Shown: positions 1 to 64,000 of the stretch, one piece after another | How positions within the stretch are numbered: position 1 is the first letter of the stretch | How the letters are laid out: each line of letters begins with the position of its first letter | IMG/VR virus record: IMGVR_UViG_3300048438_000153 | Coordinates: 211,103 to 275,102 of that record | Reading direction: 5' to 3' (one strand) | DNA: 64,000 bases | Notes under the pieces: generated by a model | Databases searched by the model: none | What the model saw: the letters and a program-made list of their open reading frames with translations, nothing else | What the model was told of the DNA's origin: nothing | Made by a program: the position numbers and the translations under genes

Positions 1-1701
1 CTTAGTGAACATCACACGATCACCTATGCGTACTTCGTCATTCCCTACCCTAACTGAGCGATGACCGAGCGCGTTCGGGTTAAGCACCGCCCTCAGCTCT
101 CGGTTAAGGTTCGTGACGCCTAGCACACCGTGATGTGTAGGACTCATTACATGGAAATCAATACCGTCGAGCTGAAGCTCTCGGCACTTCTCTAAGATAA
201 AGTCGAGAGTGTCGAACTTGGTGTAGCGATCAACCATCTGATACTCACCCTCTTCCGTCGGTATTTCTCCCGCGTGAATCTTATGAGCCGCTTTTACGAC
301 ACCGCTACCCTCACCCTGCCTAAAGATCGTGGCGAGGTGAATTCTAGGGAGCACATTCGCCTCAATAATCTCTTGTAAGACAAAGCCCGCCCCTACAGGT
401 GGAAGCTGTGCTATATCCCCCACCATAATGACCCGACAAGAGCGCGAAATACCTCTTAAGAGTCGCCACATGAGATGGAGGTCAACCATAGAAGCTTCGT
501 CTATGATTACCACGCTCTCACTACGAGGGTTGTGAGGGTTGAACTTCCAATGCTCTTTGTGGCGGTCTGAATCGGCTTTCGCACTCAAGTCTGAAGACTC
601 CTCATCTCGCTTGACACCCTCGTAGTCAGCCTTCTTTTTCTTATCGTCATCAGGCATACCTGCGCCGAAAGCTCTGTGGATAGTCTGAGCTTCTAACCCT
701 GTTAGTGACGACACCCTCTTCGCGGCTATCCCTGTCGGTGCTACGAGGAGGATCTTCTCTTTCTTTTCTATGAGCGCCTTGCAGAGCGTATTAAGTATTG
801 TCGTCTTTCCTGTCCCTGGAAGACCCGTCACAATGCTCACAGGCTCTATCAGACCTTGTTTGACTGCTCTGATCTGCTCATCGGTCAACTCAAAGCGAGA
901 ATACTTCCTGATATCATCATCTGAGATCTCCTGATAAAGATCTTCAGATTGAGTTCTTCTCTCTTCGCTCTGTAGAGAAGAAGCAACATCGTTTTCCATT
1001 CGGTACATCGAGGGTAGGTAGAGCGCGTTCTTTCCCTCGATCTTATCGACCACAAGGTCGCCGTCTTCTCTTAATGCTTTAACGACATTAGCGATCTCTC
1101 GCACATCGGATAAGCCTGTCAAGATAGATGCATCTCTGAACACCGTCCCTGAGTCAAGAAAGCAGTGACCCTGTTGAGAGGCTTGCTTCACCGACCACAG
1201 AATAGAGGCGGATACGCGCTCTTTTCTAGAGGGATCGAAATCTCCTATGAGCCTTCGGGCGATGTTATCAGCGACCTTGAAAGAAAGACCTTTTTGGACG
1301 AGCACCCAAGGGTTCTGAGCGATAATCTTAGGGTTCGCCGAGATTTCTTTCCATAAAGAGTTAAGGACGGCTACATTAGCCCCACTTTCCGCGAGCGTGG
1401 AAAGTATCTCGATACTCTCTTGGGCGTTAGGGTCAGACCAATCTTTCCATTGGGTCAGTGAGCTACCTTTAAGAAACTTAGGGTTGATAGGAGTCCTATC
1501 TATTTCAATGGCGGGACGACCTTGCTTATCGAAGGTTTTCTTGCCCTTGAAAGTGAAGACAGTACCGCGCCCTACAGGGCCAGCTATCTTACCTTTGACA
1601 ACAGCAGAGGTAGTCTCACCCTCGTAAGAAACGAGACACCTCAAAACATAAAAGGGAGGGTTCGCAAACACCTGCCCTAAGACTTTTGCTACGCAGTACA
1701 C
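1..1701 (-). CDS. recD2: RecD2/TraA-like SF1B helicase (runs off the left edge; 3' end missing)
   Basis: Absent from the ORF track because there is no stop in the window. Manual translation from GTG at 1701 gives MYCVAKVLGQVFANPPFYVLRC..., Walker A IVTGLPGTGKTT (~800-835), IDEASMVD (~481-504) and RIGDRVMFTK at the edge. Confidence 0.9.
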   Translation of the reverse strand, partial: MYCVAKVLGQVFANPPFYVLRCLVSYEGETTSAVVKGKIAGPVGRGTVFTFKGKKTFDKQGRPAIEIDRTPINPKFLKGSSLTQWKDWSDPNAQESIEILSTLAESGANVAVLNSLWKEISANPKIIAQNPWVLVQKGLSFKVADNIARRLIGDFDPSRKERVSASILWSVKQASQQGHCFLDSGTVFRDASILTGLSDVREIANVVKALREDGDLVVDKIEGKNALYLPSMYRMENDVASSLQSEERRTQSEDLYQEISDDDIRKYSRFELTDEQIRAVKQGLIEPVSIVTGLPGTGKTTILNTLCKALIEKKEKILLVAPTGIAAKRVSSLTGLEAQTIHRAFGAGMPDDDKKKKADYEGVKRDEESSDLSAKADSDRHKEHWKFNPHNPRSESVVIIDEASMVDLHLMWRLLRGISRSCRVIMVGDIAQLPPVGAGFVLQEIIEANVLPRIHLATIFRQGEGSGVVKAAHKIHAGEIPTEEGEYQMVDRYTKFDTLDFILEKCRELQLDGIDFHVMSPTHHGVLGVTNLNRELRAVLNPNALGHRSVRVGNDEVRIGDRVMFTK

Positions 1702-1740
1702 AGTATACCTTTCTGTGAGAAGGGGGTTTTACCTGTGTTC

Positions 1741-1749
1741 TACATATCA
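1741..1749 (-). promoter_or_regulatory. Putative extended -10 promoter (TGATATGTA) for recD2
   Basis: TGnTAT motif shared with sites upstream of holB, recA and the 43493 operon. Confidence 0.4.
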
Positions 1750-1762
1750 GAATTTACCGAAA

Positions 1763-2881
1763 CTAGTTTCGATATTGAGCTTCCCATTTCTTTATGTCAT
1801 CTAACTCTTCTGGAGTCAGAGGTTCAGATAAGTTCAACTGATTGATTCCCTTTAAGACTTCCTTTTCTATTATAAGGGTACTAATAGTCATCAGTCTAGA
1901 TCTCATACCCTGTAAGTATTTCCTACCGACCCTAACGATCTCTGCTCTAGTCTCTTCTCCTATTTCTGAAGGAAATAGCCCTTCAAACATGGAAGGGTCT
2001 GCGCTATCCAAGTAAGTCCCCACAATGTCTCGCGCGTAACTCTTAGCTTCAGCCTTAACTCTGTCTCTTAACCGACGCGCTTTAATAGAGCCTCTCACGC
2101 TGAAGTCAACGTATTTCGCAGCCTCTTCAACCATCTCAGCAAGTTCACCATCATCCAAGACTGAAAAGGTTCTGCTTCTGATCTCCGCCTCAATATCTGA
2201 AGCTAGAGGATTGGCGCTAAAGAACTTCTTCACCCTAGCTCTTGGATGAAAACCTCTTCTTACGGGAGTCTCTGCGCTCGACCCTGAATCTTGAGCCTTT
2301 TGCCGAGATATTTCTCTCCGCCTCTCATCCCTAGACGTAACCCTCTTAGAAATGTCGGGCATCTTAGATGCTAAGTACTGAGGAAAGTATCTTCGAGCGA
2401 CCATTGGAAGCACATTTTCTTTAAGAAAGGAAGATGCTCTAGAGTAAGCAGACTCGCCCCCATTCACAGCCTCTTCGAGTACTTCACTTGCATCGACGTA
2501 TGGCGCAACAAGGCTTTTAAGTTTATCGTTTGTCGCTAGTTCTTTCATCTCATCGTAGTCGTAGAATGAGTCTAGAGCCCTAGAAATGTCCTGATTGGTA
2601 ATCTGACTCAAAAGGCGAGTGACGAGGCTATTCTTTCTGCGAATCCTCCTCGCGTTACCTCCAATGAAAGCACCTTCACCCTCAGATCTGTACTGATCTA
2701 CGAGGATCTTCTCAGACTTTCTCCATAGAGGTGTTTGAGTCACGAGATTATAGAGGATCGAAGCCATCTCCTCAGCGAGATTATCCTCAGAAAAACCAAT
2801 AGCATCGACTTTCGTGTAGTCGATATTAGAGGCGATATGGATACTCGCGACCCTACGCGCAAAAGCTCTTTTAGAAATCAT
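1763..2881 (-). CDS. Hypothetical protein, possibly virion-internal (RRVAS leader)
   Basis: Long ORF; GGAG RBS before ATG 2881; TA-N5-TTTAT motif upstream. Confidence 0.75.
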   Translation of the reverse strand: MISKRAFARRVASIHIASNIDYTKVDAIGFSEDNLAEEMASILYNLVTQTPLWRKSEKILVDQYRSEGEGAFIGGNARRIRRKNSLVTRLLSQITNQDISRALDSFYDYDEMKELATNDKLKSLVAPYVDASEVLEEAVNGGESAYSRASSFLKENVLPMVARRYFPQYLASKMPDISKRVTSRDERRREISRQKAQDSGSSAETPVRRGFHPRARVKKFFSANPLASDIEAEIRSRTFSVLDDGELAEMVEEAAKYVDFSVRGSIKARRLRDRVKAEAKSYARDIVGTYLDSADPSMFEGLFPSEIGEETRAEIVRVGRKYLQGMRSRLMTISTLIIEKEVLKGINQLNLSEPLTPEELDDIKKWEAQYRN

Positions 2882-2929
2882 TGTGATCACTCCCTAAGTG
2901 TTATTTCTTCAACTACCTGAGAGAGCGAG

Positions 2930-2941
2930 ATAAAGACTCTA
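2930..2941 (-). promoter_or_regulatory. Putative late promoter TA-N5-TTTAT (TAGAGTCTTTAT)
   Basis: One of 8 exact copies at a conserved distance upstream of start codons. Confidence 0.6.
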
Positions 2942-3919
2942 TTAAGAAACCCCTATGACCGACCAATCAAAGTCCCCAACCATCCCATTCGCCGAATAAT
3001 CTGTGACAGTACCCTCAAAGAAATTCTTCATGGAGTCTCCTGAGATGATCCAATCGAGCCAAGAAAGAGGGTTTTCTTTCTGCTTAAAGATCGGCTTCAA
3101 ACCAAGCTGAAGCAGTCTACGATCTGCCAAGTACCTGACGTATGTCTTAATGTCCTGAGAGGTCAGCTCATTAATCGTGTCGTTTGATCCGTAGACGAGA
3201 TCGACAAGCGCGTCCTCAAGCCCTACCGCTTTCGTGTAGTTCGTGTAGATGTAACTCTTGAGCTCATCTGTCACTACTTGAGGGTTCTCAGTGCAGTATG
3301 TGTGAAAGAGCTTAGTCATACCCTCAACGTGTGTCGTCTCGTCACGGATAGACCATTCAACTACCTCACACATACCCTTCATCTTTCCGAATCTCTGAAA
3401 GTTGAGGAGCATCACGAAAGCAGAAAAGAGACTCATGCCCTCGTTACACACCGAGCGCGCCATCTCGAACGCCATGTGAGCTTCATCTGAAAGACCTTTT
3501 GGAGCTTCCATCATGAACTCGATCTTCTCTCTCATAGCATCAAACTCTAAGAAAGCTGAGTATTCTTTCTCTGCAAACCCGAGAGTGTCATTCAAGAGCG
3601 CATACGCCCTTTGATGAGTACCCTCGCGGTTGGCGAAAGAAAGAAGCATATTCCTCACTTCGTTATTCTTGAAGAAAGGAATAAAGACCTCACAGTAGTT
3701 ACCACCAACTGCGACATCACTTTGAGTGAAGATTCTCAAAATCTGAGTAATGTGTTCTTTCTCAGACTTTGAGATTTCACTGCCCTTCCACTGAGAGACA
3801 TCCTCTTGGAGCTTGGCTTCCCAAGTACCCCAATGGATCTTCTCATGGTCTTCCGCAAAGGTCATCGCCCATGCGTACTGAAAGGGCTTATAAGTCTTAC
3901 TGAACTCTGTAAGAGACAT
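2942..3919 (-). CDS. nrdB: Ribonucleotide reductase class Ia beta subunit
   Basis: YKPFQYAWA, FTQSDVAV, REGTHQRAY (radical Tyr), EGMSLFSAF, WSIRDETTH, NFFE..VTDY. Confidence 0.97.
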   Translation of the reverse strand: MSLTEFSKTYKPFQYAWAMTFAEDHEKIHWGTWEAKLQEDVSQWKGSEISKSEKEHITQILRIFTQSDVAVGGNYCEVFIPFFKNNEVRNMLLSFANREGTHQRAYALLNDTLGFAEKEYSAFLEFDAMREKIEFMMEAPKGLSDEAHMAFEMARSVCNEGMSLFSAFVMLLNFQRFGKMKGMCEVVEWSIRDETTHVEGMTKLFHTYCTENPQVVTDELKSYIYTNYTKAVGLEDALVDLVYGSNDTINELTSQDIKTYVRYLADRRLLQLGLKPIFKQKENPLSWLDWIISGDSMKNFFEGTVTDYSANGMVGDFDWSVIGVS

Positions 3920-3971
3920 ATTTTATGTCCTCCTGTGTTGAAAGGGATAGCATAGTACCCTCTCGGAGAAC

Positions 3972-3983
3972 ATAAAAGAGCTA
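3972..3983 (-). promoter_or_regulatory. Putative late promoter TA-N5-TTTAT (TAGCTCTTTTAT)
   Basis: 53 nt upstream of the nrdB start. Confidence 0.5.
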
Positions 3984-4004
3984 GTACCTGTTAAAGTACC
4001 GATC

Positions 4005-4838
4005 TTAGAGGTAATCCCTCCGATACCTACGCCTAGCGAGCTTAACTTCCTTGTACGGAGGCTTCCACTCAATCTCACCCTCTTCCATCAGCTTTTGAGC
4101 TCTCGGCACTTCATCAGGGTTAATGACAGGCATATCAACTCGGGCGGGCGCCCAGCCTGGTACTTGCTTGTTCATCGCGCGAACATTTGCACCCATCTGC
4201 TTGATGCCTTCGTTGACAGAACCGAAGCTCTTAATGAGAATGTCCTGAACCTTCTTTGGTGAGGTGAACTCGTTACCGTTGATAGCGAGGTTCTTGATCT
4301 CGTTCATCACATTCTGATCTGTGTAACGAGTGATGTCGCCCTTACCGGGATTCCCATTTCTCGTTGGGAAAAGACCCTTTGTGATGATGTTGAGAACCTT
4401 AAGAAGTGTCTTGCCCTCAAGGTCTGCGACATAACCCCCCACCTTGACATTAGGTCCGAAAGCGATGATGGCTGCTGACCATCTGTGGTGTCCGTCCATA
4501 ATCTGACCGTCATTAGAAATGATCGCACCAAGATCAGTAGTAAGCTTTCCATCAAGCATAGCGAGAGCCATACCCACAGACTTACCGAGAACCATTGTGG
4601 TCTGAGAAGGTTTGAGGTTGCTCGCTTGAGCCTTCGTCTTTCTCACAGAAATCTTATCGCTCTTGTTATCGCCTGAATCAACCAAGTGCTTAGCGAGATC
4701 GGCATCTACGTTTGAAAGACGACCAGCGTTCTGAATCTCTCTATACACCTCTTCAGGCGCTAAGACACGAGCGGTGCGCTCCATACGAGCGACTCTTATT
4801 TCTAAATCTCTAAGGACTTCTGATGCGGTTCTTCTCAT
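4005..4838 (-). CDS. ParB/Srx-like domain protein with an RRTAS...RVAR leader
   Basis: LKPSQ and IISNDGQIMDGHHRWSA match the ParB-N/sulfiredoxin-like motif. Confidence 0.7.
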   Translation of the reverse strand: MRRTASEVLRDLEIRVARMERTARVLAPEEVYREIQNAGRLSNVDADLAKHLVDSGDNKSDKISVRKTKAQASNLKPSQTTMVLGKSVGMALAMLDGKLTTDLGAIISNDGQIMDGHHRWSAAIIAFGPNVKVGGYVADLEGKTLLKVLNIITKGLFPTRNGNPGKGDITRYTDQNVMNEIKNLAINGNEFTSPKKVQDILIKSFGSVNEGIKQMGANVRAMNKQVPGWAPARVDMPVINPDEVPRAQKLMEEGEIEWKPPYKEVKLARRRYRRDYL

Positions 4839-4887
4839 TTTTTTCTCCTTACCATAGGTGTATCGAGAAGTTGGTTTACTGCCTACG

Positions 4888-4899
4888 ATAAAGAGATTA
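4888..4899 (-). promoter_or_regulatory. Putative late promoter TA-N5-TTTAT (TAATCTCTTTAT)
   Basis: 50 nt upstream of the start at 4838. Confidence 0.6.
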
Positions 4900-4907
4900 A
4901 GAAACTA

Positions 4908-6632
4908 TCAGCCCTGACAACTCATACACTCATCTATTTGAAAGTCTTTGAGTGCCTTTCGCTCTACCTTTTCAGAGACTTTCTCTCCTGTAACACCCGC
5001 ATTTGTCCTCAAATAATAAAGACCCTTGAGCTTCTTCTTATAAGCTGAGAGATGAACCGCGTTGACATAGTTCGCGTCGCTACCCGAAGGGAAAAAGAGG
5101 TTCACACTCTGCCCCTGACAGACCCACTCTTGCCTGACGCCCGCGTGTTCCACTACCCACATCTGATCAAGTTCAAACGCCGTCTTGAACACCTCTTTCT
5201 CAAGATCAGAAAAGTAGTCTAGATGCTGTACGCTCCCCTGATTCAGAATCACGTCAGAAATCTGCTCGTCTACCCAACTATCAGACTCGCCCTTCTCTTC
5301 TTTCTTCTTCTGAATTAGGTTCAGTAGATGTTCGTTCACCTGTAAGAAAGAACCTGCGCGCGTTCTGTAGGTGAAGGCATTAGACTTCCAAGGCTCAATG
5401 CTAGGAGACGTATTCAGAATGATCGCCGAGTTCGCATTCGGAGCAATCGCGAGGAGATGGCTGTTTCTTACTCCGCTACCCTCACCGTCCAAGTACTCCC
5501 CTCTCTTCTCTGCGAGGGATCTCGTGGCGCTCAGAGCTTTCTCTTTGATGGTAGAGTAGATCTTCCTATTAGCAGACACCGCGAAGACCGACTCGAAAGG
5601 AACTCCTTTACTCTGAAGATACGAGTGAAAGCCCATCGTCCCTAAGCCGAGCGATCTCTCTTTCTTGGCGGAGCTGATGGCTCTAGAAAGAGACTCAGGC
5701 GCGTTCTCTATGAAATACTCTAAGACATCATCAAGGAACTCAATCAAGTCCTCTACAATCGTGGTTTCTTTCCAAGCGTCGAAGTGCTCCACATTAAGAC
5801 TAGAAAGACAACAAACCGCTGACCTGTTCTCTCCTGTTGGGAGATGAATTTCGTTACAAAGGTTAGATCCGTTAATCTTCAAGCCTTTCTCTTTGAGGGG
5901 CTCGGGGAGGTGGCGGTTAGCCTCGTCGATGAAGTTAAGATAAGGCTCACCTGTCTTGAAGCGCACCTTCAATATTCTCTGCCATAGGTCGCGAGCGTCG
6001 AAAGTGTCTCTCACTGACCCATCTGAAGGATCAAGCAAGTCCCAAGAGTCACCCTTAAGAACTGCCTCCATAAAGTCATCTGTGATATTGAGCGCGTTGT
6101 TGAGGTTGAAGCACTTTCTGTTAGTGTCTCCACCTGTAGGAAGTCTCATGTTAAGAAACTCAATCACGTCAGGGTGAGAGATGTTGAGGTAGGCTGCGTA
6201 GCTTCCCTTTCTAGTTGACCCTTGTCGATACGCAACCATATCCGCGTCAACGGTCTTAAGAAAAGGGATAGGTCCAGGTGACTTGTCTGAGACTGAGCGC
6301 ACACTCGACCAATGCCCTCCAACACCACCTCCCATCACGCTCATCATTCTGAGCTCTTCTGTATGAGAAATGAGTCCCTTAACTGAGTCAGGAACAAAAG
6401 TGAGGAAGCAACTGATCGGCATACCTTTCCCCCCCGCGTTGGAGAGGATCGGTGAGCTGAACATGAACCACCCTTTGCAAGCGTACTCATAGATTCTTTC
6501 TGCGAGCCCTTCATCTCTCGCGTAAAAATGCGAGGCTCTCTTAAAAGCCTCTTGTGGATTCTCCTCACCTTCTTTCATGTAGTATTTCTTCAGTAGGGAC
6601 TTGGCGTGTGTTGAAAACTCGAAACCTGTCAT
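4908..6632 (-). CDS. nrdA: Ribonucleotide reductase class Ia alpha subunit (no ATP cone)
   Basis: FSSPILSN, PISCFL, GSNLCNEI, VCCLSSLN, AIAPNANS, LKGLYYLR, C-terminal CMSCQG. Confidence 0.97.
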   Translation of the reverse strand: MTGFEFSTHAKSLLKKYYMKEGEENPQEAFKRASHFYARDEGLAERIYEYACKGWFMFSSPILSNAGGKGMPISCFLTFVPDSVKGLISHTEELRMMSVMGGGVGGHWSSVRSVSDKSPGPIPFLKTVDADMVAYRQGSTRKGSYAAYLNISHPDVIEFLNMRLPTGGDTNRKCFNLNNALNITDDFMEAVLKGDSWDLLDPSDGSVRDTFDARDLWQRILKVRFKTGEPYLNFIDEANRHLPEPLKEKGLKINGSNLCNEIHLPTGENRSAVCCLSSLNVEHFDAWKETTIVEDLIEFLDDVLEYFIENAPESLSRAISSAKKERSLGLGTMGFHSYLQSKGVPFESVFAVSANRKIYSTIKEKALSATRSLAEKRGEYLDGEGSGVRNSHLLAIAPNANSAIILNTSPSIEPWKSNAFTYRTRAGSFLQVNEHLLNLIQKKKEEKGESDSWVDEQISDVILNQGSVQHLDYFSDLEKEVFKTAFELDQMWVVEHAGVRQEWVCQGQSVNLFFPSGSDANYVNAVHLSAYKKKLKGLYYLRTNAGVTGEKVSEKVERKALKDFQIDECMSCQG

Positions 6633-6660
6633 CCGTCTCTCTCCATTAAGACTCTAAGTT

Positions 6661-6714
6661 AAAAAGCGACCCTAACCTCCTCCCTCGCAGTTGAGGGGGG
6701 AGAGGGTCAGGGTC
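6661..6714 (-). terminator. Intrinsic terminator-like hairpin between holA and nrdA
   Basis: Minus strand GACCCTGAC-CCTCTCCC...GGGAGGAG-GTTAGGGTC followed by GCTTTTT. Confidence 0.6.
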
Positions 6715-6747
6715 TAGCTCGACAAAATAGGTCTAAGTGGAGCGGTA

Positions 6748-7683
6748 TTAAGAAACCATAAGACGGAGCAACCCCGTTTTGAACGCCGAAAACGGCGACA
6801 CAACTCCGCTAATTGCAAGGTTTTCGCAATGATAGAGGACACCTAAGATTTCTCTCAATTTTTTTGTAGTGAACCTACGCGCTCTAGGAACGAGCACATC
6901 ACCCACAAGCCAACTTTGAACGCCTATTTCTTCAGAGATACCTTGCACAGAAGTGACCCCTCTGTCGATACAAAGTCTTACCGATAAGAGCTGAACTATA
7001 TTCTTGTGAAGTAGACCCGCGACCAATCCCATCGTCGGGTCTTTGTCTCTGTTCTTCTCAAAGCGAGCGCAAGTTTTAAGAAAGTTAGTCGGATTCCATG
7101 AGATCACCGCATCAGTCAGAAGCACTCCATCCATTTCTTTCAAGGGCGCAATCACCGACAAGACCTCTATGGGAGTGACCTCACTCCCCTCAGCGACGTA
7201 GCCGATCTTCAGAGCCTCGTAGGTTAAGACTCCAACATCTTGACCTACTCGCTGAACCACACTCTCACAGATAGACAGACTGATCTGCTTCCCCTGATCC
7301 GCCACCATCTTCTGAAAGAACTTCGCATACCACTCCGCGAGCTTCTTCTTACTCTTAGGTATCTCGTAACAGTCTTTCTTTTTGACTCCCATGAGTGCTT
7401 TCGGCACTACGCGGTCTGCTAAATAGAGAACACCGAAGCCCTCTTTCTGAGGGATGTGTGCGAGGTTCTTTAACCCTGTCGGGTTCGAGATCACGATGAG
7501 CTTATCCACCACGTCAAAGAGTCCCAAATCAAAGGCTTCCTCGATCTCACTCTTAGAGGATTTCTTTCCATCTAGGTAGATCACCTCCCATCCGAGCGCA
7601 TAAGCATCGTTGATGATTTCTCTTGAAGCATGAAAGGCGAGGTCTTTGAACGTACCGTAGATGACTCTGTGTTCTTTCTTCAT
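6748..7683 (-). CDS. holA: DNA polymerase III delta subunit-like (clamp loader)
   Basis: LGLFDVVDKLIVI and VQRVGQDVGVLTYEALKI (delta-like); ~310 aa; adjacent to a delta'-like gene. Confidence 0.75.
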   Translation of the reverse strand: MKKEHRVIYGTFKDLAFHASREIINDAYALGWEVIYLDGKKSSKSEIEEAFDLGLFDVVDKLIVISNPTGLKNLAHIPQKEGFGVLYLADRVVPKALMGVKKKDCYEIPKSKKKLAEWYAKFFQKMVADQGKQISLSICESVVQRVGQDVGVLTYEALKIGYVAEGSEVTPIEVLSVIAPLKEMDGVLLTDAVISWNPTNFLKTCARFEKNRDKDPTMGLVAGLLHKNIVQLLSVRLCIDRGVTSVQGISEEIGVQSWLVGDVLVPRARRFTTKKLREILGVLYHCENLAISGVVSPFSAFKTGLLRLMVS

Positions 7684-8264
7684 TTGTGGACTCCTAGAAA
7701 GTATCCACTGAGGGCGGAGTGAGAAACCCTCTTCCTCGCTAAGAGTGACCTCAGCTCGTCTGTATACAAGTCGGTGTCCTCCTCTTTGATAAGGACTTCA
7801 AGATAGGCTTCCATAAATGCCCTCTCAGATCCCTTCTCCACCTTCGCAAGTACCTTGAGTCCTCTTAAGAGGTTATCTTCGCTCAGAGCGCCATACAGAG
7901 CCTCTGCGTCTTCATAGAGATCATGCTCCTGTCGGGGCGCGTAATGAAACTTCTCTCCACAGCGAGATCGGATAGTATTAGGAACGCCACCTAAGTCATT
8001 CGCCCATAGGAAAAGGGTTGGGCTGTTGGGCGTAGGCTCTTCGATGCGCTTAAGAAGAATATCAAGGGCTGACGGATCAGCCTCATCGAGTGGACCTGCT
8101 ACTAGACAGGGATTCTTATGGGGGTAAACCTGAGTGAAGAGGCTCATCAATAGCCTCACTCCGTCTACCTTCAGATTTGTGATCGGCTCATGAACAAGCT
8201 CATAGCCCTCTAGCTCTTCAGCGAGGCCGTTCTTAACGCCCCTTCCATGATGAATGAAAATCAT
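7680..8264 (-). CDS. holB: DNA polymerase III delta' subunit-like (short)
   Basis: ALDILLKRIEEP and PNTIRSRC motifs; likely start ATG 8264 after a GAGGAG RBS. Confidence 0.75.
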   Translation of the reverse strand: MIFIHHGRGVKNGLAEELEGYELVHEPITNLKVDGVRLLMSLFTQVYPHKNPCLVAGPLDEADPSALDILLKRIEEPTPNSPTLFLWANDLGGVPNTIRSRCGEKFHYAPRQEHDLYEDAEALYGALSEDNLLRGLKVLAKVEKGSERAFMEAYLEVLIKEEDTDLYTDELRSLLARKRVSHSALSGYFLGVHK

Positions 8265-8289
8265 GCTGTCTCCTCTCTTGTGACCCTTA

Positions 8290-8298
8290 CCTATATCA
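8290..8298 (-). promoter_or_regulatory. Putative extended -10 promoter (TGATATAGG) for holB-holA
   Basis: TGnTAT motif about 26 nt upstream of ATG 8264. Confidence 0.45.
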
Positions 8299-8384
8299 GA
8301 ACACCCATCAAGGTAAGAGATATCCATACAGGAGGTTATCTTAAGTTTCTGCTTGAACCTCGTCTCTGCCTCCGATATACAGGT

Positions 8385-8800
8385 TCACGATCTGACTCAA
8401 CAACGGTTTGAGTCTCATGGGCTCTTCCCTCCGACTAGCGAAACTGAGGATAATCTTATCCCGACTAAAAGGAGGCAACCCTACTGAGCTTGAGAAAGCT
8501 CTTAGGGCAGAAACCCTCATGTGACGTAAGTCACTCGGTTGAAAAGCGTACCGATGGATCTCAATCAGTAACGAGACTCGGCAACTACTCTCTCAGAGTA
8601 AGTACCCTGTAGGTTGGTCAACTCCGTTGATAGAACCTGATAAACAGTCTGCTCTTTCTCACTCCCTTGATAGTCTCTTGTGAGCCTCTAGGTTTATTCT
8701 TTCCCTTACCTAGTAGGTTGTCTCAGATAGAAACTATCTTAGTATCTCTCTTTAGTAGAGATAGGAAGTATAGTTACTCTTCTAAGAAGAATATGAATTA
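8385..8800 (+). ncRNA. Putative structured non-coding RNA, family unknown
   Basis: No ORF >=60 aa; a run of hairpins, including GAGA and GTAA GNRA tetraloops; G-U pairs favour the + strand. Confidence 0.5.
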
Positions 8801-8839
8801 GAAGTAAGTAACTAGAGAAGACTTAGTAAGTCCTCCTAA

Positions 8840-9045
8840 AAACCAAAAGAAAAACTACTCGTACTACTACAAGTACTCTTACTAATCCTCAACCAACTAC
8901 ACCTACAACTAATAGTCCTACTACTACAACAACACATACAGCTCATACTACAACAACTACTAGTCTTACTACATCTACAAGTAATACTACTCCAACTAGT
9001 ACAGCTACACATACATGAACAGATACTATAGATGAACATACACTA
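8840..9045. repeat. G-poor low-complexity CTA/CAA/ACA trinucleotide tract (candidate origin or unwinding element)
   Basis: ctactactacaacaac-type sequence; the Thr-rich + frame has no start codon and an internal TGA. Confidence 0.6.
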
Positions 9046-9189
9046 AAAAAAGAAAGAAGTAGGTTAAGAAAGAACCTACTTATAGAAACTACTTTAGAAA
9101 AAAAAGACTATAGATAAGAAAGTACCTATATAGGTGACTTATAGGCTCCTACCTAGTGGAAGCATGAAAGAACACTAGGGATAAGAATC

Positions 9190-9488
9190 ATGATCGACTT
9201 TTCAGAACAAAATCTAGATGATATGGACTTCGGAGGGATAGACCTATCAGGGTCTATCTTCAACACAAGCTCTCTTAAGAGGGCTAAGTTCATCGGAGGG
9301 ACTTACAGGGACAGCCTGTTTGAAGAACTTCAACCTGATGATCTAGAGGATAATGAGCTTTCCCCATCAGATTTTTCAGGAGCACTTTCGTGAGATTCTC
9401 GATTGCAGATGGGACGACCTTCTATAAGTGTGACTTCAAGTATGTCACGCTGACGCGCTGTATCCGAAACCGCGTCAAAGGGATCTGA
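9190..9488 (+). pseudogene. Pentapeptide-repeat protein broken by a 1-nt frameshift near 9380
   Basis: DFSEQNLDDMDFGGIDLSGSIF... continues in the -1 frame as STFVRFSIADGTTFYKCDFKYVTLTRCIRNRVKGI*, stopping 2 nt before the next ATG; total length 299 nt. Confidence 0.7.
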
Positions 9489-9490
9489 TC

Positions 9491-9895
9491 ATGTGGTTAA
9501 GAAAGTTCAGAGCGAACACAGAAAGTAAACCGCCCGAGCTACTCGCTGTAGAGTTTCCGAAGGCTCTAGAGAATCACATCAAAGAGCTTCTCTCTCTGAG
9601 GAATCAGTTCTACAAGACTTTTGATCGGAAAGTAGAGTCGGCGCTGAAAGAACACGCTGTGACAGGGCTGATCAATCTCTATCACTCTTATTTAGAGAGT
9701 ACGCCCCTACACGACTACATAAAGACCTCTCTCAACGGCGTAGTGATTAGCCGAGAAGGAGGCGTCACTCGATACGCCCTCTCAGAAGCCTCATACGCGC
9801 TTCTAAGCAAGGTTGTCGAAGAGAGAGGTGTCAGTGCCTCAGCGAGAGTCTATTTCCTCCCTGAAGGGGTTATAGACGTCGTTGAGAATTCTTAA
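9491..9895 (+). CDS. Hypothetical protein
   Basis: 134-aa ORF tightly coupled to the upstream gene. Confidence 0.7.
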   Translation: MWLRKFRANTESKPPELLAVEFPKALENHIKELLSLRNQFYKTFDRKVESALKEHAVTGLINLYHSYLESTPLHDYIKTSLNGVVISREGGVTRYALSEASYALLSKVVEERGVSASARVYFLPEGVIDVVENS

Positions 9896-10200
9896 CTCTC
9901 TGCGTTGAACTCCGCGATCTTCTCTTTCAGCTCACTATCAGGATTCTCAACCATCGCATTATAGTCAATGTGACAGCCGTCCATTCGAGATGGGACACGC
10001 ATTCCCTCACGGACAAATCTTAGAGCAAAAGCTCGATGGATTGAAGCGAGCGAAGAGGCTTCAAATCCCTCCTCTTTCAACGTGCGAAGGAAAGCATTAG
10101 ATCCCGCCACCCTACTCTGATGGATCAGGTCTTCAGTAGGGATCTCGTCGAGAATATAGCCAACCCACTCTTCAGTGGTTACAGGTGTCGTCATACCCAT
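9892..10200 (-). CDS. Hypothetical protein
   Basis: 102-aa ORF with GGAG RBS, directly downstream of the SNF2-like gene. Confidence 0.7.
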   Translation of the reverse strand: MGMTTPVTTEEWVGYILDEIPTEDLIHQSRVAGSNAFLRTLKEEGFEASSLASIHRAFALRFVREGMRVPSRMDGCHIDYNAMVENPDSELKEKIAEFNAES

Positions 10201-10205
10201 TTCTA

Positions 10206-13200
10206 TTACTCCTTGTCTTCAAACTCTGAGGCGGTCTGATAGTCGCCCTCGTCCATGAACTTCTCCCTGATGAGGGAGTTTCTTTCTACTGACTTAGCGA
10301 CCGAAAGCCAAGCTTCTTCAAGAATGACGTCGCTCTTTCTCATGAGGTCTGTCAGCGCGTCCCTCTCTCTCTCAGGGCTTAAGAGTTTACTGAAGCCCTT
10401 TGACTTGAGTTTGAGCTTCTCGATAGTGCCAACGTCAGTCATCGAGCGCACATTGTCGTTTGAGTAGTAGGCGATCTTAAACTCGTTAGAGTAGGTCGAA
10501 ATCGCCTCTAGTACGTCCTGTGCAGACCTTCTGCTCATGTAAGACTCCCAACATGAAGCGTCATCTACGTCGAAGGGCTCAGAGGGGCGCTTCAGGTAAT
10601 CTGAAAGACCCATCTCAAACTCGTTGCACTTCATCTTGAAATACACGTTGAGTACGCGCTGTGCTACGTCGCTATCGTTCAGAGAAAGAGACATCCTCTT
10701 GAGCGGAGTCCCATTCGCAGACCACCACCTCTGACCGATGAGCTCAGTCTTGTTATCGTCAGTACAGAGGAAGAGGTCAGACAAGCTAACCTCATTTCCG
10801 TTTCGGATGCGATCATTGTCTACGAGCCAATCTTTAATCGCGATCTCCTCCTTAGAAAGCACCTCATGATCAAGATCGAGGAAGTCAATCTGAATGTCTG
10901 AGCTGAAGCCGAGAGAAGGCAAGGTCATAAGGTCACTGCTGTCCATGTCGGCCTTGATAGAAGACACATTCTTATCTGCTCTCGCGCTCACAATCTGACC
11001 GAAGATGAGCCTCGAAGGAACGTCCGAAGGCAGACACTTAGAGAAAGAAAGAGCCTTATTGTAGATCGTCCTCGTCATGTCGAGATTTTCTTCAACGAAG
11101 ACCTCAAGGTTGATGTCCTCACTCTGAGAAAGAACATGACCCTCTTCAATGATCGCGAAGTCATCGTCTGACGTGAACTGATAAGAAACAATCGAAGAGA
11201 GCCCCGTGAGATCTGAGACTCTCCTAGCTTCAGAGGGGTCTTTTGATTCTTGAATTACAGAAGAGAACAGAGGATCTGACCTGAAGCGAGAGGGGTCGAG
11301 CGCGAGATACTTAAGTGGGTTCTCGTCCTCGTTCTCAAGGGCCTCTGAGACATCTTTGATGTTACTAGCAGAGGGGTCGAGGAGCATCGAGACAAGATTC
11401 TTATTGATCCTGATCGACTCACCTGTAGTCCTCTCAACGCTATCGTAGTCTGCGATCAGATCAGTCTCCATGCCCTTTCTGATGATGTCCATGAAGAAGT
11501 CCTGATCCGCGCCCTGAATCAAGTCTTTCATCTCATCAATGGTCATGTCCATAGCGTCTTTTCCAAAAGCAGATGCTTTGTCTGAGTCGCCATAGCCTGA
11601 AGTCCTATCGCCACCCTTAGCGATCACCGCGTCAAGGTAGATAACCTCTACTTGCTTGTTTTGACCTGTGCGGTATGCGCGCGCTGTCCTCTGCTTAACA
11701 AGCTCAGAGTCAAAACCCTCACCGCGATCAAGGTGAACCACCGTTCCGATGAACTGAAAGTTGAAGCCCTTCGCGTACTCGTCGGTGCAACTGATCGACT
11801 TGATGCTTGGGTTGTCTTTAAAGATCATCTTAGTAGCGGAAATAGCCCACTGCTCGGAAACGAAAGCGAAGACGCCATTAGGGTTGAAGTAAACTTTCTT
11901 AAGAGCGTTCCTTGAAGACTTGACCCTCTTCACATCCTTATCGGTGAGAGCCTTGAAGAGATCGTTGAAAGGAGTCTCAATAACCTCTTTCTCCTCTTCC
12001 TCAAGTACGCTGTCATACTTGTTGAGGTTGAACTCTACGAGCTCGAAAAGATCCTGAACCTCCTCCCTAAACTCTTCTCCCGCTTTTGGGTGAGCATTTA
12101 AGAAAGAATAGTCTACAAGCCTACGCTCAAGTGCAGATAAAGACGCGAACCTACGACTGTCAAGGTTGACCCTAGAAAGCTCAGTCTTCCCTGTGTCTTT
12201 CTTGATCGCGCCGATATTCTTACCCGCTCGATAGAACTCGATGGAGTCCCTACGGAGCGCGACGTGAACACCGCCAACGCCCGACTTACTGCACTTAACT
12301 GCGTTCTGTCTGACGATAGTCTGATCTGCTGAGAAATAACACACCGCCTTCCCCGGCCTGTCCATCAAGATTTTCTCAGCTTGATCGAGCTTCGGGTTAG
12401 GCACTTTCTCATTGAAATACTTTGAGGGGTTCGTGGTCAGGGTGATGAGATCCCTGATCTTGGAGACACTCTTAGCTTGAGCGAAGTCCACGATGTTCTT
12501 GAAAGAGGACTCCTGATACTTGCCCCCTTTCTTAATTACGTCTCTGTACTTCTTGACCATCGCCTTAAGCTCGCGAGCGAGTGCTCCTGAGAGCTTGCGG
12601 TACTCTTTCTCGACGCGCTCGTTGAGCCGAACTGTGATGACTTGTGAAGTGGGCTTCTGAAGCTTAGGGAGTCCGATTTCTTCAAGATTCACGTCCTGTT
12701 TGAAAGCGAAATAAGCGTTCGCCTTGACCCATGTGTTGAACTCTTCGCGAGTTCCTTTCTTAAGGCCGACGAATCGACCGCCGATGACGTTCCCGAATCT
12801 CTCAGCGAAAGCTCTTTCCTTCTCTGCTGAGAACTCCGCGCCCCTCGCGACTGCGACGAACCTGTAAAGGTCGAGTGGATCTCTCTCCATCGCAGAAGCT
12901 GTGAGAAGAATCTTACGAGGGTGCTTCAGGTCAGAGAGAGCCTTTCTCTTAGTTCCTGTGAGCGCCTCATTGACTTCATCAAAGAAACAGATCGCGTATT
13001 TGTCTTTGAAGTACTCAGTAGAGTCAGCGTAGTTGCTACCCATCTCAGGCTTAGAGGGGTCTTTCCAATAGTCTGAAGGGATATCCCTGAGCCTACGCTC
13101 CCTCTTCTTCGGGTCTTTCTCAGCGAGGAACTCCTCAACGCGGTCGATGCCTCTGACAATCTTAGCGAACTTGGTGTAGTTCATCTCGTAGATGCGGTTA

Positions 13201-15419
13201 TCTACGACGCCGTGATCAGTCATGAAGTCTTTCATTTCTCTTGAGAAGTTACCTTGCAGTCTCTTCGGAGAAACGAACAAGAATTGTTTCTCAGATCCAG
13301 GAGCTTCTTTGGTCTTCATGTAGTGGCGCATAGCACCGCCCGCCAAGAGAGTCTTACCCACACCTGTGTCGAGAGCCATTAGACCTGAGTATGCGTTCGC
13401 CTCAAGCCAAGCCATCGCCTCCATCTGCTTGTTGTTGAAACGGAAAGGACGCCCCTTAAACTCTGAGACGAATCCTCCGATAGCATCGGGAGTGAATTTC
13501 TTAAGGTTCTCTTCATTGAGAGCGCGGTCACGAGCTGTGAGCTCACGGTAGTACTCGTCAAGGTAGTCAAGAGCAGGCTTAGAAACAGCGCATGAGCCGA
13601 GCGTGTCTCTAATCGACTCGTAAGCAGATGGGTCGAAGTAATAGAAAGGGTTCAGACCGTTCACAGTGGGAGCGAGTCTAGGGTCTTTCTTCTGCTCGAT
13701 GGAAGGCTTCATAATCTTAGCAAGATCTTTGATCGCGTTGCGGTCTTGCTTGCTCGCGTTAGAGCTAGGGATGCCAAGAACGAGTCTCTTCTTGTTCGCA
13801 GAAAGAGTGATATAGGGCTCTCTTAAGCGGTTATTCACGACCTTCATGTACTTGGCGCGCGCAGAGCCTTCGCCAAGATCAAGGAAGCTAACCTCTTCAC
13901 CGTCAGGTACGAGATCGCCTACCTCATTTCTTACAAAGTCACCCTCGATCATCTCGATCTTCTGAGTTTCTCCATCTGCGGTGCGCGTGTAGAAGCTACC
14001 CTCGATGAGACGGCCTGAAGCATTGACGAGATCTTCTAAGAGAAAGCCTTTATATTGACCCTCAACGATCACGTCAACCATCGTGTCGCCAACGATCATC
14101 TTCTTAACTTTAACTACACGAGTCAGCGCCCTCTTTGAACTACCCTTCGCATCTGTGAGCTGAGCTGTCCTCATATCCCCTGAAAGAGCGGAGACGTCAT
14201 AGCGAGTGAGAGGGAAACTCTCTTCAGCGCCCTCATAGGTAATCTTAGAAAGGTACTCATAGACAGGAGTCTCCTGAAAGACATCCTCGCCCTCATATCC
14301 CTTTGGCTGACGCTTCTTTACTTTCTTAACGCCGACCTGAATACGCTCTTCTTCGATTGTAGGCATCTGATTGAAGAGAGCCATTTCCTTTCCGATTCGG
14401 CTCTCGAACGCCTCCTCGTAATCATCTTTCGAGGAGAACATCTGATAGTCTGAAGTCTCCTCATCCACCAAGTATGGAGAGTAGATTCCCTTGATGAAGG
14501 GCTCAAGCCTCTCCTCATAGGCTTTCATCGCCTTCTCGTACCCACTCGCCTCTACGCGCGCCTCATATGACTCCCGCGACTCTCCTCTTCTCTTAGATGG
14601 TCTGCGAGGTGGCTTACCTAGTGACTTTACTTGAGGGTCATAAGCGACTGTAGCAGTCTTAGCGCCACCGACGCCGAGGTAGTCTCTAGTCTTTCCTACG
14701 ACAAAACCCTGTTGCTCAAGTGTCGTCTCAAGCTCTTTCTGCTGAATGTCGAAAGCTCTCTTAAGAACATCATATTCCTCAGTATCATCTTTCGAGGACT
14801 TGTTGAGCGCGCTCTCAAGGCTTGAGGGAAGAGCGAACTGAATATAGGGGAGATTGACGGAGCTGTTTCTTTTCTGCTTCGTAGACACCTCAATCCCCAT
14901 CAGTTTGAAGACACGTCCAAGGAGATCAGAGTAATTCTCAACAAGGCGGTTCTTGTAGGTCGCTTTTCTGACATACTTTCTGATGCGCCTGATGCGGTCA
15001 TCTACAGGAGTGTTGATCTCTGAGGTTTCACGGATGAATTTCTCGAAGTCCTCGATCTCAGCTCTCATTCTCTGAGTGTCTTGGATGAAAGACTCCGACA
15101 TCTCGCTTGCGAACTTTCTACGGAGGTACTTAGTACCCTCATCGAACTTATCCACGAGAAGGATATTGTAGTTCTTAAACCTGTCGGCTTTCGCCAAGAT
15201 TTTAAGCATGAACTCGTTAGGCGTGATGAGGTGAGTATATACCGTAAAGAGCGCGTCGATCTCTTTGCGACGAACGGCGATAAACACTCGATCCTCAAGA
15301 CCTTTTTCCTTTCTCTCTAAGATTTCCTCCTCAGAGAGCTTACGCCTCTTACCATAACGCCTCTTAACAACATCTGTAAGGCGACCCCTAAAAGGGATGA
15401 CTGTCTGCCTGTTCTTCAT
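10206..15419 (-). CDS. Giant SNF2/SF2 helicase-domain protein, probably virion-associated
   Basis: ALDTGVGKT (I), FFDEVNE (II), LLTAS (III), AKGFNFQ (V), QRTARAYRTGQ (VI); long N- and C-terminal extensions. Confidence 0.85.
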   Translation of the reverse strand: MKNRQTVIPFRGRLTDVVKRRYGKRRKLSEEEILERKEKGLEDRVFIAVRRKEIDALFTVYTHLITPNEFMLKILAKADRFKNYNILLVDKFDEGTKYLRRKFASEMSESFIQDTQRMRAEIEDFEKFIRETSEINTPVDDRIRRIRKYVRKATYKNRLVENYSDLLGRVFKLMGIEVSTKQKRNSSVNLPYIQFALPSSLESALNKSSKDDTEEYDVLKRAFDIQQKELETTLEQQGFVVGKTRDYLGVGGAKTATVAYDPQVKSLGKPPRRPSKRRGESRESYEARVEASGYEKAMKAYEERLEPFIKGIYSPYLVDEETSDYQMFSSKDDYEEAFESRIGKEMALFNQMPTIEEERIQVGVKKVKKRQPKGYEGEDVFQETPVYEYLSKITYEGAEESFPLTRYDVSALSGDMRTAQLTDAKGSSKRALTRVVKVKKMIVGDTMVDVIVEGQYKGFLLEDLVNASGRLIEGSFYTRTADGETQKIEMIEGDFVRNEVGDLVPDGEEVSFLDLGEGSARAKYMKVVNNRLREPYITLSANKKRLVLGIPSSNASKQDRNAIKDLAKIMKPSIEQKKDPRLAPTVNGLNPFYYFDPSAYESIRDTLGSCAVSKPALDYLDEYYRELTARDRALNEENLKKFTPDAIGGFVSEFKGRPFRFNNKQMEAMAWLEANAYSGLMALDTGVGKTLLAGGAMRHYMKTKEAPGSEKQFLFVSPKRLQGNFSREMKDFMTDHGVVDNRIYEMNYTKFAKIVRGIDRVEEFLAEKDPKKRERRLRDIPSDYWKDPSKPEMGSNYADSTEYFKDKYAICFFDEVNEALTGTKRKALSDLKHPRKILLTASAMERDPLDLYRFVAVARGAEFSAEKERAFAERFGNVIGGRFVGLKKGTREEFNTWVKANAYFAFKQDVNLEEIGLPKLQKPTSQVITVRLNERVEKEYRKLSGALARELKAMVKKYRDVIKKGGKYQESSFKNIVDFAQAKSVSKIRDLITLTTNPSKYFNEKVPNPKLDQAEKILMDRPGKAVCYFSADQTIVRQNAVKCSKSGVGGVHVALRRDSIEFYRAGKNIGAIKKDTGKTELSRVNLDSRRFASLSALERRLVDYSFLNAHPKAGEEFREEVQDLFELVEFNLNKYDSVLEEEEKEVIETPFNDLFKALTDKDVKRVKSSRNALKKVYFNPNGVFAFVSEQWAISATKMIFKDNPSIKSISCTDEYAKGFNFQFIGTVVHLDRGEGFDSELVKQRTARAYRTGQNKQVEVIYLDAVIAKGGDRTSGYGDSDKASAFGKDAMDMTIDEMKDLIQGADQDFFMDIIRKGMETDLIADYDSVERTTGESIRINKNLVSMLLDPSASNIKDVSEALENEDENPLKYLALDPSRFRSDPLFSSVIQESKDPSEARRVSDLTGLSSIVSYQFTSDDDFAIIEEGHVLSQSEDINLEVFVEENLDMTRTIYNKALSFSKCLPSDVPSRLIFGQIVSARADKNVSSIKADMDSSDLMTLPSLGFSSDIQIDFLDLDHEVLSKEEIAIKDWLVDNDRIRNGNEVSLSDLFLCTDDNKTELIGQRWWSANGTPLKRMSLSLNDSDVAQRVLNVYFKMKCNEFEMGLSDYLKRPSEPFDVDDASCWESYMSRRSAQDVLEAISTYSNEFKIAYYSNDNVRSMTDVGTIEKLKLKSKGFSKLLSPERERDALTDLMRKSDVILEEAWLSVAKSVERNSLIREKFMDEGDYQTASEFEDKE

Positions 15420-15476
15420 ATATGTACCCCTTGTGACAAGTGAGGTTATTTCTCTTAAACCAATAGAGCTGAGTAG

Positions 15477-15488
15477 ATAAAACTACTA
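15477..15488 (-). promoter_or_regulatory. Putative late promoter TA-N5-TTTAT (TAGTAGTTTTAT)
   Basis: 58 nt upstream of the start at 15419. Confidence 0.55.
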
Positions 15489-15502
15489 TCGAGGAGAAAG
15501 AG

Positions 15503-15958
15503 ATGTGGTTGACATACCTAATCTTATCTGTTTTTCTAACCACATTAGCCCACGAGTACAGTCATGTCGGTATGGCTCAACTCTTAGTAGGTGTAGATCA
15601 ATACTCCATCAAACCCTTCATCCATAAACACAAAGAATTAGGGCTTGTAGGAGGATCTGTCTCAATCACTTATAAGAGAGCAAGAACAAAGTCAGAAGAA
15701 GCTTGGATTGCCTTCGCCCCACGCCTCACTAATGCTCTCTTCTTAATACTCCTACCGTTCACTGTCGATAAAGGATCTCTAGTGATCATCTTAGTAGCTA
15801 CATTAGGATGCTACGATATGCTCAGGGGATCACTCCCCAATGACTCTGACTGTAAAGTCTATTGCAGTCATTGGAGGGTGAGTCCTTACCTAGTCAGGTA
15901 CTATCAGCTCACTCTTTCTTATGTGAGCTTCCTCACCTTTCTACTCAGGCTTTCTTAG
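15503..15958 (+). CDS. Membrane zinc metalloprotease-like protein (HExxH)
   Basis: LAHEYSH inside a hydrophobic segment, IAFAP, several TM stretches; GAGGAG RBS. Confidence 0.7.
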   Translation: MWLTYLILSVFLTTLAHEYSHVGMAQLLVGVDQYSIKPFIHKHKELGLVGGSVSITYKRARTKSEEAWIAFAPRLTNALFLILLPFTVDKGSLVIILVATLGCYDMLRGSLPNDSDCKVYCSHWRVSPYLVRYYQLTLSYVSFLTFLLRLS

Positions 15959-18900
15959 AGGATCACAAAGTTGATCGTGATCACACTGTCTGCGTTAATC
16001 TGAGAACCTATCCTGTTGACAAGGCTGAACTCGAAGCTCGTAGCGTTCGTGATCGAATGCGCGTATACCTCGATACCGCCCTCAGCGAGAATGTCTCCTC
16101 CATTATCAGCAGAGGCCACTGTAGCCATGATGACGCTTGTAGATAACACTGAAGTGTTATTGACCACAAATCCGATTGAGTGAGCATCATCTGCTATCGC
16201 GGTATCGGTTGTCACCGCGACTTGGAAAGCCTTAGTGTTGGTGCTAAAGAGAGGCGCGTTAGTCACGCCCTCGTCACCTGTAAGACCTGTAGTCTTAGCG
16301 ACTGTAAGACCACCGTTCTTGACATTCAAGCTACCTACGTCAAGGGGAGCGAGATCTGAGTCAGGAACGGAATAAGATGCAGCCGGCTCAGTTATGTCAG
16401 CTCGACCATGAAAAATCTTAAACGCGCCTGACTTACCGCCTACGGTGTTGTCTACCTCATATACGACACCCATAAGGAAGTCAGCAAAGTTAGAATCACC
16501 GTAAGCACCTACAAAACCGAGATCGCGAGTTGATGCTGTATTAGTGTAGCCCACATATAGGGTAGGGTCTTTGAATCTTAAAGACCCTGAAACCGCGCTG
16601 TTTCCTGTGATCACACCTGTGACATCAAGATCGCCCGAGAGAGTCACTTTCTGATCTGCTGTCAGAGTGATCGTAGTCTCTCCGTCTGAGTTCTGAATGA
16701 CGTTATTCCCAAGAATAAGGTTACTGCCTGTCTCTACCTCGCCCGTAAACGTAGCCTTGTTTGCAGAGCTAAGAGTCAGAACAGTTGAAAGAGCACCCGC
16801 ATTATCTCCACCTGTCTGAAAGATAACCGAACCGCCTGTGCCTGTCCCATTACCAACACCCGAGGAAATAGTGAGGTTCTCACCTACGGTGTCTTCGTCA
16901 GTCTGAGTAGTCACAGAAATAGAGGTCGCGTTGCTTCCATCACCTAGAGCTACACCTCCACCGCTAACAGTAAGACTGTTCGATGTGAGTGACCCTGTAG
17001 TTGAAAGGTTCTCATCTCCGAAAGAAATAACCCCCCCCGAGTCGGTAATAGAACCGTCAGCAAGAGTAAGAGTTCCAACAGATGAGCCTGAGACTCCCTC
17101 AGACACTTTCCCGAAGACTACTTTCTCACCTTCATTCGTGGTGACGAACTTGAGGTAAGAGTTAGCTCCCTCTGCGATGTCGAGAGCAGTCGCCTGAGCA
17201 TCCGTAAGACTGATAGAAATGGTATTTCCATCGGCGGAGATACTATCTAGGGAGATATCGCCTACGTTAGTGATGTCTCCATCAGCAACACTTAACGAGG
17301 TAACAGTGGTTGCGCCCGCTCCGAGAGTTCCCGTAGTTGAGAGGTTCTCATCTCCAAAGGAAATAGCTCCGCTTGAGTCAGTAATAGAGCCGTCAGCGAG
17401 AGTAAGAGTTCCAACTGTCGAGCCTGAGACTCCCTCAGAAACCTTTCCGAAGACTACCTTCTCACCAGCGTCAGTTGTTACGAACTTGAGGTAAGAGTTA
17501 ACACCCTCTGTGATATCAAGTGATGATGCTTGGTTATCAGTGAGGTTAAGGGTGATCGCGTTTCCGTCAGCAGAAATACTATCGAGAGCAATATCCCCTA
17601 CGTTAGTGATGTCCCCATCAGTAACACTTAACGAGGTAACAGTGGCAGACCCCGCCCCGAGAGTACCTGTAGTAGAAAGGTTCTCGTTCCCAAAGGAAAT
17701 CGCGCCCCCTGAGTCGGTGATCGACCCGTCAGCGAGAGTAAGAGTTCCAACTGTCGAGCCTGAGACTCCCTCAGAAACCTTCCCGAAGACTACCTTCTCA
17801 TCAGCGTCAGTGGTGACGAACTTGAGGTAAGAGTTAGCTCCCTCAGTAATGTCGAGTGAAGACGCTTGGTTATCAGTGAGGTTAAGGGTGATCGAGTTCC
17901 CGTCAGCAGAAATACTATCGAGAGCAATATCCCCTACGTTGCTGATGTCTCCATCAGCAACACTTAATGAAGTGACAGTGGTTGCGCCCGCCCCGAGAGT
18001 ACCTGTAGTAGAAAGGTTTTCGTCCCCAAAGGAAACAGCGCCCCCTGAGTCAGTAATCGAGCCATCAGCGAGAGTAAGAGTTCCAACAGACGATCCTGAG
18101 ACTCCCTCAGACACCTTCCCGAAAACTACCTTCTCATCAGCGTCTGTAGTTACGAACTTGAGGTAAGAGTTAGCTCCCTCAGTAATGTCGAGTGAAGACG
18201 CTTGGTTATCAGTGAGACTGATGGAAATGGTATTTCCGTCAGCAGAAATACTATCTAGGGCGATGTCCCCTACGTTGGAGATGTCCCCATCAGTAACACT
18301 TAATGAAGTGACAGTGGTAGCTCCCGCGCCGAGAGTACCTGTTGTCGAGAGGTTCTCGTCCCCGAAAGAAATAGCTCCACTTGAGTCAGTGATCGACCCA
18401 TCAGCAAGAGTAAGATCTCCAAAGGTAGATCCTGTTGCTCCCGAGACTGTGCCTGTAGCCTCAAGAGTGCTGACAAGTAAACCAGCCTTAGAAAGACCCA
18501 CAACACCTGAGAAGTCGGTAGTAGTTCCATTTACCGCACCGCTGTGAGTGCCTAGTAAGAATTTACCTTCACCCTCATCCCAAATGATAAGAGCATCGTC
18601 CTCAAGACCTCTATTCAGGAAGATCCCGATATCAGAGTTATTGTTATTATCCCCAATGTCCTTGTTGAGCTCAATCACTTGATCTGCAACAGAAAGGTTG
18701 GTTGTACTGATGATAGTCTGAGTGCCGTTTACGGTAATGTTCGTACAGGTGATAGAACCTGTAGTGGTCAGGTTCTCATCATCAAAAGTGATTGTCCCAC
18801 CTGTGGAGGTAATAGAACCGTCAGCGAGAGTAAGAGTCCCTACGGTAGACCCTGAAGCAAGTGTAGCCACCCCCGCTCCGAGAGTACCTGTGGTAGAAAG

Positions 18901-21369
18901 GTTCTCATCCCCGAAAGAAATCGAACCACCTGAGTCAGTGATCGAACCATCGGCAATAGTAAGAGTTCCAACAGACGATCCTGAGACTCCCTCAGAAACC
19001 TTCCCGAAGACTACCTTCTCATCAGCGTCAGTTGTTACGAACTTGAGGTAAGAGTTAGCTCCCTCAGTGATGTCGAGAGCAGTCGCCTGAGCATCTGTTA
19101 AAGAGATGGTGAGGGTGTCTCCATCGGCGGAGATACTATCGAGGGCGATATCCCCTACATTCGTGATGTCCCCATCAGTAACACTTAACGAGGTAACAGT
19201 GGTTGCGCCCGATCCGAGAGTTCCCGTAGTTGAGAGGTTCTCATCTCCAAAGGAAATCGCGCCCCCTGAGTCAGTAATCGAGCCATCAGCGAGAGTAAGA
19301 TTTCCAACAGACGATCCTGAGACTCCCTCAGAAACCTTCCCGAAGACTACCTTCTCATCAGCGTCAGTTGTTACGAACTTGAGGTAAGAGTTAACACCCT
19401 CAGTGATGTCGAGAGCCGTTGCTTGAGCATCCGTAAGACTGATAGAAATGGTATTCCCATCAGCAGAAATACTATCAAGGGCGACATCACCTACGTTAGT
19501 GATATTTCCGTCAGTAACACTTAATGAAGTGACAGTGGCAGACCCCACTCCGAGAGTTCCCGTAGTTGAGAGGTTCTCGTTCCCGAAAGAAATAGCTCCA
19601 CCTGAGTCAGTAATAGAGCCGTCAGCGAGAGTGAGAGTTCCTACGGTAGACCCTGAGACTCCCTCAGACACTTTCCCGAAGACTACCTTCTCACCTTCAT
19701 TCGTGGTGACGAAGTTAAGGTAAGAGTTACCCGCTTCTGTGATATTGAGCGCGGTAGCTTCGTTATCCGTCAAAGTGATGGTGAGGGCACTGCCGTCAGC
19801 AGAAATGCTGTCGAGGGCGATATCCCCTACGTTAGTGATATTTCCGTCAGTAACACTTAATGAAGTGACAGTGGTAGCCCCCGCGCCGAGAGTACCTGTT
19901 GTCGAGAGGTTCTCGTTCCCAAAGGAAATAGCGCCCCCTGAGTCGGTAATCGACCCGTCAGCGAGAGTAAGAGTTCCTACGGTAGATCCTGAAGCAAGTG
20001 TGGCTACCCCCGCGCCGAGAGTTCCCGTAGTTGAGAGGTTTTCGTTCCCGAAAGAAATAGCTCCACCTGAGTCAGTAATCGACCCGTCAGCGAGAGTAAG
20101 AGTTCCTACGGTAGACCCTGAGACTCCCTCAGAAACCTTTCCGAAGACCACTTTCTCACCTGCGTCAGTTGTTACGAACTTGAGGTAAGAGTTAACACCC
20201 TCAGTAATGTCGAGTGAAGACTCTTGGTTGTCTGTAAGGCTGATAGAAATGGCATTTCCGTCAGCAGAAATGCTATCTAGGGAGATATCGCCTACATTCG
20301 TGATATTTCCGTCAGTAACACTTAATGAAGTGACAGTGGTTGCTCCAGCTCCGAGAGTACCTGAAGTTGAGAGGTTCTCATCCCCGAAAGAAATCGAACC
20401 GCCTGAGTCAGTAATCGAGCCATCAGCGAGAGTAAGAGTTCCAACTGTCGAGCCTGAAGCAAGTGTAGCCACACCCGCTCCGAGAGTTCCCGTAGTTGAG
20501 AGGTTCTCATCCCCGAAAGAAATCGCCCCACCTGAGTCAGTGATCGACCCGTCAGCGAGAGTAAGAGTCCCTACGGCAGACCCTGAGACACTCTCAAATA
20601 CTTTCCCGAAGACCACTTTCTCACCCTCGTCAGTTGTTACGAACTTGAGGTAAGAGTTAGCTCCCTCAGTAATGTCAAGAGACGACGCTTGATTGTCCGT
20701 AAGACTAATAGAAATGGTGTTGTTATCGGCGGAGATACTATCTAGGGCGATGTCCCCCACGTTAGTGATGTTTCCTTCGTTAACATTAAGAGATCCAAGA
20801 GAGAGAGTCCCTGATGTAAAGTCAGCGTTCCAAGAGTTGTCATTCTCGGTCACGTCAGCAGTACCTAGAGCGAAATAGTTGTTCTCTTCATCGAAATAGA
20901 AAACGCCAGGGTTCTGAGCCCCACCACCCTCTCCATCAGTCTGAAGTGGTCGTGTGAAGATGATGCCGATGGAGTCTCCGTTTGTTCCATTCGCATCGTG
21001 GGCGTTACCCTCACTCCCATCAGCCAAGACGATAACTCTATCCTGAACGAGAAGATCATTCGTAGTATTCTGAGTGGTTACGTTAAGTGTCCCAGGAATA
21101 GAAATGATCGAGTTGGCTTGACCTAATGTGATCGTGTTGGCTCCAAGAGTAGGACCAATCACGATTGATCCTGTCACCCCTATGTTTGAGGTGATTGAAG
21201 CATTGTTAGACATATCGGCGCGAAGAAGGTCTGCGCCTCCCGCATCTGCGCCGTTGTGGACGCGGATAGACTCAGTAGTGGTATCTACCGTGACCTCACC
21301 GATTGCGCCCGTAAAGGCATTGTTCTCAGCAGTAGTGCCTCTGCGTAATTGTACTCTTCTTACAGCCAT
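15955..21369 (-). CDS. Tail fibre/adhesin with an Mtd_N-like N-terminus and 112-aa tandem repeats
   Basis: VQLRRGTTAENNAFTGAIGEVTVDTT N-terminus; nine copies of the YL(K/N)FVTT...TLADGSITDSGG unit. Confidence 0.85.
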   Translation of the reverse strand: MAVRRVQLRRGTTAENNAFTGAIGEVTVDTTTESIRVHNGADAGGADLLRADMSNNASITSNIGVTGSIVIGPTLGANTITLGQANSIISIPGTLNVTTQNTTNDLLVQDRVIVLADGSEGNAHDANGTNGDSIGIIFTRPLQTDGEGGGAQNPGVFYFDEENNYFALGTADVTENDNSWNADFTSGTLSLGSLNVNEGNITNVGDIALDSISADNNTISISLTDNQASSLDITEGANSYLKFVTTDEGEKVVFGKVFESVSGSAVGTLTLADGSITDSGGAISFGDENLSTTGTLGAGVATLASGSTVGTLTLADGSITDSGGSISFGDENLSTSGTLGAGATTVTSLSVTDGNITNVGDISLDSISADGNAISISLTDNQESSLDITEGVNSYLKFVTTDAGEKVVFGKVSEGVSGSTVGTLTLADGSITDSGGAISFGNENLSTTGTLGAGVATLASGSTVGTLTLADGSITDSGGAISFGNENLSTTGTLGAGATTVTSLSVTDGNITNVGDIALDSISADGSALTITLTDNEATALNITEAGNSYLNFVTTNEGEKVVFGKVSEGVSGSTVGTLTLADGSITDSGGAISFGNENLSTTGTLGVGSATVTSLSVTDGNITNVGDVALDSISADGNTISISLTDAQATALDITEGVNSYLKFVTTDADEKVVFGKVSEGVSGSSVGNLTLADGSITDSGGAISFGDENLSTTGTLGSGATTVTSLSVTDGDITNVGDIALDSISADGDTLTISLTDAQATALDITEGANSYLKFVTTDADEKVVFGKVSEGVSGSSVGTLTIADGSITDSGGSISFGDENLSTTGTLGAGVATLASGSTVGTLTLADGSITSTGGTITFDDENLTTTGSITCTNITVNGTQTIISTTNLSVADQVIELNKDIGDNNNNSDIGIFLNRGLEDDALIIWDEGEGKFLLGTHSGAVNGTTTDFSGVVGLSKAGLLVSTLEATGTVSGATGSTFGDLTLADGSITDSSGAISFGDENLSTTGTLGAGATTVTSLSVTDGDISNVGDIALDSISADGNTISISLTDNQASSLDITEGANSYLKFVTTDADEKVVFGKVSEGVSGSSVGTLTLADGSITDSGGAVSFGDENLSTTGTLGAGATTVTSLSVADGDISNVGDIALDSISADGNSITLNLTDNQASSLDITEGANSYLKFVTTDADEKVVFGKVSEGVSGSTVGTLTLADGSITDSGGAISFGNENLSTTGTLGAGSATVTSLSVTDGDITNVGDIALDSISADGNAITLNLTDNQASSLDITEGVNSYLKFVTTDAGEKVVFGKVSEGVSGSTVGTLTLADGSITDSSGAISFGDENLSTTGTLGAGATTVTSLSVADGDITNVGDISLDSISADGNTISISLTDAQATALDIAEGANSYLKFVTTNEGEKVVFGKVSEGVSGSSVGTLTLADGSITDSGGVISFGDENLSTTGSLTSNSLTVSGGGVALGDGSNATSISVTTQTDEDTVGENLTISSGVGNGTGTGGSVIFQTGGDNAGALSTVLTLSSANKATFTGEVETGSNLILGNNVIQNSDGETTITLTADQKVTLSGDLDVTGVITGNSAVSGSLRFKDPTLYVGYTNTASTRDLGFVGAYGDSNFADFLMGVVYEVDNTVGGKSGAFKIFHGRADITEPAASYSVPDSDLAPLDVGSLNVKNGGLTVAKTTGLTGDEGVTNAPLFSTNTKAFQVAVTTDTAIADDAHSIGFVVNNTSVLSTSVIMATVASADNGGDILAEGGIEVYAHSITNATSFEFSLVNRIGSQINADSVITINFVIL
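16980..20780 (-). repeat. Nine coding repeats with a 336-bp core unit and optional 129-bp insert
   Basis: Equivalent positions at 17158, 17494, 17830, 18166, 19051, 19387, 19723, 20188, 20653 (spacings 336, 336, 336, 885, 336, 336, 465, 465). Confidence 0.9.
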
Positions 21370-21418
21370 TTCTTGTTCTCCTAGAAAGATGGGAGGGTTC
21401 TCTATTCTTACGTTTTAT

Positions 21419-21430
21419 ATAAACACTCTA
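21419..21430 (-). promoter_or_regulatory. Putative late promoter TA-N5-TTTAT (TAGAGTGTTTAT)
   Basis: 50 nt upstream of the tail fibre start. Confidence 0.6.
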
Positions 21431-24400
21431 CTAAACCACTAAGACCCCGTAGTCGTCAGCGCAGTAGAGTACCGTGTCAGCCACCGAGCCGAAATCAATG
21501 TTAAAGTCACCCTCCCCGAAAGCGTCGGCTACCGAGCCGTAGTCGATGACTTCCATGACTCGACCATAGATTACGAGGTCGCCTCCAACGAGAGCGTTCG
21601 GGTTCAGAGAAATACTCTGAGACGTAATCACAGGACTCTCGTTAACGTCTGTACCTATAGTTGGAACAGTACCCGGCTCAAATCTACTGTTGTTGGCGTT
21701 GTAGACAAGACCCTGACCATCGGCCAAATCAGTCAAGTCAACATCGGAGTGCGTTTCAACTGAGCCCAAGACGGTAAGATTTGAGCCATCTAACGCCCCT
21801 AACTTACCTTCTCCATCTGTAACAACCGCCTTGCCGTTCTCACCACCTCCGCCATTAATAGTAGTGTCGAGTGTAGAAGCAGAGCCGAGTCCTAAGTTGC
21901 CTCTCGCTACCGCTTCATTTCCCCCATCAGAAATCTCAGAAAGACTGTTGCCGACCTGAAGCAAGTCTGAAATGTCTGTAGTCGCTGTTGAAGTAAGACC
22001 GAGAGTAGACCTAGCTGTCGCGGAATCCGCGTCATCCAAAAGTGTTCTCGCAAAGGCTGTTACATCAGCCTCAGCCCAAGTATCTACTCCTGTAGTATAT
22101 ATGAGCTTATCAGCGCCCGTCCCGAGATCAGAAATAGCACTCAAGGTGGCGTCAAAAGCTTGGACGTCAGTGTCGATCTCTAACCCAAGAGTAGTTCGAG
22201 CCGTCGCTGAGTCAGCGTCATCTAAGAGTGTCCTAGAGAAAGCAGAAAGGGTGGCTTCAGCCCAAGTATCTACTCCCGTAGTATATATGAGCTTGTTAGC
22301 GCCTGTCCCGAGATCAGAAATACTCTGAAGAGTAGCATCGTAGGCTTGGACGTCAGTGTCGATCTCTAACCCAAGAGTAGTTCGAGCCGTCGCTGAGTTA
22401 GCGTCATCTAAGAGAGATCTAGCGAACGCCGTAAAGATGGTGATTGAGAAAGTATCTACGCCACTTGCATAAATGAGTCTATCAGCGCCCGTATTAACAC
22501 CAGCTAAAGCTTGTAATGTAGCATCATAAGCCTGAACATCAGAGCCGATCTCAACACCTAAGTTACCCCTCGCATTCGCGACGTTATCTAAGTCATTAAG
22601 ATTATTAGCTGACTGAAGAAGATTGCCAATGTCTGTTGTGGCTGTCGAAGTGAGGCCGAGGGTAGTTCTCGCTGTGTTAGCATCAGCATCGTCTAAGAGT
22701 GTTCTAGAGAAAGCAGAAAGGGTGGCCTCAGCCCAAGTGTCTACTCCCGTAGTGTAAGCGAGCTTATCAGCCCCCGTTCCGAGCGCGGAGAGAGAAGCTA
22801 ACGTCGCATCGTAGGCTTGAATATCAGTGTCGATCTCTAACCCAAGAGTAGTTCGAGCGGTCGCTGAGTTAGCATCGTCTAAGAGTGTCCTAGAGAAAGC
22901 AGAAAGGGTGGCTTCAGCCCAAGTGTCTACTCCCGTAGTATATATGAGCTTATCAGCTCCCGTCCCGAGATCAGAAATAGCACTCAAGGTGGCGTCAAAA
23001 GCTTGAACGTCAGACCCGATAGCGACACCGAGATTAGCCCTCGCATTCGCGACGTTATCTAAGTCATTAAGATTGTTAGCTGACAGAAGAAGATCAGCGA
23101 GGTCTGTTGTCGCAGTAGGGGTAAGACCGAGGGTCGCTCTAGCATCTGCTGAGTTAGCGTCATCTAAGATTGTTCTAGCGAAAGCAGAAAGAGTTGCTTC
23201 AGCCCAAGTATCCAATCCCGTAGTATATATGAGCTTATCAGCTCCCGTTCCGAGATCAGAAATAGCACTCAAGGTGCTGTCGAGAGGCTGATAAGTGTTT
23301 GCGAGATCCAAGTCTGTGATCTCTGCTTGAACATAAGCAGTAGTGGCGACGAGAGTTGAATCATCACCGAGATCAGGGCTTTCCACTCTTAATGGAGAAA
23401 GAGTCAGGTTGGCGTCATTAAACTCTGTGGCGGTGTGGGCATCAGTGGTCGTGCCTAGCTTGAACGTGTCTGTGCTCTCGTCAAAAAAGAACACCGCGTC
23501 ATTTCCCGTAGTCCCACGCTCGAAGAAAAGACCGATGTCATTGGGGTTAGCTCCGCCATCAACGCCTTTATTAAGTCTGACAATCGTATCTTCTACATCT
23601 AGTGTAGAAGTGTTGACTGTTGTCGTGTCGCCCTGAACTTGAAGATCACCACTTACGATAACCTTCGACCCAACACCTCCGAGCGTTAAGACTGAAGGGT
23701 TGCCATTATTGGTAGTCATCGTCGCGCCGATTGTTGCATCTGCGTTGGTGAAGTCGATTCCTGTCATGCCACTAAGAGTTGTGGAAGCCCCTCCCAAAGA
23801 AATGGATGTTGAACCTACAGTCAAAGAGCTGTTCGCGAGCTTATCGTTCGTGACGTCTCCATCAACAATCTTAGCAGTCGTAACAGAGTCGGCATCGAGC
23901 TTCGCCTCAGTGACGTTCCCATCTACGATTTTAGCCGTAGTAACGGAGTCAGCGTCGAGCTTCGCTTCAGTGATGTTGCCGTTCAAAATCTTAGCGGTGG
24001 TTACAGCATCGTTACTTATGGTAGCCAAGCCCTCGTTGGAGATAGAAACATCACCCGAGAGAGATACGTTCTTCCATTGATTGTCGTCCGCACCCCCATC
24101 GGAGTCGTAGACGATAATCTGAGCGTCTGCGACGTCGGCGAGGAGGACATCGTTGAGGTCATCGAGGCTAGAGACGTTGCCTGCTGCTTGCATGACGTCA
24201 TTGACCCACTCAGTAGTCGCTACTGTAGTGTCATCAGAGGCGAGGTCAGGAGTTGCTGAAGTAAGAGTACCCACCTCAAAGTTATATGCGAAAGCCCCGA
24301 AAGTAGTAGCTCTTGTGGTGAGCGCGATGCTTGCGTTGTCTGAGAGGTTAGACGTAGAAATCGTCTGATTCGCAAAACCACCATTTCCTGTACTCACTAA

Positions 24401-26929
24401 GAAATGGTTAGCGTTGACGAGTTCATCTCCATCCAAAGACACATCAGAAAGAGCGTCGATCCTCGCAGTGCTTCTCAAGAAGTTCTCTACTCCAAGCTGA
24501 ATGCTGACCTTCTCGAAAGAATCAGCTCCATTACCTAAGAGTAAATCACCGTCAGCGATCCCTGTAATGGTATCGAGAGAAGCATCTTTGGCTTGGTATG
24601 TGTTGGCGAGGTCGAGCGCAGTTATGTCTGCATCAATCGCGTCATCTACGTATTTCTTAGTGGAGGCGTGGGCATCAAGAGTAGGATCTTGGACACTGAC
24701 AGTAGAAAGCGTGAAATCGTAAGCGAAAGCCCCGAAGGTAGCTCCCACGCTCGTCTGAACTACATTACCTGTGTTAGAGAGGTCGCCGAAAGAAAGAATG
24801 CTGTTCTCAAAGGTTGAGTCATCCGCTCCGATTCTTAGGACCTGACCCTCGGCCTTCACACCGATTGTAGTGTCAGAAAGATTGTCTGAAGCTCCCACGC
24901 TCTTGAGGAAAGACTCTACGCCCTCTGTGACACTGACCTTCTCGAAAGAGTCAACGCCATTACCTAAGAGTAAATCACCGTCAGCGATCCCTGTGATGCC
25001 ATCAAGAGAAGCATCTTTAGCTTGATACGTATTGGCGAGGTCGAGCGCAGTTATGTCTGTGTCAATCTGAGCGTCTACATAGGCCGTAGTAGCGAGCTTC
25101 GTTGAGTTGTCGCTTGCGTTCTGAGTGGTAGCCGTAGCGTTCGCGCCTGTAAGGTCTACATCAGCAGTAAAGGTGTTATTCGCGGAGAAAGTCTGAACGG
25201 CATTGAGCCGAGCGACATTAGCGGTGTCTGTGAGGTCTGTAGAAGCAATGCTCACTGTCGCTGTGACTGTGCCGTCATTCACCCCCTCTGTGTCGTCATA
25301 AGAGAAAGTGATCCCTGTGTTACCCACGTTGTTTGCGGTGAACATTGGGCCGACTATATCTTGGACTTGCTCATCAGAAAGCTGAGTATCCGTATCTGTT
25401 TCGTCAGCGACCTCGAAAGACCCATTGTTATACTTAAGAATCTTTCCGTCAACGACACCTACGAGATCGACATCAGAAAGATCACCAGCAGAGAACCCCC
25501 CAAGACTTACAGTTGCGTCTATCGTGTCTGCGTTATCGTTAGGGGAGAAAGAAACACCTGTGTGAGCTCCACCTTGTAGAGCTGTGCCAACAGCGTCCCT
25601 TGCCATTTCGTCTGTGTAAGTCTGAGTAGGAGCTGTAAACTCAAATCGGTTGTTCCCCGCCACCCAAGCGAGGACGTTTCCGTCTTGAATGTTCGCAATC
25701 GAGTTGACGTCAGAAAGATCAGAGATGGAAGCACCTGAAGCGAGAAAGTCCCCTACATTACTCTGAGAAGCAGTGCCAAGAGCGAGCGCGAGGATGTCTG
25801 TGTCAATCTGAGCGTCTACATAAGCAGTGGTGGCGAGTTTCGTTGAGTTGTCGCTTGCGTTCTGAGTGGTGGCTAATACTGTTCCTGTGAAAGTCTGATT
25901 GGCGCTGAGGAGAGCGACATCTCCTGTCCCTGACAGCTCAGAGAAATCAAGATCTTCGTTAATCCAAGCGCCGTTCTCGTACTTCAAGACTTGGCTATTA
26001 GCGAGCCCCACTCCGCCAAGTGTGACGTTAGAAAGGTTTCCGATCTCAGCGTCAGTGCTTAAGAAAGACTCTAAGTCAGCACTGATGTTGATGACGCCAA
26101 AAGTGTCGTTTCCTGTAGCGATGATCAGGTCATTGTCTACAGGAGCGAGCGCGGATAAACCTGTCAAAGTCGCGTCGAGAGACTGTTTTGTAGCCACCTC
26201 GTCATCAACGTATTTCTTAGTCGATGCGTGGGCATCAAGAGTAGGATCTTGAACACTCACTGTAGAAAGAGTGAAGTCGTAAGCGAAAGCGCCGAAAGTA
26301 GACCCTGAGCTAGTCAAGACAACATCGGCGGAGTCTGAAAGCTCGGATGTTGATATCGTCTGATTCGCGAAGTTGTTTCCGTCAAAAACAAGGAACTCAT
26401 TGAGCGCGGGGTTCGCGACAGAAGCATCTCCGAGATCATTCAGATTAGCTGCGCCACCACCGCCACCTTGACCTGGTACCCACTGACCCACGTTCGCATC
26501 ATAGACTAAGGCGTTTCCGTCAACTAGACCTACTAGATTTACGTCAGAAATCAAGCTCAGAGTAAGGGTCGCGTTTTCCCATTTCCCAGCTCCCACGTTG
26601 TACTGAAGAAACTGATCATCAGCGAGTCCCGCTATCGTCACGTCAGATAGCTGAGCGAGTTGAGCGTTCCCCCCTAAGACTGCGTTTCCTACAACATCTT
26701 GGACGAACTCTGTGGTGGCGATGCGACCTGAACTCTCATTAAGTGGGATGCCACCTAAGATACTTAAAGTCCAATCACCTCCTGACCCTAGAATATAGCC
26801 TGATTGGTTGATGGAGGGTCCGGGTACAAGCCCGTCAGTACCCGCTTGCGCTCCATCTGTTCCTGTGAAAGCGGTCAAAACAATCGAAGAACCGCCCGTT
26901 GTGGTCGTGCCTGTGCCGAAAGAACTCAT
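21431..26929 (-). CDS. Long tail fibre/structural protein with several repeat types
   Basis: ATTAYVD, LSDLSDV and TLLDDA..ATARTTLGL fibre motifs; likely start ATG 26929 after AAGGAG. Confidence 0.85.
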   Translation of the reverse strand: MSSFGTGTTTTGGSSIVLTAFTGTDGAQAGTDGLVPGPSINQSGYILGSGGDWTLSILGGIPLNESSGRIATTEFVQDVVGNAVLGGNAQLAQLSDVTIAGLADDQFLQYNVGAGKWENATLTLSLISDVNLVGLVDGNALVYDANVGQWVPGQGGGGGAANLNDLGDASVANPALNEFLVFDGNNFANQTISTSELSDSADVVLTSSGSTFGAFAYDFTLSTVSVQDPTLDAHASTKKYVDDEVATKQSLDATLTGLSALAPVDNDLIIATGNDTFGVINISADLESFLSTDAEIGNLSNVTLGGVGLANSQVLKYENGAWINEDLDFSELSGTGDVALLSANQTFTGTVLATTQNASDNSTKLATTAYVDAQIDTDILALALGTASQSNVGDFLASGASISDLSDVNSIANIQDGNVLAWVAGNNRFEFTAPTQTYTDEMARDAVGTALQGGAHTGVSFSPNDNADTIDATVSLGGFSAGDLSDVDLVGVVDGKILKYNNGSFEVADETDTDTQLSDEQVQDIVGPMFTANNVGNTGITFSYDDTEGVNDGTVTATVSIASTDLTDTANVARLNAVQTFSANNTFTADVDLTGANATATTQNASDNSTKLATTAYVDAQIDTDITALDLANTYQAKDASLDGITGIADGDLLLGNGVDSFEKVSVTEGVESFLKSVGASDNLSDTTIGVKAEGQVLRIGADDSTFENSILSFGDLSNTGNVVQTSVGATFGAFAYDFTLSTVSVQDPTLDAHASTKKYVDDAIDADITALDLANTYQAKDASLDTITGIADGDLLLGNGADSFEKVSIQLGVENFLRSTARIDALSDVSLDGDELVNANHFLVSTGNGGFANQTISTSNLSDNASIALTTRATTFGAFAYNFEVGTLTSATPDLASDDTTVATTEWVNDVMQAAGNVSSLDDLNDVLLADVADAQIIVYDSDGGADDNQWKNVSLSGDVSISNEGLATISNDAVTTAKILNGNITEAKLDADSVTTAKIVDGNVTEAKLDADSVTTAKIVDGDVTNDKLANSSLTVGSTSISLGGASTTLSGMTGIDFTNADATIGATMTTNNGNPSVLTLGGVGSKVIVSGDLQVQGDTTTVNTSTLDVEDTIVRLNKGVDGGANPNDIGLFFERGTTGNDAVFFFDESTDTFKLGTTTDAHTATEFNDANLTLSPLRVESPDLGDDSTLVATTAYVQAEITDLDLANTYQPLDSTLSAISDLGTGADKLIYTTGLDTWAEATLSAFARTILDDANSADARATLGLTPTATTDLADLLLSANNLNDLDNVANARANLGVAIGSDVQAFDATLSAISDLGTGADKLIYTTGVDTWAEATLSAFSRTLLDDANSATARTTLGLEIDTDIQAYDATLASLSALGTGADKLAYTTGVDTWAEATLSAFSRTLLDDADANTARTTLGLTSTATTDIGNLLQSANNLNDLDNVANARGNLGVEIGSDVQAYDATLQALAGVNTGADRLIYASGVDTFSITIFTAFARSLLDDANSATARTTLGLEIDTDVQAYDATLQSISDLGTGANKLIYTTGVDTWAEATLSAFSRTLLDDADSATARTTLGLEIDTDVQAFDATLSAISDLGTGADKLIYTTGVDTWAEADVTAFARTLLDDADSATARSTLGLTSTATTDISDLLQVGNSLSEISDGGNEAVARGNLGLGSASTLDTTINGGGGENGKAVVTDGEGKLGALDGSNLTVLGSVETHSDVDLTDLADGQGLVYNANNSRFEPGTVPTIGTDVNESPVITSQSISLNPNALVGGDLVIYGRVMEVIDYGSVADAFGEGDFNIDFGSVADTVLYCADDYGVLVV
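21990..23290 (-). repeat. About six copies of a ~62-aa coding repeat (DATLSAISDLGTGADKLIYTTGVDTWAEATLSAFSRTLLDDA...)
   Basis: Visible in both protein and DNA (186-bp spacing at 22201/22387). Confidence 0.85.
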
Positions 26930-26938
26930 ATCGAACTC

Positions 26939-26984
26939 CTTTATATGTCTCTCTTCTTTCTCCAAGAGACATATAAAGACTTAA
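26939..26984 (-). promoter_or_regulatory. 14-bp perfect hairpin overlapping a near-consensus late promoter and the RBS of the fibre gene
   Basis: CTTTATATGTCTCT (26939-26952) / AGAGACATATAAAG (26965-26978); TTAAGTCTTTAT at 26973-26984. Confidence 0.7.
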
Positions 26985-27000
26985 TCAACCAAGACCGAGA

Positions 27001-27110
27001 AGGAGAAGACTACAAAGTGGATAAGGTTATCTGTGTGATAGACCGCACCGATGCTTTGAAAGAGGTTCTTTCTTCTGAAGGCATAGGCTATGAGAGCTTG
27101 ATTAAAGCCT
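27001..27110 (+). pseudogene. C-terminal remnant of an orotate phosphoribosyltransferase-like gene
   Basis: YKVDKVICVIDRTDALKEVLSSEGIGYESLI resembles the PyrE C-terminus; no PRPP-binding loop upstream. Confidence 0.45.
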
Positions 27111-27235
27111 CCCCGTTTCCTCGCGCAAAGAGAAAGGGTGAAAACCTTTACGCTACGAACGGTATTACGCCCCCAAAACTCGCTGACACCCTTCTTCTTC
27201 GCTTTTTTAAGAGAATGGGGGGACGAGGGAGAGGG

Positions 27236-27739
27236 TCACACCTTTACGAAGAAAGAAAGATTACCTGTGTTTCGGTCGGACTCTTTGTGGAAAGAGTTAC
27301 CCTTAGCCAAGAGACCTCTATCTACGCAGACCTTAAAAGATTTCTTAAAGTCCTCGATAGCGGAGGCTCGTTCCTCTTTCATGCGCTCTTTGAGAGAGAT
27401 GTCAAAGTTAAAGGCTTCGATCTCTAGGCACTCTTTGGTCGCTTTAGAAACCGAGTGGAGCGATGTCTTTCTTAAGTAATGGCGAACTTCTACAGAAGAG
27501 AAACCAACTACAGTCAGACAGATCAAGCCCTTATTGACAGTAAGGGTTTCGATATCCAAAGTGAGCGCCGACAAGCACTTGCGAAGGTACTTCTCCGCTT
27601 CAACACTAGCTATCTCTACGCACTGTTCTCTTAAGTCACCGAAAAAGTCGATGCGTAAGCTCTCTTCACTAGGAAGGTAAGTCGAAGAGAGTCCTCTTTT
27701 AGAAAACTCTTTCTTAACTTGAGTTATTGTGGGATTCAT
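27236..27739 (-). CDS. Hypothetical protein
   Basis: ORF with AAGGA RBS before ATG 27739 and a late motif 45 nt upstream. Confidence 0.65.
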   Translation of the reverse strand: MNPTITQVKKEFSKRGLSSTYLPSEESLRIDFFGDLREQCVEIASVEAEKYLRKCLSALTLDIETLTVNKGLICLTVVGFSSVEVRHYLRKTSLHSVSKATKECLEIEAFNFDISLKERMKEERASAIEDFKKSFKVCVDRGLLAKGNSFHKESDRNTGNLSFFVKV

Positions 27740-27783
27740 TTCTATGTCCTTTTCTCTGAAGTTCATCTCACACACAGTGTTAG

Positions 27784-27795
27784 ATAAATAAACTA
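27784..27795 (-). promoter_or_regulatory. Putative late promoter TA-N5-TTTAT (TAGTTTATTTAT)
   Basis: 45 nt upstream of ATG 27739. Confidence 0.55.
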
Positions 27796-27842
27796 TCCCT
27801 AAGAAGAAAGAGGTCTTTGATCATAGGGAATGAGAGCGACGC

Positions 27843-28256
27843 CTACACGATAACATCGTACTTGACGTCTCCTGTAAAAGCCGTCGATAACTCAACTACA
27901 AACCCTGTGGTAGACTTACTCTTGGCTCGCGCAAAAACGAAGTCTCCCACGAAAAAGAGGACTCGATAGTTAATGTTGGGCATAGGGGAGTCAAAGAAAA
28001 CGCTAGCTTCAGATTGGTTCGCAAAAGTAACCGTACCGCTCAGGGTAGAAATGTTAGACATGATAACCTCCAAGTTTGAAATAGCATCACTGATCGCTCT
28101 TTGAACCTCTACAGGGTAAGACCCTAAGAAAGCTATATTGTCTTTAGTGACGCTTGATACGGAAATAGACCCGTACTTGTTAGCCGACACAGAGAACTTG
28201 AATAGCCCCTGAGTAGACGGGTAAGAGTAAGAAAGAGTAGTTTCTTGCAGTATCAT
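27843..28256 (-). CDS. Small structural protein with an H-type-lectin-like C-terminal domain
   Basis: SGTVTF...VFFDSPMPNINYRV...KSTTGFVVEL pattern. Confidence 0.55.
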   Translation of the reverse strand: MILQETTLSYSYPSTQGLFKFSVSANKYGSISVSSVTKDNIAFLGSYPVEVQRAISDAISNLEVIMSNISTLSGTVTFANQSEASVFFDSPMPNINYRVLFFVGDFVFARAKSKSTTGFVVELSTAFTGDVKYDVIV

Positions 28257-28257
28257 T

Positions 28258-28506
28258 TCAGCACTCCTCTACAAAGTAACCTTTGCTCTTGAGATAAGCC
28301 ATTAAAGAGACAATCTTATAGGGGTCATTTGACGTGACTACGAGCTTGTTCTCTTTGAGCGAACACTCCCACTCCTCTTTCTCTTTAAGGGTTCTAAGAA
28401 ACCTCTCAGAGAACTCTCCATACTGAGGGTGGACGGTCACAGAGTATTCTTTCTTAATAATTCTCTCTAACCACTTATCTGCTACTTTCTTGCTGATAAT
28501 GCTCAC
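28258..28506 (-). CDS. Hypothetical protein (MSIISKKVADKWL leader)
   Basis: GTG start overlapping the upstream TGA (GTGA); the longer track ORF is an overlap extension. Confidence 0.6.
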   Translation of the reverse strand: MSIISKKVADKWLERIIKKEYSVTVHPQYGEFSERFLRTLKEKEEWECSLKENKLVVTSNDPYKIVSLMAYLKSKGYFVEEC

Positions 28507-29072
28507 AGAAGAACTCGCCTTACTTCCTGACCCCCCCCTGTCTTTCTTAGGAGGGTGAGGTTTGAGTTGACTGTGCTTAGAGCTAGGTGGATCTCTTTCA
28601 AGTCCTCGATCTTTTCTAGTGCGCTGAGACATCTTAGAAACCTATACCTTACTTTCCCTTGAGACTCTCCGATTTCCCTAGCCGCATGGCTTTGACTAGA
28701 GTAGAGATAAAGAAGTATCATTACTCTTATATCCTTCTTATCAGAAAAGTACCGAGAAAGATTATCTTGTAAGTATGCTTCTGTGAAGACAGGTATCGTG
28801 AGCAATACTCTGAGTCTATCCATAGCCCGATTCACACGATAGTGTATGTTCGGCTGAGTGTACCCGAATATCTTACCGAGAGATGATTGAGGCACACCTT
28901 TCAAGACGTGAAGCTCGATCATATCAGCCTCCACAGGGCTAATCCGACCCATGTGGTCGAGGACACACTCAAGCCTCTCTAAAGTCTCCTCGCTTGATTC
29001 TTCTGAGTACGTTGGGAAGTTCGACATTGAGTGCTCATTAGAGAAGATTCTCTCCATGATGTGGCTATCCAT
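28503..29072 (-). CDS. Sigma-70 region-4-like tandem HTH protein (candidate phage sigma factor or regulator)
   Basis: ISPVEADMIELHVLKGVPQSSLGKIFGYTQPNIHYRVNRAMDRLR and a second HTH SQSHAAREIGESQGKVRYR. Confidence 0.65.
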   Translation of the reverse strand: MDSHIMERIFSNEHSMSNFPTYSEESSEETLERLECVLDHMGRISPVEADMIELHVLKGVPQSSLGKIFGYTQPNIHYRVNRAMDRLRVLLTIPVFTEAYLQDNLSRYFSDKKDIRVMILLYLYSSQSHAAREIGESQGKVRYRFLRCLSALEKIEDLKEIHLALSTVNSNLTLLRKTGGGQEVRRVLL

Positions 29073-29601
29073 TAGAATCTCCTACTGAGAAAGAATCCAC
29101 TGTGAGAATCACTTCCGCGCTCCTCAGAGTGATCAATATCGAGTACCGTCCACCCTCAAACTCGCTTTCTTTTTCCAAGATATCGAGGACAATCCCTACG
29201 CACCCTTTAAAGTCACCCCCCGTGATTTCAACCTCATCCCCCAATCGGTAGTTCCCACCACGACTGTAAGCCTCAGAGATCATCTTTCTTAAGTCGGACT
29301 CGCTTATCGTTCCTTGAGATATCATGTCGCTTCGGGTGTCGTATTGACTGATCATGCTGTCTATGTAAACAGACCTCGCTAAGTCATAATACTTAGCTGA
29401 GGGATAGCCAGACTTGACGAAGATATACCCTTCTATAAGAAAGGTCGCTTTTGAAGAACCTCCTCTTAAGATCGGTATGTAGATGTCTTCAAGGCTTACC
29501 TCAGCTAAGTCTTTCAGCCGTTGCGCTAAAAGTCCTAGCTTAGCTTCTTCCTCCCCCTTCGGCGATGTTTGCATCACCACCCAAGTCGATCTCTTTCTCA
29601 T
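29065..29601 (-). CDS. nusG: NusG/RfaH-family transcription elongation factor
   Basis: NGN (WVVM...IYIP...LIEGYIFV) and KOW (GDEVEITGGDFKGCVGIV). Confidence 0.85.
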   Translation of the reverse strand: MRKRSTWVVMQTSPKGEEEAKLGLLAQRLKDLAEVSLEDIYIPILRGGSSKATFLIEGYIFVKSGYPSAKYYDLARSVYIDSMISQYDTRSDMISQGTISESDLRKMISEAYSRGGNYRLGDEVEITGGDFKGCVGIVLDILEKESEFEGGRYSILITLRSAEVILTVDSFSVGDSNG

Positions 29602-30850
29602 CTACACTCCCTCTGTAAGAGTTTGATCTCTCTATTATTCTCTTTACCCATTTCGAGAATAACATCAATGAAACTTCCTCTTCTTTCTCGCTAGTTTCTT
29701 TATCCGAAGGTGCGTTTTTTGCGTTTTCGGGGGCTGTGTCCAAAGAAGCGACCGCAGACTCTTCCGTAGAAGGGGCGACCGCCTCTATCTTAACTCCCCT
29801 AAATCGAAGCCACTTCAAGAGTTCACACTTGAACAGCGCCTCTGTAGAACGGCGCGGTTTTGAAGAGATTGCTTCTGCTAAGAAAATGAGCTTGTCTCCA
29901 TTCTTCTCCCAAGCCTGAGAAAGAACATCTTTGTTCCAATAAGGAGGAGGGTTGCCCACGCCCATACCCAAGCTGATCGCAAGCATCGTGGCTGATAAGA
30001 GCCTGTCGAAAGCCACCCCCACAGGAGTGCTCGAAAGAACCTCATCGGATATTCTTAGAGCTTCTTTTTCATCGCTCACCAAGAGCTTGCAGATGAGGTC
30101 ATTCCTGTCTACATGAAGATAAGAGCGAACCGCCTCTAGTGACACACTCTTAGAGTTCGATGAAGCAACTCCCTCAACTCCCTTGAGCGCGTCTCGGATG
30201 TGACCCTCAGTGAAGTCTGCGATGAGTATGAGAGCTTCTCTTTCGTATGAGAAACCCTCCTGATCACAGACCACAGCAAGCCTACTTGCGATCTCTTCAG
30301 AATCGACATGGTGGATGATAAAGGCGGGAGCGCATCGAGAAAGAACTGTGGCTCTCATCTTCTCGGGCTCTGTAGTACAGAAGATGCAAACGAGCCTCTT
30401 CTCTTCAGACCCTTTGCGATTGTCCTCCATAGGCTTTAAGAGAGCGTCGAGGGCGCTAGGGGAGAGCTGATGCGACTCGTCAAAGAGGTAGAGCTTACGC
30501 CTACCTGAGAAAGCACTGTAGTCCAACTCTTCGAGGATTTTCTTAACGTCAGCTTTACCGCTGTTGGTGGCTGCGTCCACTTCGACAAAAGCGTCACTCC
30601 CTCCCTCAAGCATACCCTTGCAAGATGAACACTCGTCACAGGGGTTTCCCTCGCTTGGGTTCTCACATAAAAGAGCGCGAGCTAGGATTCTCCCTAGCGT
30701 CGTTTTCCCTGATCCGAACGGGCCTGCGAACAGGTAAGACTGCTTCCACCCCGCTCCTTCCGAGACGATTCCTCTTAAGGTCTTGACCGCACCTGATTGA
30801 CCCAACACATCTTCATAGGTGCGAGGTCTATACTTTGTATCTAAGCTCAT
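29540..30850 (-). CDS. dnaX: DNA polymerase III gamma/tau clamp-loader ATPase
   Basis: KYRPRTYEDVLGQ, GPFGSGKTT, C...PCDECSSC zinc module, DESH, TVLSRC, GHIRDAL. Confidence 0.95.
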   Translation of the reverse strand: MSLDTKYRPRTYEDVLGQSGAVKTLRGIVSEGAGWKQSYLFAGPFGSGKTTLGRILARALLCENPSEGNPCDECSSCKGMLEGGSDAFVEVDAATNSGKADVKKILEELDYSAFSGRRKLYLFDESHQLSPSALDALLKPMEDNRKGSEEKRLVCIFCTTEPEKMRATVLSRCAPAFIIHHVDSEEIASRLAVVCDQEGFSYEREALILIADFTEGHIRDALKGVEGVASSNSKSVSLEAVRSYLHVDRNDLICKLLVSDEKEALRISDEVLSSTPVGVAFDRLLSATMLAISLGMGVGNPPPYWNKDVLSQAWEKNGDKLIFLAEAISSKPRRSTEALFKCELLKWLRFRGVKIEAVAPSTEESAVASLDTAPENAKNAPSDKETSEKEEEVSLMLFSKWVKRIIERSNSYRGSVDEKEIDLGGDANIAEGGGRS

Positions 30851-30896
30851 CTCTTCCTCTTAACAGCATAGGTTTAACACCCCTACTCATATAGGA

Positions 30897-31874
30897 TTAG
30901 GAGAGAGCTGACCACCTTATCGTCTCGTCAATCGGATTCCCGTAGGTCAACGTGAATCCCTGATTAGTCTGATTAGATATTGAAGGCATAACACCTTGTG
31001 ATGAGGGCTGTACTGAGATCGTGTACTCCGCGCCCTCCAAAGGACATGGGAGAGAGATTTCTTTCTCCGCTTCATTGTCAAAGTCTGAAGATCCGCTCAC
31101 GACACTCTGCTTCAGCGTGCTTCCGACATCGCCAACACAAGTATTGGCGTTCCCACTCAAGTAGAGATTAGAGTTAGTCAGCGCCACATCAAGAACGCTC
31201 GACACAGAAACGAAACTCTGACTGATCATATCGACGAGAGTGATGTCGGGCGCGCGAGCGCCTACTACCTCTAAATGACTCGCCTCAGAAACAGAGATAG
31301 AACCTTGCCCTGAGAAAGAACATCCTGACGCGAGTACGCTCACCTTAGACGAGCTTAAGAAAGAAGAATCGGGGTGATCAGTCGTGTCAAGAGAACAGCC
31401 GACAAGCTCGATGGATTGCGTTGTGTCTTGCGCGGTAACTTCAATGATCGAAGGGTTATTGTTACCGACGAGATCCCTGATCACAAGACTCAGATTATAA
31501 CCTTTCAACGAAGCATCTGAGAGGGTGATACAGGGCGCGTCCGTTGAGTCTATAACCACCTCTCCCCTTGAGAACATCACCACAGGCTTAGAGATAGAGA
31601 GTGACTCAGAGTAAGTGCCTTGATAAACGACAACCACGCCCCCACTTTGAGGGAGGAAGTCAATGGCTTCCTGTACGCTATTGAAGTCAGCTCCCTGATT
31701 ACTCTTAGAGACAGAAACCACGTCATCGACGGCTCTTTCCCCTACAAGAGCCTTAAGCGAAATGCTCCCGACACTTGTGTCGTAAAACACTAGGCTAGAG
31801 GTTGTGTCTCTTTGGATGTTGGGATGGCTCGCTAGACTACCGAACTGAATCTTATCTGCTTTTATAGGGTTCAT
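30897..31874 (-). CDS. Structural protein with a pectin-lyase-like beta-helix
   Basis: ADFNSVQEAID...VVVYQGTYSESL pectinesterase-like start; lectin-like C-terminus. Confidence 0.6.
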   Translation of the reverse strand: MNPIKADKIQFGSLASHPNIQRDTTSSLVFYDTSVGSISLKALVGERAVDDVVSVSKSNQGADFNSVQEAIDFLPQSGGVVVVYQGTYSESLSISKPVVMFSRGEVVIDSTDAPCITLSDASLKGYNLSLVIRDLVGNNNPSIIEVTAQDTTQSIELVGCSLDTTDHPDSSFLSSSKVSVLASGCSFSGQGSISVSEASHLEVVGARAPDITLVDMISQSFVSVSSVLDVALTNSNLYLSGNANTCVGDVGSTLKQSVVSGSSDFDNEAEKEISLPCPLEGAEYTISVQPSSQGVMPSISNQTNQGFTLTYGNPIDETIRWSALS

Positions 31875-31910
31875 AACCGTTCTCCTTTAGCTCTTCAGAA
31901 AGAGCTGACT

Positions 31911-31922
31911 ATAAACGAGGTA
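31911..31922 (-). promoter_or_regulatory. Putative late promoter TA-N5-TTTAT (TACCTCGTTTAT)
   Basis: 37 nt upstream of the start at 31874. Confidence 0.5.
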
Positions 31923-32405
31923 CTACTCTTCAAGTCTCTTTCTATGTCTCTTGACAGCGCGGTAACAGTTAGACCTGTCAGTAAAGCCCGCTATTTTGGC
32001 GATCTTTTCATAAGACCAGCCATTTTTCTTTCTTAACTTGTAAGCGAACTCCGCTCTCTTGTCTATGAAAGGGTTAGGTAGGCTCTTGTCCTCACAATAT
32101 CTTCTGATTCGATAGTAAACCTTGTCTTTGTGAAGCCCTACAAGCTGAGAAATATCCCGAACGCTCATGCCGTTCATAAAAAGCGCATGAAGGTAGTCTC
32201 CGTTGTATTTTCTAGTAGGCAAAGGATAGGGTGCGCTCGTCTTTCTCGCGTACTTGACGACCTGATACCTCACTCTTTCTTTCTTAATGCCCAAAGCATA
32301 CGCGATCTCTCGGTATGTCATGCCCTGAGAATAGAGGCTGTAAGCCTCGAAAGAAAGGGTGTCTAGTCCTCCCAAATCTGACTCCACCAACAGGCACAAT
32401 CCCAC
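31923..32405 (-). CDS. Triple helix-turn-helix DNA-binding protein (start uncertain)
   Basis: GMTYREIAYALG, GMSVRDISQLVG, GWSYEKIAKIAG. Confidence 0.75.
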   Translation of the reverse strand: MGLCLLVESDLGGLDTLSFEAYSLYSQGMTYREIAYALGIKKERVRYQVVKYARKTSAPYPLPTRKYNGDYLHALFMNGMSVRDISQLVGLHKDKVYYRIRRYCEDKSLPNPFIDKRAEFAYKLRKKNGWSYEKIAKIAGFTDRSNCYRAVKRHRKRLEE

Positions 32406-33313
32406 TTGTTAGCGGTGATATGGTGATGTCCTACAACGCCTGTAAAAGAACTCGTCATGTAACTCTTATCCATGACTCCATGATAGAAATCTCCCTCGTA
32501 GGACTGACCGTCCACACCGCGAGGACACTGATAAGGGATGTCGAGCACGTCGCAGAGAGACTTAATCGCCTCACGAACTGCGAGCGCGACTCTTGGGTCA
32601 AGCGTCAAGACCTTCTTGTCTCCGCGCCCTGTTGTGTTCTCTTCCACTGAAAGATTGTAGCCTTTTTTAGTGTAGTGGTCTTTCCACTTCAGGCTAGGTT
32701 GCTGACAGATGTCGATCCCTACTGAATAAGAGTTTGACCAACCTCCATGCCACGACTTGTGGTTGAGGTCGAGATACTGATAAATCGTAGGATCTCCGCT
32801 AGGGCTAAGTCCGATACCCGCATGACTAGAAACCTTTCTGTCAGGGTTTGAGAATATCCTATGACAGTGTGTGGGGTCGAGCCCTCCCCAATGCACGACG
32901 ATGAACGTAGGCTTTCTGCCGTTTCTAGAAGAGAAGTGACCAAAGCGGTGGAGATCAAGACCACCACTCTGATCGAAGTTGATAGTATGAACGTCTCCAT
33001 CAATCTCTACGTTGATGCGCCTGTCGTTCAGTGTCCAAAAGGGTTGGGTATCGTCAACGTGATCGAATTTCTTAAGGAGAACTGACCATGTTCCGCGCCC
33101 CATCTTACCATCTACTTGACTACCTGAGCCGTAGGTGTCTTCTTGGAAAGACTCAACCGCTAAAGCGAACTCTACTGAGTCATAAGGCGCGTCGAGATTC
33201 GGATATGCTTCTATAGCACCACAGGGGATAGAACCGCCCCAACCGACACTTGAAGATGCTTTCAGATTGTAAGTGCAAGCACTCTTTTTCGTCTGTGTGA
33301 TCAAACTTGACAT
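32363..33313 (-). CDS. N-acetylmuramoyl-L-alanine amidase (endolysin) with an N-terminal PG-binding domain
   Basis: FQ...VDGKMGRGTW PG-binding motif; IVVHWGG, SSHAGI, SWHGG..NSYSVGIDIC, VVGHHH..KWD. Confidence 0.85.
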   Translation of the reverse strand: MSSLITQTKKSACTYNLKASSSVGWGGSIPCGAIEAYPNLDAPYDSVEFALAVESFQEDTYGSGSQVDGKMGRGTWSVLLKKFDHVDDTQPFWTLNDRRINVEIDGDVHTINFDQSGGLDLHRFGHFSSRNGRKPTFIVVHWGGLDPTHCHRIFSNPDRKVSSHAGIGLSPSGDPTIYQYLDLNHKSWHGGWSNSYSVGIDICQQPSLKWKDHYTKKGYNLSVEENTTGRGDKKVLTLDPRVALAVREAIKSLCDVLDIPYQCPRGVDGQSYEGDFYHGVMDKSYMTSSFTGVVGHHHITANKWDCACWWSQIWED

Positions 33314-33362
33314 AAAATGACCTCTTTTCTTTCTTAAAGAAGGTTATTGAGAGAGGAAAGCA

Positions 33363-34730
33363 ATGAGCTTCCGTTTATTTATACCCGACATTGAAGAAAT
33401 ATCAGCTCTCCTAGTCTGCTCCCACGCCTCTAGTGGGAAAACTGTCGCGATCTGTAGAAATGGGCAAGTTTTCACTAACTTATCAGCCAAGTCTACAGTC
33501 AATCAATGGACTCCTCGACACCATTTCGTACAAAAAGCATTCTTAGAGATCATTGGCGAGGGTGATGGAGGGAAGCTAGGTTGCTTTCTCGCTATTTCTC
33601 TCATCAGAAGTTTAGCCAAACACAAACATGGTGGGCATCCTGATCTTACGAGGGAAGTGCTCAGCCACCTCCCTGAAATAGAAGCTCAGATTATCTCAAG
33701 ATCGAGGGGCGCAGGAAGAAATGATCTCGTCAGCCTAGCTCAAGACTTGCCCTTTGCTGAGAGACTCGCCGATGCGGTTTTTCTATCAGGAGCGGAGTCT
33801 CATATATCCCTTGAGAAATACGAAGGTATTGGGTGTGAAGTCGTTGAGTCCGAGAGTCTATACTCTGAAGTGCGCTCAATGGGCGTGTCAGAGCAAGTCT
33901 CTCTCAAGGGCGCTATGGTAGCTCTAATCCCTAAGAGGCTATCTTCTTTCCAAGATATAGCTGAGCCCTTAGAGCTCATGGGTTCTTTCCCAAATAGACC
34001 TCTTCTGATTGTTGCCCCGATGATCAGGGGGGAAGCACTCGCCACTATTAAGAAGAACAGAGATGGTGGTGTCGTTGAAGTATACGGTGTTGAAGCCCCT
34101 CTAGTCTCATGGGGGCGCGGTTGGTTAGAGGATATCGCCTCTTTCACAGGAGGGACGCTCTACGACCCTATGGTATACTCTGAATACGGCTTAGAGATGT
34201 ACGGCTCAGCGAGAGAAGTAACTCTCAAGCCTAATGAGATCATCATAGAACCTTATGATGATCACGCTGAATGCACCGCGCAGAGAATCAGTCAGCTTCT
34301 ACATGAGGCGAGTCAGTCACCTCACGCGCACACAAGGGACTTGTGGAGAAAGAGGGCGTCCATGCTCGGAGGAACTCTTATTCGCTTGAAAGTGGGAGGG
34401 GTGACTGAAGCAGAGGGGCGCGTGAATAGGAATAAGGCAGAAAAGGCGATCACCTCTATGGGTATGATGTTACAAGGAGGTTGCGTGGAGGGTGTTATCC
34501 CAATTCTTTCAGAAATACAGGGGGTACACCCTATTGTTGACCGAGCTTTGTTAGCTCCGCTTAGAGTAGTCGCGCTCAACAACAACATCGCTAACCTAGA
34601 GAGTGCTAAATCTCTTTCTCCTCGATTAAGAGATCCATTCCCGACAGAAAGAGCTCTCTCGTTGGTTCGGAAAAGCTTTTCAGTAGCCACCACGCTTTGT
34701 TCAGTTGCTAAGATTATTAAGGGGAAGTAA
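33363..34730 (+). CDS. groEL: Divergent GroEL/Cpn60-like chaperonin
   Basis: GDGG, RPLLIVA..GEALATI..N, LEDIASFTGG, IRLKVGGVTEAE, RALLAPL, SVATTL. Confidence 0.8.
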   Translation: MSFRLFIPDIEEISALLVCSHASSGKTVAICRNGQVFTNLSAKSTVNQWTPRHHFVQKAFLEIIGEGDGGKLGCFLAISLIRSLAKHKHGGHPDLTREVLSHLPEIEAQIISRSRGAGRNDLVSLAQDLPFAERLADAVFLSGAESHISLEKYEGIGCEVVESESLYSEVRSMGVSEQVSLKGAMVALIPKRLSSFQDIAEPLELMGSFPNRPLLIVAPMIRGEALATIKKNRDGGVVEVYGVEAPLVSWGRGWLEDIASFTGGTLYDPMVYSEYGLEMYGSAREVTLKPNEIIIEPYDDHAECTAQRISQLLHEASQSPHAHTRDLWRKRASMLGGTLIRLKVGGVTEAEGRVNRNKAEKAITSMGMMLQGGCVEGVIPILSEIQGVHPIVDRALLAPLRVVALNNNIANLESAKSLSPRLRDPFPTERALSLVRKSFSVATTLCSVAKIIKGK

Positions 34731-34838
34731 ATGATAGAAATAAAGATAGATAACGGCACAGAAAGACTCAAGGGTCTAGAGGATAACTCTGTGGGCGCAA
34801 TCATCTGTGATCCTCTATGTATAAGGATTAAGAAATGA
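34731..34838 (+). pseudogene. Internally deleted duplicate of the MTase catalytic-half gene (35 aa)
   Basis: MIEIKIDNGTERLKGLEDNSVGAIICDP|LCIRIKK matches both the start (MIEIKIGDCVDRLKDLEDNSVDAIICDP) and the end (VCVGIKK) of 35152-35733. Confidence 0.8.
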
Positions 34839-35155
34839 TCATCACATTACTTAGAAAACCCTTAGAGGGGACAGTAGCTGAAAACACCCTTAAACATGGA
34901 TGTGGGGCGATTAATATAGATGCCACTAGAGTTTCTTTTGATGATAACGAAAGCATCAATTTCAAAGCCCGACAAAGACAGCAAACAGCTTCCTACAAAG
35001 AGAGCGGGTGGTCTGGTCATGTCGCGCAAGTTGGTTCTGACATACAGATGTATAAAGAAAAGGGCAGATGGCCTGCTAACTTCTTCTTAACTAGTAATAT
35101 CAAATGTGAAGGGTCAAATTTTTTTAAGCAGTTCAAGAAAGATAATGACCAATGA
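34835..35155 (+). CDS. DNA N4/N6 methyltransferase middle module
   Basis: RKPLEGTVAENTLKHGCGAINIDATRV...GRWPAN, normally internal to phage beta-class MTases. Confidence 0.75.
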   Translation: MIITLLRKPLEGTVAENTLKHGCGAINIDATRVSFDDNESINFKARQRQQTASYKESGWSGHVAQVGSDIQMYKEKGRWPANFFLTSNIKCEGSNFFKQFKKDNDQ

Positions 35156-35733
35156 TAGAAATAAAGATAGGTGATTGTGTAGATCGCCTCAAAGACCTAG
35201 AAGATAACTCAGTTGACGCAATCATCTGCGACCCTCCTTATGGACTTAAGTTTATGTCTAAAGGATGGGATGACATCGGTGACGGTAGTCAGCAGAGAGA
35301 ATGGCATAGAGCTTGGCTAACTGAAGCCCACAGAGTTCTTAAGTCAAGTGGAGTCCTCAAGGCTTTCTCAGGCACAAGGACTTTCCATCATCTGATAGCG
35401 ATGATGGAAGAAATAGGCTTCTCAGAGTTACGGGTAGAAGCATGGACTTACGGATCAGGCTTCCCAAAGTCACATAGCCTCTCGAAACAGTTTGAAAAGA
35501 GAGCGGGTGTAGAAGGTGATATAGTCGGTTACTCTAAGGGGGTTTCAGTGGAAGACTCTCAAGGCTACGGAGGGATCGGAAGAGGCGCTGTGGGTATTGT
35601 TCAGAAAGTAGTAGACTTACCTGTGAGAGCTCTCGTCACAGAAGAGGCAAAGACTTGGGAAGGTTGGGGGACTGCGCTCAAACCCTCATGGGAGCCTGTG
35701 TGTGTAGGGATTAAGAAAGAAAAACATGAGTAA
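35152..35733 (+). CDS. DNA N4/N6 methyltransferase catalytic (DPPY) module lacking SAM motif I
   Basis: GDCVDRLK..NSVDAIICDPPYG, WTYGSGFPKS, WEGWGTALKPSWEP. Confidence 0.85.
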   Translation: MIEIKIGDCVDRLKDLEDNSVDAIICDPPYGLKFMSKGWDDIGDGSQQREWHRAWLTEAHRVLKSSGVLKAFSGTRTFHHLIAMMEEIGFSELRVEAWTYGSGFPKSHSLSKQFEKRAGVEGDIVGYSKGVSVEDSQGYGGIGRGAVGIVQKVVDLPVRALVTEEAKTWEGWGTALKPSWEPVCVGIKKEKHE

Positions 35734-35944
35734 AGAGTACGAGAAAGTAGACCACCCTGACCACTATCAGAGTGAGCGCATCGAAGCCATCGACGTGATA
35801 GAGGCTTTCCGCCTCAACTTTTCTTTAGGGTCTGCGGTCAAGTACATCTTGAGAGCGGGAAAGAAACCTTCAGAGAAAGCCACTGAAGACCTCAGTAAAG
35901 CCGTTTGGTATCTACAGAGAGAAATTGAGCGCAGAAAACAATGA
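35726..35944 (+). CDS. DUF3310 (T7 gp1.7-like) protein
   Basis: VDHPDHY..IEAIDVI..FSLGSAVKYILRAGKK..EDLSKAVWYL. Confidence 0.85.
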   Translation: MSKEYEKVDHPDHYQSERIEAIDVIEAFRLNFSLGSAVKYILRAGKKPSEKATEDLSKAVWYLQREIERRKQ

Positions 35945-36417
35945 ACCCTAAGCATCTTAGAGTAAGAGTCGCTCAGTGCGATTTGATATCCTCAAACTCT
36001 CCATGCCCTCGTAGGAAAGTGGGTGCTCTTATCATTGACCCTCAGACTAATGTGGTAATCAGCGAGGGTTACAACGGCACTCCTAGAGGATCAGACAAAA
36101 GATACTGCGGTGGGGAGTATCTCTGTGAACGCGAAGAGATGGCTATCCCGAGCGGGACGAGAAACGATGTCGGATGTCACCACGCAGAAATGAACGCAAT
36201 ACTTAATGCTTCAAGGGTAGGGCAATCTACACTTGGAAAATGGCTTATCGCCAACTGCGACCCATGCCTGATGTGCGCGAAAGCGATACATCATGCTGGT
36301 ATTGAGAAACTATTCGCCCCCAACCTATCTTCGGGAGATCACATAGAGGGTCTTGAATATCTCAAGAATAATGGCATCTCACTCGAAGCACTGCCTACCA
36401 CAGAGGAAGACCCATGA
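35941..36417 (+). CDS. dCMP deaminase
   Basis: RRKVGA, GYNG.P, HAEMNAI, PCLMCAKAI. Confidence 0.92.
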   Translation: MNPKHLRVRVAQCDLISSNSPCPRRKVGALIIDPQTNVVISEGYNGTPRGSDKRYCGGEYLCEREEMAIPSGTRNDVGCHHAEMNAILNASRVGQSTLGKWLIANCDPCLMCAKAIHHAGIEKLFAPNLSSGDHIEGLEYLKNNGISLEALPTTEEDP

Positions 36418-37115
36418 AAGAAATGATCGACTATTTCCTAGCGATGATAACCCCTCCGATTGAGGACGCTTTAGTTCTCGTCTCAAAGCCTTCAGAAATA
36501 GACTATGATAAGTATCTAGACAACAGTGGGATAATCCCAACCTATAAGCCCTCTGTTCATGGATTAATATTACTTTCCGAACCCACTGAGAAAGAGGCGG
36601 AGCTTATTTTCTCAATACTTAAACCTGGCGCCCACATCGTGCTAATCCCAAGCGAAGACACCCTAATCGGACATAAGGGTGTCATAGAGTTAGAGGACAT
36701 TGGATGTGAGGTTCGAGATGCAATCTTTGTAGCAGAAGACGCTGAGAGCTTTTATTACACGTCAAAAGCGAGCCGTTCAGAAAGAGAATCGGGATTAACA
36801 CCTGAGAAAGAGGGGGCGCGAGCTAACACACATCCTACAGTGAAGCCCATTTCTATCATGGAGTGGTGCGCTAGAGACACCCCACCCAACTCCACTGTTG
36901 TAGACCCATTCTTAGGCTCGGGTACGACAGGCATTGCGATGTCTCGTTTAGGGCATTGCTTTGTGGGGATAGAGCTTCAGCCTGAGTACGCTAAAATCTG
37001 CGAGGCGCGTATTCGGTATTGGATGCCCATAGGCACTGAGGTTAACTCTGAAGCAGAGGTAGGAAAGACCGAAGAGAAAGAGGGGAGGACTCTTTCCATC
37101 TTCGACCTCTTCTAA
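36414..37115 (+). CDS. DNA methyltransferase SAM-binding module with a degenerate catalytic region
   Basis: FYYTSKASRSER, NTHPTVKP, VVDPFLGSGTTG, FVGIE; no DPPY/NPPY. Confidence 0.85.
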   Translation: MKEMIDYFLAMITPPIEDALVLVSKPSEIDYDKYLDNSGIIPTYKPSVHGLILLSEPTEKEAELIFSILKPGAHIVLIPSEDTLIGHKGVIELEDIGCEVRDAIFVAEDAESFYYTSKASRSERESGLTPEKEGARANTHPTVKPISIMEWCARDTPPNSTVVDPFLGSGTTGIAMSRLGHCFVGIELQPEYAKICEARIRYWMPIGTEVNSEAEVGKTEEKEGRTLSIFDLF

Positions 37116-37283
37116 TATCTCTCGTACCATCGCTCTGCTTTGTACTCAGGACTCTCTATTTTCACTGAGAAGAACAGAGGGAGCAGAGAGATAAAAAGTA
37201 AGAATAAAAAACACATCAAATAGCCTCCTTAGTTAGTATACACACAGTATGTGGATGTAAGACTTATCGAAAGGAGATTACAT

Positions 37284-37934
37284 ATGATACTTGGATTAGA
37301 CCCCTCTCTCCGAAACTTCGGATGGGTTCTCATGGAAGATGACGGCATCTTCTTAGACAAAGGAATGATGTCTACAGAAGCGAGCATGGTCTTCGTTGAG
37401 AGGTATGTCTTTCTCAGAGAAGGTCTGCGAGAAGTCGTTCAGAAAGTACGAGCAGATCACCCTGATAAGACGCTCAGAGTAGGTATCGAGTCACCCATCT
37501 TCAACGACCTTTACTCTGAGGGTATGTACGGACTCTTTCTCTACTCTAACGAAGCTCTCATGCTAGAGAAGTGTGACACGGTGTACTTGTCGCCCAATCA
37601 AGTCAAAGCTCACGCCGCTTCTTTCTTAAATCGACCGAAAGGGTGGAAGATGCAGAAAGGAGACATGGTGGACGCGGTTAAGGAAGCCACTGAGGGTCAG
37701 GGCGCGAAGAGGTGGAATCACCACCAAGCAGACGCTTATTGGGTCGGGCGCACTGCGGGTCGGTTTTGGCAACTGACCGAGGGTACGATCACCCGAGATG
37801 ATCTCTCAGACTTAGAGCGTAGGCAATTCACTGATTATGAGAAATATGTGCGCGGAAAGAAGGCGGGCAAGACCAAAAGGAAAGGCATAACCTACAAGGA
37901 AAACGACAGATATTTCCGTTGGTCTGAAGATTAA
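37284..37934 (+). CDS. ruvC: RuvC-like Holliday junction resolvase
   Basis: MILGLDPSLRNFG, GIESP, PNQVK, ADAY; AAGGAG RBS before ATG 37284. Confidence 0.8.
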   Translation: MILGLDPSLRNFGWVLMEDDGIFLDKGMMSTEASMVFVERYVFLREGLREVVQKVRADHPDKTLRVGIESPIFNDLYSEGMYGLFLYSNEALMLEKCDTVYLSPNQVKAHAASFLNRPKGWKMQKGDMVDAVKEATEGQGAKRWNHHQADAYWVGRTAGRFWQLTEGTITRDDLSDLERRQFTDYEKYVRGKKAGKTKRKGITYKENDRYFRWSED

Positions 37935-37965
37935 GTTTTTTATTCGGTGTGCGCCCTCACGACTC

Positions 37966-37974
37966 TGATATAAG
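37966..37974 (+). promoter_or_regulatory. Putative extended -10 promoter (TGATATAAG) for recA
   Basis: Close match to TGnTATAAT, about 44 nt upstream of the start. Confidence 0.5.
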
Positions 37975-38017
37975 GGTGTGTCACCTTTGATCCCTAAGAG
38001 GAAAGGAAGCCGAGAAC

Positions 38018-39181
38018 ATGGCTAAAGGAAAGAGAAAGACAGATTTAATGGCGGCGGCAAAAGTCGTAGCAGGCGTTTTGAAAGAGGATCATGTTGTTTC
38101 TCTCGACCCAAACAGTCTTAAAGAAAGCAGACCTCACGTTTCAACAGGGTCAGTAGCTCTCGATTATCTCATCGGGGGGAAAGAGAACGAACATGGAGTG
38201 CGCCCATGTCCAGGAATACCGAAAGGAAATATCACAAACCTTTACGGCTTGGCGGGTGCGGGAAAGACTACAATCGCGCTTCAGACTGCCGCTCAGGTGT
38301 GCGCGGAGGGCGGTACTTGTGTTTATATTGATTGGGAGCACGAAGTTGACCATAGATACGCCTCAGTCTTAGGTGTTCCTGTTTCTGACCCCTCCAAGTT
38401 TCTCCTGATTCAGCCTGATACTCTTGAGGCGGGACTGCGCTACATCTTTACCATGACTGATGCGGGAGTAGACCTCATCGTCATCGACTCTGTGGGCGCG
38501 GCTGTTCCGAAAGCCGTCTTTGAAAAGAATGACGATGGCCCTACGCCCGTAGGTCTTAACGCTCGTCTTTGGAGCACCTACCTCCCTAAGATCAAGAGTA
38601 AGATCAAATCCTCTGAGACTGCAATAATAGGCATTTCTCAGCTCCGTGAGTCCATCGGGGGAATGTCCTTCGCAGGCCCTAAGAAGATCCCTCAAGGTGG
38701 TAAGGCTTGGACGTTCTACTCGACCCTTCAGATTATGCTTCGCGTAGTCGGAAAAGAGAAAGGAAAACAGTGGGACGGTATGCAAGGAAAGGTCGTGGAA
38801 ACCGTACTCGGTACTGCGGTGAGGGCGAAGCTCGACAAGTGCAAGGTTTCTGACTCGGCGCACAAGGAAGTTGATTTCTATCTGATGTCGGGAGAAGGTG
38901 TCGATAACGTCCGTACTGTCCTTGAGCTTGGCGTTAAGACAGGCGTGGTAAGCAAGAAGGGATCTTGGTTCTCTTGGACGGGGAGTGAGGGTGAGGTTCG
39001 AGGTCAAGGTCTTAACTCTTTCAAGGATATGCTCACCGACGATCACGTCTCTCAGATTTTCGCTCAAGTTAAGCCGTTCCTCGCTGACCCGAAGAAAGCG
39101 AAGAGCGAAGAAGCGCCGAGCCTTGAGGATCTCGCAAATCTCGGAGGCGATGAGGATGACGATCTTCTAGGGGATTTGTGA
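38018..39181 (+). CDS. recA: RecA recombinase
   Basis: STGSVALD, GLAGAGKTT, YIDWEH, QPD, VIDSV, ISQLRE, GGKA..FY, KKGSWFS. Confidence 0.95.
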   Translation: MAKGKRKTDLMAAAKVVAGVLKEDHVVSLDPNSLKESRPHVSTGSVALDYLIGGKENEHGVRPCPGIPKGNITNLYGLAGAGKTTIALQTAAQVCAEGGTCVYIDWEHEVDHRYASVLGVPVSDPSKFLLIQPDTLEAGLRYIFTMTDAGVDLIVIDSVGAAVPKAVFEKNDDGPTPVGLNARLWSTYLPKIKSKIKSSETAIIGISQLRESIGGMSFAGPKKIPQGGKAWTFYSTLQIMLRVVGKEKGKQWDGMQGKVVETVLGTAVRAKLDKCKVSDSAHKEVDFYLMSGEGVDNVRTVLELGVKTGVVSKKGSWFSWTGSEGEVRGQGLNSFKDMLTDDHVSQIFAQVKPFLADPKKAKSEEAPSLEDLANLGGDEDDDLLGDL

Positions 39182-39438
39182 AAGCGTATTTCTTATTGAT
39201 CCTTCTCATCTTCACGATGATCGTTAATGCGTATAAAGCGAAGCCTGATGAAAAGGTAACTTTGTATGCATGTAGAGACAGCCGTGAGCGCCTTTTTTTC
39301 GTGGGCGAGAAAGAACACTACCGAGACTTTCTGAAGAGAGGTGTATTTTCTAAGTCCTCTTGCAGATCGGCTGATATTAGTGTTCATAAGTGGATGAGCT
39401 TAAGAAGAAGGCGTCGCAAGTTGCCTCACCCACTCTAA
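39178..39438 (+). CDS. Small exported or membrane hypothetical protein
   Basis: Hydrophobic N-terminus; GTGA overlap with recA. Confidence 0.6.
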   Translation: MKAYFLLILLIFTMIVNAYKAKPDEKVTLYACRDSRERLFFVGEKEHYRDFLKRGVFSKSSCRSADISVHKWMSLRRRRRKLPHPL

Positions 39439-39452
39439 GAAAGAGAGAAACC

Positions 39453-40583
39453 ATGAAGATCAAAGTAGAGAACTTTCAGTCTATCAAGAACACAGAGATA
39501 GAGGTTAAAGGACTCACTGTGATCACAGGTGAGAACAGCATCGGAAAGTCGGCTCTCGCTCGCGCTTTCAATGGGGTGTTCACGAATCTTAGAGGTAATG
39601 CTCATGTGAGGAATGGCGAGTCTCATTCTTCTGTGTGCGTCTCCTTTGAAGATGGGAATGAAGTCCTATGGGAGAAGGGCAAGAAGGTCAATCGGTATGT
39701 TGTAAATGGGAAAGAGATCGCTAAGGTTGGATCGGGTGTCCCTGACGAAGTTAAGAGTCTAGGTGTCAGCGGTGTAGAGGTCGATGGGAAAGAGCTGTAC
39801 CCTCAGATCGCGAAGCAGTTTCAAAACATCTTTCTCTTAGACCTCCCTCCAAGCGCACTGTCCTCTGCGCTCTCTGATGTTAATGTGATCCAACAGCTTG
39901 AGAAAGCATCTGCAAAAGCGCGATCAGAAGTCCGAGATATCAAGTCGAGAATGAAGGTCAAGAGAGAAGACCTAACGCAAGCTCAGAGTAACCTCAATGC
40001 CTATGTGGGTTTTGACTACTCCAAAGTCCTTTCTTACGAGCAAGCTGAGCAGAGAAAGAACGAGACTGAGGCTCTTCTTCTTAAAGCGGAGAAGCTCGCA
40101 GAAAAAAGAGCCAAGATCACCTCGATCATCGACGCTCTTTCTGAAGCAGATCGCGTGACTTTACCTAAGCTCGACCAATCGAAGTTCAGTCACCTAGATG
40201 AAGCCGTAACCGCGAGAAGAAAGAAAAACAAGATAGAGAACCTTATCTTAATCATTGAGGTCGGACTCGATAGTTACTCCGCTCCTGTGACTCCAAACGT
40301 GAGAGACACCTCAGAGATAGAGAGGCTAAGGGCTCGAAGGGTCAAGCTCAGTCGCGCAGTAGGGGTGCTTTCCGATATAGCAAAAGCACCTGAGCTGATC
40401 CCGATGGAGGACCACTCTGAGACGATCAATATGCTAGAGAGAAAGAAGAAGCTCGGTTGGGGTATCGTCCTCGTTGAGAAAGAGATTCGGACTCTCGGAA
40501 AGGAAAGAACAATGGTTCAGAAGAAGATTACAGAGGGCATCTGCCCTGTCTGTCTGAGAGAGGGAGACTCATGCCTAAGCTAG
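39453..40583 (+). CDS. sbcC: SbcC/Rad50 N-terminal half (Walker A, coiled coil, zinc hook)
   Basis: MKIKVENFQSI, ITGENSIGKS, QIAKQ, ends at CPVC; no signature motif or Walker B. Confidence 0.85.
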   Translation: MKIKVENFQSIKNTEIEVKGLTVITGENSIGKSALARAFNGVFTNLRGNAHVRNGESHSSVCVSFEDGNEVLWEKGKKVNRYVVNGKEIAKVGSGVPDEVKSLGVSGVEVDGKELYPQIAKQFQNIFLLDLPPSALSSALSDVNVIQQLEKASAKARSEVRDIKSRMKVKREDLTQAQSNLNAYVGFDYSKVLSYEQAEQRKNETEALLLKAEKLAEKRAKITSIIDALSEADRVTLPKLDQSKFSHLDEAVTARRKKNKIENLILIIEVGLDSYSAPVTPNVRDTSEIERLRARRVKLSRAVGVLSDIAKAPELIPMEDHSETINMLERKKKLGWGIVLVEKEIRTLGKERTMVQKKITEGICPVCLREGDSCLS

Positions 40584-41545
40584 TGTGGCGAACAGATGTT
40601 CATATGGGAGATAGGACACCGCGCCGACGCACAGGAGATTGGTGCGCCGATGTGGTTAAGAAACTCAAATGGGTTGGAGAGAAAGCGAAAGAGATAGGAG
40701 CTGACGCTGTGATTGATGGGGGCGATTTCTTCGACGTTAAGTCGCCCGCTAAAAACTCCCACAACCTTGTTAGAAAGAGCTGTGAGACTCACTCAGAATA
40801 CCCCTGTCCTGTCTATGCGCTCGTTGGGAATCATGATGTTAAGTATGGCAACATCGACTACCTACCTGAGCAACCTCTAGGTGTCCTCTTCTCTTCGGGT
40901 GTGTTCAAGCAGTTCGGAGACGAGAAAGAAATAATCTTAGAGGGTGATGGAGTCAAAGTCAGAGTGGTCGGAATCCCTTATCATGGGGTGGAGTATGACT
41001 TCGATAGGCTCTCATCTATCACTAAGAAAGATGAGGACTACTTGCTCGTGGCTTGTCATCTTCTAGCGAGGCGCGGAAAGACAGGCTCGATGTTTGAGGG
41101 TGAGGATATCATCGGGTATGACTTTCTGAACTCCATACAGGGAGTTGATGGTTGGTTCTTTGGTCATTGGCATAAGGATCAGGGCATAAAGACTCTTAAG
41201 AACGGCTCTACAGTAGTCAATGTGGGTTCTTTAACGAGAGGGTCGCTCCACCTAGACGACTTAGATCGGAAGCCTTGTGTAGTAGAGGTTGAAGCCACGA
41301 AAGAAGGGATCAGATTCACGCGCCACAACGTACCCGTGAGGGATACAAAGGATGCTTTTAAGATAGAGGAAGCGGTGAGAGAGAATGAGGACTCAGATCG
41401 CATGATAGAGATTGTTGAGAAGATGAAGGCTGTAGCTACATCAGGTTGGTCGGGCATGACGCTCATTGATAAGGTCAGCGGAATGTCTCTCTCAAATGAA
41501 GTGAGGGAGAAGGTCATATCTTACTTGGAGGAGACAGCGAAATGA
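40571..41545 (+). CDS. sbcD: SbcD/Mre11 metallophosphoesterase nuclease
   Basis: TDVH, GGDFFD, VGNHD, FGHWH, NVGSL. Confidence 0.9.
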   Translation: MPKLVWRTDVHMGDRTPRRRTGDWCADVVKKLKWVGEKAKEIGADAVIDGGDFFDVKSPAKNSHNLVRKSCETHSEYPCPVYALVGNHDVKYGNIDYLPEQPLGVLFSSGVFKQFGDEKEIILEGDGVKVRVVGIPYHGVEYDFDRLSSITKKDEDYLLVACHLLARRGKTGSMFEGEDIIGYDFLNSIQGVDGWFFGHWHKDQGIKTLKNGSTVVNVGSLTRGSLHLDDLDRKPCVVEVEATKEGIRFTRHNVPVRDTKDAFKIEEAVRENEDSDRMIEIVEKMKAVATSGWSGMTLIDKVSGMSLSNEVREKVISYLEETAK

Positions 41546-42384
41546 AGAATCTATTTACTTTCTTAATATTGGTTTCTATCCCTTTGAACGCCCATGCTTT
41601 TGAGAAGAGGCTCGAAGAGTGCAAGGCGAGCTATCAGAGGTTCTTTCCCAAGTGCATCAGCTCCTTTAATCAGAAGAGATGCTTGTGGGAAGGTCTAGAG
41701 GCACTAAGAAATAGTGATGTCTTCAGTTACAAGCCTCAAGACAATGACCCCATTACTGAGGTCAGCAGAGCTCGATACAAGACCACTCGCGAGTATAAGG
41801 TTCGCCTGAAAGCCTTAAAGAGAGACAGGGCAAGCCTACCTCTCAAAACCTTCTGCTTCTTAGAGCCGAATCTAGTTGACTACACCGATGACATCAGAGC
41901 GTGGCGCTATGACAGAAAGAAAAAAAAGCTAAGGGCTTTGCTCAGAGGAGTTAATCAGCAAGTGGACACCGCGTCCTCAGAGTTATCAGGCTTCGTCGCT
42001 ACGAACCTTATGCCTGTAGCAGACCTCGACGAGCCTGTTTTCTTTTCGGTGGGTCGCTTTATTGGAGGCGGTCTTGAAGGACTGTTTCTCACGCACACTA
42101 AGATCTTCTTATTCTTCAAGATCAAGTCGGTACGTCTCAAGTCTCACCCCAACTACGAACACCCTCGCTATTTGTCTAAGAATGAGCTAAAGGAAGAAGC
42201 ACTACGGGTGGGCATCTCTGTCAAAGAGATGAGAGACTTTCTTGGGAAAGAACACAGCCCCACTACGAAGCACATTGAAGTCAGAGTAACTGACCTCCTC
42301 CTATGTGAAGATCTGTACCACTCAGACCAAGACTGCTTTGATCCTTTCCCACTCCTAGTCAGCTCAAGAGGGAGGATTTACTGA
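41542..42384 (+). CDS. Hypothetical protein with signal peptide
   Basis: MKNLFTFLILVSIPLNAHA; ATGA overlap with sbcD. Confidence 0.7.
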   Translation: MKNLFTFLILVSIPLNAHAFEKRLEECKASYQRFFPKCISSFNQKRCLWEGLEALRNSDVFSYKPQDNDPITEVSRARYKTTREYKVRLKALKRDRASLPLKTFCFLEPNLVDYTDDIRAWRYDRKKKKLRALLRGVNQQVDTASSELSGFVATNLMPVADLDEPVFFSVGRFIGGGLEGLFLTHTKIFLFFKIKSVRLKSHPNYEHPRYLSKNELKEEALRVGISVKEMRDFLGKEHSPTTKHIEVRVTDLLLCEDLYHSDQDCFDPFPLLVSSRGRIY

Positions 42385-42445
42385 TCTGTCTTACCTTGTT
42401 CCGATATGAGTAGTCCTAGATTCGGTATTGTAGGAGGTAACAGAT

Positions 42446-43429
42446 TTGAATCAGGACGACGAGATGAAGAACCTATATTGGTCACACGTTAAGATGATGA
42501 GGGAATGTCCTCAGAAGTTCCTTTGGCATAAGGGTCACCCACTCCATGATCTCGGAGCTGGACAAGGAAAGCGAAAGCCACTCCCCCCTGAAGATCAGAG
42601 ACAGTCTGAGCATCACCTATTGATGGGTAGTGTGCTTTCTAAGGTGGTTGAAGACCTTTATAACCATGAGCTTTGGAAAGAACCTAAGAATCTCCCTCAA
42701 AAGGTTGAGGAGATCGCTCGGAAAGAGTTCGTTTTTGAGGAACAGAGGCGCTACTGTCTGTGGACGTACATGACGCGAGAAGACTGCATCGACATCTGCG
42801 TGAAAGGTGCGCTCAACTACCTCAGAATAATGAAAGAGAACCGCTTGCTCGGAGTGTGGAACAAGTCAGAGCTTAAGATGACACCCTCAGTGAACAAGTA
42901 TTTCAATGCGTCAGGGATCGCGGATCTTGTGTATCGAGACAAACAAGATCAAATCCATATTCTTGATGGAAAGAACGCCTCAACGCCAGGGAAATATGAG
43001 GATGAGGATCAGCTCAGGTGGTATGCGCTCTGTTTCCGTTTACAGTATGGTCAGATGCCTCATCGTCTCGGTTTCTTTTACTTTCGATATCCTTCAGACA
43101 ATCCACCTGGAAACCTCAGCCACGTTGATGAGAAATACAGAGAGGATTGGACAGGGTTCATTGAGGTAGACTGCGATATCAGCGACATTAAGAGACTCGC
43201 GAAAGAAGCGGTAGAGACAAGCAAGGCGATCCACAGAGGTGTGTTCGAGCCCAACCCTGTCCCGAAGCACTGCACAATGTGTGTCTACGAGTCTGTATGC
43301 GAAGAGCGCCAAGCCCAAAAGCAAAGAAACGCAGCCAAGAGAGGGTTAAGAAGAACAAGCACACCCGACCCACTTAAAGACAGGGGAGAAACAGGATTCT
43401 TAGATCTGTCTTTTGGTGTGAAAAAATAA
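42446..43429 (+). CDS. PD-(D/E)XK nuclease, AddB/Cas4-like with four Cys
   Basis: ECP..., GIADLV..ILDGK, QLRWYA, HCTMCVYESVC; AGGAGG RBS before TTG. Confidence 0.85.
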   Translation: MNQDDEMKNLYWSHVKMMRECPQKFLWHKGHPLHDLGAGQGKRKPLPPEDQRQSEHHLLMGSVLSKVVEDLYNHELWKEPKNLPQKVEEIARKEFVFEEQRRYCLWTYMTREDCIDICVKGALNYLRIMKENRLLGVWNKSELKMTPSVNKYFNASGIADLVYRDKQDQIHILDGKNASTPGKYEDEDQLRWYALCFRLQYGQMPHRLGFFYFRYPSDNPPGNLSHVDEKYREDWTGFIEVDCDISDIKRLAKEAVETSKAIHRGVFEPNPVPKHCTMCVYESVCEERQAQKQRNAAKRGLRRTSTPDPLKDRGETGFLDLSFGVKK

Positions 43430-43449
43430 GCTCAGCCCTCCTTATTTTC

Positions 43450-43458
43450 TGATATATC
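43450..43458 (+). promoter_or_regulatory. Putative extended -10 promoter (TGATATATC)
   Basis: Upstream of the 43493-47608 operon. Confidence 0.45.
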
Positions 43459-43492
43459 CTAGCTCCCCTAATCTCGGAGAAAGGAAAGACTT

Positions 43493-43765
43493 ATGTCTGA
43501 ACCTACAGTCCAAGACCTAGTAGAAAGACGAGACGAAATCGAGAGCCGTAAAGCCAAACTCAGCGGTAAGCTAGAGTCTGCCAAATCTGCTCTCGGAGAG
43601 ATCGACACTCGCCTTTCTGAAATGGGTCTTGACCCCTCAGACCTAGACGCTGAAATAGAGCGCCTGAGATCAGAGCGCGACCTCGCACTCGCTAAATTTA
43701 AACAAGAGCTTGAAGAAGCTGAAGAAATCATCACCACCATAGAAGACAGGATTAGAAACCTATGA
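43493..43765 (+). CDS. Coiled-coil protein
   Basis: Heptad-rich 90-aa ORF. Confidence 0.75.
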   Translation: MSEPTVQDLVERRDEIESRKAKLSGKLESAKSALGEIDTRLSEMGLDPSDLDAEIERLRSERDLALAKFKQELEEAEEIITTIEDRIRNL

Positions 43766-45021
43766 TGAAGATATCTAAGAATGACTTGAAGGAAACTCTT
43801 TCAATCGCACAGGCGACGCTCGGAAGCGGGCCTGACATCACCTCACATTTCTTATTTGAAAGCGTGAGTGGCGAAGTTTTCGTTTCTGCGTGTAACCCAC
43901 CGCGCATTTACTCCTCTATTCCGCTCAAGGGAGCAAAAGTCGATGAGGTTGAGAATGACGATGGTGAGACAGAGAGCGCCTTTCAAGCATTTACTATTGA
44001 AGGTAAGCGCGTGCTTCAAGCGATTGATGCAGTAGAAGGTCTTCTTTCTATCTCTATTTCAGAGGGTCAGGTTTCTATCGTCTCCGACAAGGGAACTGTC
44101 GATCTGTCTAGTCTCGATCCTACAGTGTTTCCCCCTTGGAGAGATATGCTCAAGGACGCTCAGAAGCAGTCTGAAGTCCCTTCAGGTGTGCTCCATGACA
44201 CTCTCCTCATCTCTAAGCCTTTCGCGTCTACCGATGAGGCTCGACGCCCTGAGCTCGCTCAGGTCTACGTCAAAGATGGTATGGCTTTCTCGTGTGATGG
44301 GTTTGGTCTTTCTATGGCTAAGTCTGAGGGCTTCAAAGACCTAGAAGTCAAGTTCCACCTCAAGGACGTGTCTCCCGCAGTCAAGTTCTTAAAGGCTCAT
44401 GAGGGTCACTCTGTTGAGGTTTCTAAGTCAGACAAGGCAGTGTTTCTCAAAGCTGAGGACGGGGCAATCTTCGGTCTTATGGATGTACCATTTGATATGC
44501 CTACAGTTATCACTCAGAAATACATGGATGCGTTTGATTGGACACCTCGCCGTGTATGGCGTATTAAGAAGGCTGACTTCTCCAACGCGCTTAAGTTTCT
44601 TTCTTCGGGCGCTGATGGTTCCAACATGAAAGTAAAGCTCATTGACGCGGAGGCCGAGACTCTTTCTCCCCCTCGCCTAGAGATGGATGCCTACAACGGA
44701 CGCAGTGTAATCTCGTATAACCTCGACCCTGTTAGTCTGAGCGTGGAGCTTACAGATGACTTTGACCTCAACACGATTGAAGACATCGAGGAGCGCCTGT
44801 ATGCCTCACGTCTGCTTGAGGATAAGAAAGGCGAGACAGAGGGAGAGGACATTGACTCTTTCCACTTTAATCTGAGCTACATGAAGCGAAGCCTAGATGT
44901 GACTTCCGATATAATCACATTCGGCTGTAACCGAGAGGGAGAGAAGCGCGGTTATATGCTCTTCAAGCAATCGACCTCTAGCGGTGTCGAAATCGTGTCA
45001 ATCTTAGGTTGGATGTTATAA
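43762..45021 (+). CDS. dnaN: DNA polymerase III beta sliding clamp-like protein
   Basis: MKISKNDLKETL..., L...DP..FPP, ASTDEARRPELAQV, SCDGFGLS (ATDGHRL-like), FNLSYM. Confidence 0.7.
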   Translation: MMKISKNDLKETLSIAQATLGSGPDITSHFLFESVSGEVFVSACNPPRIYSSIPLKGAKVDEVENDDGETESAFQAFTIEGKRVLQAIDAVEGLLSISISEGQVSIVSDKGTVDLSSLDPTVFPPWRDMLKDAQKQSEVPSGVLHDTLLISKPFASTDEARRPELAQVYVKDGMAFSCDGFGLSMAKSEGFKDLEVKFHLKDVSPAVKFLKAHEGHSVEVSKSDKAVFLKAEDGAIFGLMDVPFDMPTVITQKYMDAFDWTPRRVWRIKKADFSNALKFLSSGADGSNMKVKLIDAEAETLSPPRLEMDAYNGRSVISYNLDPVSLSVELTDDFDLNTIEDIEERLYASRLLEDKKGETEGEDIDSFHFNLSYMKRSLDVTSDIITFGCNREGEKRGYMLFKQSTSSGVEIVSILGWML

Positions 45022-45025
45022 GCTA

Positions 45026-45643
45026 ATGTATACACTCAAGGAACGCTTTCTTAAGGTAAAGACCCTTCAAGAAACAGAGCAGAAGAAAGTCAATAACCTC
45101 GATCTTGAGATCGCGATCCTTGAGTCAGACTTAGATGTCAAACAACAAGCACAGGGAGTGCTTGACCTCCTCGCAGAGAAAGAAGTCGAGGAGGGTGTTA
45201 AGACGTATATCGCACTACTTGATGAGGGGTTGAAAGCAATCTTCCCTGAGCAAGATATCAGTCAGGTAGCTGAGATCACAAAGATCAGAGGAAAAGTCTC
45301 TGTCCGTCTTAAAACGGTCGTTAAGGGCAAGGATGGTATCGAAGTAGAGGGAGAGGGGCTTGACACATTTGGAGGCGCTGTGAGTACAGTACAGAGCCTC
45401 CTGTTGCGCGTCTCGCTCTTACTTAAGAGAGGTCTTAGACCTGTCCTCGTTCTCGATGAGACTTTCCCCGCCGTAGATGAGAATCGCGTGGAACTCCTCG
45501 TCGATTTCTTAAAGGCTCTATGTTCAAGATTGGACATGGATATATTATGTGTTTCCCACAACACCTCTCTAGCCGATAGTGCTGACCGATCATACAAGGT
45601 CAAAGCTACGAAAAACGGAGCGGTGTTCACCGAGATGAGTTGA
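45026..45643 (+). CDS. SbcC/Rad50 C-terminal half (signature, Walker B, H-loop)
   Basis: FGGAVSTVQSLLLR, LVLDETF, ILCVSH, ADRSYKV. Confidence 0.85.
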   Translation: MYTLKERFLKVKTLQETEQKKVNNLDLEIAILESDLDVKQQAQGVLDLLAEKEVEEGVKTYIALLDEGLKAIFPEQDISQVAEITKIRGKVSVRLKTVVKGKDGIEVEGEGLDTFGGAVSTVQSLLLRVSLLLKRGLRPVLVLDETFPAVDENRVELLVDFLKALCSRLDMDILCVSHNTSLADSADRSYKVKATKNGAVFTEMS

Positions 45644-45646
45644 GCT

Positions 45647-46081
45647 ATGAAATCTGAAGGAAAGATCAAACACAAGCTCAAGCAAGTGAAACACCGCATC
45701 ACTCAGAAAGAGATGCGGAAAGCTACCTCAAAGAAGCCCTGTAACTGTAAGCACAGTGGTGTCGTGAGAGGTAGTGCTTCCGAACCTCTTTTCCATGTGT
45801 GCCTCATGGATTCAGATAAACCCGATGAGTGGGAGGGGATGATCTGTGACGCGAGCGTTCCGAACACCTGTCCGTTCTTTCAACCTAGAAAGAGCAAGGG
45901 TGAAGTTCAGGCAGAGGTCGATGAACTCTTAAATAGTGGTGACATGGGTATCATAGCATCGAAGTATCCTGATATCGCTGCCCTTCTTTGGGTTCTCGCG
46001 GGTGTTGACATAAACTCTGAAGAAAGAAATGAAGATGATGAACCCTCAGATCCTAGAGATCATACAGATGAAGAAAGATAA
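45647..46081 (+). CDS. Cys-rich hypothetical protein
   Basis: PCNCKH...C...ICD...CPFF. Confidence 0.7.
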   Translation: MKSEGKIKHKLKQVKHRITQKEMRKATSKKPCNCKHSGVVRGSASEPLFHVCLMDSDKPDEWEGMICDASVPNTCPFFQPRKSKGEVQAEVDELLNSGDMGIIASKYPDIAALLWVLAGVDINSEERNEDDEPSDPRDHTDEER

Positions 46082-46505
46082 GACTCCCCTCATGCTCGAA
46101 ATGCCTGTGCCTGAAAAGTCTTTCCCTTACCTCGTGGGAAACCCCAAAGAAGGGTCTGATCTTCTTAAGTGGGTAGAAGCACCTTCAGTCAGAGGTACGA
46201 TTCTTTCTTGGGGGATTGAGTGCTCCGTAGAGGATATTCTTTCAGAGATGGAGCGCATGATAAAAAATCGAGGAACTGAAGAGCAGTGGGGCATCATTCA
46301 GATATGTAGTAACACAGCGGGGCAAAGGATGCTTTCTCTAGGTATCTCTGAAACCCGAAAAGTTGGCAACGCTGTCGTACCTAAAAACCCTAGCTTACTA
46401 GGGTGCATCATTATCATCGGGGGAAAGAAATACCCCCTCATCCATAACCCATCGAGAGGTATCACCTACCTCTCAGAAAATCAGGAGAGCCATCACAATG
46501 GATAG
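46029..46505 (+). CDS. Hypothetical protein
   Basis: 158-aa ORF in the operon. Confidence 0.65.
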   Translation: MKMMNPQILEIIQMKKDKTPLMLEMPVPEKSFPYLVGNPKEGSDLLKWVEAPSVRGTILSWGIECSVEDILSEMERMIKNRGTEEQWGIIQICSNTAGQRMLSLGISETRKVGNAVVPKNPSLLGCIIIIGGKKYPLIHNPSRGITYLSENQESHHNG

Positions 46506-46953
46506 ATGGAAAGCGGGCGATCAAGTCCAAGAGCAAATCAGAAATCTTATCGGTCAAGCACACCCTCATCTCGTAGATATCTGCGACGACATCATCGTGA
46601 TCTTCAAAGAGAAAGCGTCCCGAAAGGGCGGTCAGCCCGTACTCGGTAAGACCTCCAAAGCACCTTCCCTTATTTCTCTTCTCGGTGAGCGCGAGTATCA
46701 GTTCGTGATTGAGCTTGCCGCTGACACTTGGAATCAGCTTGACGACGTTCAGAAAAACTCCCTCCTCGACCATCAGCTCTGCTTTATCGGAGGCGAGGAA
46801 GATCAGAAGTCGGGCGAGATGAAATATCACCTCACGACTCCTGATATCTCTTATTTCTCTTCTGAGGTTGAGCGTAACGGACATTGGCGTCCCGACCTCT
46901 CAGAGAAAGACGAAGAGAGCGAAGACGAGGGTCTGTTAGAGGATCTTGTATGA
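46498..46953 (+). CDS. Phage metallopeptidase-like protein, probably inactive
   Basis: VLGKTSK..FVIELAADTWNQL..LLDHQLCF (HExxH altered)...PD..F..VER.G.W. Confidence 0.7.
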   Translation: MDRWKAGDQVQEQIRNLIGQAHPHLVDICDDIIVIFKEKASRKGGQPVLGKTSKAPSLISLLGEREYQFVIELAADTWNQLDDVQKNSLLDHQLCFIGGEEDQKSGEMKYHLTTPDISYFSSEVERNGHWRPDLSEKDEESEDEGLLEDLV

Positions 46954-47132
46954 GATATTGGCTCGGCTCTGTGATCCATAACTGCATCGCACACCCACTC
47001 ATCCCTTTCTTACCCGATTCATGGGGAGATCGCTTCCATGATTGGACTGCTCAGTTCATGGACGGATCGCCTTACTACGAGACTGAAGATGAGTGTGTAC
47101 TCACTAAGATTGAGAAAGAAGATTCGCTTTGA
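46950..47132 (+). CDS. Small hypothetical protein
   Basis: ATGA-coupled start; IHNCIAHPL...RFHDWTA. Confidence 0.65.
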   Translation: MRYWLGSVIHNCIAHPLIPFLPDSWGDRFHDWTAQFMDGSPYYETEDECVLTKIEKEDSL

Positions 47133-47608
47133 AGTACGCCTTTAATGAGGATGGGAAAACGATCATCGTCTCTAGGGAAGAGATCGAGTTTCTCGTCACT
47201 AAGAATGACATGACAGAAGAAGAGAAAGAGCGCGCCGTCTTTGACTATCTCAACGAAGTCAACGCCTCCGTCTACTCAGATATTACTTTCAATGAGTATC
47301 AAGATTTCACTAAGCAAACCGCTATCTACCCTCAAAGCAGAGCCCTTGAGTATCTGTGTTTAGGGCTCGCATCTGAAGCGGGTGAAGTAGCGGGGAAACT
47401 TAAGAAGATCATCCGAGATGAAGACGGTCAAGTGAGCCCCACAACCCGATCTCAAATGGTAAAGGAAATCGGTGATGTCCTTTGGTACTGCGCTCGCTTC
47501 GTAGATGAGCTCGGCGGTTCTCTTTCTGAAGTAGCGGAGCTGAACATGGATAAGCTCATCAGCCGAAAGAACAGGGAAGTTCTAGGTGGCTCAGGAGACG
47601 ACCGATAA
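47129..47608 (+). CDS. MazG-like nucleotide pyrophosphohydrolase
   Basis: LGLASEAGEVAGKLKK..KEIGDVLWY..N.DKL..R. Confidence 0.9.
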   Translation: MKYAFNEDGKTIIVSREEIEFLVTKNDMTEEEKERAVFDYLNEVNASVYSDITFNEYQDFTKQTAIYPQSRALEYLCLGLASEAGEVAGKLKKIIRDEDGQVSPTTRSQMVKEIGDVLWYCARFVDELGGSLSEVAELNMDKLISRKNREVLGGSGDDR

Positions 47609-47614
47609 AACGAG

Positions 47615-47666
47615 AAAGGGGGGCTTGCTAGGCATTTCTAAAAGACCACCCAACAAGCCCCCCTTT
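47615..47666. terminator. Bidirectional terminator-like inverted repeat between convergent genes
   Basis: AAAGGGGGGCTTG ... CAAGCCCCCCTTT. Confidence 0.65.
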
Positions 47667-47702
47667 AGAGCTTAAGAAAAGCTCCTGTCAGAGACAATGA
47701 TC

Positions 47703-50700
47703 TCAGTAGAGGCTGAGCGCCTCGTCGATCTCTGCGTCAGTCATATCGTCATCCTCGATGGTGACATCCTCTGAAAGAATCTCAAGGGCTGTCGCGAGCT
47801 TCGTTGAACCCGTCTTAGAGCCACAATCAAGACCCATCTTCCCGATGAACTCTGAAGGCTCAAGCTCCTCTCCCTTTTCATTCTGCTCGTAAGAAAGAAC
47901 CGTGACGCTCTTCATACCGCGAGTGACTGCGACGTAGGCGAGCTTCTGCTCTTGTTCTGCTTTATCAGCCTGAGCCTGAGCTTCGTTAGCGTGGATGATA
48001 GGGTCGAAATCCACTTTGTCTGAGGGGAACTTGCCTTCGATCATCGGGACGTAAAGGTTCGGAACTTCAAGACCCTTCCAACCGTGAACGGTGTCGAGGA
48101 CAACAGCATCCTCATCGCTCTTGGCGAACCCTCTCTTAGCCTTGCTCTTCATGACCTTAATCTTATCAAGAGCTTCTTGGACGCTCTCATGCTTATTGAA
48201 GAGAGATCGCAGAGAAGGGAGAGGAGCAAGGTTGTACTCTTCAGGGTCGCCTTGACTGTCGCCTTCAGATTCGACGCTCGGCTCAATTTCACCGCCTCCG
48301 TCAGAAACCATCTTGCTAAGGTACTCCGTGTCAGAAGCCTTCACCTTTGAAGCGAGGATTTCATGGAGTTTCTTTCCATTAGGTCCTTCTACATAGAAGT
48401 CTTCGTCTCCCTCATAGATGGGCTTATATCCGAGAGCGATGTCGAAAGCCTCTTTAGGTCTAGCCGTACCCTCACCACCCCAATGAGCAAGCATCTCCAA
48501 ATACTTAAAAATCTCGTTCTTCTTCTTATCTTTAGAATCAATGCCAAGAGCTTCTAAAAGGGTGTAGAAGTTATCTTCTTGACCCTCGTCAACTTGATCC
48601 ATGATATGATCAGGCAGATCTTCAACTTTTACTTTAAAAGAGTCAGCCACTTTTCCGAGCGTCTTTCCGTTGAAAGAGCTTGGGAAGTCGTACCCGAAAT
48701 CTCTCCATGAGTTGAAGAGAGCACTCATTCTGAGAGAAACGTCTGAGCTTGACGCGCCCATTACTCTGATGATTGACTTTGTAGAGGTGTGGTTGAAGGG
48801 ATCTACGCCTGATACGAAAGGGATGTCTTGCTCAAGTAAAGCGAGGGCGTATGGGATGACCTCAGCGTTGGTTCGGCAAGCGATACCGAAATCGCTAGGT
48901 GTGCTCGTCTGAACACTACTAGTGATAGCTGTCTTAATGTCTGAAGCGAGGCTACGAGCAGACTCATTCGCGTTCTTCTTTCTTTCGTGCTTAATAGAGT
49001 CTTGACTACCCTTGAAAGAAGCGACGCAAGAAAGCCCTAGACCCTTACTCGCGAGTCGGTTGGCTGCGCTGACAATGTTCTCACCTGAGCGGAAGTTAAG
49101 CCCGATAGACATAAGATCGAAAGAGCCTTGATTAGTCTTAGACTTACTCGTGAACTCTTGTGAGGTCGCGCCTCGGAAGCCGTAGATACTCTGATTCTCA
49201 TCGCCGATGAGAGTGAAGCTCGTACCCTGAGTCGCTACAGGGGCTTTCACAGGAACAGGCTTAGAGTTAGAACCCTTAGCTGAGTATGTTCCCGCAATCA
49301 TGCCGAAGAAAGCGTGCTGGACAAGGTTCAAGTCTTGAGCTTCGTCAACAATGATGTGCTTGTATTGAGCGCGGATCTCATCAAGGTTTTTCTTATAAGA
49401 AAGAAGCCTCGTAGCTTTGATCAGAACATCGTCGAAGTCCATTCGGTCGTCAATGTTTAAGAGATGCTGATAAGCACCATAGACTCTCGCTTGCATCTCA
49501 AAGAGATCACCCTTACCTGAGACTTTTACCCAAGCCTCAGAAGGGGATAGCATACGCGCCTTACATTTAGTAATGAAGAGCTGACATTTCTTAGCTGAAG
49601 GGATCTTAATCTCAGCCCCTTGACTTCCCATCCCCATGATGCCCCACCAAGCAGACTCAGTAGATGCTTTCTTTCCTTTCTTCTCCACTGCACTAGGGAA
49701 AGAATAAGAGTCGATTTTCTCTTGGTTTCCGCCGAAAGCTCTCGCCAAGATTTTCTCGCCTCTCGACGTTTTCAAGATAGAGTCAATGAGGCTGACGTTC
49801 TCGGTAGTTACGCTCCCTACTCCGTTTTTCTTATAGCTCTCTCTAATACCCAAGACGACAGAAGACACGTTTTCTTTCTCGTATCCTTTCTCCTCACGCC
49901 AATTCTCAACGGTGTAGATCATAGAAAGAACACGGATGTCGTCTCTTTCTGCACTCGCACTCATTGGAGTCATCTTCTCAGACCAAAAGCTATCACTCTT
50001 AGGTCTTGAGCCTGAATTGGGCGTGTCTTTCGCGAGCTTAACTGCTCTCTGTACGAAAGAAAGAAGATCGTACTCATCAACTATTTTCTTAACTCCCGCA
50101 GAAGGGTCAAAGCGGTTGATAAACTCAATCGCAATTGAGTGAGTGGTGCGCCCAATCGTAGTGTACTCAATGTTCTTGAGTGATCTACCTACGGCGTCCT
50201 CGATCTTTTTCTTAAGGTCACTAGCAGACTTCCTAGAGAAAGAACAAGCAAGGATAGAGTAAGGGTCTGCTCCCTTGTCTTTGATGAGGTGAGCTACCTT
50301 ACCTGAGAGAACACGGGTCTTACCTGATCCCGCGCCCGCAGAAATGATAGTCATCCCGTCAGAAAGCATCGCGTCCTCTTGCTCTCTCGTAAGACCTAGA
50401 TCGCCACCGATATCAGTTTTATGCTCAGCGTCTGTGACGAGAACCTTAGCCTCATTCAAGACCTTGATAACCTCTACGATAGAGCTATCTAGATTGCCCT
50501 CAGTCTGCGCCTCTTCGATAAGGTTGTTCTGCTCTCTAAGAATCTCGGGGAGAGAAGCTCCGCTTTCCCTATTCTCTTTGAGAGACTTAAGTAGACCCCG
50601 AACCTCGGCAGATTCGCTCGCAGTCTTCGCAGGAGAGCCATACGCTTCGGCTACTTTCTGCATGGACTTGATTAAGGCTTTAGACCTTCCATCGGGAGGA

Positions 50701-51353
50701 GTCTTAGTGCTGACGTTAACGATATCTGTTAAAGTTGGCGCATCGGTCAATGAGCGAAGCTCTTTCACCCTAGCGTTGTCGAAAACGTCTTTGACCTCTT
50801 GAAGATCAGTGTTTTTAATCTTATTGAGCGTCACATGAGTTGCCCTCGCAGCGTATGCGATTTCTCTCACATTGTTCAGATTTCCTCTGACGGTCTTGAG
50901 GAGGCGACTGATCTGTGTTCTCGCGCTGTTGTTACTAATGGCGCTGATGAGGTCTCTTTGAACATCGAAAAACACGTTGTGCTGTACGTCGAGCTTCTTA
51001 ATGCTATCTTGAAGATCAGAAACCGCCTCAGAAAGAGATGGGTCAGGGTTGTTGTGTGAAGCAACAATCGCATCGTAGTAAACTTTAAGAGACTTGACGA
51101 TAAGCACCATTCTCTTCTGCTGATTCTGATCAACTTTGGTAGGCTTGGGCATACTCTTGAGAGATTTGATCTGAGCCTTGTTCAGACCAACCTCTAATCT
51201 AAGAGTGTTTTCGCCTGTGACACCTTTCTCAAGGAGAGCGTATGCCGACTCGATTGAGTCAATCATGCGGTATTCAATGGCATCTTCGATCAACCTAATG
51301 GCGGTTATGTAGTTTTCGCGGTTCGTAGCCGCTTCTTTCTTAAGATTGGACAT
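47703..51353 (-). CDS. UvrD/PcrA-like SF1A helicase with a ~310-aa N-terminal extension
   Basis: SAGAGSGKT, TTHS, VDEAQD, IGDENQSIYGFRGA, NFRS, RTN, TVHGWKGLE, AYVAVTRG. Confidence 0.92.
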   Translation of the reverse strand: MSNLKKEAATNRENYITAIRLIEDAIEYRMIDSIESAYALLEKGVTGENTLRLEVGLNKAQIKSLKSMPKPTKVDQNQQKRMVLIVKSLKVYYDAIVASHNNPDPSLSEAVSDLQDSIKKLDVQHNVFFDVQRDLISAISNNSARTQISRLLKTVRGNLNNVREIAYAARATHVTLNKIKNTDLQEVKDVFDNARVKELRSLTDAPTLTDIVNVSTKTPPDGRSKALIKSMQKVAEAYGSPAKTASESAEVRGLLKSLKENRESGASLPEILREQNNLIEEAQTEGNLDSSIVEVIKVLNEAKVLVTDAEHKTDIGGDLGLTREQEDAMLSDGMTIISAGAGSGKTRVLSGKVAHLIKDKGADPYSILACSFSRKSASDLKKKIEDAVGRSLKNIEYTTIGRTTHSIAIEFINRFDPSAGVKKIVDEYDLLSFVQRAVKLAKDTPNSGSRPKSDSFWSEKMTPMSASAERDDIRVLSMIYTVENWREEKGYEKENVSSVVLGIRESYKKNGVGSVTTENVSLIDSILKTSRGEKILARAFGGNQEKIDSYSFPSAVEKKGKKASTESAWWGIMGMGSQGAEIKIPSAKKCQLFITKCKARMLSPSEAWVKVSGKGDLFEMQARVYGAYQHLLNIDDRMDFDDVLIKATRLLSYKKNLDEIRAQYKHIIVDEAQDLNLVQHAFFGMIAGTYSAKGSNSKPVPVKAPVATQGTSFTLIGDENQSIYGFRGATSQEFTSKSKTNQGSFDLMSIGLNFRSGENIVSAANRLASKGLGLSCVASFKGSQDSIKHERKKNANESARSLASDIKTAITSSVQTSTPSDFGIACRTNAEVIPYALALLEQDIPFVSGVDPFNHTSTKSIIRVMGASSSDVSLRMSALFNSWRDFGYDFPSSFNGKTLGKVADSFKVKVEDLPDHIMDQVDEGQEDNFYTLLEALGIDSKDKKKNEIFKYLEMLAHWGGEGTARPKEAFDIALGYKPIYEGDEDFYVEGPNGKKLHEILASKVKASDTEYLSKMVSDGGGEIEPSVESEGDSQGDPEEYNLAPLPSLRSLFNKHESVQEALDKIKVMKSKAKRGFAKSDEDAVVLDTVHGWKGLEVPNLYVPMIEGKFPSDKVDFDPIIHANEAQAQADKAEQEQKLAYVAVTRGMKSVTVLSYEQNEKGEELEPSEFIGKMGLDCGSKTGSTKLATALEILSEDVTIEDDDMTDAEIDEALSLY

Positions 51354-51404
51354 ACAGCGCCCCTCGCTTTCTTATTTCAAGATAGGTTCTATTCAACCAA
51401 CTCC

Positions 51405-51416
51405 ATAAAGAGACTA
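51405..51416 (-). promoter_or_regulatory. Putative late promoter TA-N5-TTTAT (TAGTCTCTTTAT)
   Basis: 52 nt upstream of the UvrD-like start. Confidence 0.6.
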
Positions 51417-51493
51417 TCACCACTTCAAACGCGGATAAGAATCGGTAAAGTGGTTATAGTGCTCTTAGAGAAAACTCCCCAACAAAGAGGACT

Positions 51494-51739
51494 ATGATCA
51501 TGAATGAGAAAGACATTGAAGAGGCGAGCCTGGTGTTTCTCGTCATAGACGAAGAAGGCAACCTCATCTCCGTTCAGAATGAGATCCATAAAATGACTGA
51601 AAAACAGCACGAAATGTTTACGAGAGTAATCGCCGTACACAAACCCTCTTTCGTCCTGTTTTTCTTTCTCAAAGTAGAGCTTCTCTTCGACATCTTATCG
51701 GAAAAAATCTTAAACATTTTCGAGGACAGATTTAAATGA
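51494..51739 (+). CDS. Hypothetical protein
   Basis: GAGGA RBS; coupled to the next gene. Confidence 0.6.
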   Translation: MIMNEKDIEEASLVFLVIDEEGNLISVQNEIHKMTEKQHEMFTRVIAVHKPSFVLFFFLKVELLFDILSEKILNIFEDRFK

Positions 51740-52290
51740 AACAAGTGATTCTAATCAGAGGCTTATCAGGGTCGGGAAAGACGACTCTAGCTGAGACAAT
51801 CGTTTCGGGTAATGACAACTCAGGCGAGGTGTGCGCCGACGATTTCTTTCTAGACGAAGAGGGCAACTATCACTTCGACTTTAAGAAGATCAAGGAATCC
51901 CACGCTTGGTGTCAGTCAGAAACGAGAGAGATGATGGAAGATGGCCTTGAGGTCATTGTCGTACACAACACCTTTAAACAACAGTGGGAAGCAACGCCCT
52001 ACTTTGATCTCGCGAAAGAATACTCTTACGAGGTTCAAGTTGTCTCTCTTTATGATGGAGGACTAAGCAATGGAGATCTCGCGAAGAGGTGTGTTCATGG
52101 TCTGAATCCGCGTCAGATTAACGATCAAAGAGGGAAGTGGGATCTCAACGTCCACCCTCACAGAAAGAACCGACCTCGCGCTCCGAAGAATATGTTCATG
52201 TATGGGTGGAATATGCCTCCATATCCGCATTTCCCTCCTCATCAGAATGACCCGAGACAATGGCGATCAAAGTCGGGCAGAGACTACTGA
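51736..52290 (+). CDS. P-loop kinase (AAA_33/N4BP2-like polynucleotide kinase)
   Basis: IRGLSGSGKTT, ADDFF, SHAWCQ, VVHNTF, RCVHG. Confidence 0.85.
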   Translation: MKQVILIRGLSGSGKTTLAETIVSGNDNSGEVCADDFFLDEEGNYHFDFKKIKESHAWCQSETREMMEDGLEVIVVHNTFKQQWEATPYFDLAKEYSYEVQVVSLYDGGLSNGDLAKRCVHGLNPRQINDQRGKWDLNVHPHRKNRPRAPKNMFMYGWNMPPYPHFPPHQNDPRQWRSKSGRDY

Positions 52291-52691
52291 CCTCATCTTT
52301 AGAGGAAGTCTTAGTCTTACAAGTGGAAGAAAGAAACTTTCTCGTGTCCTGTAAGAAAAGAGCTTTTCCTCTAAGCCCGTATGAAATCTATGGGGTAATC
52401 TTAGACGTGAACGCGCCCGAGACAGAAGATGTGGGTCATGTTCAGTTGAGCGTGGGGGAAACAAAAAAAGCCCACACCACTTTCCGAAAAAGTGGTGTGG
52501 GCTTATTTCGTTTTGGGGCTAGAGCCTCTTGGACTGTTGACGTAGGTGGGGCTGAGCTTAATATCAGAGGCTTTGTCTTAAGGGACAACCCCTACCTCAC
52601 GCTACTCTCGGAGCTAGGGGTGAGTAAGCCCGAGAGAACGTGGGTTGTCCCTACACACCTATTAGAACCCTGTCTTAATGTTGACGACTAG
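52260..52691 (+). CDS. Hypothetical protein
   Basis: 143-aa ORF. Confidence 0.55.
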   Translation: MAIKVGQRLLTSSLEEVLVLQVEERNFLVSCKKRAFPLSPYEIYGVILDVNAPETEDVGHVQLSVGETKKAHTTFRKSGVGLFRFGARASWTVDVGGAELNIRGFVLRDNPYLTLLSELGVSKPERTWVVPTHLLEPCLNVDD

Positions 52692-53607
52692 GCTCGTAGA
52701 GACAAGGAATCAGGCGGTCGGTGAAGTAGCTCACAGCTTGGTAAAACTGCTCCTCGCTCATAGGGATTCCACGCGGAGAACCTGCAATACCCTGATGGCC
52801 TCCTGCCTCATCTCCCCAAAGCTCTTGAACAATTTCTCTACATGAGAAACCCTCAATGGGTTCGGCGAGACTTACAGAGATTGATCTCCATTTCTCATTG
52901 TAAGTGACAACTGCGATACCTCTTACTCCATCAGGGTCAGAGTATAAGTGGTTGCAGAAGTCTCCATCAGGCGATCTTCGGATCACCACCGAGAGGGGTG
53001 TCATGTACTGAAAGGTCTTAAGATTCAGATCTCGCTCACCCTGAACAAACCCTAAACCCTTTTCATAGTTGCTTCCCTCAAAGGGAGAAGAAAGGGCGTC
53101 AGAAATGTAGTTAGAAATAGAACTGACGAAAGAACTGACCTCAAGGTTGTGGTCTTTAGGGAACTGAGGGCGTGTGTCCTTGATTTCTTTCTGAATGCCC
53201 ATCAAGCAGAAATAGTAAGGGTCTTTCTCATCGAGAGAGTGTACTCCATCAACATCGCATTTCTCAGCCAAGTCCCAAAAATCACTGTGATCAGAGAAAG
53301 ACGAGTTGTAGAGACCTGTCGCTCTCATCAGACCGCCGATAGTGTCGAGGTCGAGGTGGGAAATCAAAGCGACCTCATCGTCCGAGAGAACAGGAATATT
53401 CTTATCATTACAGGGCGCGGGTCGGCCTTCGGGGTGGAGGTGTCTCCCCACATAGTCTGAACCCACAGGCTGATGGTGGGCAGCGGTATAGCGAGTTCCC
53501 TCGCACACGAACGCGCCGTACTCAGCTTCTACAGTCAAAGAGGGAGGTTTATCGAGGCTCAGGGTGTCTGATGCGAGTTGAGCAGTGGGTGAGAGAATGA
53601 CGATCAT
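52675..53607 (-). CDS. DHH/DHHA1-like hydrolase-fold hypothetical protein
   Basis: AAHH, SHLDLDT, GGH.GIAGSPR. Confidence 0.55.
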   Translation of the reverse strand: MIVILSPTAQLASDTLSLDKPPSLTVEAEYGAFVCEGTRYTAAHHQPVGSDYVGRHLHPEGRPAPCNDKNIPVLSDDEVALISHLDLDTIGGLMRATGLYNSSFSDHSDFWDLAEKCDVDGVHSLDEKDPYYFCLMGIQKEIKDTRPQFPKDHNLEVSSFVSSISNYISDALSSPFEGSNYEKGLGFVQGERDLNLKTFQYMTPLSVVIRRSPDGDFCNHLYSDPDGVRGIAVVTYNEKWRSISVSLAEPIEGFSCREIVQELWGDEAGGHQGIAGSPRGIPMSEEQFYQAVSYFTDRLIPCLYEPSRQH

Positions 53608-53667
53608 TATTCAATAACCTTTCTATAAAATCGGTGGGTTAGTCTTATATCGTAAAAGGAGTTTCGC

Positions 53668-54321
53668 ATGAACAGAAATCAAATGATAAGAATCGCTCAT
53701 CAAAACCCCCACATGAGGGAGCAGGTTCTTCGTATTATTCAAGCTACAGACAGAGTTGCATCAGCGATAGATCGAGCTGAAGGGCTTCTTATGAAAGAAG
53801 CATCCAAGGGGTTACCGATCTCTAAGCTTTTAAGATATGCTCAGTCAGGTATCTTCATCGTCTCAGCTTACCGCAATCAGTTCTCACGCAAGCAGAACAA
53901 AGAAAGAAACGAAGAGCTCAGGCAGATGATTCTTTCTCTCGGCGTCCCTGTCAGTAAGATTGTTAAGCTCAAGTCTCAATGGCTTGAGGAAAACTCGGAC
54001 GTACCGACTCAGGAGCAGAGCTTTGCAATCCTCGCCCCTGTCTCATGGGCAGACGCGCTCAGAATCTCAAACCACTTCGAGCAAGACGGCTTCATTTGGT
54101 CTAGCTCAACAAACCCTCTCGCTATGTATGAGCAGACAGGGAAAGTCACTTTCGCTGTAGATAAAGATATGGCAACTCAGATTAGTCTGAGCAGTGCGAA
54201 AGACCTCTATTCTAGAGGTCGAGGTGGCTCTTTCGACATCGGCTTCAATTGGAACAACCCTCTTGATTGGAATCGCACAAGCCCTATCAAGACCTCAGAC
54301 ATCTTGGCGGTTGCTAGTTAA
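53668..54321 (+). CDS. DUF3293-like protein with an IRIAHQNP leader
   Basis: IVSAYR..QNKERNEEL..W.E..EQSF..FEQDGFIW; near-consensus late motif at 53639-53650. Confidence 0.6.
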   Translation: MNRNQMIRIAHQNPHMREQVLRIIQATDRVASAIDRAEGLLMKEASKGLPISKLLRYAQSGIFIVSAYRNQFSRKQNKERNEELRQMILSLGVPVSKIVKLKSQWLEENSDVPTQEQSFAILAPVSWADALRISNHFEQDGFIWSSSTNPLAMYEQTGKVTFAVDKDMATQISLSSAKDLYSRGRGGSFDIGFNWNNPLDWNRTSPIKTSDILAVAS

Positions 54322-54637
54322 TCTGAGGCTTCGCCCAACCACTGTGGTCAAGAGATTCAACGCCCTCTCTCCATTTGTCGTTGCGAAAGAACTCTTTGCG
54401 AAGCTCTGCTTTCTTCTTCATTAAGATATTGTCGAACTTAAGTGGGTCGGTAGCTTCAGAGAGCCTTGCGCTCGCCTCCTCCCGACCGTACTTGAGCGCG
54501 ATCATGTTGAGCATGAGAGCTGTGGGCGTAGTGCCTCTCTCGGGGAACTTAGTGTTAAAGTCAGCCTTAGCTTGGCGTAAAGCCTCTAGGCGCTCTTTAC
54601 GGTTCTTTCTTCTTGCTCTGCTGTTTCGTCTACTCAT
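54314..54637 (-). CDS. Basic hypothetical protein
   Basis: AGGAGG RBS. Confidence 0.7.
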   Translation of the reverse strand: MSRRNSRARRKNRKERLEALRQAKADFNTKFPERGTTPTALMLNMIALKYGREEASARLSEATDPLKFDNILMKKKAELRKEFFRNDKWREGVESLDHSGWAKPQIN

Positions 54638-54653
54638 CGTTTCCTCCTGATTC

Positions 54654-54809
54654 TTAAAGCTGTATCTCGATCACTCGCTTTGGTTCGCGCTTGGTTTCTT
54701 TCTTCGGGCGCTCTATCGGTGGCGGTGGTATTTCAAGGTAAACCCTGTGATCCTCCTCCACCTCTCTCTGTTGACGCTCCTCCACTCTTTCAATGATAGA
54801 GATGCCCAT
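54654..54809 (-). CDS. 51-aa hypothetical protein (below the track cutoff)
   Basis: MGISIIERVEERQQREVEEDHRVYLEIPPPPIERPKKETKREPKRVIEIQL; AGGAG RBS. Confidence 0.7.
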   Translation of the reverse strand: MGISIIERVEERQQREVEEDHRVYLEIPPPPIERPKKETKREPKRVIEIQL

Positions 54810-54867
54810 CTTCTTTCTCCTATAGGTGGTCGGTTTCTTAAAGTGTAACTGTCCGAAACGGATTCGG

Positions 54868-55245
54868 TCAAACTTGAAGCTCGGGGGATCTGTTTAAACT
54901 ATTCTTTCTCAGAGTCTGCGTAGCTTTCTCTTTCCAGCCCCACACGTCTTCTATCTTGAGGTTCTTGAGCTTCTCCGCCGACTTGTCCCCTAAGTAAGAC
55001 TTGATATCCTTGTTTCTATGCGCTCGAAAGTAAGAGAAGCTCAGTCCATAGGTGACCCCCTGACCCTCAATGTCATGGACAAAAACCGCTAGATATTCTT
55101 GATAATCAGGGTACTCCCACCAACTTCCTTCAGGCTTGACCCACAAAGAAACGCCTTGCGGTAAGTCTTTAGCGTAGGGGATGCGGAAGTAGCCTCCTCT
55201 GTAGAGATCTTTCTTAACATCTATCATCACGGCCACCCCCCTCAA
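54868..55245 (-). CDS. Hypothetical protein
   Basis: ORF in the leftward early-type cluster. Confidence 0.6.
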   Translation of the reverse strand: MRGVAVMIDVKKDLYRGGYFRIPYAKDLPQGVSLWVKPEGSWWEYPDYQEYLAVFVHDIEGQGVTYGLSFSYFRAHRNKDIKSYLGDKSAEKLKNLKIEDVWGWKEKATQTLRKNSLNRSPELQV

Positions 55246-55691
55246 GTACAGTCCAACTCAAGTTGATCTCTCTTAAAGGCTTTCCAAAGAGCCTCCTCGA
55301 TGCCCTTGATGTAGGGCGCGGAGTCGTTAAGAGTCGATTTAACCCACTTAGTGCGGATACGGACTCGACCCTCTCCCTCAAGGATTGCTCTGATCTTCAA
55401 GATCTCGCTCTCGACGTCCATGCGAACCTCAGAAAACAAGGTGTACTTGACCGTCTCTTTCCGACCTACGAACATCACCTCTTTCTTTGTGAGCGTAACC
55501 ATCCGACCACCTTTTGACGGGTTCTGACGATACTCTGAAGTCGAGTAAACCTCGTCGTATCCGAACTCGTTGAGTAGTGGGTCGGCTACTCCGTTAAGTA
55601 GCCTAAAGCAGTGCTCTTGTTTCTGTGTAAGGTTGTTCATGCTTACTCTCCTAAAAGGGGAATCGACCCCCCTCTCTTCAAATGCCTTCAT
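55242..55691 (-). CDS. Hypothetical protein (alternative start at 55640)
   Basis: RBS before both ATGs. Confidence 0.65.
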   Translation of the reverse strand: MKAFEERGVDSPFRRVSMNNLTQKQEHCFRLLNGVADPLLNEFGYDEVYSTSEYRQNPSKGGRMVTLTKKEVMFVGRKETVKYTLFSEVRMDVESEILKIRAILEGEGRVRIRTKWVKSTLNDSAPYIKGIEEALWKAFKRDQLELDCT

Positions 55692-55714
55692 CTTTACCTC
55701 CTTCTAACACATAT

Positions 55715-55745
55715 CCCAAACCCGATACCTCACCAATACCTCAAC
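55715..55745 (-). promoter_or_regulatory. Early-region repeated motif, copy 1 (GAGGTATTGGTGAGG...GGTTTGGG)
   Basis: One of five intergenic copies. Confidence 0.7.
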
Positions 55746-55747
55746 TC

Positions 55748-56149
55748 CTACTTTTGTCTCATTTTTAATAGTTCCCGAGTGATTTCAAGAGCTTGGTCTT
55801 CTTTATTAGGGTTCTTGTCGGGATGACAGAAGCTAATCAGCTTCTTTAAGAAGGATGGGCTCAAGATGATCTGACTCATCGCCTCCTCTACGTTACTCTG
55901 AGACTCTAGCAAGTCCATCTTGAGCCTGTGAGCCTCTTCTTCAAGGTCTTTCACTCTCTCCCTCAAGTGAGTCATCTCTGATGAAGATCCCTCAATCAGA
56001 AGACCCTGTATGATCTTCTGAAGCTCGAAGTATTTCTCGTCACTCTTATTCCTCTCCCAACCGTTGATCTCTTTCCAACAGTCGTAACAGTGGGCGTAAG
56101 GTGAACTCTCCATCGGGTAGGCGCACCGATCACAGTGTTGTATCTCCAT
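55748..56149 (-). CDS. Zn-finger and coiled-coil protein with a C-terminal J-domain-like HPD motif
   Basis: CDRC...CYDC; KKLISFCHPDKNP...ITRELLK. Confidence 0.65.
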   Translation of the reverse strand: MEIQHCDRCAYPMESSPYAHCYDCWKEINGWERNKSDEKYFELQKIIQGLLIEGSSSEMTHLRERVKDLEEEAHRLKMDLLESQSNVEEAMSQIILSPSFLKKLISFCHPDKNPNKEDQALEITRELLKMRQK

Positions 56150-56161
56150 CAGGTTTCTTTC

Positions 56162-56299
56162 TTAATACAAAGCTAGGATCGTCTCAACTACCGCGCAAAC
56201 CACTAAAATAAATTTCACTAATAGTGAGAGATCATACTTTCCCACCTTATGGAAATGAAACGAGAGAAAGATGATGAACACAAGCGTGAGATAAAGCAT
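56162..56299 (-). CDS. Small membrane protein (45 aa)
   Basis: MLYLTLVFIIFLSFHFHKVGKYDLSLLVKFILVVCAVVETILALY. Confidence 0.5.
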   Translation of the reverse strand: MLYLTLVFIIFLSFHFHKVGKYDLSLLVKFILVVCAVVETILALY

Positions 56300-56310
56300 A
56301 GCGATCACTC

Positions 56311-56646
56311 TTAAAGAGGGAGAGAGAAAGCGAGACAGATGACCGCTAGGTAGAAAGATATCATCTTCATGTTGCCCATGCGATCAGACTCTAAGACTAA
56401 CATACAAGACTCAGGGTCACTGAAGATCACCTCTTTCCTGAAGACCTGACCTGTCTCAGAAATCACGAGCAACTCTTCACCTTCCTCAACCGCGCTCTCG
56501 AAGACCTCTTGAGTTAGGTAAGTCTTGGAATCGGGCTTACTCTTGATGACCTCCTGTATGCGGAGGATTAGGTTATGGAGCGCCTTCTTCTCTTTCTGTC
56601 TGAAGAAAATAGAGGCGCAGAACAGAAACAGAGTTAAGTAGTACAT
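56311..56646 (-). CDS. Membrane hypothetical protein
   Basis: Hydrophobic termini. Confidence 0.65.
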   Translation of the reverse strand: MYYLTLFLFCASIFFRQKEKKALHNLILRIQEVIKSKPDSKTYLTQEVFESAVEEGEELLVISETGQVFRKEVIFSDPESCMLVLESDRMGNMKMISFYLAVICLAFSLPL

Positions 56647-56659
56647 GATTTAACCACTC

Positions 56660-56974
56660 TTAAATAGTATAGGACAGGAGCACTAGAGAGGATTGTGCAA
56701 TCACCATAGCCCTCTGATAGTTTAACATCAAAGAAGCATCATGAAGATGATCCCAAAACTCTCTCTCAGAGAAAGGCAGAATCCCACCTCGCTCCTTAAA
56801 GACATACAGAGCCTCCGCTTTAAGAAGAGAAAGCGTCTCTAAGTCTTTGAGGTAAAACGACGCGATAATCGAGAGTAGGAGGAGCACTGAGATTGTGAGA
56901 CTGCTATTCACGACACAGCAGAAAGCAAAACCGTACTGCGCCCACAAGATCCAACTGTTCTTATCATTGTTCAT
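56660..56974 (-). CDS. Membrane hypothetical protein
   Basis: Hydrophobic segments. Confidence 0.65.
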   Translation of the reverse strand: MNNDKNSWILWAQYGFAFCCVVNSSLTISVLLLLSIIASFYLKDLETLSLLKAEALYVFKERGGILPFSEREFWDHLHDASLMLNYQRAMVIAQSSLVLLSYTI

Positions 56975-56987
56975 TGTATTTTCTCTT

Positions 56988-57491
56988 TCAAGCCAAAGCT
57001 AAGATTTTAATCTCTTCGTTATCCCAAAGAACCTTCCCTCCCGAAACCTTCTCATAAGCCTCTCTCAAGAAAGGATTAGAGGGGTAAGAGGATGATCCGC
57101 TGATGATCCCACACCACTTGAACTTGTAAGACTCTCGATCCGAGATCTTCTCGTAGAAAGAAGTCTTGGAAGAATACTCTCCCATCCAATGATGAATCCC
57201 CGCAGACCAAGTAGATCGCCAATTTTTAGTGCGCTTGAAGTGCTTCCTATCCCGCGCCTTTCTGTTAAGAGTCCATCCGTTCAGACGCGATACAAGACGG
57301 AGGTTCATGCTCGCGTTCCCATGACCCATCGACTTATCATCCCGCGTCTGCGTAGAAGAAAGAAGAATCGCCACATTGTCTGAAAGGAGGATGTGGTAAA
57401 TCCCCGCTCGACCATCAACGCGCTCCCAATCAAAGTTCTCAGAAGTTAACCAACCCTCTAGATCGTCTCGGGTGATATTAACGTAACTCAT
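56988..57491 (-). CDS. Hypothetical protein
   Basis: AAGGAG RBS, 167 aa. Confidence 0.75.
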   Translation of the reverse strand: MSYVNITRDDLEGWLTSENFDWERVDGRAGIYHILLSDNVAILLSSTQTRDDKSMGHGNASMNLRLVSRLNGWTLNRKARDRKHFKRTKNWRSTWSAGIHHWMGEYSSKTSFYEKISDRESYKFKWCGIISGSSSYPSNPFLREAYEKVSGGKVLWDNEEIKILALA

Positions 57492-57548
57492 CTGATCTCC
57501 TTAGTGTGTGTGAAGCATCAGTTCTTAAGGCTGATGCTTTAAGTGGTT

Positions 57549-58160
57549 TTATTTATATGGGTTTAAACCCTTCAAACCGCTCCAATTGGTGAAGACTCTC
57601 TCGTGGGTTCCCACGCCATGTAAGAGATGCCCCGATATTCCATAAGCAGAGATATAGTCAACCACCATTTCTTTTATTTCTCCTGAAAGACAGAGCCTCT
57701 TTACTCCTATGAAATAGGGGTGGCTGACTCTCTTAAAATGACCAATGTCAGCTAAGATAATGTCGGACTTCTCTACTTCTTTCTTGTGGGCAAAAACACT
57801 CCCCTTCTCTACTTCTGTGACCCAATCAACTAGAGTCTCACAAAGACACTCAAGAGCACAATAATCAAGGGTATTGTCCTCGCCCACATGATCATTACAA
57901 ACTAGAACATTCTTAGCATGAGTTCTGTTGTCGTCTACAGCCATGTTCTTGTGTTCAAAGTCGATTCTCAGAGAGTCAGGTCTTTTCATTACTCTGACTG
58001 AAAGGTGAGAGTCAGATCCGATAAATCCATTTTTCCTTAGCAGGATGCCCGCCACCACTGAAAACTCTTTACCTTCACAGAAAGTATCGACGCCGATAAC
58101 TTTGACCATCTCGCGTACAAAGTTGCTTCTGCTCATTTCTTTCTCCTTAAGATAATACAC
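57549..58160 (-). CDS. Hypothetical protein (probable start MSRSNF)
   Basis: AAGGAG RBS before the internal ATG. Confidence 0.65.
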   Translation of the reverse strand: MYYLKEKEMSRSNFVREMVKVIGVDTFCEGKEFSVVAGILLRKNGFIGSDSHLSVRVMKRPDSLRIDFEHKNMAVDDNRTHAKNVLVCNDHVGEDNTLDYCALECLCETLVDWVTEVEKGSVFAHKKEVEKSDIILADIGHFKRVSHPYFIGVKRLCLSGEIKEMVVDYISAYGISGHLLHGVGTHERVFTNWSGLKGLNPYK

Positions 58161-58641
58161 CTGTGATTGAAGCCCAAGACACCCACTCTTTGGTCATTTC
58201 GTTAAAGTCACCGAAAACCGCGAGAGGCGTCACAACATTGACACGAAAAATACCCTCTGCCCCCTCGTCTACGATCAGTTCAGACCCAACTTTGAGATCG
58301 AAGCTCTTATAGCTCTCCACGCTCGATTGGAAAGCCTTCCTGATCTCAACATCTGACGACCCCCTCTCGACATACACAGGTAAGAATGGAATCCACTCAG
58401 TGGAAGTGGGGGACGAAGGATCAGGCTCAAAGCGAACTCCTACCTCAAAGAGATCGAAGCCCTCTTTCTCAGGGTAGTCGTGGTAAGCCATAAGACAGCT
58501 CGTGTAGCTCTCCATCACACACCCACCCCCATAGATCTTTCTTAAGCAGACTAAAGTATGTGATACGAATCCTGTCGCTAAGTCATGGCGAAACATCGCA
58601 TCCACTAAAGTATTGTTGACTCGTTCGTTGTAGGCAGTCAT
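58147..58641 (-). CDS. Hypothetical protein
   Basis: 164-aa ORF downstream of a repeated-motif copy. Confidence 0.65.
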   Translation of the reverse strand: MTAYNERVNNTLVDAMFRHDLATGFVSHTLVCLRKIYGGGCVMESYTSCLMAYHDYPEKEGFDLFEVGVRFEPDPSSPTSTEWIPFLPVYVERGSSDVEIRKAFQSSVESYKSFDLKVGSELIVDEGAEGIFRVNVVTPLAVFGDFNEMTKEWVSWASITGVLS

Positions 58642-58687
58642 ATAAATCTCTTTCTCTAGAAGCCCTCGTATGGATCTTGATCTAGTC

Positions 58688-58732
58688 GTTACTCTTAGTT
58701 ACCTAATCCTGATACCTCACCAATACCTCAAC
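58688..58732 (-). promoter_or_regulatory. Early-region repeated motif, copy 2
   Basis: GTTGAGGTATTGGTGAGGTATCAGGATTAGGTAACTAAGAGTAAC. Confidence 0.7.
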
Positions 58733-58777
58733 AATTCGACGCGCCACTATGTGTCAGAAAACCCCCTCAATCTCACA

Positions 58778-58897
58778 CTACCCGATCAGAGTAGGCTTGC
58801 CATTGTGTGAAAACTTCGCTCCAAAAGGGAAGACCTCTAATACTTCGTGAGCCTCCGCGTTCTTCTGAATCATCTTAAAGAACTTTTCGTCTGTCAT
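58778..58897 (-). CDS. 39-aa hypothetical protein
   Basis: MTDEKFFKMIQKNAEAHEVLEVFPFGAKFSHNGKPTLIG; starts just after the HNH stop. Confidence 0.4.
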   Translation of the reverse strand: MTDEKFFKMIQKNAEAHEVLEVFPFGAKFSHNGKPTLIG

Positions 58898-58901
58898 TTA
58901 C

Positions 58902-59369
58902 TTATCTTTCTGACTCAAGCCAACTCAAGTCCAATGTCCATTGATGCTGTGACCTCTCAGCGTGTTTCTGAAAGACCTCTACGATGTAAGCCTCAAGCTC
59001 ATCTACGGTCATCTCATTCTGCTCAAGAATATGGATCAACACTTTCTCTCTCGCTTGAGGCTTCTCTACAGAAAGAGTGCGTCCAAGATGCTTCGCCTTG
59101 TGACAAGTAGGGCAGAGCGCGATCAGACCCTTTAAAGTCTGCTCTTTCTTTCTGTCATCGTATGACCAAATCTCGTGACACTCGACAATACTCTTAGGCT
59201 TTCCGTTGTATCTCCTCCAGCCTACTCCGCCACAGATCTCACATTTGTGACCCGCGCTCTCATAACAAGCCTTCCTTAACTTATCCCACTCTTTCTTAGA
59301 GAGGTTCGCCTCAGAACGTAGGTTGTCCCCCCATGAGGAACTAGGCACAAGCTCAATACTCAACTTCAT
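58902..59369 (-). CDS. HNH-like endonuclease
   Basis: CEICGG..ECHEIW..LIALCPTCHKAKH. Confidence 0.85.
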   Translation of the reverse strand: MKLSIELVPSSSWGDNLRSEANLSKKEWDKLRKACYESAGHKCEICGGVGWRRYNGKPKSIVECHEIWSYDDRKKEQTLKGLIALCPTCHKAKHLGRTLSVEKPQAREKVLIHILEQNEMTVDELEAYIVEVFQKHAERSQHQWTLDLSWLESER

Positions 59370-59390
59370 AGTCTCTTCCTTTCGTTGTGA

Positions 59391-59433
59391 TTACTCTTAC
59401 TCTCCCAAACCTGTTGACTCACCAATACTTCAA
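59391..59433 (-). promoter_or_regulatory. Early-region repeated motif, copy 3
   Basis: TTGAAGTATTGGTGAGTCAACAGGTTTGGGAGAGTAAGAGTAA. Confidence 0.65.
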
Positions 59434-59445
59434 GTCACCAAACGC

Positions 59446-59493
59446 AAAAAAGCGCGGTGTAAAGTGCCGAATATCAACACTTTACACCGCGCT
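59446..59493 (-). terminator. Intrinsic terminator
   Basis: 16-bp perfect stem AGCGCGGTGTAAAGTG/CACTTTACACCGCGCT, extended by G-U pairs on the minus strand, followed by a U-tract. Confidence 0.8.
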
Positions 59494-59519
59494 CCTCACT
59501 TCAAACTCCGCTCGATCTG

Positions 59520-59708
59520 TCAGGCGATCTTCTTAGACTCCCTCTCCTCTCGTCTCTTGCCCTCTTCACATGAACAGTAAGGTGAGTCATTCAGGTGGTG
59601 GTCTAAGTTTGCCCTGAAAGAGAAATCAAAGAAGCCTCTCTTCTTCAATCCACCCTCGCACAAACCACATTCTTTCTTAATGTTTTCTTTCTTCATATCT
59701 ATCCTCAC
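59520..59708 (-). CDS. Small zinc-ribbon-like protein
   Basis: CGLC...YCSCEEG. Confidence 0.6.
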   Translation of the reverse strand: MRIDMKKENIKKECGLCEGGLKKRGFFDFSFRANLDHHLNDSPYCSCEEGKRREERESKKIA

Positions 59709-62242
59709 TTCTTAAGGAATCCATAGCTGTAAACTCCATGCTCAAGACTCTTTCCTAGACGACTGTGCTTCTCTCTTAAAGCATCCCACTTCGCTTTCAA
59801 CACAGGGTCGGTGTACCACATCTTCTTGTGCTGATAGATACCCGCATCCCACGCGCCTAAGTGAAGGTCAATGCTCTTTCCCCTCTCTACCACATGGTCA
59901 GTCTTAGACCTCAAGGCAAAGCTCTCAACGAATAACTCTCTCAAGTCAGTCATGATCTCTTTAGCCAAGTCAGAGAGATTAAGAGTCGGAAGCACATGAG
60001 AGAAGTAAGGGTCGCCGTTCTTTCTCCACTCAGGTGTCACATCCTCTCCTAACTCAATCCCTTTCTCGTAAGGAATCGGATTACTCTTAGCATCTCGGTA
60101 AAGAGCGCGAGCTTGCTTGTGTGATCCGTAAAGATCAAGAGCCTCTTTCCGAGTCATCCAAAAGAAATGGTTGTGGATGTTGTGAGTCTGACCCTTGTAC
60201 TCAACTCCTCTCATCGCGCTCATGTTATTAGAGATATGTAGGAGAGCATAAACGTGACAGTCATCAACCCACTGCTCATAGCCTTCTTTCTCAGTCTGAG
60301 GAGCTAGATACTCGTCCTTGTTGTTGATCCAAGTGTCTGTTGAGAGCTTGCGAGCAGAGTAAAGGGCGATAGCTCGTCTAAACCCTTCACCTGCAAGAAT
60401 GGGGATAGAGCGATTGTTTGAGTAAGGGGGCAAGGGGGCAAAGTAAACAAGCTGATTTTGGTAAGGGGAGTTGGAGTCGTTTACAAAGTAAACTAGTCCT
60501 TTTGGATCATGCTTTATTTTTTCACCTGAAACCATGAGTCCACTTCGACAGGTCAGATACGCAGACTTTTTAGCGGTGCTGTTCTTTAACCCTACCCATT
60601 TAGAAGCCTCTCTTTCAGTTGCCGAATACAAGTTTTTTCTCCTTAGAGAAACAACGCTTTCTTCTGCTATATCTTTCAGAGTGAGGGGAAGGTCTTGATT
60701 AGCTTCAGTAGTACCCTCGTTCCATAAAGTGAAGCTAATCGCCCAAGACCCTTTCACATCAGCGAAATGAGAGGCTTGGAACATGAAGCCCGACTGATAA
60801 GAATAACGCTCGTACCAATAGGGGCGAAACTTAGCGAAAGAGCCACTCACCATGTAAAGGATAGGCGAGAACACTCCCACACTCTTATCCTTGAACCCAT
60901 ACTCAGACGCTACCTGCTCACATTGAAATAAGAACTGAGCATAGAGCTGTTGAGAGCAAGCCCCTAACTTAGCCCCCTTCATCTCTTGGTTTACAATGGT
61001 ACTCGCTACTCCCTTTCGAGATTCTGCACTCTTTACCCCTGCTGTGGCATAAGGGGGGTTGATCAGAAACACCAATCGCTTCCCACTCTCCGCGCCCTTT
61101 CTCAGCATCTTCTTAACTGAAAGAGGTAACACGTTCTCGCGCTCCGAAAAGAAAGGGCTATCAGACTCAGGGTTCAAGAAATCATACTGAAAGACCTCCG
61201 CGCCCTCATTGTAACCCTCTCTAACAATCGCCTTCACGTCAGGTGCTTCCGCCGTAGAAAGAATAAGATTCTCGAAGTCAAAGTCGCGAGTCAAGTTCCC
61301 CGTCCCCGCGCAACAATCCCACACAATACACTCATCTCTCCAACCCTCCCCCAACACCTTGTCCATCTCAGAATGTGCCTCGTTTACCCATAACGTAGGC
61401 GTGTAGAAAGCACCCTGACGACGACGTGTGTCATCCTCAATGATCCTGTCTCTCATCGACACAAGCTCATCAATCTCTTTCGCGGATAAACCACGCTCTC
61501 GGCGCTCAAAGAAAGCCTCCATCGCCTTGAGATTCAGACGGTACTCCTTGCCCCCCATAACGAGCGTTTCTTTCTTCGAGGGATGCGCGTAAGCAAAGTG
61601 ATCATCTTCCTCAGAGTAAAACACACAACCAAAGAAAATGTCCGTCATCTCAACAGCCTCATAAAGATCTTCAGGGATGATGTGCTCCACCCAATACTGA
61701 TACATCGCTGAGATGTTCTTCTTAGATGGTTTCACCTTCAAAAGACAACCCTCTGATAACTGCTCGCAGAGACTCTTCAAGTGATGACCGTCAACTCCCA
61801 ACGTAGGCTCAAGATGAGCTGAGTGAGACACCTTAAGAGATGCGTCAGGACTCGATGGACGACGACTCCAATCAACCTCCGCGTTCAAGAACTCTTTCAC
61901 GCTCTCGAAAGAAATCGCGAAACAATGCGACTCGTCTCCAATAAAGATCACATTAGGAAGATCGTCTCCGCGCTCCTCAAATCGCTTGCAATAGTAAAGC
62001 GCCTGAGCCAACACCGATGAACGCACCTCTTCTTTCTTAAGGTCTGTGCCAAACTTCGTCTCAAGCAAAACACGCACCGAAGACTTCGTAGGTGACTCCC
62101 AAGAAAGAACTCCGTCCGTTGCCCAACCCGATCCCTTAAGACTCTTAAAGTGCTCGTCCGTTGCCTCCTCAAGAAGCCTACGGAAATGTGTAGTTACGTC
62201 CATCTCTGAATGGAATCTCATACTCAATCTCTTTCTCGACAC
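59705..62242 (-). CDS. Type IIG-like fused restriction endonuclease / N6-adenine methyltransferase
   Basis: N-terminal TDGV...LLETK...LAQALYY; GAFYTP, WDCCAGTGNL (motif I), INPPY (motif IV); long C-terminal TRD-like region. Confidence 0.8.
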   Translation of the reverse strand: MSRKRLSMRFHSEMDVTTHFRRLLEEATDEHFKSLKGSGWATDGVLSWESPTKSSVRVLLETKFGTDLKKEEVRSSVLAQALYYCKRFEERGDDLPNVIFIGDESHCFAISFESVKEFLNAEVDWSRRPSSPDASLKVSHSAHLEPTLGVDGHHLKSLCEQLSEGCLLKVKPSKKNISAMYQYWVEHIIPEDLYEAVEMTDIFFGCVFYSEEDDHFAYAHPSKKETLVMGGKEYRLNLKAMEAFFERRERGLSAKEIDELVSMRDRIIEDDTRRRQGAFYTPTLWVNEAHSEMDKVLGEGWRDECIVWDCCAGTGNLTRDFDFENLILSTAEAPDVKAIVREGYNEGAEVFQYDFLNPESDSPFFSERENVLPLSVKKMLRKGAESGKRLVFLINPPYATAGVKSAESRKGVASTIVNQEMKGAKLGACSQQLYAQFLFQCEQVASEYGFKDKSVGVFSPILYMVSGSFAKFRPYWYERYSYQSGFMFQASHFADVKGSWAISFTLWNEGTTEANQDLPLTLKDIAEESVVSLRRKNLYSATEREASKWVGLKNSTAKKSAYLTCRSGLMVSGEKIKHDPKGLVYFVNDSNSPYQNQLVYFAPLPPYSNNRSIPILAGEGFRRAIALYSARKLSTDTWINNKDEYLAPQTEKEGYEQWVDDCHVYALLHISNNMSAMRGVEYKGQTHNIHNHFFWMTRKEALDLYGSHKQARALYRDAKSNPIPYEKGIELGEDVTPEWRKNGDPYFSHVLPTLNLSDLAKEIMTDLRELFVESFALRSKTDHVVERGKSIDLHLGAWDAGIYQHKKMWYTDPVLKAKWDALREKHSRLGKSLEHGVYSYGFLKK

Positions 62243-62270
62243 ACCCTCTTATGAGCGCGCCTGTTTAATC

Positions 62271-62315
62271 GTTACTCTTAGTTACCCAACTCTGTCACCT
62301 CACCAATACCTCAAC
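62271..62315 (-). promoter_or_regulatory. Early-region repeated motif, copy 4
   Basis: GTTGAGGTATTGGTGAGGTGACAGAGTTGGGTAACTAAGAGTAAC. Confidence 0.7.
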
Positions 62316-62336
62316 CCCAACTAACCCCTAAACAAC

Positions 62337-62960
62337 CTAAACCACTCGGTAAAATCCCCTCGAAACACGCTCAATCAAACCGAGATCACACAACGCTCCC
62401 AAACCACCTCCAACCCGACCATACGACATACCCTCAATAGTAATGTCCCTCCTGAAAAAAGTAGCTCCCTTACCCAAAGATTCAAGCTCAGACCACACAA
62501 CATCTCTGCCCCTTCTCTTCGCCCCCATATCCTTAAGAAATGCATAGACTGTCGTTGTAGACTTACCACACTCATTCGCCAAATCTTGTACCCTCTCGCC
62601 CGATAAATACCTCTCTATTAAACCTTCACTCAATAAAGCCTCATGCCTAATCTTCTTATTCAGACCCTTTATGTCCCTCTTGCCCTCTCTCAAAGCCCCA
62701 TACACTAAAGAGGGACGCACACCAAAATGTGAGGACAAGTCAGCTACGCCCATACCCAAATCAAAAGCCTCGACAATCTGCGCCCTCAATGCCTTCTTAT
62801 TCTTGTAAACACCATGACGCTTCAAGACATTTAAGACTGTCCTATACGATACTCCATAATCCCGCGAAATGTCCTTTGCACCTTTACCCCCCGAGTAAGA
62901 CCGACAAACATTCTTCTCTTGCTTCTCCGTAAAAGCCCTACGGTTATCTCCCAATTTCAT
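62337..62960 (-). CDS. Multi-HTH DNA-binding protein with a C-terminal winged-helix-like segment
   Basis: Three HTH units (e.g. GAKDISRDYGVSYRTVLNVL); AGGAGG RBS before ATG 62960. Confidence 0.75.
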   Translation of the reverse strand: MKLGDNRRAFTEKQEKNVCRSYSGGKGAKDISRDYGVSYRTVLNVLKRHGVYKNKKALRAQIVEAFDLGMGVADLSSHFGVRPSLVYGALREGKRDIKGLNKKIRHEALLSEGLIERYLSGERVQDLANECGKSTTTVYAFLKDMGAKRRGRDVVWSELESLGKGATFFRRDITIEGMSYGRVGGGLGALCDLGLIERVSRGFYRVV

Positions 62961-63032
62961 GTGACACCTCCTGAATGTGTTTTGAGCTAATGAGTGAGAA
63001 TATATGAAAACTCCCTCCCTGATGACCACTTT

Positions 63033-63060
63033 CCCAAACCTGTTACCTCACCAATACCCC
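63033..63060 (-). promoter_or_regulatory. Early-region repeated motif, copy 5
   Basis: GGGGTATTGGTGAGGTAACAGGTTTGGG. Confidence 0.65.
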
Positions 63061-63431
63061 CACTCAAAATCAAACACGAAAAATCCAAAACCAAATAATA
63101 TATGGCTGACGCTTTATAAGAAAAACAATCCTAAAAATCTCTCGTGTAAGACCCCCCCTCTCTGAGAGGAAATACTAAGGAAGTCTATCCGCACAAGAGA
63201 AAAGGAAGGTGAGAAAGAAACAGGGTTCAAACATGGTTCAGAATCAGGCTTCTCATTTTCAATGCGTTTTCAATATGGCTTTTCGGGGGTCCCGACCCAC
63301 TCCGCCCACTTTTTGGCGCGAATCTGTGAGGTCGAAAGCGTGAACTCAAGGATCGCGCCGAGCCACACGCCTAGTTAGAGAGGGTTACGCCCCTATATAG
63401 ACCCTGACCCCCCCTCATCCCCTGAGCGCGC

Positions 63432-63563
63432 GCCGAACACTCCTTCTAGCCTGACCTCACCCTTGAACGAGCCGAACACTCCTTCTAGCCTGACCTCACC
63501 CTTGAACGAACCGAGCCTCAAGCTGACCCCGCCCTTGAACGAGCCGAGCCTCAAGCTGACCCC
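63432..63563. repeat. Tandem repeats (2 x 39 bp, then ~1.6 x 33 bp) sharing a CCCTTGAACGARCCGA core
   Basis: 63432-63470 equals 63471-63509; 63510-63542 is partly repeated at 63543-63563. Confidence 0.85.
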
Positions 63564-63610
63564 AACCACCCCACATGACCTCCGAGCGCCAACCTGAGCC
63601 GACCTCTAGT

Positions 63611-63655
63611 CATCAGCTAGAGGAGAGGTCAGCTCAACCCCTCCTCTAGCTGATG
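63611..63655. other. 15-bp perfect inverted repeat
   Basis: CATCAGCTAGAGGAG / CTCCTCTAGCTGATG; extends with G-U pairs on the minus strand. Confidence 0.75.
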
Positions 63656-64000
63656 GCTGAGCTAACCCCGAGCTGACCTGATTACTCCCTCACTCAACCC
63701 CTAGCCCTGATCCGACCTTGACCCCCTCCCCTGACAGAAAGGAGCGCCCCTCCCTCTCGCTTCTTTCTGTTGATCCCCTAGCTCGCCTGATCCTCTACGA
63801 GAAATAGGAATCTGTAGGTAACTAAGGGGAGTGAACTCATAAGGGAAGGGGCGCGTCAGCGACCCAACCTCGACCCTCAGCCTACCACGCCCTATCCGAT
63901 CCCTCAGTGAGTCCCAACCGCGCCATAGAACGCGAGCAGATGCTCCACGTCCTCGATGAGTGCCTCCCTTGCACTCATCACTGTAGGTAGCTTCGAGAGG

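What the first reader, a model, noticed from the sequence alone, without database searches (positions are those of the whole stretch)
8820..9180. G-poor CTA/CAA trinucleotide tract resembling an expanded DnaA-trio array: candidate replication origin
Seen: ~200 bp of ctactactacaacaac-type sequence with extreme strand skew. It is followed by A-tracts and palindromes (AGTAGGTT/AACCTACT near 9057-9079, ACCTATATAGGT near 9124-9135, CCTAGTG/CACTAGG near 9152-9179) and lies between divergent gene blocks. Established: bacterial oriC unwinding regions contain DnaA-trios (5'-TAG-3' repeats, complement CTA), and some DnaG primases start at CTA. No TTATCCACA box is present here. Inference: an ssDNA-binding or priming platform for a phage initiator, possibly forming an RNA-plus-unwinding-element origin together with the upstream structured RNA.
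Basis: partly seen in the sequence, partly recalled or inferred. Interest (0 to 1): 0.7.

Follow-up and report, generated by a model that had tools for sequence, protein, structure and literature searches.

The report
Non-coding G-free tail of phage RNA
The flagged stretch is a real, strictly three-base-periodic, almost G-free non-coding tract that always sits just downstream of a previously undescribed structured RNA in a clade of marine jumbo phages; it is not a DnaA-trio array and not a Thr-rich gene, and its most likely job is to keep a stretch of transcript single-stranded and untranslated, for example so that transcription can be ended there.

Summary
Observation confirmed. Window 8854-9015 is the most G-depleted stretch of a 275-kb marine jumbo-phage contig, and it lies in the contig's lowest-GC 400 bp. 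It keeps a strict (A-C-W)n register.

It is not coding. There is no start codon. In-phase stops occur at exactly the chance rate (33 observed, 33.1 expected in 974 codons from 14 lineages). Third positions are 96-100% A/T, against 49% in real genes.

The same kind of tract occurs in at least 17 related phage lineages. It follows a covarying, two-domain structured RNA of about 440 nt that has no Rfam match. That RNA has a conserved sigma70-like promoter, and its closing helix ends about 10-30 nt before the tract. Tract sequence turns over fast. Length changes between anchors that bracket only the periodic part are all multiples of three.

DnaA-trio membership fails: no DnaA box, no phage DnaA. 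An apparent skew switch nearby is an artefact of two giant genes.

Best reading (about 0.33): an unstructured, untranslatable 3' extension of the RNA's transcription unit. It would act as a Rho-type loading and termination zone where this transcript converges on the opposite operon. A DNA-level unwinding or filament-loading role is not excluded (about 0.17). The 3-nt register is unexplained.

The parts
8353..8381 (+). Candidate sigma70-type promoter of the structured RNA: TTGAAC (8353-8358), 17-nt spacer, TATACA (8376-8381)
   Evidence: Both hexamers are conserved in the alignment of relatives (columns 14-46). They lie directly upstream of the first conserved helix. This is inferred from sequence and was not picked up by the strict scan.
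8388..8835 (+). Novel two-domain structured RNA of about 440 nt, with no Rfam family
   Evidence: 33 of 69 predicted pairs show compensatory changes in 8 sequences. With 14 sequences, helices are 88-100% paired. 14 of 17 four-base loops are GNRA on the + strand and none on the - strand. There is no Rfam match. A 202-nt metatranscriptome contig covers 8417-8618 only. The genome holds one copy. The strand is not proven, because the mirror fold scores as well.
8646..8656 (+). 5' strand of the long-range helix that closes RNA domain 2 (AGTCTGCTCTT)
   Evidence: It pairs with 8814-8823. Compensatory changes occur in L009 (C:G to U:A) and L008 (G:C to C:G).
8814..8835 (+). 3' strand of the closing helices (AGAGAAGACT and following bases); end of the structured RNA, about 10-30 nt before the tract
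   Evidence: The outer 4-bp helix shows covariation at all four pairs.
8836..8853 (+). CCUCC-containing, A-rich linker between the RNA and the tract
   Evidence: CTCC(T/C)(A/T)A followed by an A-run is conserved in the alignment. Non-3n length changes (for example 7 nt between L009 and L014) occur here and not in the tract.
8854..9015 (+). G-depleted, triplet-periodic (A-C-W)n tract: the finding itself
   Evidence: The best 78-nt window has C/G = 13.5. RNA MFE is -13.7 kcal/mol over 176 nt, against -45.0 +/- 8.2 for genome windows. The stop-to-stop frame 8830-9018 has no ATG, GTG or TTG. The same kind of tract is found in at least 17 relatives.
9011..9044 (+). Two 17-nt direct repeats (A-A/G-ATGAACA type) at the 3' edge of the tract
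   Evidence: family D7. Analogous 15-nt repeats occur three times in L003 and four times in L013. Their sequences are not conserved between clades.
9045..9081 (-). Leftward-facing intrinsic-terminator-like hairpin (9081-9057) followed by a T-run (9056-9045); the loop holds the conserved TAAGAAAGA motif
   Evidence: MFE -9 kcal/mol, z = -2.6. Equivalent leftward hairpins with different stems lie at the same place in L007 and L008.
9124..9179 (.). Palindrome ACCTATATAGGT (9124-9135) and hairpin CCTAGTG...CACTAGG (9152-9179), just before the ATG at 9190
   Evidence: Read from the sequence. The second hairpin is conserved in L007 and overlaps the ribosome-binding site of the pentapeptide-repeat gene.
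9190..9488 (+). Truncated and frameshifted remnant of a pentapeptide-repeat gene (context, variable cargo)
   Evidence: Weak pentapeptide Pfam hits. Intact homologues of 335-339 aa exist in L007 and L008. The gene downstream of the tract differs or is absent in other relatives.
7680..8264 (-). Clamp-loader delta' gene, the syntenic anchor of the module in all relatives
   Evidence: Pfam DNA_pol3_delta2. 55 homologues, mostly 194 aa.

Best explanation
The tract is non-coding. It is the downstream (3') extension of the transcription unit of a novel, roughly 440-nt structured phage RNA that is read rightward from a host-type promoter.

Proposed mechanism. Its composition is almost no G, one C per triplet and A/T elsewhere. 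That gives a nascent RNA of about 160-190 nt that cannot fold, has no start codon and no Shine-Dalgarno sequence, and is strongly C>G. These are the properties of a Rho-utilisation (rut) site. Rho, or an equivalent single-strand-dependent factor, would load there and end the RNA's transcript before it runs into the converging leftward operon. That operon's own transcripts are stopped by the leftward hairpin/T-run terminators just to the right. Exonucleases would then trim the tail back to the closing helix, leaving the stable structured core.

What is shown: non-coding status; coupling to the RNA; conservation of composition and register; lack of structure; the convergent layout.

What is inferred: the promoter, the strand, and the action of Rho.

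What this model does not explain: the 3-nt register. In-register slippage accounts for the 3n length changes but not for the A/T-only third position.
For: Non-coding.
- The Thr phase has no ATG, GTG or TTG in the window, L007, L012 and L014; other relatives have only internal or late ones.
- The Thr phase carries in-phase TAA in L007, L022, L024, L010 and L011.
- The TGA of the window is TGG in L022.
- In-phase stops are 33 observed against 33.1 expected in 974 codons of 14 lineages.
- W3 is 96-100%, against 0.49 in 78,212 real codons, whose longest W3 run is 15.

Coupling to the RNA.
- The closing helix, with compensatory changes, ends about 10-30 nt before the tract.
- The module of RNA plus tract is found beside delta' in 15 lineages, and the tract also follows a second structured region in L010, L011 and L049.
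- The + strand is favoured by 14 of 17 GNRA loops and by the conserved promoter-like hexamers.

rut-like properties (criteria from PMC6407284).
- The best 78-nt C/G ratio is 3.5-22 in all 17 loci, with MFE 0 to -6 kcal/mol. The window value of 13.5 is at the genome's 99.99th percentile.
- The tract RNA is 3.8 SD less structured than genome windows.
- No rightward intrinsic terminator follows the RNA, whereas leftward ones do.
- In L009, L012-L014, L019 and L034 the RNA converges on the opposite-strand genes.

Transcript evidence. The only metatranscriptome contig in 5 kb covers the RNA core and not the tail or the neighbouring genes.
Against: - The strict 3-nt register and the exclusion of C as well as G from position 3 are not expected for a rut site. 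The tract is A-rich (41-47%) rather than C-rich (20-31%), and C follows A more often than a pyrimidine (YC count 2-18 per 78 nt).
- The periodic order does not reduce folding below shuffles (z = -1.6).
- A strict chain of six C's spaced 11-13 nt apart was found in only 6 of 17 loci.
- The RNA strand is not proven. The mirror fold has as many compensatory pairs. If the RNA is read leftward, the tract is a C-poor, GU-rich leader and Rho loading is excluded.
- The host, and whether it has Rho, is unknown.
- The RNA evidence is one low-depth contig without strand information.
- Being the lowest-GC spot of the genome fits a DNA-level role as well.
Confidence: 0.33

Rival explanations
1. DNA-level element: the tract and its AT-rich flanks form the unwinding zone of a phage replication or recombination initiation site. 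The structure-free + strand, or the GT-rich - strand, would serve as a platform for a protein that binds single-stranded DNA in 3-nt steps (an AAA+ initiator or loader, RecA/UvsX, or primase). Transcription from the RNA promoter might activate or prime it, as in ColE1 RNA II or T4 oriF/oriG.
For: - It is the lowest-GC 200 bp and 400 bp of the 275-kb genome and has the most extreme strand asymmetry.
- The only known non-coding 3-nt-register element in bacteria is an ssDNA initiator site, the DnaA-trio (PMC8287927).
- Clamp-loader, RNR, UvrD, RecA and SbcC-like genes lie in the window.
- A promoter-driven structured RNA runs into it, which is the layout of R-loop origins (PMC4412123).
- Short direct repeats sit at its 3' edge in several relatives.
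- A distant relative has an iteron-like array at the same position.
- The phage encodes a DnaG-type primase and a RecA homologue.
Against: - No DnaA box and no phage DnaA.
- No robust skew switch. The 220-227 kb switch is produced by two giant genes and vanishes without them.
- The robust switch and the helicase, primase and polymerase genes are about 130-140 kb away.
- The rightward transcript would be G-poor, the opposite of what favours persistent R-loops.
- The repeats are not conserved, and tract sequence is hypervariable.
Confidence: 0.17
2. RNA-level landing pad or decoy: the single-stranded (ACW)n tail, tethered to a stable structured domain, binds or soaks up a host or phage factor. 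Candidates are an oligomeric RNA-binding protein with a 3-nt step, ribosomal protein S1 with the 30S subunit, or an ACA/UAC-specific MazF-type endoribonuclease of an abortive-infection system.
For: - It is unstructured, repetitive and G-free.
- It is dense in ACA, ACU and UAC, the G-free motif types cut by MazF-family toxins (own knowledge).
- The register is conserved while the sequence is not, as expected for a multivalent low-specificity site.
- It is always attached to the RNA.
Against: - No partner has been identified.
- The tail was not seen in the one RNA contig.
- It does not fit the Hfq ARN motif, because position 2 is C, and it has no CsrA GGA motif (read from the sequence).
- A cleavable decoy is a poor inhibitor.
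Confidence: 0.12
3. The module is read leftward: the structured region is a long 5' leader of the delta'-delta-RNR operon, and the tract is its GU-rich, C-poor 5' part, which would be immune to Rho.
For: - The mirror fold has 89 pairs, 47 of them with compensatory changes, and 95% of cells paired.
- The common helices do not discriminate between G.U and A.C (15 against 13).
- The module is always directly upstream of delta'.
Against: - 14 of 17 four-base loops are GNRA on the + strand and none on the - strand, and they vary only at the N and R positions.
- Conserved promoter-like hexamers face rightward.
- Leftward terminators lie upstream of the tract in that reading.
- Many minus-only helices fall in gappy alignment columns.
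Confidence: 0.1
4. A self-perpetuating trinucleotide microsatellite with no function of its own, tolerated in a long non-coding gap.
For: - Turnover is fast and proceeds by tandem duplications of 3n units: a 12-nt duplication and an AAG unit in L024, 15-nt units in L003 and L013, and TRF periods of 24 and 18.
- All length differences are multiples of 3, as in-register slippage predicts.
- There is no protection from stops.
Against: - A tract of this type and orientation persists at the same position in lineages whose delta' proteins are only 53-58% identical.
- G is excluded, and G/C at position 3 is nearly absent, although positions 1 and 2 vary by 27-35%. This implies selection.
- No comparable tract exists elsewhere in the 275 kb.
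Confidence: 0.1
5. Unstructured translational leader (an omega/(CAA)n-like enhancer or standby site) for whatever open reading frame lies downstream.
For: - An ATG follows the tract closely in L003, L039, L009, L019 and L034.
- G-free CA-rich leaders enhance translation (own knowledge: TMV omega).
Against: - There is no downstream co-oriented gene in L012 and L013, and only a broken small ORF in L014.
- In the window about 170 nt with terminator-like hairpins separate the tract from the ATG at 9190.
- The downstream genes are unrelated to each other.
Confidence: 0.06
6. A Thr/Ser/Asn-rich micro-protein or leader peptide (thrL-like) is translated from the tract; or a Cys/Ser-rich 67-aa peptide is made from the minus strand (9039-8836).
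For: - An open stop-to-stop frame of 62 codons is present.
- The minus-strand ORF has an ATG.
- The T/S/N-rich composition recurs in relatives.
Against: - The window's Thr-phase frame has no start codon, and neither do those of several relatives. In-phase TAA or TGA occurs in at least 6 lineages, with the register continuing beyond them.
- Stops are at chance frequency.
- Codon usage is incompatible with the phage's genes.
- Substitutions among close relatives are non-synonymous.
- There is no Shine-Dalgarno sequence before the minus-strand ATG.
Confidence: 0.03

Closest known systems
DnaA-trio array of the bacterial oriC basal unwinding system (BUS)
   Same: It is a non-coding repeat in a 3-nt register with one G per triplet on one strand. 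The + strand CTA equals the 3'-GAT-5' consensus. The tract lies in easily melted DNA.
   Different: - BUS needs a DnaA box within 16 bp or less and a conserved middle adenine (PMC8287927).
- Here there is no box and no phage DnaA.
- The middle base is A in only about half of the triplets.
- The array has about 55 units rather than 3 to about 10.
- It is not at a robust skew switch.
Rho-utilisation (rut) sites of Rho-dependent terminators, e.g. lambda tR1
   Same: It is an untranslated, unstructured, G-poor, C>G RNA of at least 78 nt downstream of a non-coding transcript (criteria in PMC6407284; met).
   Different: - It is about twice the needed length, A-rich rather than C-rich, and has few YC dimers.
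- It has a strict triplet register and A/T-only third positions, which no rut site is known to have.
- Rho dependence has not been tested.
RNA-primed or R-loop origins (ColE1 RNA II; T4 oriF/oriG)
   Same: A promoter drives a transcript, structured in ColE1, into an AT-rich unwinding element (PMC4412123).
   Different: - The transcript here would be G-poor, whereas persistent hybrids favour G-rich RNA.
- There is no evidence of initiation here.
- The helicase, primase and polymerase genes and the robust skew switch are elsewhere.
Large structured non-coding RNAs of phages and prophages (GOLLD, ROOL and similar)
   Same: The upstream partner is a large, multi-helix, GNRA-rich RNA of unknown function carried by phages.
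   Different: No Rfam 15 family matches, even at E = 10. To my knowledge none of those families is described with a periodic G-free tail.
thr operon leader peptide (thrL) and other attenuation leaders
   Same: It has a run of Thr codons upstream of other genes.
   Different: It has no start codon, stops at chance frequency, no regulated biosynthetic operon, and 55 codons rather than about 20.
(CAA)n / TMV omega unstructured leaders
   Same: It is a G-free, CA-rich, structure-free RNA.
   Different: Those are leaders in eukaryotic and plant-virus systems placed directly before an ORF. Here no conserved ORF follows.

Membership tests
DnaA-trio / BUS origin element | A DnaA box (at most 2 mismatches) within 16 bp or less of the first trio | tested here: not met
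   Matches with up to 2 mismatches are at chance level in the window (170 against 142 +/- 13). Only isolated 2-mismatch hits occur at 8883, 9109 and 9176, with no exact or 1-mismatch box flanking the tract. Definition.
DnaA-trio / BUS origin element | At least 3 consecutive NAN trios with a conserved middle adenine (consensus 3'-GAT-5') | tested here: inconclusive
   The pattern is met trivially. On the minus strand the middle base is A where + position 3 is T, which is about half of the triplets. The position is always A/T (W3 0.96-1.00). The tract has runs of 5-6 such trios but also many GTT-type units.
DnaA-trio / BUS origin element | A DnaA initiator is available and the site lies at the replication origin | tested here: not met
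   There is no Bac_DnaA in the phage contig, which is 88% complete. No robust skew switch lies at the locus. The host's DnaA cannot be tested.
Rho-dependent terminator (rut site) | At least 78 nt of RNA with C/G > 1 | tested here: met
   The best 78-nt C/G ratio is 13.5 in the window and 3.5-22 in all 17 loci. The genome's 99.9th percentile is 5.6.
Rho-dependent terminator (rut site) | Unstructured and ribosome-free | tested here: met
   MFE is -13.7 kcal/mol over 176 nt, against a genome mean of -45.0 +/- 8.2. There is no start codon or SD sequence, and stops occur at chance rate.
Rho-dependent terminator (rut site) | Regularly spaced C (every 11-13 nt) and YC dimers | tested here: inconclusive
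   A strict chain of six C's is found in 6 of 17 loci. The YC count is 2-18 per 78 nt, and C mostly follows A.
Rho-dependent terminator (rut site) | Termination depends on Rho | not testable with these tools
   The host is unknown. This needs bicyclomycin or rho-mutant assays, or in vitro transcription.
R-loop / RNA-primed origin (ColE1, T4 oriF/G) | A promoter followed by an AT-rich DNA unwinding element | tested here: met
   Conserved promoter-like hexamers lie at 8353-8381. The region is the lowest-GC segment of the genome.
R-loop / RNA-primed origin (ColE1, T4 oriF/G) | The transcript forms a persistent hybrid, favoured by G-rich RNA on a C-rich template | tested here: not met
   The rightward transcript has about 4% G. 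Rule as stated in PMC4412123.
R-loop / RNA-primed origin (ColE1, T4 oriF/G) | Replication starts there | not testable with these tools
   Only assembler contigs with flat depth were available. Skew gives no robust support.
Protein-coding small ORF / leader peptide | Start codon, stop avoidance, the genome's codon usage, and purifying selection | tested here: not met
DGR template repeat / retron msd | A reverse transcriptase nearby and a second (variable) copy | tested here: not met
   There is no RVT_1 in the contig. The tract has a single match in the genome.
Any Rfam 15 RNA family (for the upstream RNA and the tract) | A covariance-model match | tested here: not met
   No gathering-score hits in 64 kb. 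Only one chance-level hit, E = 8.4, in 8200-9300.
Iteron-type origin | At least 3 conserved direct repeats that bind an initiator | tested here: inconclusive
   The window has 2 x 17 nt, L003 has 3 x 15 nt, and L013 has 4 x 15 nt. Their sequences differ between clades, and no initiator gene was identified.

The most novel reading that the evidence does not exclude
The structured RNA and the triplet-phased, G-free tract together form a new kind of phage element. In it, a reader with a 3-nt step would be loaded next to, or by, a dedicated structured RNA. This would be DnaA-trio logic without DnaA, for example an RNA-coupled replication or recombination initiation site of marine jumbo phages.

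The register is kept by selection rather than by translation: G or C occupies only 0-4% of third positions, and all length changes between anchors that bracket only the periodic part are multiples of three. That is what this reading explains and the ordinary readings do not.
Probability: 0.12. Interest if true: 0.85.

Novelty: new variant of a known kind. Interest (0 to 1): 0.58.

Why it matters
- If the ordinary reading holds, this documents a new, widespread structured RNA family of marine jumbo phages. It also shows an unusually pure natural 'unstructured, untranslatable' RNA module that insulates converging transcription. That is useful for annotating huge-phage genomes and as a natural design for structure-free spacers.
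- The strict 3-nt register, kept without translation, is rare. The only established non-coding precedent is the DnaA-trio.
- If a 3-nt-step reader acts here, it would reveal a new way in which phages start replication or recombination, or control an RNA.
- Either way, the locus is a well-defined target: about 800 bp with a promoter, an RNA, a tail and terminators, testable in a reporter plasmid.

Tried and rejected
1. Thr-rich peptide. Rejected: no start codon, in-phase stops at chance frequency, and foreign codon usage. The minus-strand Cys/Ser ORF has no SD sequence and the same composition artefact.
2. DnaA-trio/BUS. Rejected: no box and no phage DnaA.
3. Origin by skew.
   - Raw cumulative skew follows gene orientation.
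   - A model of orientation plus replication direction on GC3 skew put a switch at 220-227 kb. The bootstrap mode was 220 kb and the permutation p was about 0.02.
   - That switch is produced by two adjacent giant genes with extreme skew. It disappears when they are removed or genes are weighted equally, leaving only a switch at about 80 kb.
   - AT3 skew gives different breakpoints. I therefore do not count skew as support.
4. DGR or retron. Rejected: no reverse transcriptase and no second copy.
5. Periodic C as a structure breaker. The tract folds slightly better than its dinucleotide shuffles (z = -1.6), so the register does not minimise structure.
6. Known RNA families: none match. tRNA and tmRNA: none found.
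7. Phage database. No DNA match. Only one distant protein match, to an uncultured 485-kb phage.
8. Conserved small ORF after the tract. It is plausible only in the L009 clade. Differences are spread over codon positions, and the ORF is broken in L014 and absent in the window.
9. The 102-aa neighbour as a partner protein. It has no family hit, and it is not conserved in the L010 clade.
10. More RNA evidence. Only one metatranscriptome holds the RNA, as a single 202-nt contig without strand information.
11. Strand of the RNA from covariation alone: undecided.
12. An exhaustive folding scan of the genome timed out and was replaced by 1,500 random windows.
Full report
**Where it is.** The window is the last 64 kb of a 275,102-bp linear IMG/VR virus contig that is 88% complete. 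GC content is 47.5%. Near-identical DNA occurs in many seawater metagenomes. The contig encodes a clamp loader (tau-like, delta, delta'), RNR, RecA, UvrD and an SbcC-like ATPase in the window. Elsewhere it encodes a DnaB-like helicase, a DnaG-type primase and a family-A polymerase. It is a marine jumbo phage with no close cultured relative.

**The observation.**
- GC skew reaches -0.78.
- The G fraction falls to 0.033 per 120 nt, the most G-poor stretch in the genome.
- All internal repeat spacings are multiples of three.
- In one phase the 'codons' follow A1 (0.73), C2 (0.65), W3 (0.96).
- The core is 8854-9015, and a weaker A/T-every-third-base pattern runs on to about 9123.
- Window 8725-9140 is the lowest-GC 400 bp of the whole genome, at 31.2% against 36.5% for the next lowest.
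- The first palindrome, with its preceding A-run, reads as a hairpin plus T-run terminator on the minus strand.

**It is not a gene.**
- The + strand 'Thr' frame is open from 8830 to 9018 but holds no ATG, GTG or TTG.
- The phage's real genes have 49% A/T at third positions, 36% ACC+ACG among Thr codons, and a longest run of 15 A/T-ending codons in 78,212 codons. The tract has more than 50 in a row.
- In relatives the same phase carries in-phase TAA (L007, L022, L024, L010, L011) with the register continuing beyond it. The window's terminal TGA is TGG in L022.
- Over 974 in-phase codons from 14 lineages there are 33 stops, against 33.1 expected from position-wise shuffles. The phase is therefore not protected from stops at all.
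- The minus-strand 67-codon Cys/Ser ORF is the mirror of the same composition and has no ribosome-binding site.

**What it belongs to.** I used the neighbouring delta' protein to fetch relatives: 55 protein clusters with identity from 96% down to 44% (loci). A DNA-pattern scan of metagenomes added more. Every relative with delta' identity of about 53% or more has an uncalled gap of 530-890 bp beside delta'.
- In 15 lineages the gap holds a conserved region of about 440 nt that folds into two domains.
- 33 of 69 predicted pairs show compensatory changes in 8 sequences. With 14 sequences, helices are 88-100% paired.
- Two hairpin loops vary only within GNRA. 14 of 17 four-base loops are GNRA on the + strand and none on the - strand.
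- TTGAAC-N17-TATACA lies just upstream and is conserved.
- No Rfam family matches, and the genome has a single copy.
- A long-range helix (8646-8656 with 8814-8823, plus an outer 4-bp helix) closes the second domain. It has compensatory changes in L009 and L008.
- It ends about 10-30 nt before the tract, after a CCUCC/A-rich linker.
- In L010, L011 and L049 a different or highly diverged structured region takes the same place, and the tract is again present.
- In a rRNA-depleted seawater metatranscriptome, the only contig within 5 kb maps to 8417-8618, inside the RNA core.
- Caveat: the mirror (minus-strand) fold scores as well by covariation alone. The + strand assignment therefore rests on the GNRA loops and the promoter-like hexamers.

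**How the tract evolves.** Its sequence is hardly alignable between clades, yet composition and register are kept.
- Distances between anchors that bracket only the periodic tract differ by 63, 6, 3, 9, 99, 93, 6, 9, 51, 9 and 12 nt. All are multiples of three.
- Anchor pairs whose interval also takes in the A-rich linker differ by 7, 23 and 32 nt, and the flank beyond the tract by 1 nt.
- A 99%-identical population variant carries 16-nt and 7-nt insertions just right of the tract.
- L024 shows a fresh 12-nt duplication and an extra AAG unit.
- In-register slippage explains the 3n rule. It does not explain why G or C almost never occupies the third position while positions 1 and 2 vary by 27-35%. 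I leave this as unexplained.

- A DnaA-trio array is defined by a DnaA box, a spacer of at most 16 bp, and NAN trios with a conserved middle A (PMC8287927).
- There is no box and no phage DnaA. The middle base is A in only about half of the units.
- Raw skew shows nothing at the locus.
- A model separating gene orientation from replication direction first placed a GC3-skew switch at 220-227 kb.
- Gene-by-gene inspection showed that it comes from two adjacent giant genes with extreme codon skew.
- Without them, or with genes weighted equally, only a switch near 80 kb remains, beside the helicase, primase and polymerase genes.
- I therefore give the origin idea no credit from skew.
- What remains for a DNA-level role: the lowest GC in the genome, the strand asymmetry, the 3-nt register, short non-conserved direct repeats, and an iteron-like array at the same position in a distant relative.

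**Most likely mechanism.**
- The layout is a rightward RNA gene that converges on the leftward SNF2-102aa operon in several relatives.
- Leftward-facing intrinsic terminators lie just right of the tract in three lineages, and no rightward one follows the RNA.
- The tract has every compositional property used to recognise Rho-utilisation sites (PMC6407284): at least 78 nt, C/G of 3.5-22 in all 17 loci, essentially no structure (3.8 SD below genome windows), and no possibility of translation start.
- I therefore propose that it keeps the nascent transcript naked so that Rho, or another single-strand-dependent factor, ends transcription. The tail is then trimmed to the closing helix.
- Weaknesses: it is A-rich rather than C-rich, has few YC dimers, has an unexplained register, the strand is unproven, and the host is unknown. 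Confidence is about one third.

**Novelty.** The RNA is a new family. The tail is a new variant of an unstructured terminator or spacer region if the ordinary reading is right. The reading that a 3-nt-step reader acts here, next to a dedicated RNA, is not excluded (about 0.12) and would be a new mechanism.

Noticed in passing
window 8388-8835 (+): A roughly 440-nt, two-domain structured RNA with GNRA loops and a long-range closing helix. It is conserved beside delta' in 15 phage lineages, has no Rfam match, occurs once in the genome, and is the only part of a 5-kb stretch seen in one seawater metatranscriptome. The strand is not fully settled.
   Followed up: partly
whole genome G000; e.g. window 9050-9075, 9113-9120: The hexamer AGAAAG/CTTTCT occurs 1,296 times against 148 expected (8.8-fold), on both strands and inside genes in both orientations. 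The 11-mer TTAAGAAAGAA occurs 32 times, against about 0.1 by my own estimate for equal base frequencies. The cause is unknown.
   Followed up: partly
window 9190-9488 (+): The pentapeptide-repeat ORFs 9190-9393 and 9390-9488 are a truncated, frameshifted remnant of a 335-339-aa gene that is intact in relatives L007 and L008.
   Followed up: partly
window 8264-8327 (-): The delta' ORF as listed (215 aa from 8327) is probably 194 aa starting at the ATG at 8264, as in most of its 55 homologues. A GAGGAG Shine-Dalgarno sequence precedes that ATG.
   Followed up: partly
L007:5128-7585; L009:5162-6826: The RNR large-subunit gene carries a LAGLIDADG insertion in L007 (894 aa, against 574 aa here). 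In L009 it is split into two ORFs.
   Followed up: no
L009:2714-2842(-), L019, L034, L014 (right after the tract): A 37-42-aa Lys/Glu-rich ORF (MQVKKEL...) starts at the end of the tract in the L009 clade. It is frameshifted by an 11-nt deletion in L014 and absent in the window. Evidence that it is coding is weak.
   Followed up: partly
L050:1-474: A distant relative (delta' 45% identical) has at least 8 copies of a 19-nt AAGATTTATAGA-type repeat and AGATCATCTAGA palindromes beside delta', where the RNA and tract sit in the other phages. The contig ends there.
   Followed up: partly
window 15955-21369 and 21431-26965 (-): Two adjacent giant ORFs (1804 and 1844 aa). The first has an Mtd_N (DGR tropism determinant N-terminal) domain and tail-fibre-like domains. 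Both have extreme coding-strand C3>G3 skew (about -0.29). No reverse transcriptase is present in the contig.
   Followed up: partly
genome G000 about 77-82 kb (outside the window): The only robust orientation-corrected GC3-skew switch lies here, next to the DnaB-like helicase (87.5 kb), DnaG zinc-ribbon primase (89.4 kb) and family-A polymerase (97.3 kb). It is a candidate origin or terminus.
   Followed up: partly
window 55633-55794, 59623-59760, 62214-63163 (+): Further G-poor stretches on the + strand near the end of the contig, mostly under listed minus-strand ORFs. GC skew is -0.25 over the last 5 kb.
   Followed up: no
L010, L011, L049 (between tract and next gene): Two or three strong 10-11-bp hairpins of the type ATCTCTCT-loop-AGAGAGAT follow the tract in this clade. 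Their role (processing sites, terminators or protein sites) is unknown.
   Followed up: no

What the first reader, a model, noticed from the sequence alone, without database searches (positions are those of the whole stretch)
26929..26984. T4-style translational lock: hairpin joining a late promoter to the RBS of a tail fibre gene
Seen: on the minus strand, ttaagtCTTTATATGTCTCT-tggagaaagaag-AGAGACATATAAAG-gagttcgatATG. The 5' arm overlaps the TTTAT promoter motif and the 3' arm covers the AAG of the AAGGAG Shine-Dalgarno. Established: T4 e, soc, 49 and I-TevI are silenced on read-through transcripts by such hairpins and are translated only from late transcripts that start inside the stem. Inference: the same logic operates here, which independently supports TTTAT as a promoter.
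Basis: partly seen in the sequence, partly recalled or inferred. Interest (0 to 1): 0.65.

Follow-up and report, generated by a model that had tools for sequence, protein, structure and literature searches.

The report
Promoter-to-ribosome-site hairpin before tail fibre gene
A perfect 14-bp hairpin really does join a conserved promoter-like motif to the ribosome-binding site of a tail fibre gene in an uncultured marine jumbo phage, and it is one of about two dozen such leader hairpins in this phage lineage, most simply read as a phage T4-style device that lets a gene be translated only from its own promoter's transcripts.

Summary
On the minus strand, arms 26978-26965 and 26952-26939 are 14/14 complementary with a 12-nt loop. 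TTTAT lies in the 5' arm, AAG(G) of AAGGAG in the 3' arm, and ATG at 26929. The gene encodes a 1832-aa tail fibre protein.

The window is the end of a 275-kb seawater phage record. TTTAT is the core of an oriented motif (TTwATAGTTTnTTTATa) found 35-68 nt upstream of 43 genes here and 98 genes in a 375-kb relative.

Supporting evidence:
- Pairing between the motif region and the gene's own ribosome site far exceeds shuffled promoter/gene combinations in both genomes.
- Two orthologous genes keep such stems with unrelated sequences.
- Strong hairpins occur in 24/85 motif genes with a co-directional upstream gene, against 2/56 with a divergent one. That is what a read-through lock predicts.

Limits:
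- No start site is mapped and no RNA data exist.
- "Late" is unproven, because the motif also precedes RNR-beta and UvrD-like genes.
- The subject's match outside TTTAT is weak.
- Only part of the SD is paired.

Verdict: a new member of the known T4-type lock, unusually widespread in this lineage. Confidence about 0.55.

The parts
26964..26979 (-). 5' arm of the leader hairpin (perfect part 26978-26965, CTTTATATGTCTCT; one G.U pair at each end in RNA)
26973..26977 (-). TTTAT, invariant core of the class-A promoter-like motif (consensus TTwATAGTTTnTTTATa), 48 nt before the ATG. Flank match here is weak (T at -7, -10 and -11, A at -8)
26970..26975 (-). TATATG, which matches the core of the second (class-B) upstream motif seen before replication genes. 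It overlaps TTTAT inside the 5' arm
26953..26964 (-). 12-nt purine-rich loop (TGGAGAAAGAAG); 10 nt if the inner G.U pair forms
26938..26953 (-). 3' arm (perfect part 26952-26939, AGAGACATATAAAG); it covers the first 3-4 nt of the SD
26936..26941 (-). Shine-Dalgarno AAGGAG, 6 nt before the ATG. The context ATAAAGGAG is conserved in orthologous leaders L004 and L005 (ACAAAGGAG in L006)
26985..26989 (-). Outer helix, 5' side (GUUGA). It pairs with 26934-26930 (UCGAU, just before the AUG) and exists only in RNA that begins upstream of the promoter motif
21431..26929 (-). Tail fibre gene, 1832 aa, start ATG 26929-26927
26985..27235 (-). About 250 nt with no minus-strand ORF between the upstream gene and the hairpin; no intrinsic terminator predicted, so read-through is possible
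27017..27427 (+). Antisense ORFan (136 aa from GTG 27017; 160 aa if from ATG 26945, which lies inside the palindrome). Coding-like hexamer score but no homologues; its 3' end overlaps the convergent gene 27236-27775. Status uncertain
27236..27739 (-). Upstream co-directional gene (167 aa, unknown function) with its own class-A site (TTTAT at 27788). It is a possible source of read-through RNA. Further upstream lie sigma-r4-like, NusG/KOW-like and clamp-loader genes, the last behind a class-B motif

Best explanation
The inverted repeat encodes an RNA leader hairpin that makes translation of the tail fibre gene depend on where the transcript starts.

RNA that reads through from the upstream co-directional genes carries both arms. 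The 16-bp stem, plus an outer helix reaching the AUG, buries the start of the SD and the ribosome landing zone.

RNA initiated at the promoter-like element lying in the 5' arm (TTTAT, overlapping TATATG) lacks some or all of that arm, so the SD is free.

Shown:
- the hairpin and its geometry;
- that TTTAT is the core of a conserved, oriented upstream motif;
- that motif-to-SD hairpins are a selected, recurrent feature of this phage lineage and are concentrated downstream of co-directional genes.

Inferred:
- that the motif is a promoter;
- that initiation occurs downstream of position 26974 or so;
- that read-through RNA exists;
- that the stem lowers translation.

The temporal label 'late' is not established. 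The device may insulate each gene's translation from upstream transcription, rather than strictly separating early from late expression.
For: 1. Structure. 14/14 arms; -23.7 kcal/mol; z = -3.4.

2. Motif.
- TTTAT peaks at -60 to -41 from start codons in the sense orientation only: 42 hits in 20 nt against about 1-7 per 10-nt bin elsewhere.
- The logo has T(-7) in 40/47 sites and A(-6) in 30/47.
- The 375,691-bp relative G001 (173 reciprocal best hits, mean 52% aa identity) has the same motif before 98 genes, with a stronger logo.
- A matrix built from G001 flanks alone picks G000 sites: 18 of the top 23 lie 35-68 nt before a start codon.
- The motif is about 2x enriched at directon-first genes (G001 p = 0.003; G000 p = 0.053), as expected of a promoter and not of an RNA-processing site.
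- Tail fibre orthologues L004, L005 and L006 keep TTTATA 45-46 nt before the ATG.

3. Hairpins are selected.
- Pairing of the segment -4..+16 with the gene's own TIR: 7/43 at -15 kcal/mol or stronger, against 0.48 expected from all other promoter/TIR combinations (0 of 20,000 permutations reached the observed mean). The subject ranks fifth at -21.2.
- G001: 15/98 against 0.71 expected.
- Stems of -18 kcal/mol or stronger occur in 24% of motif genes against 2.7% of controls in G000, and 13% against 2% in G001.

4. Conservation with full sequence turnover.
- The baseplate gene (-34 and -28.5 kcal/mol) and the RNR-beta gene (-17.6 and -25.9) keep TTTAT-to-SD stems in both phages with unrelated stem sequences.
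- Leader-hairpin energies of 113 orthologue pairs correlate (rho = 0.39, p = 2e-5).

5. Prediction specific to a read-through lock. Strong hairpins occur in 24/85 motif genes with a co-directional upstream gene, against 2/56 with a divergent one (odds ratio 10.6, p = 1.2e-4).

6. Read-through is possible. No minus-strand terminator is predicted between 31874 and 26980.

7. Energetics for the subject.
- Cost to open the SD hexamer: 6.0-6.2 kcal/mol in read-through RNA, 3.3-3.7 with a 5' end at +3..+7, and 0.8-1.0 at +11 or beyond.
- Leader MFE: -25 for RNA beginning at the stem base (26978), falling to about -11 for a 5' end at +11 or beyond.

8. The precedent is documented (PMC3014915).
Against: - No TSS, no RNA-seq and no host: all 20 holder runs are DNA metagenomes.
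- The gene-specific part of the 5' arms in the family lies mostly at +5..+21 after TTTAT, and many stems start at +1..+5. If initiation were at the A of TTTAT or just after, those hairpins would sit intact at the 5' end of the promoter's own transcripts.
- For the subject, a 5' end at +3..+7 leaves a 7-11-bp 5' hairpin, and the SD then pairs with codons 1-4 instead, giving only partial relief.
- The subject's flank match to the motif is weak.
- Only 3-4 SD nucleotides are in the stem.
- Orthologue L005 has no stable leader structure (z = +1.4).
- The G.U versus A.C mismatch test for RNA-level, sense-strand selection was null, 7 against 7.
- No phage RNAP and no sigma region 2 were found that could be assigned to the motif.
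- Short intergenic spacers (41-73 nt in most co-directional cases) force any intercistronic hairpin to overlap both the motif and the SD. That confounds the co-directional enrichment, although the subject (306-nt gap) and four others (85-183 nt) are free of this problem.
Confidence: 0.55

Rival explanations
1. Intrinsic leader hairpin. Transcription starts at or just upstream of the stem base (around the TAT of TTTAT), so the hairpin is the 5' end of the gene's own mRNA. It would act as a 5'-terminal stabiliser against 5'-end-dependent RNases. It could also be a constitutive translational brake that needs melting by a factor, in the way phage Mu Com opens the mom leader.
For: In the strongest family members the 5' arm starts in a narrow zone, -5 to +5 around TTTAT. 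The gene-specific pairing signal is at +5..+21. If TAGTTT at -7..-2 is read as a -10 hexamer (T, A and final T being the conserved positions), +1 falls at about +5. With a 5' end at +3..+7 the subject keeps a 7-11-bp terminal hairpin.
Against: It does not predict the tenfold excess of hairpins behind co-directional genes over directon-first genes. About nine strong stems, including the subject, start at -5..-2 and so would lose their base. A stabiliser has no need to reach the SD across loops of 12-28 nt. SD positions -12..-8 are the most often paired.
Confidence: 0.17
2. Intercistronic RNA element of polycistronic transcripts. It would be a processing site (RNase III type, as between T7 genes) or a 3'-end protective hairpin for the upstream message. 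It could also be a structure that enforces translational coupling, with SD overlap a by-product of short spacers.
For: Hairpins are concentrated between co-directional genes with 41-73-nt spacers. Stems of 14-22 bp are near the size RNase III accepts (my own knowledge). No terminators are predicted in the locus.
Against: The subject lies 306 nt from the upstream stop codon and still runs exactly from TTTAT to the SD. There is no upstream ORF to couple to. The stem is 14-16 bp, shorter than the roughly two helical turns typical of RNase III sites. The motif itself behaves as a promoter, being enriched at directon starts.
Confidence: 0.13
3. DNA-level palindrome. It would be an operator for a dimeric regulator, a cruciform, or a shared control element of a divergent pair formed by the tail fibre gene and the plus-strand ORFan 27017-27427 (or 26945-27427, whose ATG lies in the palindrome).
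For: The symmetry is perfect. Both strands read CTTTATATGTCTCT. The plus-strand ORF has a coding-like hexamer score of 0.32, above the 99th percentile (0.20) of antisense open frames, and a gene caller called it. The G.U/A.C test gave no evidence for strand-specific RNA selection. Tail fibre orthologues in L004 and L006 have a divergent neighbour.
Against: The sequence is unique in the genome. Sister hairpins at other genes all have different sequences, so no single DNA-binding protein can explain the family. The plus-strand copy scores -1.0 bits on the motif matrix. The ORFan has no homologue anywhere, including G001, and would overlap the convergent gene by 190 nt.
Confidence: 0.08
4. Chance complementarity between a pyrimidine-rich promoter region and a purine-rich SD region.
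For: cTCTTTAT is naturally complementary to ATAAAGAG/ATAAGGAG. Shuffled promoter/TIR combinations already average -7 kcal/mol.
Against: 14 perfect pairs (about 0.01 expected per window, my estimate). The subject's -21.2 kcal/mol lies far in the tail of the control distribution, where only 1.1% reach -15. Eight of the 14 pairs (ATGTCTCT/AGAGACAT) lie outside both the motif and the SD.
Confidence: 0.02

Closest known systems
Phage T4 translational locks at genes e (lysozyme), soc, 49 and I-TevI (PMC3014915)
   Same: A stem-loop sequesters the SD and/or AUG. [quoted passage not shown] Long read-through transcripts would be silent and short ones translatable. The same arrangement recurs in relatives with diverged sequence.
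   Different: The promoter motif is TTwATAGTTTnTTTATa, not TATAAATA. No gp55-type factor is identified. Usage is genome-wide, with 24 strong cases behind co-directional genes in two genomes, rather than a handful. The motif is not restricted to late or structural genes. Only part of the SD is paired at the subject. Nothing has been shown experimentally.
Phage Mu mom leader opened by Com (own knowledge, not checked here)
   Same: A leader hairpin hides the translation start of a late phage gene.
   Different: Relief there is by a trans-acting RNA-binding protein, not by promoter choice. No such factor is identified here.
T7 intercistronic RNase III sites (own knowledge)
   Same: Structure-conserved, sequence-variable hairpins lie between co-directional phage genes, just upstream of ribosome sites.
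   Different: T7 sites are longer, with internal loops, and are not built on a promoter motif. The subject is 306 nt from the upstream gene.
phiKZ late promoters (TATG with G as +1; PMC4666361)
   Same: The subject's 5' arm contains TATG (26973-26970). A start at that G would remove most of the 5' arm.
   Different: No multisubunit phage RNAP genes were detected. The conserved motif here is much longer and lies upstream of TATG. In this genome TATG is part of the class-B motif seen before replication genes.

Membership tests
T4-type promoter-in-hairpin translational lock | Leader stem-loop sequesters the Shine-Dalgarno sequence and/or the start codon | tested here: met
   A 16-bp stem covers AAGG of AAGGAG, and an outer helix reaches the nucleotides before the AUG. 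Opening the SD costs about 6 kcal/mol in long RNA. The coverage of the SD is partial.
T4-type promoter-in-hairpin translational lock | A promoter lies within the DNA encoding the 5' strand, so its transcripts lack that strand | tested here: inconclusive
   The TTTAT core of a conserved, oriented, position-specific motif lies in the 5' arm. Promoter function and the TSS are inferred, not measured, and the flank match at this site is weak.
T4-type promoter-in-hairpin translational lock | Longer transcripts from upstream promoters run through the leader | not testable with these tools
   No RNA runs hold the sequence. Indirect evidence: no terminator is predicted upstream, and hairpins are concentrated behind co-directional genes (24/85 against 2/56).
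T4-type promoter-in-hairpin translational lock | Long transcripts are poorly translated and short ones well translated | not testable with these tools
   Only thermodynamic modelling is available: SD opening cost falls from 6.0 to 0.8-1.0 kcal/mol for 5' ends at +11 or beyond.
T4 late promoter (gp55-dependent) | TATAAATA consensus about 6 nt upstream of +1 | tested here: not met
   The motif here is TTwATAGTTTnTTTATa. No sigma region 2 was found in the genome.
Intrinsic (rho-independent) terminator | G+C-rich stem followed by a U run | tested here: not met
   No terminator-like site in 26000-29000. The stem is A/U-rich and is followed by GGAGUUCG.
Any curated RNA family (Rfam 15) | Covariance-model score at or above the gathering threshold | tested here: not met
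   Only chance-level hits to generic hairpin (miRNA precursor) models, 18-20 bits against thresholds of 82-95.
RNase III processing site (T7 type) | About two helical turns of dsRNA between cistrons, cleaved by RNase III | tested here: inconclusive
   The stem is 14-16 bp, on the short side. It lies between co-directional genes but 306 nt from the upstream stop. Cleavage is not testable here.

The most novel reading that the evidence does not exclude
In this uncultured marine jumbo-phage lineage the promoter-in-hairpin lock is a genome-wide design principle rather than a curiosity of a few genes. Roughly a quarter to two fifths of class-A promoters embedded in co-directional, terminator-poor gene arrays are built into SD-sequestering hairpins. 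Each gene's translation is then licensed only by firing of its own promoter and is insulated from read-through. The class-B (replication-gene) promoters show the same trend, with the anti-SD just upstream of the element.
Probability: 0.35. Interest if true: 0.65.

Novelty: new member of a known kind. Interest (0 to 1): 0.5.

Why it matters
If the model holds, it extends a regulatory trick known from four T4 genes to an unrelated, uncultivated group of 275-375-kb marine phages, where it is used at dozens of genes. That would suggest a general way for large phages with few terminators to uncouple translation from read-through transcription.

It also gives two practical handles for annotating these genomes. 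One is a 17-nt promoter-like motif with a fixed distance to start codons. The other is a structural signature that marks true translation starts.

It yields directly testable predictions: TSS positions, and long versus short leader translation.

Tried and rejected
- **RNA evidence.** The one run search found 20 holders, all seawater or marine DNA metagenomes and none RNA, so no 5' ends could be read.
- **Population variation.** Contigs of four runs laid on 25500-29000 show 27 variable positions but none inside 26938-26979. That is uninformative, since about 0.3 would be expected.
- **Wobble asymmetry.** G.U versus A.C mismatches in gapless stems were 7 against 7, or 4 against 4 after removing mirrored divergent pairs. 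This gives no evidence for or against RNA-level selection.
- **Plus-strand ORF.** No PHROG or Pfam family. The only database match is its own gene call. No match in G001 by blastp or tblastn. It is left as uncertain.
- **Phage RNAP and sigma.** PF00562, PF00940 and PF04542 found nothing in the genome (the PF00940 control was silent everywhere). Giant ORFs gave no RNAP hit. Only a weak sigma region-4 match at 28503-29072.
- **Trivial inverted repeats.** Some 'hairpins' with arms at -30..-10 are merely the antisense of a divergent neighbour's SD/ATG (for example the G001 tail fibre and its neighbour). These were excluded from the key tests.
- **More distant relative.** A 41-kb stretch of LR745208.1 (about 51-56% aa identity in clamp loader and helicase) has no TTTAT upstream motif.
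- **Other searches.** megablast against phage records found no match. Rfam gave nothing above threshold. No terminator was predicted.
Full report
**1. The observation**

The minus strand of the window reads exactly as quoted.
- The arms are 26978-26965 and 26952-26939. They are 14 nt, perfectly complementary, and 12 nt apart.
- In RNA a G.U pair at each end gives a 16-bp stem.
- An outer helix (26989-26985 with 26934-26930) reaches the bases just before the AUG.
- The 76-nt leader folds at -23.7 kcal/mol, z = -3.4, and none of 200 shuffles is as stable.
- TTTAT is at 26977-26973, AAGGAG at 26941-26936 and ATG at 26929-26927.
- The arm sequence occurs nowhere else in the genome.
- Only eight inverted repeats of this class occur in the 64 kb, and several of the others look like bidirectional terminators.

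**2. Context**

The window is the last 64 kb of a 275,102-bp IMG/VR virus record, 88% complete, 47.5% G+C. It is present in many seawater metagenomes.

It has no close cultured relative. The nearest GenBank record is an unannotated 485-kb uncultured phage.

Genes around the hairpin:
- ORF 21431-26929 is a tail fibre protein (PHROG tail fibre families, best E = 8e-56). The next giant gene, 15955-21369, carries an Mtd_N domain.
- Upstream on the same strand lie a 167-aa gene (27236-27739) and small ORFs.
- Further upstream are a weak sigma region-4 match (28503-29072), a NusG/KOW-like ORF (29065-29601) and a DnaX-type clamp loader (29540-30850).
- Between 27235 and 26985 the minus strand has no ORF.
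- The plus strand has an ORFan, 27017-27427 as called by a gene caller, or from ATG 26945 inside the palindrome. Its hexamer score is coding-like but it has no homologue anywhere.
- No terminator is predicted on the minus strand between 31874 and the hairpin.

**3. Is TTTAT a promoter-like motif?**

Within this genome:
- TTTAT is sharply enriched 41-60 nt upstream of start codons, in the sense orientation only.
- Aligned sites show T at -7 (40/47) and A at -6 (30/47).

In the relative G001, which I fetched whole (375,691 bp, complete; 173 reciprocal best hits at a mean 52% aa identity):
- The same motif precedes 98 genes, with the clearer consensus TTwATAGTTTnTTTATa.
- A matrix built only from G001 flanks finds the G000 sites. 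18 of the 23 best-scoring TTTAT occurrences lie 35-68 nt before a start codon.

Further points:
- The motif is about twice as frequent at directon-first genes as at internal genes (G001 p = 0.003; G000 p = 0.053). That fits a promoter and not an RNA-processing signal.
- Tail fibre orthologues in three other contigs keep TTTATA 45-46 nt before the ATG.

Two other upstream motif classes exist:
- A roughly 45-nt element lies before small genes at both contig ends and is probably early.
- A short class-B motif lies 35-50 nt before the helicase, exonuclease and clamp-loader genes. It reads TTcT[G/T]ATAT[G/A] here and tCATATAA in G001.

Class-A genes include baseplate and tail fibre genes. They also include the RNR small subunit and a UvrD-like helicase. 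'Late' is therefore not established.

The subject site itself matches the extended motif weakly (1.15 bits; rank 53 of 427). It also contains TATATG, the class-B core.

**4. The hairpin is one of a family**

I paired the motif-proximal segment (-4..+16) with each gene's own translation initiation region (-24..+3). I compared this with all other promoter/TIR combinations, which controls for the pyrimidine-rich against purine-rich composition.

| Genome | Genes at -15 kcal/mol or stronger | Expected from controls | Permutations reaching the observed mean |
|---|---|---|---|
| G000 | 7 of 43 | 0.48 | 0 of 20,000 |
| G001 | 15 of 98 | 0.71 | 0 of 20,000 |

The subject ranks fifth in G000 at -21.2 kcal/mol.

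Sister cases have arms built on the same cTCTTTAT / ATAAAGAG complementarity, extended by gene-specific sequence. Examples are the genes starting at genome positions 191497 and 201271 and at window position 4838.

Stems of -18 kcal/mol or stronger:

| Genome | Motif genes | Their controls | Other genes | Their controls |
|---|---|---|---|---|
| G000 | 24% | 2.7% | 8.4% | 5.0% |
| G001 | 13% | 2.0% | 5.2% | 1.9% |

Class-B promoters show the same tendency, with the anti-SD just upstream of the element.

**5. Conservation**

- The baseplate-wedge gene has a 19-22-bp stem running from TTTAT to the AUG in both phages, with unrelated stem sequences.
- The RNR-beta gene likewise.
- Across 113 orthologue pairs with aligned N-termini, leader-hairpin energies correlate (rho = 0.39, p = 2e-5).
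- For the tail fibre gene itself conservation is partial. L004 and L006 have SD-sequestering folds (-11.9 and -18.2 kcal/mol). These are formed partly with the antisense of a divergent neighbour's SD. L005 has no stable fold.

**6. Which mechanism?**

The decisive comparison I could make concerns gene context:
- Strong hairpins (5' arm within -5..+22 of the motif) occur in 24 of 85 class-A genes whose upstream neighbour is co-directional.
- They occur in only 2 of 56 whose upstream neighbour is divergent (odds ratio 10.6, p = 1.2e-4).

A lock against read-through RNA predicts exactly this. A 5'-terminal stabiliser, or any hairpin intrinsic to the promoter's own transcript, does not.

Intercistronic functions (processing, 3' protection, coupling) would also predict it. 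Most spacers are so short (41-73 nt) that any hairpin must touch both the motif and the SD. The subject (306-nt gap) and four others (85-183 nt) escape that confound.

The main weakness is the unknown TSS. Many family stems begin at +1..+5, and their gene-specific part lies at +5..+21.
- If +1 is about 6-9 nt after TTTATA, as for T4 late or -10-type elements (PMC3014915 and my own knowledge), the 5' arms are largely untranscribed and the lock model holds for all of them.
- If +1 is at the A of TTTAT, which is possible if TAGTTT is the -10 hexamer, many hairpins would persist in their own mRNAs.

For the subject, modelling gives the following:

| 5' end of the RNA | Cost to open the SD hexamer (kcal/mol) | Leader MFE (kcal/mol) |
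|---|---|---|
| Read-through RNA (starting 60-120 nt upstream) | 6.0-6.2 | -35.5 to -56.2 (longer RNAs, not comparable) |
| At the stem base, -1 (26978) | 6.1 | -25.2 |
| +3..+7 | 3.3-3.7 | -21.4 to -17.3 |
| +11 or beyond | 0.8-1.0 | about -11 |

- With a 5' end at +3..+7 the SD re-pairs with codons 1-4.

Any start downstream of 26978 therefore relieves the SD at least partly, and a start at 26966 or beyond relieves it almost completely.

**7. Comparison with the known**

The arrangement is the one described for T4 e, soc, 49 and I-TevI (PMC3014915). It has inhibitory helices over the SD/AUG and a promoter in the region encoding the 5' strand.

It is not a T4 late promoter: the consensus differs and no gp55-like factor was found. 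It matches no Rfam family and is not a terminator.

phiKZ late promoters start at the G of TATG (PMC4666361). The subject contains TATG at 26973-26970, but no phage RNAP genes were detected.

**8. Verdict**

The finding is real and is most likely a T4-type translational lock (confidence about 0.55). It is a new member of a known kind.

The added points of interest are a new promoter-like motif and unusually broad use across two large marine phage genomes.

Rivals:
- an intrinsic 5' leader hairpin (0.17);
- an intercistronic RNA element (0.13);
- a DNA-level palindrome linked to the antisense ORFan (0.08);
- chance (0.02).

Noticed in passing
window 55738, 58725, 59427, 62308, 63056 (minus strand); also genome 4.6-8.7 kb and 24.2 kb: A roughly 45-nt conserved element (core TTGAGGTATTGGTGAGGTAaCAGG.TTGGG..TAAGAGTAA) lies 40-300 nt upstream of small genes at both ends of the contig. 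It is probably the early promoter class of this phage and is distinct from the TTTAT class.
   Followed up: partly
window 30850, 42446 and 1701 upstream regions; genome 84583, 86248, 96190: A second short upstream motif, TTcT[G/T]ATAT[G/A] (tCATATAA in relative G001), lies 35-50 nt before the clamp-loader, exonuclease and DNA-helicase genes. It may be a replication-gene promoter class. It also tends to have an anti-SD just upstream.
   Followed up: partly
window 28503-29072, 29065-29601, 29540-30850 (minus strand): A cluster of a weak sigma-70 region-4-like ORF, a NusG/KOW-like ORF and a DnaX-type clamp loader lies just upstream of the tail fibre locus. It is a candidate phage transcription-factor module, reminiscent of the T4 link between clamp and late transcription.
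   Followed up: no
window 27017-27427 (+), or from 26945: An antisense ORFan sits in the gap upstream of the tail fibre gene. It overlaps the 3' end of the convergent gene 27236-27775 by 190 nt. Its hexamer score is coding-like, it has no homologues, and one low-depth contig has a 2-nt deletion at 27003.
   Followed up: partly
window 25794-26301: In metagenome contigs the tail fibre gene breaks into alternative sequences here, with several loose ends and clustered substitutions at 25826-25838 and 26252-26270. This suggests a hypervariable or mosaic segment among co-occurring strains. The neighbouring giant gene has an Mtd_N domain.
   Followed up: no
window 9491-9895 (+) and 15503-15958 (+): Small plus-strand ORFs are wedged between the giant minus-strand genes (1737, 1804 and 1832 aa), the same layout as the ORFan at 27017-27427. 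They have no family hits.
   Followed up: no
window 47615-47666, 52459-52513, 59451-59493, 63608-63658: These are long, G+C-richer inverted repeats. They look like bidirectional terminators and are structurally unlike the A/U-rich leader hairpins.
   Followed up: no
window 27135-27172 (+): A sub-threshold Rfam hit to TLS-PK6 (25.5 bits against a gathering score of 44, E = 0.01). It is most likely chance.
   Followed up: no

What the first reader, a model, noticed from the sequence alone, without database searches (positions are those of the whole stretch)
34731..37115. DNA methyltransferase split into three complementary, permuted genes
Established: phage beta-class N4/N6 MTases typically run N(DPPY..GWGTALKP.EP..RKP) - M(GTVA.N...G.INID..R..GRWPAN) - C(FY..KAS..ER..HPTVKP..DPF.GSGTT) in one chain. 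Seen: here M (34835-35155), N (35152-35733) and C (36414-37115) are separate, ATGA-coupled ORFs in the order M-N-[DUF3310-dCMP deaminase]-C. N has DPPY but no SAM motif; C has the SAM motif plus a decayed catalytic fold without DPPY. The permuted order and clean start/stop overlaps argue against simple frameshift decay. Inference: a heteromeric MTase with exchangeable modules that could vary specificity for anti-restriction.
Basis: partly seen in the sequence, partly recalled or inferred. Interest (0 to 1): 0.75.

Follow-up and report, generated by a model that had tools for sequence, protein, structure and literature searches.

The report
Split, modular phage DNA methyltransferase operon
A marine jumbo phage encodes one DNA methyltransferase as three separately translated, conserved proteins; its relatives carry several interchangeable copies of two of these parts next to one shared cofactor-binding part, which looks like a kit for making several methylation specificities.

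Summary
M (34835-35155), N (35152-35733) and C (36414-37115) are separate ORFs in a translationally coupled operon. N carries DPPY and no SAM motif. C carries the SAM motif plus a domain with an eroded motif IV (SEPT). This is not decay. About 20 distinct related marine jumbo-phage contigs keep the same three pieces as separate ORFs with standardised ATGA junctions. dN/dS is 0.04-0.17. Inteins sit in the active-site motifs of N and C in some relatives. Natural M-C and N-M-C fusions exist. A three-chain model scores 0.87 against 0.13 for the best control.

Relatives hold 1-4 N and 1-4 M genes but one C. N and M each have a hypervariable segment, in at least 10 and about 18 discrete types, at the position of the class-beta target-recognition domain.

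The M-N order is not a designed permutation. An about 99%-identical strain has N-M. ORF 34731-34838 is the relic of a deleted second N.

Best reading: a heteromeric class-beta, probably N6-adenine, DNA methyltransferase with exchangeable specificity modules and a shared SAM-binding subunit. Activity, target and anti-restriction role are untested. I found no published description.

The parts
33363..34730 (+). Upstream gene of the operon: divergent GroEL-like chaperonin (455 aa). It marks the 5' border of the module array in relatives.
   Evidence: phrog_5725 chaperonin GroEL, E = 1e-19. tblastn matches phage GroEL genes. No Pfam hit at E < 0.1. It lies directly upstream of the array in most related loci.
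34731..34838 (+). 'Head' mini-ORF (35 aa): relic of a second N gene with an in-frame internal deletion. It keeps the ATG and the ATGA coupling to M.
   Evidence: 34730-34815 is 78% identical to the 5' end of N (35151-35236). 34806-34835 is 80% identical to the 3' end of N (35689-35718). It has substitutions at positions that are invariant in 31 N homologs (G7D, C9G, D22G). It is absent from all other relatives and from the strain in run X9.
34835..35155 (+). M subunit (106 aa, short 'M1' type): the insert or target-recognition module. Conserved parts are an N-terminal strand and helix (MIITLLRKPLEGTVAENTLKHGCGAINID), GRWPAN (35063-35080) and an FFKQFKK tail, around one hypervariable segment.
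   Evidence: Aligns to the middle of single-chain homologs and to phrog_3008 positions 3-81. 39 homologs all start at the same Met. dN/dS is 0.07-0.17. The same short form occurs in L042 and L044, and fused to C in P0073.
35152..35733 (+). N subunit (193 aa, type 'Na'): the catalytic half of a class-beta amino-methyltransferase. It has motif IV DPPY at 35230-35241, a hypervariable segment at about residues 106-165 (35467-35646), and a conserved WEGWGTALKPSWEP strand. It has no SAM-binding motif. Its last residues, from 35713, derive from an M tail.
   Evidence: PF01555 positions 1-99. Matches M.RsrI and CcrM N-terminal halves. DPPY is invariant in 31 homologs. dN/dS is 0.04-0.05. The run X9 contig joins an M 3' part to 35713.
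35726..35944 (+). DUF3310 protein (72 aa). It sits inside the array and is not a methyltransferase part.
   Evidence: PF11753, E = 2e-15. It sits at different places in the arrays of relatives.
35941..36417 (+). dCMP or cytidine deaminase (158 aa). It sits inside the array and is not a methyltransferase part.
   Evidence: PF00383, E = 2e-19. It sits at different places in the arrays of relatives.
36414..37115 (+). C subunit (233 aa). The N-terminal alpha/beta domain has an eroded motif IV (SEPT, 36576-36587). It is followed by FYYTSKASRSER, motif X HPTVKP (36831-36848), and motif I VVDPFLGSGTTG (36897-36932), which together form the SAM-binding half. One copy was found in each related array examined.
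   Evidence: PF01555 positions 146-219. In fused relatives the same region matches profile positions 33-219. Matches the C-terminal halves of DpnA, CcrM, M.BceJIV and MboIIA. Conserved over its full length in 21 homologs. More than 120 clusters exist in metagenomes.

Best explanation
The three ORFs encode the subunits of one heteromeric class-beta, probably N6-adenine, DNA methyltransferase. They are made as separate polypeptides by translational coupling.

Roles of the subunits:
- N supplies the catalytic half of the Rossmann fold (strands beta4-beta7 with DPPY) and a variable loop.
- C supplies the SAM-binding half (motifs X, I, II). It also has an N-terminal scaffold domain derived from a second catalytic half whose motif IV has eroded.
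- M supplies the inserted target-recognition module. Its N-terminal strand probably docks on C's scaffold domain.
- The active site forms at the N/C interface.

Wider pattern (inferred): in this clade of uncultured marine jumbo phages the constant C subunit is shared by one to four alternative N and one to four alternative M subunits. The hypervariable segments of N and M lie where class-beta enzymes read DNA. An array would therefore yield several methylation specificities, which would plausibly protect the phage genome from host restriction.

Module ends are standardised: the same 5' and 3' sequences, ATGA junctions, and a Shine-Dalgarno-like GGAG inside the upstream tail. They recombine, which shuffles modules within and between genomes.

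This window holds the minimal set of one M, one N and one C, plus the relic of a deleted second N.

Shown: gene structure, conservation, purifying selection, module diversity, and strain-level rearrangement. Inferred: complex formation, its topology, methylation of DNA, and multi-specificity.
For: Separate ORFs with -4 junctions (98) or -1 junctions (14) in about 20 distinct arrays. Junction sequences and start codons are conserved, and every M starts MII and every N starts MIEIK.

dN/dS is 0.04-0.17 for N, M and C.

Inteins sit exactly in YG|SGFPKS of N (L042, L047) and HP|TVKP of C (L043), which implies translated proteins whose motifs matter.

Rosetta-stone fusions exist in three forms:
- single-chain N-M-Ctail in mycobacteriophage, Proteus, Klebsiella and Rhodobacter phages;
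- M-C fusions (L021, P0021, P0059, P0073, P0086, P0104);
- N-M-C in L047.

Structure predictions: complex prediction gives ipSAE 0.87 (three runs: 0.86-0.88) against a best control of 0.13. That mark was reached by 58 of 80 solved complexes and 2 of 110 mismatched pairs. The interface includes N 20-29 and C 160-168. The SAM half of C is poorly placed without N, with pLDDT 27-57 in the M-C fusion and 37-65 in C alone. C's N-terminal domain and M's first strand are confident.

Hypervariable cassettes: N has at least 10 types (74% identity within a type, 17% between types) on a scaffold that is 76-85% identical. M has about 18 types.

Single polypeptides with one N, two to four M domains and one C tail exist (P0121, P0122, P0125).

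Split N genes form one clade (support 100/100) apart from 13 fused homologs.

A strain in run X9 that is about 99% identical in the flanks has the order N-M and no relic.

Within-genome N paralogs share extra synonymous identity at their 5' ends, 0.78 against 0.55 between genomes.
Against: - No biochemical or methylome evidence exists. No RNA run holds this sequence.
- The complex score may reflect the model's memory of intact methyltransferase folds. It shows that the pieces can rebuild the fold, not that they bind (caveat stated).
- Contact pairs were not available, so beta1/beta4 pairing is inferred from interface lists.
- C has its own pseudo-catalytic half, which could in principle occupy the position proposed for N.
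- N and M numbers are unequal and N-M adjacency is not fixed, so stoichiometry and the rule of assembly are unknown.
- Some class-beta relatives act on RNA (10.1101/2023.09.20.558713), so DNA as the substrate is assumed.
Confidence: 0.75

Rival explanations
1. The pieces are the decaying remains of one or more broken methyltransferase genes (frameshifts and deletions) with no function.
For: One true relic is present: the 35-aa ORF 34731-34838 has lost invariant residues. N's tail is a recombinant junction. Tandem full-length paralogs exist in other huge phages and could be a starting point for decay.
Against: The break points are the same in about 20 diverged genomes. dN/dS is 0.04-0.17 with saturated dS. 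Motifs are invariant. Inteins are maintained in frame. More than 120 C clusters and about 55 stand-alone M clusters are seen among the top hits.
Confidence: 0.03
2. A single polypeptide is made from the overlapping ORFs by programmed frameshifting or reinitiation-fusion at the ATGA junctions, so the enzyme is not really heteromeric.
For: All junctions are 4-nt or 1-nt overlaps. Fused forms occur naturally.
Against: No slippery heptamer is seen at the junctions, and a GGAG-like ribosome-binding site precedes most starts. Both sides of each junction keep their own copy of the boundary strand (N ends EPICIGVKK, M starts MIITLLRKP; M ends FFKQFKK, C has FYYTSKA), so a fusion would duplicate it. 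In this window N is followed by DUF3310 and a deaminase, not by M or C. The gene order varies between genomes.
Confidence: 0.03
3. The pieces act separately or in sub-complexes with other roles. For example, M + C could be a SAM-binding or DNA-binding pseudo-enzyme, and N an independent factor or a partner of another SAM-binding half in the genome.
For: M-C fusions without N are frequent. The M-C model is confident for M's first strand plus C's N-terminal domain. A 96-aa ORF that holds only a SAM-binding half lies elsewhere in the genome. Heterodimeric class-beta enzymes with an eroded-motif-IV partner are known (PMC7544214).
Against: N has no SAM-binding motifs and C has no catalytic motif or recognition domain. 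Only together do they hold the full motif set found in single-chain homologs. N was the scored partner in the complex model, and replacing C dropped the score to 0.13. N always co-occurs with C in the arrays.
Confidence: 0.08
4. The complex forms as proposed, but its substrate is RNA or another nucleic-acid form rather than phage double-stranded DNA, so it is not an anti-restriction device.
For: A prophage class-beta enzyme annotated as a DNA adenine methyltransferase was reported to methylate 16S rRNA with a partner subunit (10.1101/2023.09.20.558713). No methylome data exist for this phage.
Against: The closest solved and annotated relatives are DNA methyltransferases (M.RsrI, CcrM, DpnA, M.BceJIV). 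Discrete hypervariable cassettes and multi-copy arrays fit varying DNA sequence specificity better than a fixed RNA target.
Confidence: 0.1

Closest known systems
Single-chain phage class-beta methyltransferases with the GTVA..N.L..G.G..NID / GRWP.N insert (for example Mycobacterium phage Murica gp102, Quico gp82, Aeneas gp62, and Proteus phage RS10pmA ORF53)
   Same: They are homologous over N, M and the C tail, in the order N-M-Ctail, with DPPY, HPTVKP and FxGSGTT motifs.
   Different: They are one polypeptide. They have no second (pseudo) catalytic half before the C tail, only one copy of each boundary strand, and no module arrays. The split N genes form a separate clade.
Natural two-subunit C5 DNA methyltransferases M.AquI and M.EcoHK31I
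   Same: The conserved motifs of one methyltransferase fold are divided between separately encoded polypeptides that must assemble (PMC3404938).
   Different: Those are C5-cytosine enzymes split in two, with one copy of each part. Here a class-beta amino-methyltransferase is split in three, the break lies between the catalytic and SAM-binding halves, and relatives hold alternative copies of two parts.
Multispecific C5 methyltransferases of temperate Bacillus subtilis phages (Behrens et al. 1987, listed as reference 20 in PMC4081073)
   Same: From my own knowledge, they work alike: several target-recognising domains served by one catalytic core give a phage several specificities. Fused relatives here have one N, two to four M and one C tail.
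   Different: They belong to a different enzyme class. Their recognition domains lie in tandem inside one protein. Here the modules are mostly separate genes, and the catalytic half is also multiplied.
Heterodimeric class-beta enzymes with an eroded-motif-IV partner (MettL3-MettL14, MTA1-MTA9), and the 'division of labour' dimers (M.EcoP15I, CcrM)
   Same: One active motif IV (DPPY in N) is paired with a related domain whose motif IV is eroded. It reads SEPT in C, compared with EPPL in MettL14 (PMC7544214).
   Different: In those pairs both partners are complete folds. Here the eroded half is fused to the only SAM-binding half, and the active half has none.
Split genes of T4-like phages (Aeh1 nrdA, phage 25 gene 43, T4 topoisomerase)
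   Same: Phage enzymes are split into separately translated pieces that reassemble into an active enzyme (PMC2988022).
   Different: Those splits are linked to homing-endonuclease or spacer insertions and give one copy of each piece. Here the junctions are direct ATGA overlaps and the pieces are multiplied and shuffled.

Membership tests
Class-beta amino DNA methyltransferase (Pfam PF01555 N6_N4_Mtase) | Motif order IV ... X, I (catalytic half before SAM-binding half) | tested here: met
   N matches profile positions 1-99 and C matches 146-219. The order in fused homologs is N-M-Ctail. In this window the halves lie on different polypeptides.
Class-beta amino DNA methyltransferase (Pfam PF01555 N6_N4_Mtase) | Catalytic motif IV (D/N/S)PP(Y/F/W) | tested here: met
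   DPPY at N residues 27-30, invariant in 31 homologs. The corresponding place in C reads SEPT.
Class-beta amino DNA methyltransferase (Pfam PF01555 N6_N4_Mtase) | SAM-binding motif I FxGxG, preceded by motif X | tested here: met
   HPTVKP and VVDPFLGSGTTG in C are invariant in 21 homologs. Both are absent from N and M.
Class-beta amino DNA methyltransferase (Pfam PF01555 N6_N4_Mtase) | All motifs in one polypeptide | tested here: not met
   Three ORFs lie in three frames, reproduced in independent assemblies and in relatives.
Class-beta amino DNA methyltransferase (Pfam PF01555 N6_N4_Mtase) | SAM-dependent methylation of adenine N6 or cytosine N4 in DNA | not testable with these tools
   This needs expression and methylome analysis. 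DPPY, rather than SPPY/F, suggests adenine (inference).
Natural split (multi-subunit) DNA methyltransferases of the M.AquI / M.EcoHK31I kind | Essential motifs divided between separately encoded polypeptides | tested here: met
   The family description is taken from PMC3404938.
Natural split (multi-subunit) DNA methyltransferases of the M.AquI / M.EcoHK31I kind | C5-cytosine methyltransferase fold (motifs I-X with the PC and ENV motifs) | tested here: not met
   The only Pfam matches are PF01555, plus a weaker PF01170 match on N. The PDB matches are class-beta amino-methyltransferases.
Natural split (multi-subunit) DNA methyltransferases of the M.AquI / M.EcoHK31I kind | Activity requires all subunits together | not testable with these tools
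   Only a prediction is available: ipSAE 0.87 against a best control of 0.13.
Multispecific phage methyltransferases (several recognition modules, one core) | More than one alternative recognition module served by one SAM-binding or catalytic core | tested here: inconclusive
   This window has one N, one M and one C, and no further copies lie elsewhere in the genome. Relatives have 1-4 N and 1-4 M with one C, and fused proteins carry 2-4 M. Whether each module gives a distinct specificity is untested.
Pseudogene / frameshift decay | Relaxed selection and non-conserved break points | tested here: not met
   For M, N and C, dN/dS is 0.04-0.17 and the boundaries are conserved. For the 35-aa ORF 34731-34838 alone the feature is met: it has an internal deletion and has lost invariant residues.

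The most novel reading that the evidence does not exclude
A clade of marine jumbo phages runs a combinatorial methyltransferase kit. A single SAM-binding subunit (C) assembles with any of several catalytic-half subunits (N) and any of several recognition subunits (M), and each of these carries a discrete hypervariable cassette. An array of n N genes and m M genes would then yield up to n x m sequence specificities. Standardised ATGA junctions and conserved module ends let recombination swap modules between strains. This would be a phage counterpart of Type I HsdS shuffling, and the first natural class-beta enzyme whose Rossmann fold is completed in trans.
Probability: 0.4. Interest if true: 0.9.

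Novelty: new variant of a known kind. Interest (0 to 1): 0.78.

Why it matters
If the subunits assemble as proposed, this is a natural amino-methyltransferase whose catalytic and cofactor-binding halves are separate proteins, with the cofactor half shared among alternative partners. Three consequences would follow.
- It would be a simple, testable system for how class-beta enzymes divide recognition and catalysis.
- It would explain how large phages with broad or changing hosts can keep many methylation specificities at low coding cost.
- It would offer naturally orthogonal split parts for programmable DNA methylation, a goal pursued so far with artificially bisected C5 enzymes (PMC3404938, PMC2836561).

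The family is abundant in ocean metagenomes. There are more than 120 C clusters, and 14,789 representative proteins carry an M-like domain. Sources annotate them only as 'hypothetical protein' or 'DNA methylase'.

Tried and rejected
- blastn of the region against 50,697 phage records found nothing. The phage has no cultured close relative.
- The promoter and terminator scan was uninformative: promoter-like sites were fewer than in shuffles, and the terminator-like hits lay inside genes.
- C folded alone gave a poor model (pLDDT 62). Foldseek matches to small class-beta enzymes had TM scores of only 0.2-0.3. This suggests topology but is not proof.
- VIA alignment of the M-C fusion model gave only partial matches (Z 5-8), too weak to fix the role of C's N-terminal domain.
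- An alignment meant to model the natural N-M-C fusion of L047 came out misaligned, with N rows placed on the wrong half. I dropped it, so the fused protein was not modelled.
- No RNA run holds the sequence, so expression is unverified.
- I first suspected that four N-like Pfam hits at genome 101-109 kb were further split halves. They are complete enzymes with motif I before SPPY.
- The Stx-prophage two-subunit methyltransferase is a complete enzyme plus an accessory protein, not a split fold.
- Seven literature searches found no description of a split class-beta phage enzyme. The library holds open-access papers only.
Full report
**Where the window lies.** The window is the last 64 kb of a 275-kb IMG/VR virus record, estimated 88% complete and 47% G+C. 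Near-identical sequence is held by at least 20 seawater or marine metagenome runs from many studies. The nearest deposited genome is an unannotated 485-kb 'uncultured phage', LR745208.1, whose RecA is 50% identical. This is therefore an uncultured marine jumbo phage.

**Checking the observation.**
- A GroEL-like gene (33363-34730; phrog_5725) is followed without a gap by seven tightly coupled ORFs.
- These are a 35-aa ORF (34731-34838), M (34835-35155), N (35152-35733), DUF3310 (35726-35944), a dCMP deaminase (35941-36417) and C (36414-37115). The junctions are ATGA overlaps, or 8 nt for N/DUF3310.
- A RuvC-like gene (37251-37934; phrog_159) and a RecA-like gene (38018-39181) follow.

Pfam's N6_N4_Mtase profile matches N at positions 1-99 and C at positions 146-219. 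M has no Pfam hit.

Against the single-chain methyltransferases of phages Murica, Quico and RS10pmA, the pieces align as follows:
- N aligns to the N-terminal part, M to the middle insert, and C residues 113-214 to the C-terminal part.
- C residues 63-104 align weakly to the segment that follows DPPY.

N has DPPY (residues 27-30) and no motif I. C has HPTVKP and FLGSGTT, and reads SEPT where motif IV would be. PDB sequence searches give class-beta enzymes: M.RsrI and CcrM for N; DpnA/M1.HpyAVI, CcrM, M.BceJIV, MboIIA and PvuII for C.

Contigs from three other seawater runs reproduce the arrangement with 0-1 differences.

The 35-aa ORF at 34731-34838 is a second N gene with an in-frame internal deletion.
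- Its first 84 nt match the 5' end of N (78%) and its last 30 nt match the 3' end of N (80%). The two matches overlap in a short shared stretch (34806-34815).
- It has substitutions at G7, C9 and D22, which are invariant in 31 N homologs.
- It occurs only in this genotype.
It is a relic that still passes translational coupling on to M.

**Conservation of the split.** Searches of IMG/VR with N and C returned about 50 loci. Between the GroEL-like gene and the RuvC/RecA genes, about 20 distinct arrays carry N (180-199 aa), M (103-225 aa) and C (219-273 aa) as separate ORFs in different frames.
- Of the junctions, 98 are -4 overlaps and 14 are -1.
- Every N begins ATGATAGAAAT (MIEIK), and every M begins ATGATCATCAC (MIIT).
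- N tails end ...GGAGTTAAGAA|ATGA, with a GGAG-like ribosome-binding site. M tails end ...TTTAAGAAAGAnAATGAnCA|ATGA.
- Against orthologs of 70-88% amino-acid identity, dN/dS is 0.04-0.05 for N, 0.07-0.17 for M and 0.10-0.15 for C. Synonymous sites are saturated or nearly so.
- In L042 and L047 an intein interrupts N exactly at YG|SGFPKS. In L043 an intein with Hint and LAGLIDADG domains interrupts C at HP|TVKP. In-frame inteins in active-site motifs imply proteins that are translated and needed.
- In a maximum-likelihood tree of the N region, all 31 split N genes form one group (support 100/100) apart from 13 single-chain homologs. The N-M-C fusion of L047 nests inside the split group, so it is a secondary re-fusion.
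The 'would refute' condition of the finding, relaxed selection or stops in relatives, is not met.

**Evidence that the pieces work together.**
- Only together do they carry the motif set of the single-chain enzymes.
- Natural fusions link them. M-C fusions of 325-480 aa recur (L021, P0021, P0059, P0086, P0104), as does P0073, in which the window's short M type is fused to C. L047 has N-M-C in one frame and retains both copies of each boundary strand.
- The three-chain prediction (C, M, N with family alignments) scored ipSAE 0.86-0.88 in three runs. The controls scored 0.00, 0.00 and 0.13. In the tool's calibration this mark was reached by 58 of 80 solved complexes and 2 of 110 mismatched pairs.
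- The confident interface includes N 1-29 (beta4 and DPPY) and C 144-214 (motif X, beta1/motif I, beta2). C residues 1-83 are almost absent from it. The tool warns that such a pass can come from memory of intact folds. It shows that the pieces can rebuild a methyltransferase fold, not that they bind.
- Without N, the SAM-binding half is not placed. Its pLDDT is 37-65 in C alone and 27-57 in the M-C fusion P0073. In the same fusion model, M's first strand and helix (69-79) and C's N-terminal domain (74-95) are confident.
- VIA alignment matched residues 259-332 of that model to SAM-binding halves (Z 8.1; M.RsrI 214-304). It matched residues 99-211 to a Rossmann-like half (Z about 6).

My reading is partly inferred. 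N plus the C-terminal half of C form the catalytic Rossmann fold. C's N-terminal domain is a former catalytic half with eroded motif IV that now acts as a scaffold, and M's N-terminal strand docks on it. This recalls class-beta dimers with division of labour and partners with eroded motif IV, such as MettL14 with EPPL (PMC7544214).

**Modularity.** Each related array examined has one C, at its 3' end, but 1-4 N and 1-4 M, in varying order. Examples:
- N M C (L036)
- M N M C (L017)
- N M N C (L016)
- N M M N M M C (L044)
- M N M N N M N deaminase C (L019)

N is 76-85% identical outside residues 106-165. That segment falls into at least 10 discrete types, with 74% identity within a type and 17% between types. 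M has about 18 types of its first variable segment, plus an optional Cys-rich insert and a second variable segment. Both variable parts lie between the motif VIII region and motif X, where class-beta enzymes carry the target-recognition domain (my own knowledge; alignment ranges to CcrM).

N-M adjacency is not fixed. The window's N type is followed by five different M types in relatives. N paralogs of one genome share more synonymous identity in their first 32 codons than N genes of different genomes (0.78 against 0.55). This points to gene conversion at module ends.

The M profile finds 14,789 representative proteins (1,280 at E <= 1e-30). Among the best 150, about 55 are stand-alone M proteins. 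Many of the others are single chains with one N, two to four M domains and one C tail, or M-M-M-C. Those resemble multispecific phage methyltransferases with tandem recognition domains (Behrens 1987, listed in PMC4081073).

C-type proteins form more than 120 clusters. All are metagenomic, on contigs up to 375 kb, and are named 'hypothetical protein' or 'DNA modification methylase'. Two published huge-phage genomes carry the fused form, one of them four in tandem. That is a plausible precursor state.

**The 'permuted' order.** The order M-N is not a structural permutation. In run X9 a contig whose flanks are about 99% identical runs from the GroEL-like gene into N (97% identical). It continues into an M of the same type but longer (86% identical over the shared part), and then into the window again from 35713 on. 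It has no relic.
- The last residues of the window's N (GIKK|EKHE) are therefore an N tail joined to an M tail, which means a downstream M was deleted.
- The upstream relic and the short M come from another N-M pair.
- All break points lie in the conserved module ends.
- The window genome has no further N or M elsewhere. It holds the minimal set.

**Comparison with what is known.**
- Natural split DNA methyltransferases are known for C5 enzymes. M.AquI and M.EcoHK31I each have two polypeptides (PMC3404938).
- Split phage enzymes that reassemble are known for RNR, DNA polymerase and topoisomerase (PMC2988022).
- PHROGs holds a 192-position family that matches N alone (phrog_6025). It also holds a 244-position family that matches M plus the C tail (phrog_3008). 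Two-piece forms may therefore already sit unremarked in sequenced phages. I did not inspect their members.
- Seven full-text searches found no description of a split class-beta enzyme, of a shared SAM-binding subunit, or of such arrays.
I file this as a new variant of a known kind.

**Limits.**
- There are no activity, methylome, transcript or protein data.
- The topology of the complex is inferred from interface lists and confidence patterns.
- DNA as the substrate, adenine as the target and anti-restriction as the purpose are inferences.

Noticed in passing
window 34731-34838: 35-aa ORF that is an N gene with an in-frame internal deletion. The break lies at a short stretch shared by both ends. 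It has lost residues that are invariant in N, but keeps its start codon and the ATGA overlap with M.
   Followed up: yes
window 34729-35713 (run X9): A marine strain whose flanks are about 99% identical has the order N then M (a longer allele, 86% identical) and no relic. Module order and content therefore differ between near-identical strains. The break points lie in conserved module ends.
   Followed up: partly
L042:6001-7767, L047:6585-8495, L043:7842-9758: Inteins lie in relatives' N (inserted at YG|SGFPKS) and C (inserted at HP|TVKP, with Hint and LAGLIDADG domains). They sit exactly in active-site motifs of the split subunits.
   Followed up: partly
P0121, P0122, P0125, P0073, L021:6567-8000, L047:9481-11214: Natural fusions occur in many combinations (M-C, M-M-M-C, N-M-M-Ctail, N-M-C). 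Several proteins carry two to four M domains in one chain.
   Followed up: partly
own genome G000:C1:146987-147277 (- strand; outside the window): A 96-aa ORF consists only of a class-beta SAM-binding half (motif X-like HSATFP plus DPFLGSGTT; 84 bits to PF01555 positions 142-221). No catalytic half lies next to it, and its partner, if any, is unknown.
   Followed up: no
own genome G000:C1:101161-109364 (outside the window): Four paralogous proteins of about 400 aa with motif I followed by SPPY look like complete methyltransferases of another class. A Dam-like gene lies at 102278-103066. The phage therefore carries many methyltransferases.
   Followed up: partly
window 35726-36417 and related loci: The DUF3310 gene and the dCMP deaminase gene sit inside the module array, but at different positions in different genomes: before the array, between N genes, or just before C.
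   Followed up: no
window 33363-34730: The 455-aa GroEL-like protein is so divergent that no Pfam model matches it at E < 0.1. Only PHROGs and tblastn to phage GroEL genes recognise residues of about 176-390.
   Followed up: no
L067 (LR756508.1 283436-288760): A published 484-kb huge-phage genome has four tandem methyltransferase genes of the same family. Two are complete N-M-Ctail. One has an interrupted N plus a C tail without M. One lacks the C tail.
   Followed up: no
PHROGs phrog_6025 and phrog_3008: The profile lengths and match ranges suggest families of N-only (192 positions) and M + C-tail (244 positions) proteins among sequenced phages. This would be a two-piece version of the same split. 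Members were not inspected.
   Followed up: no
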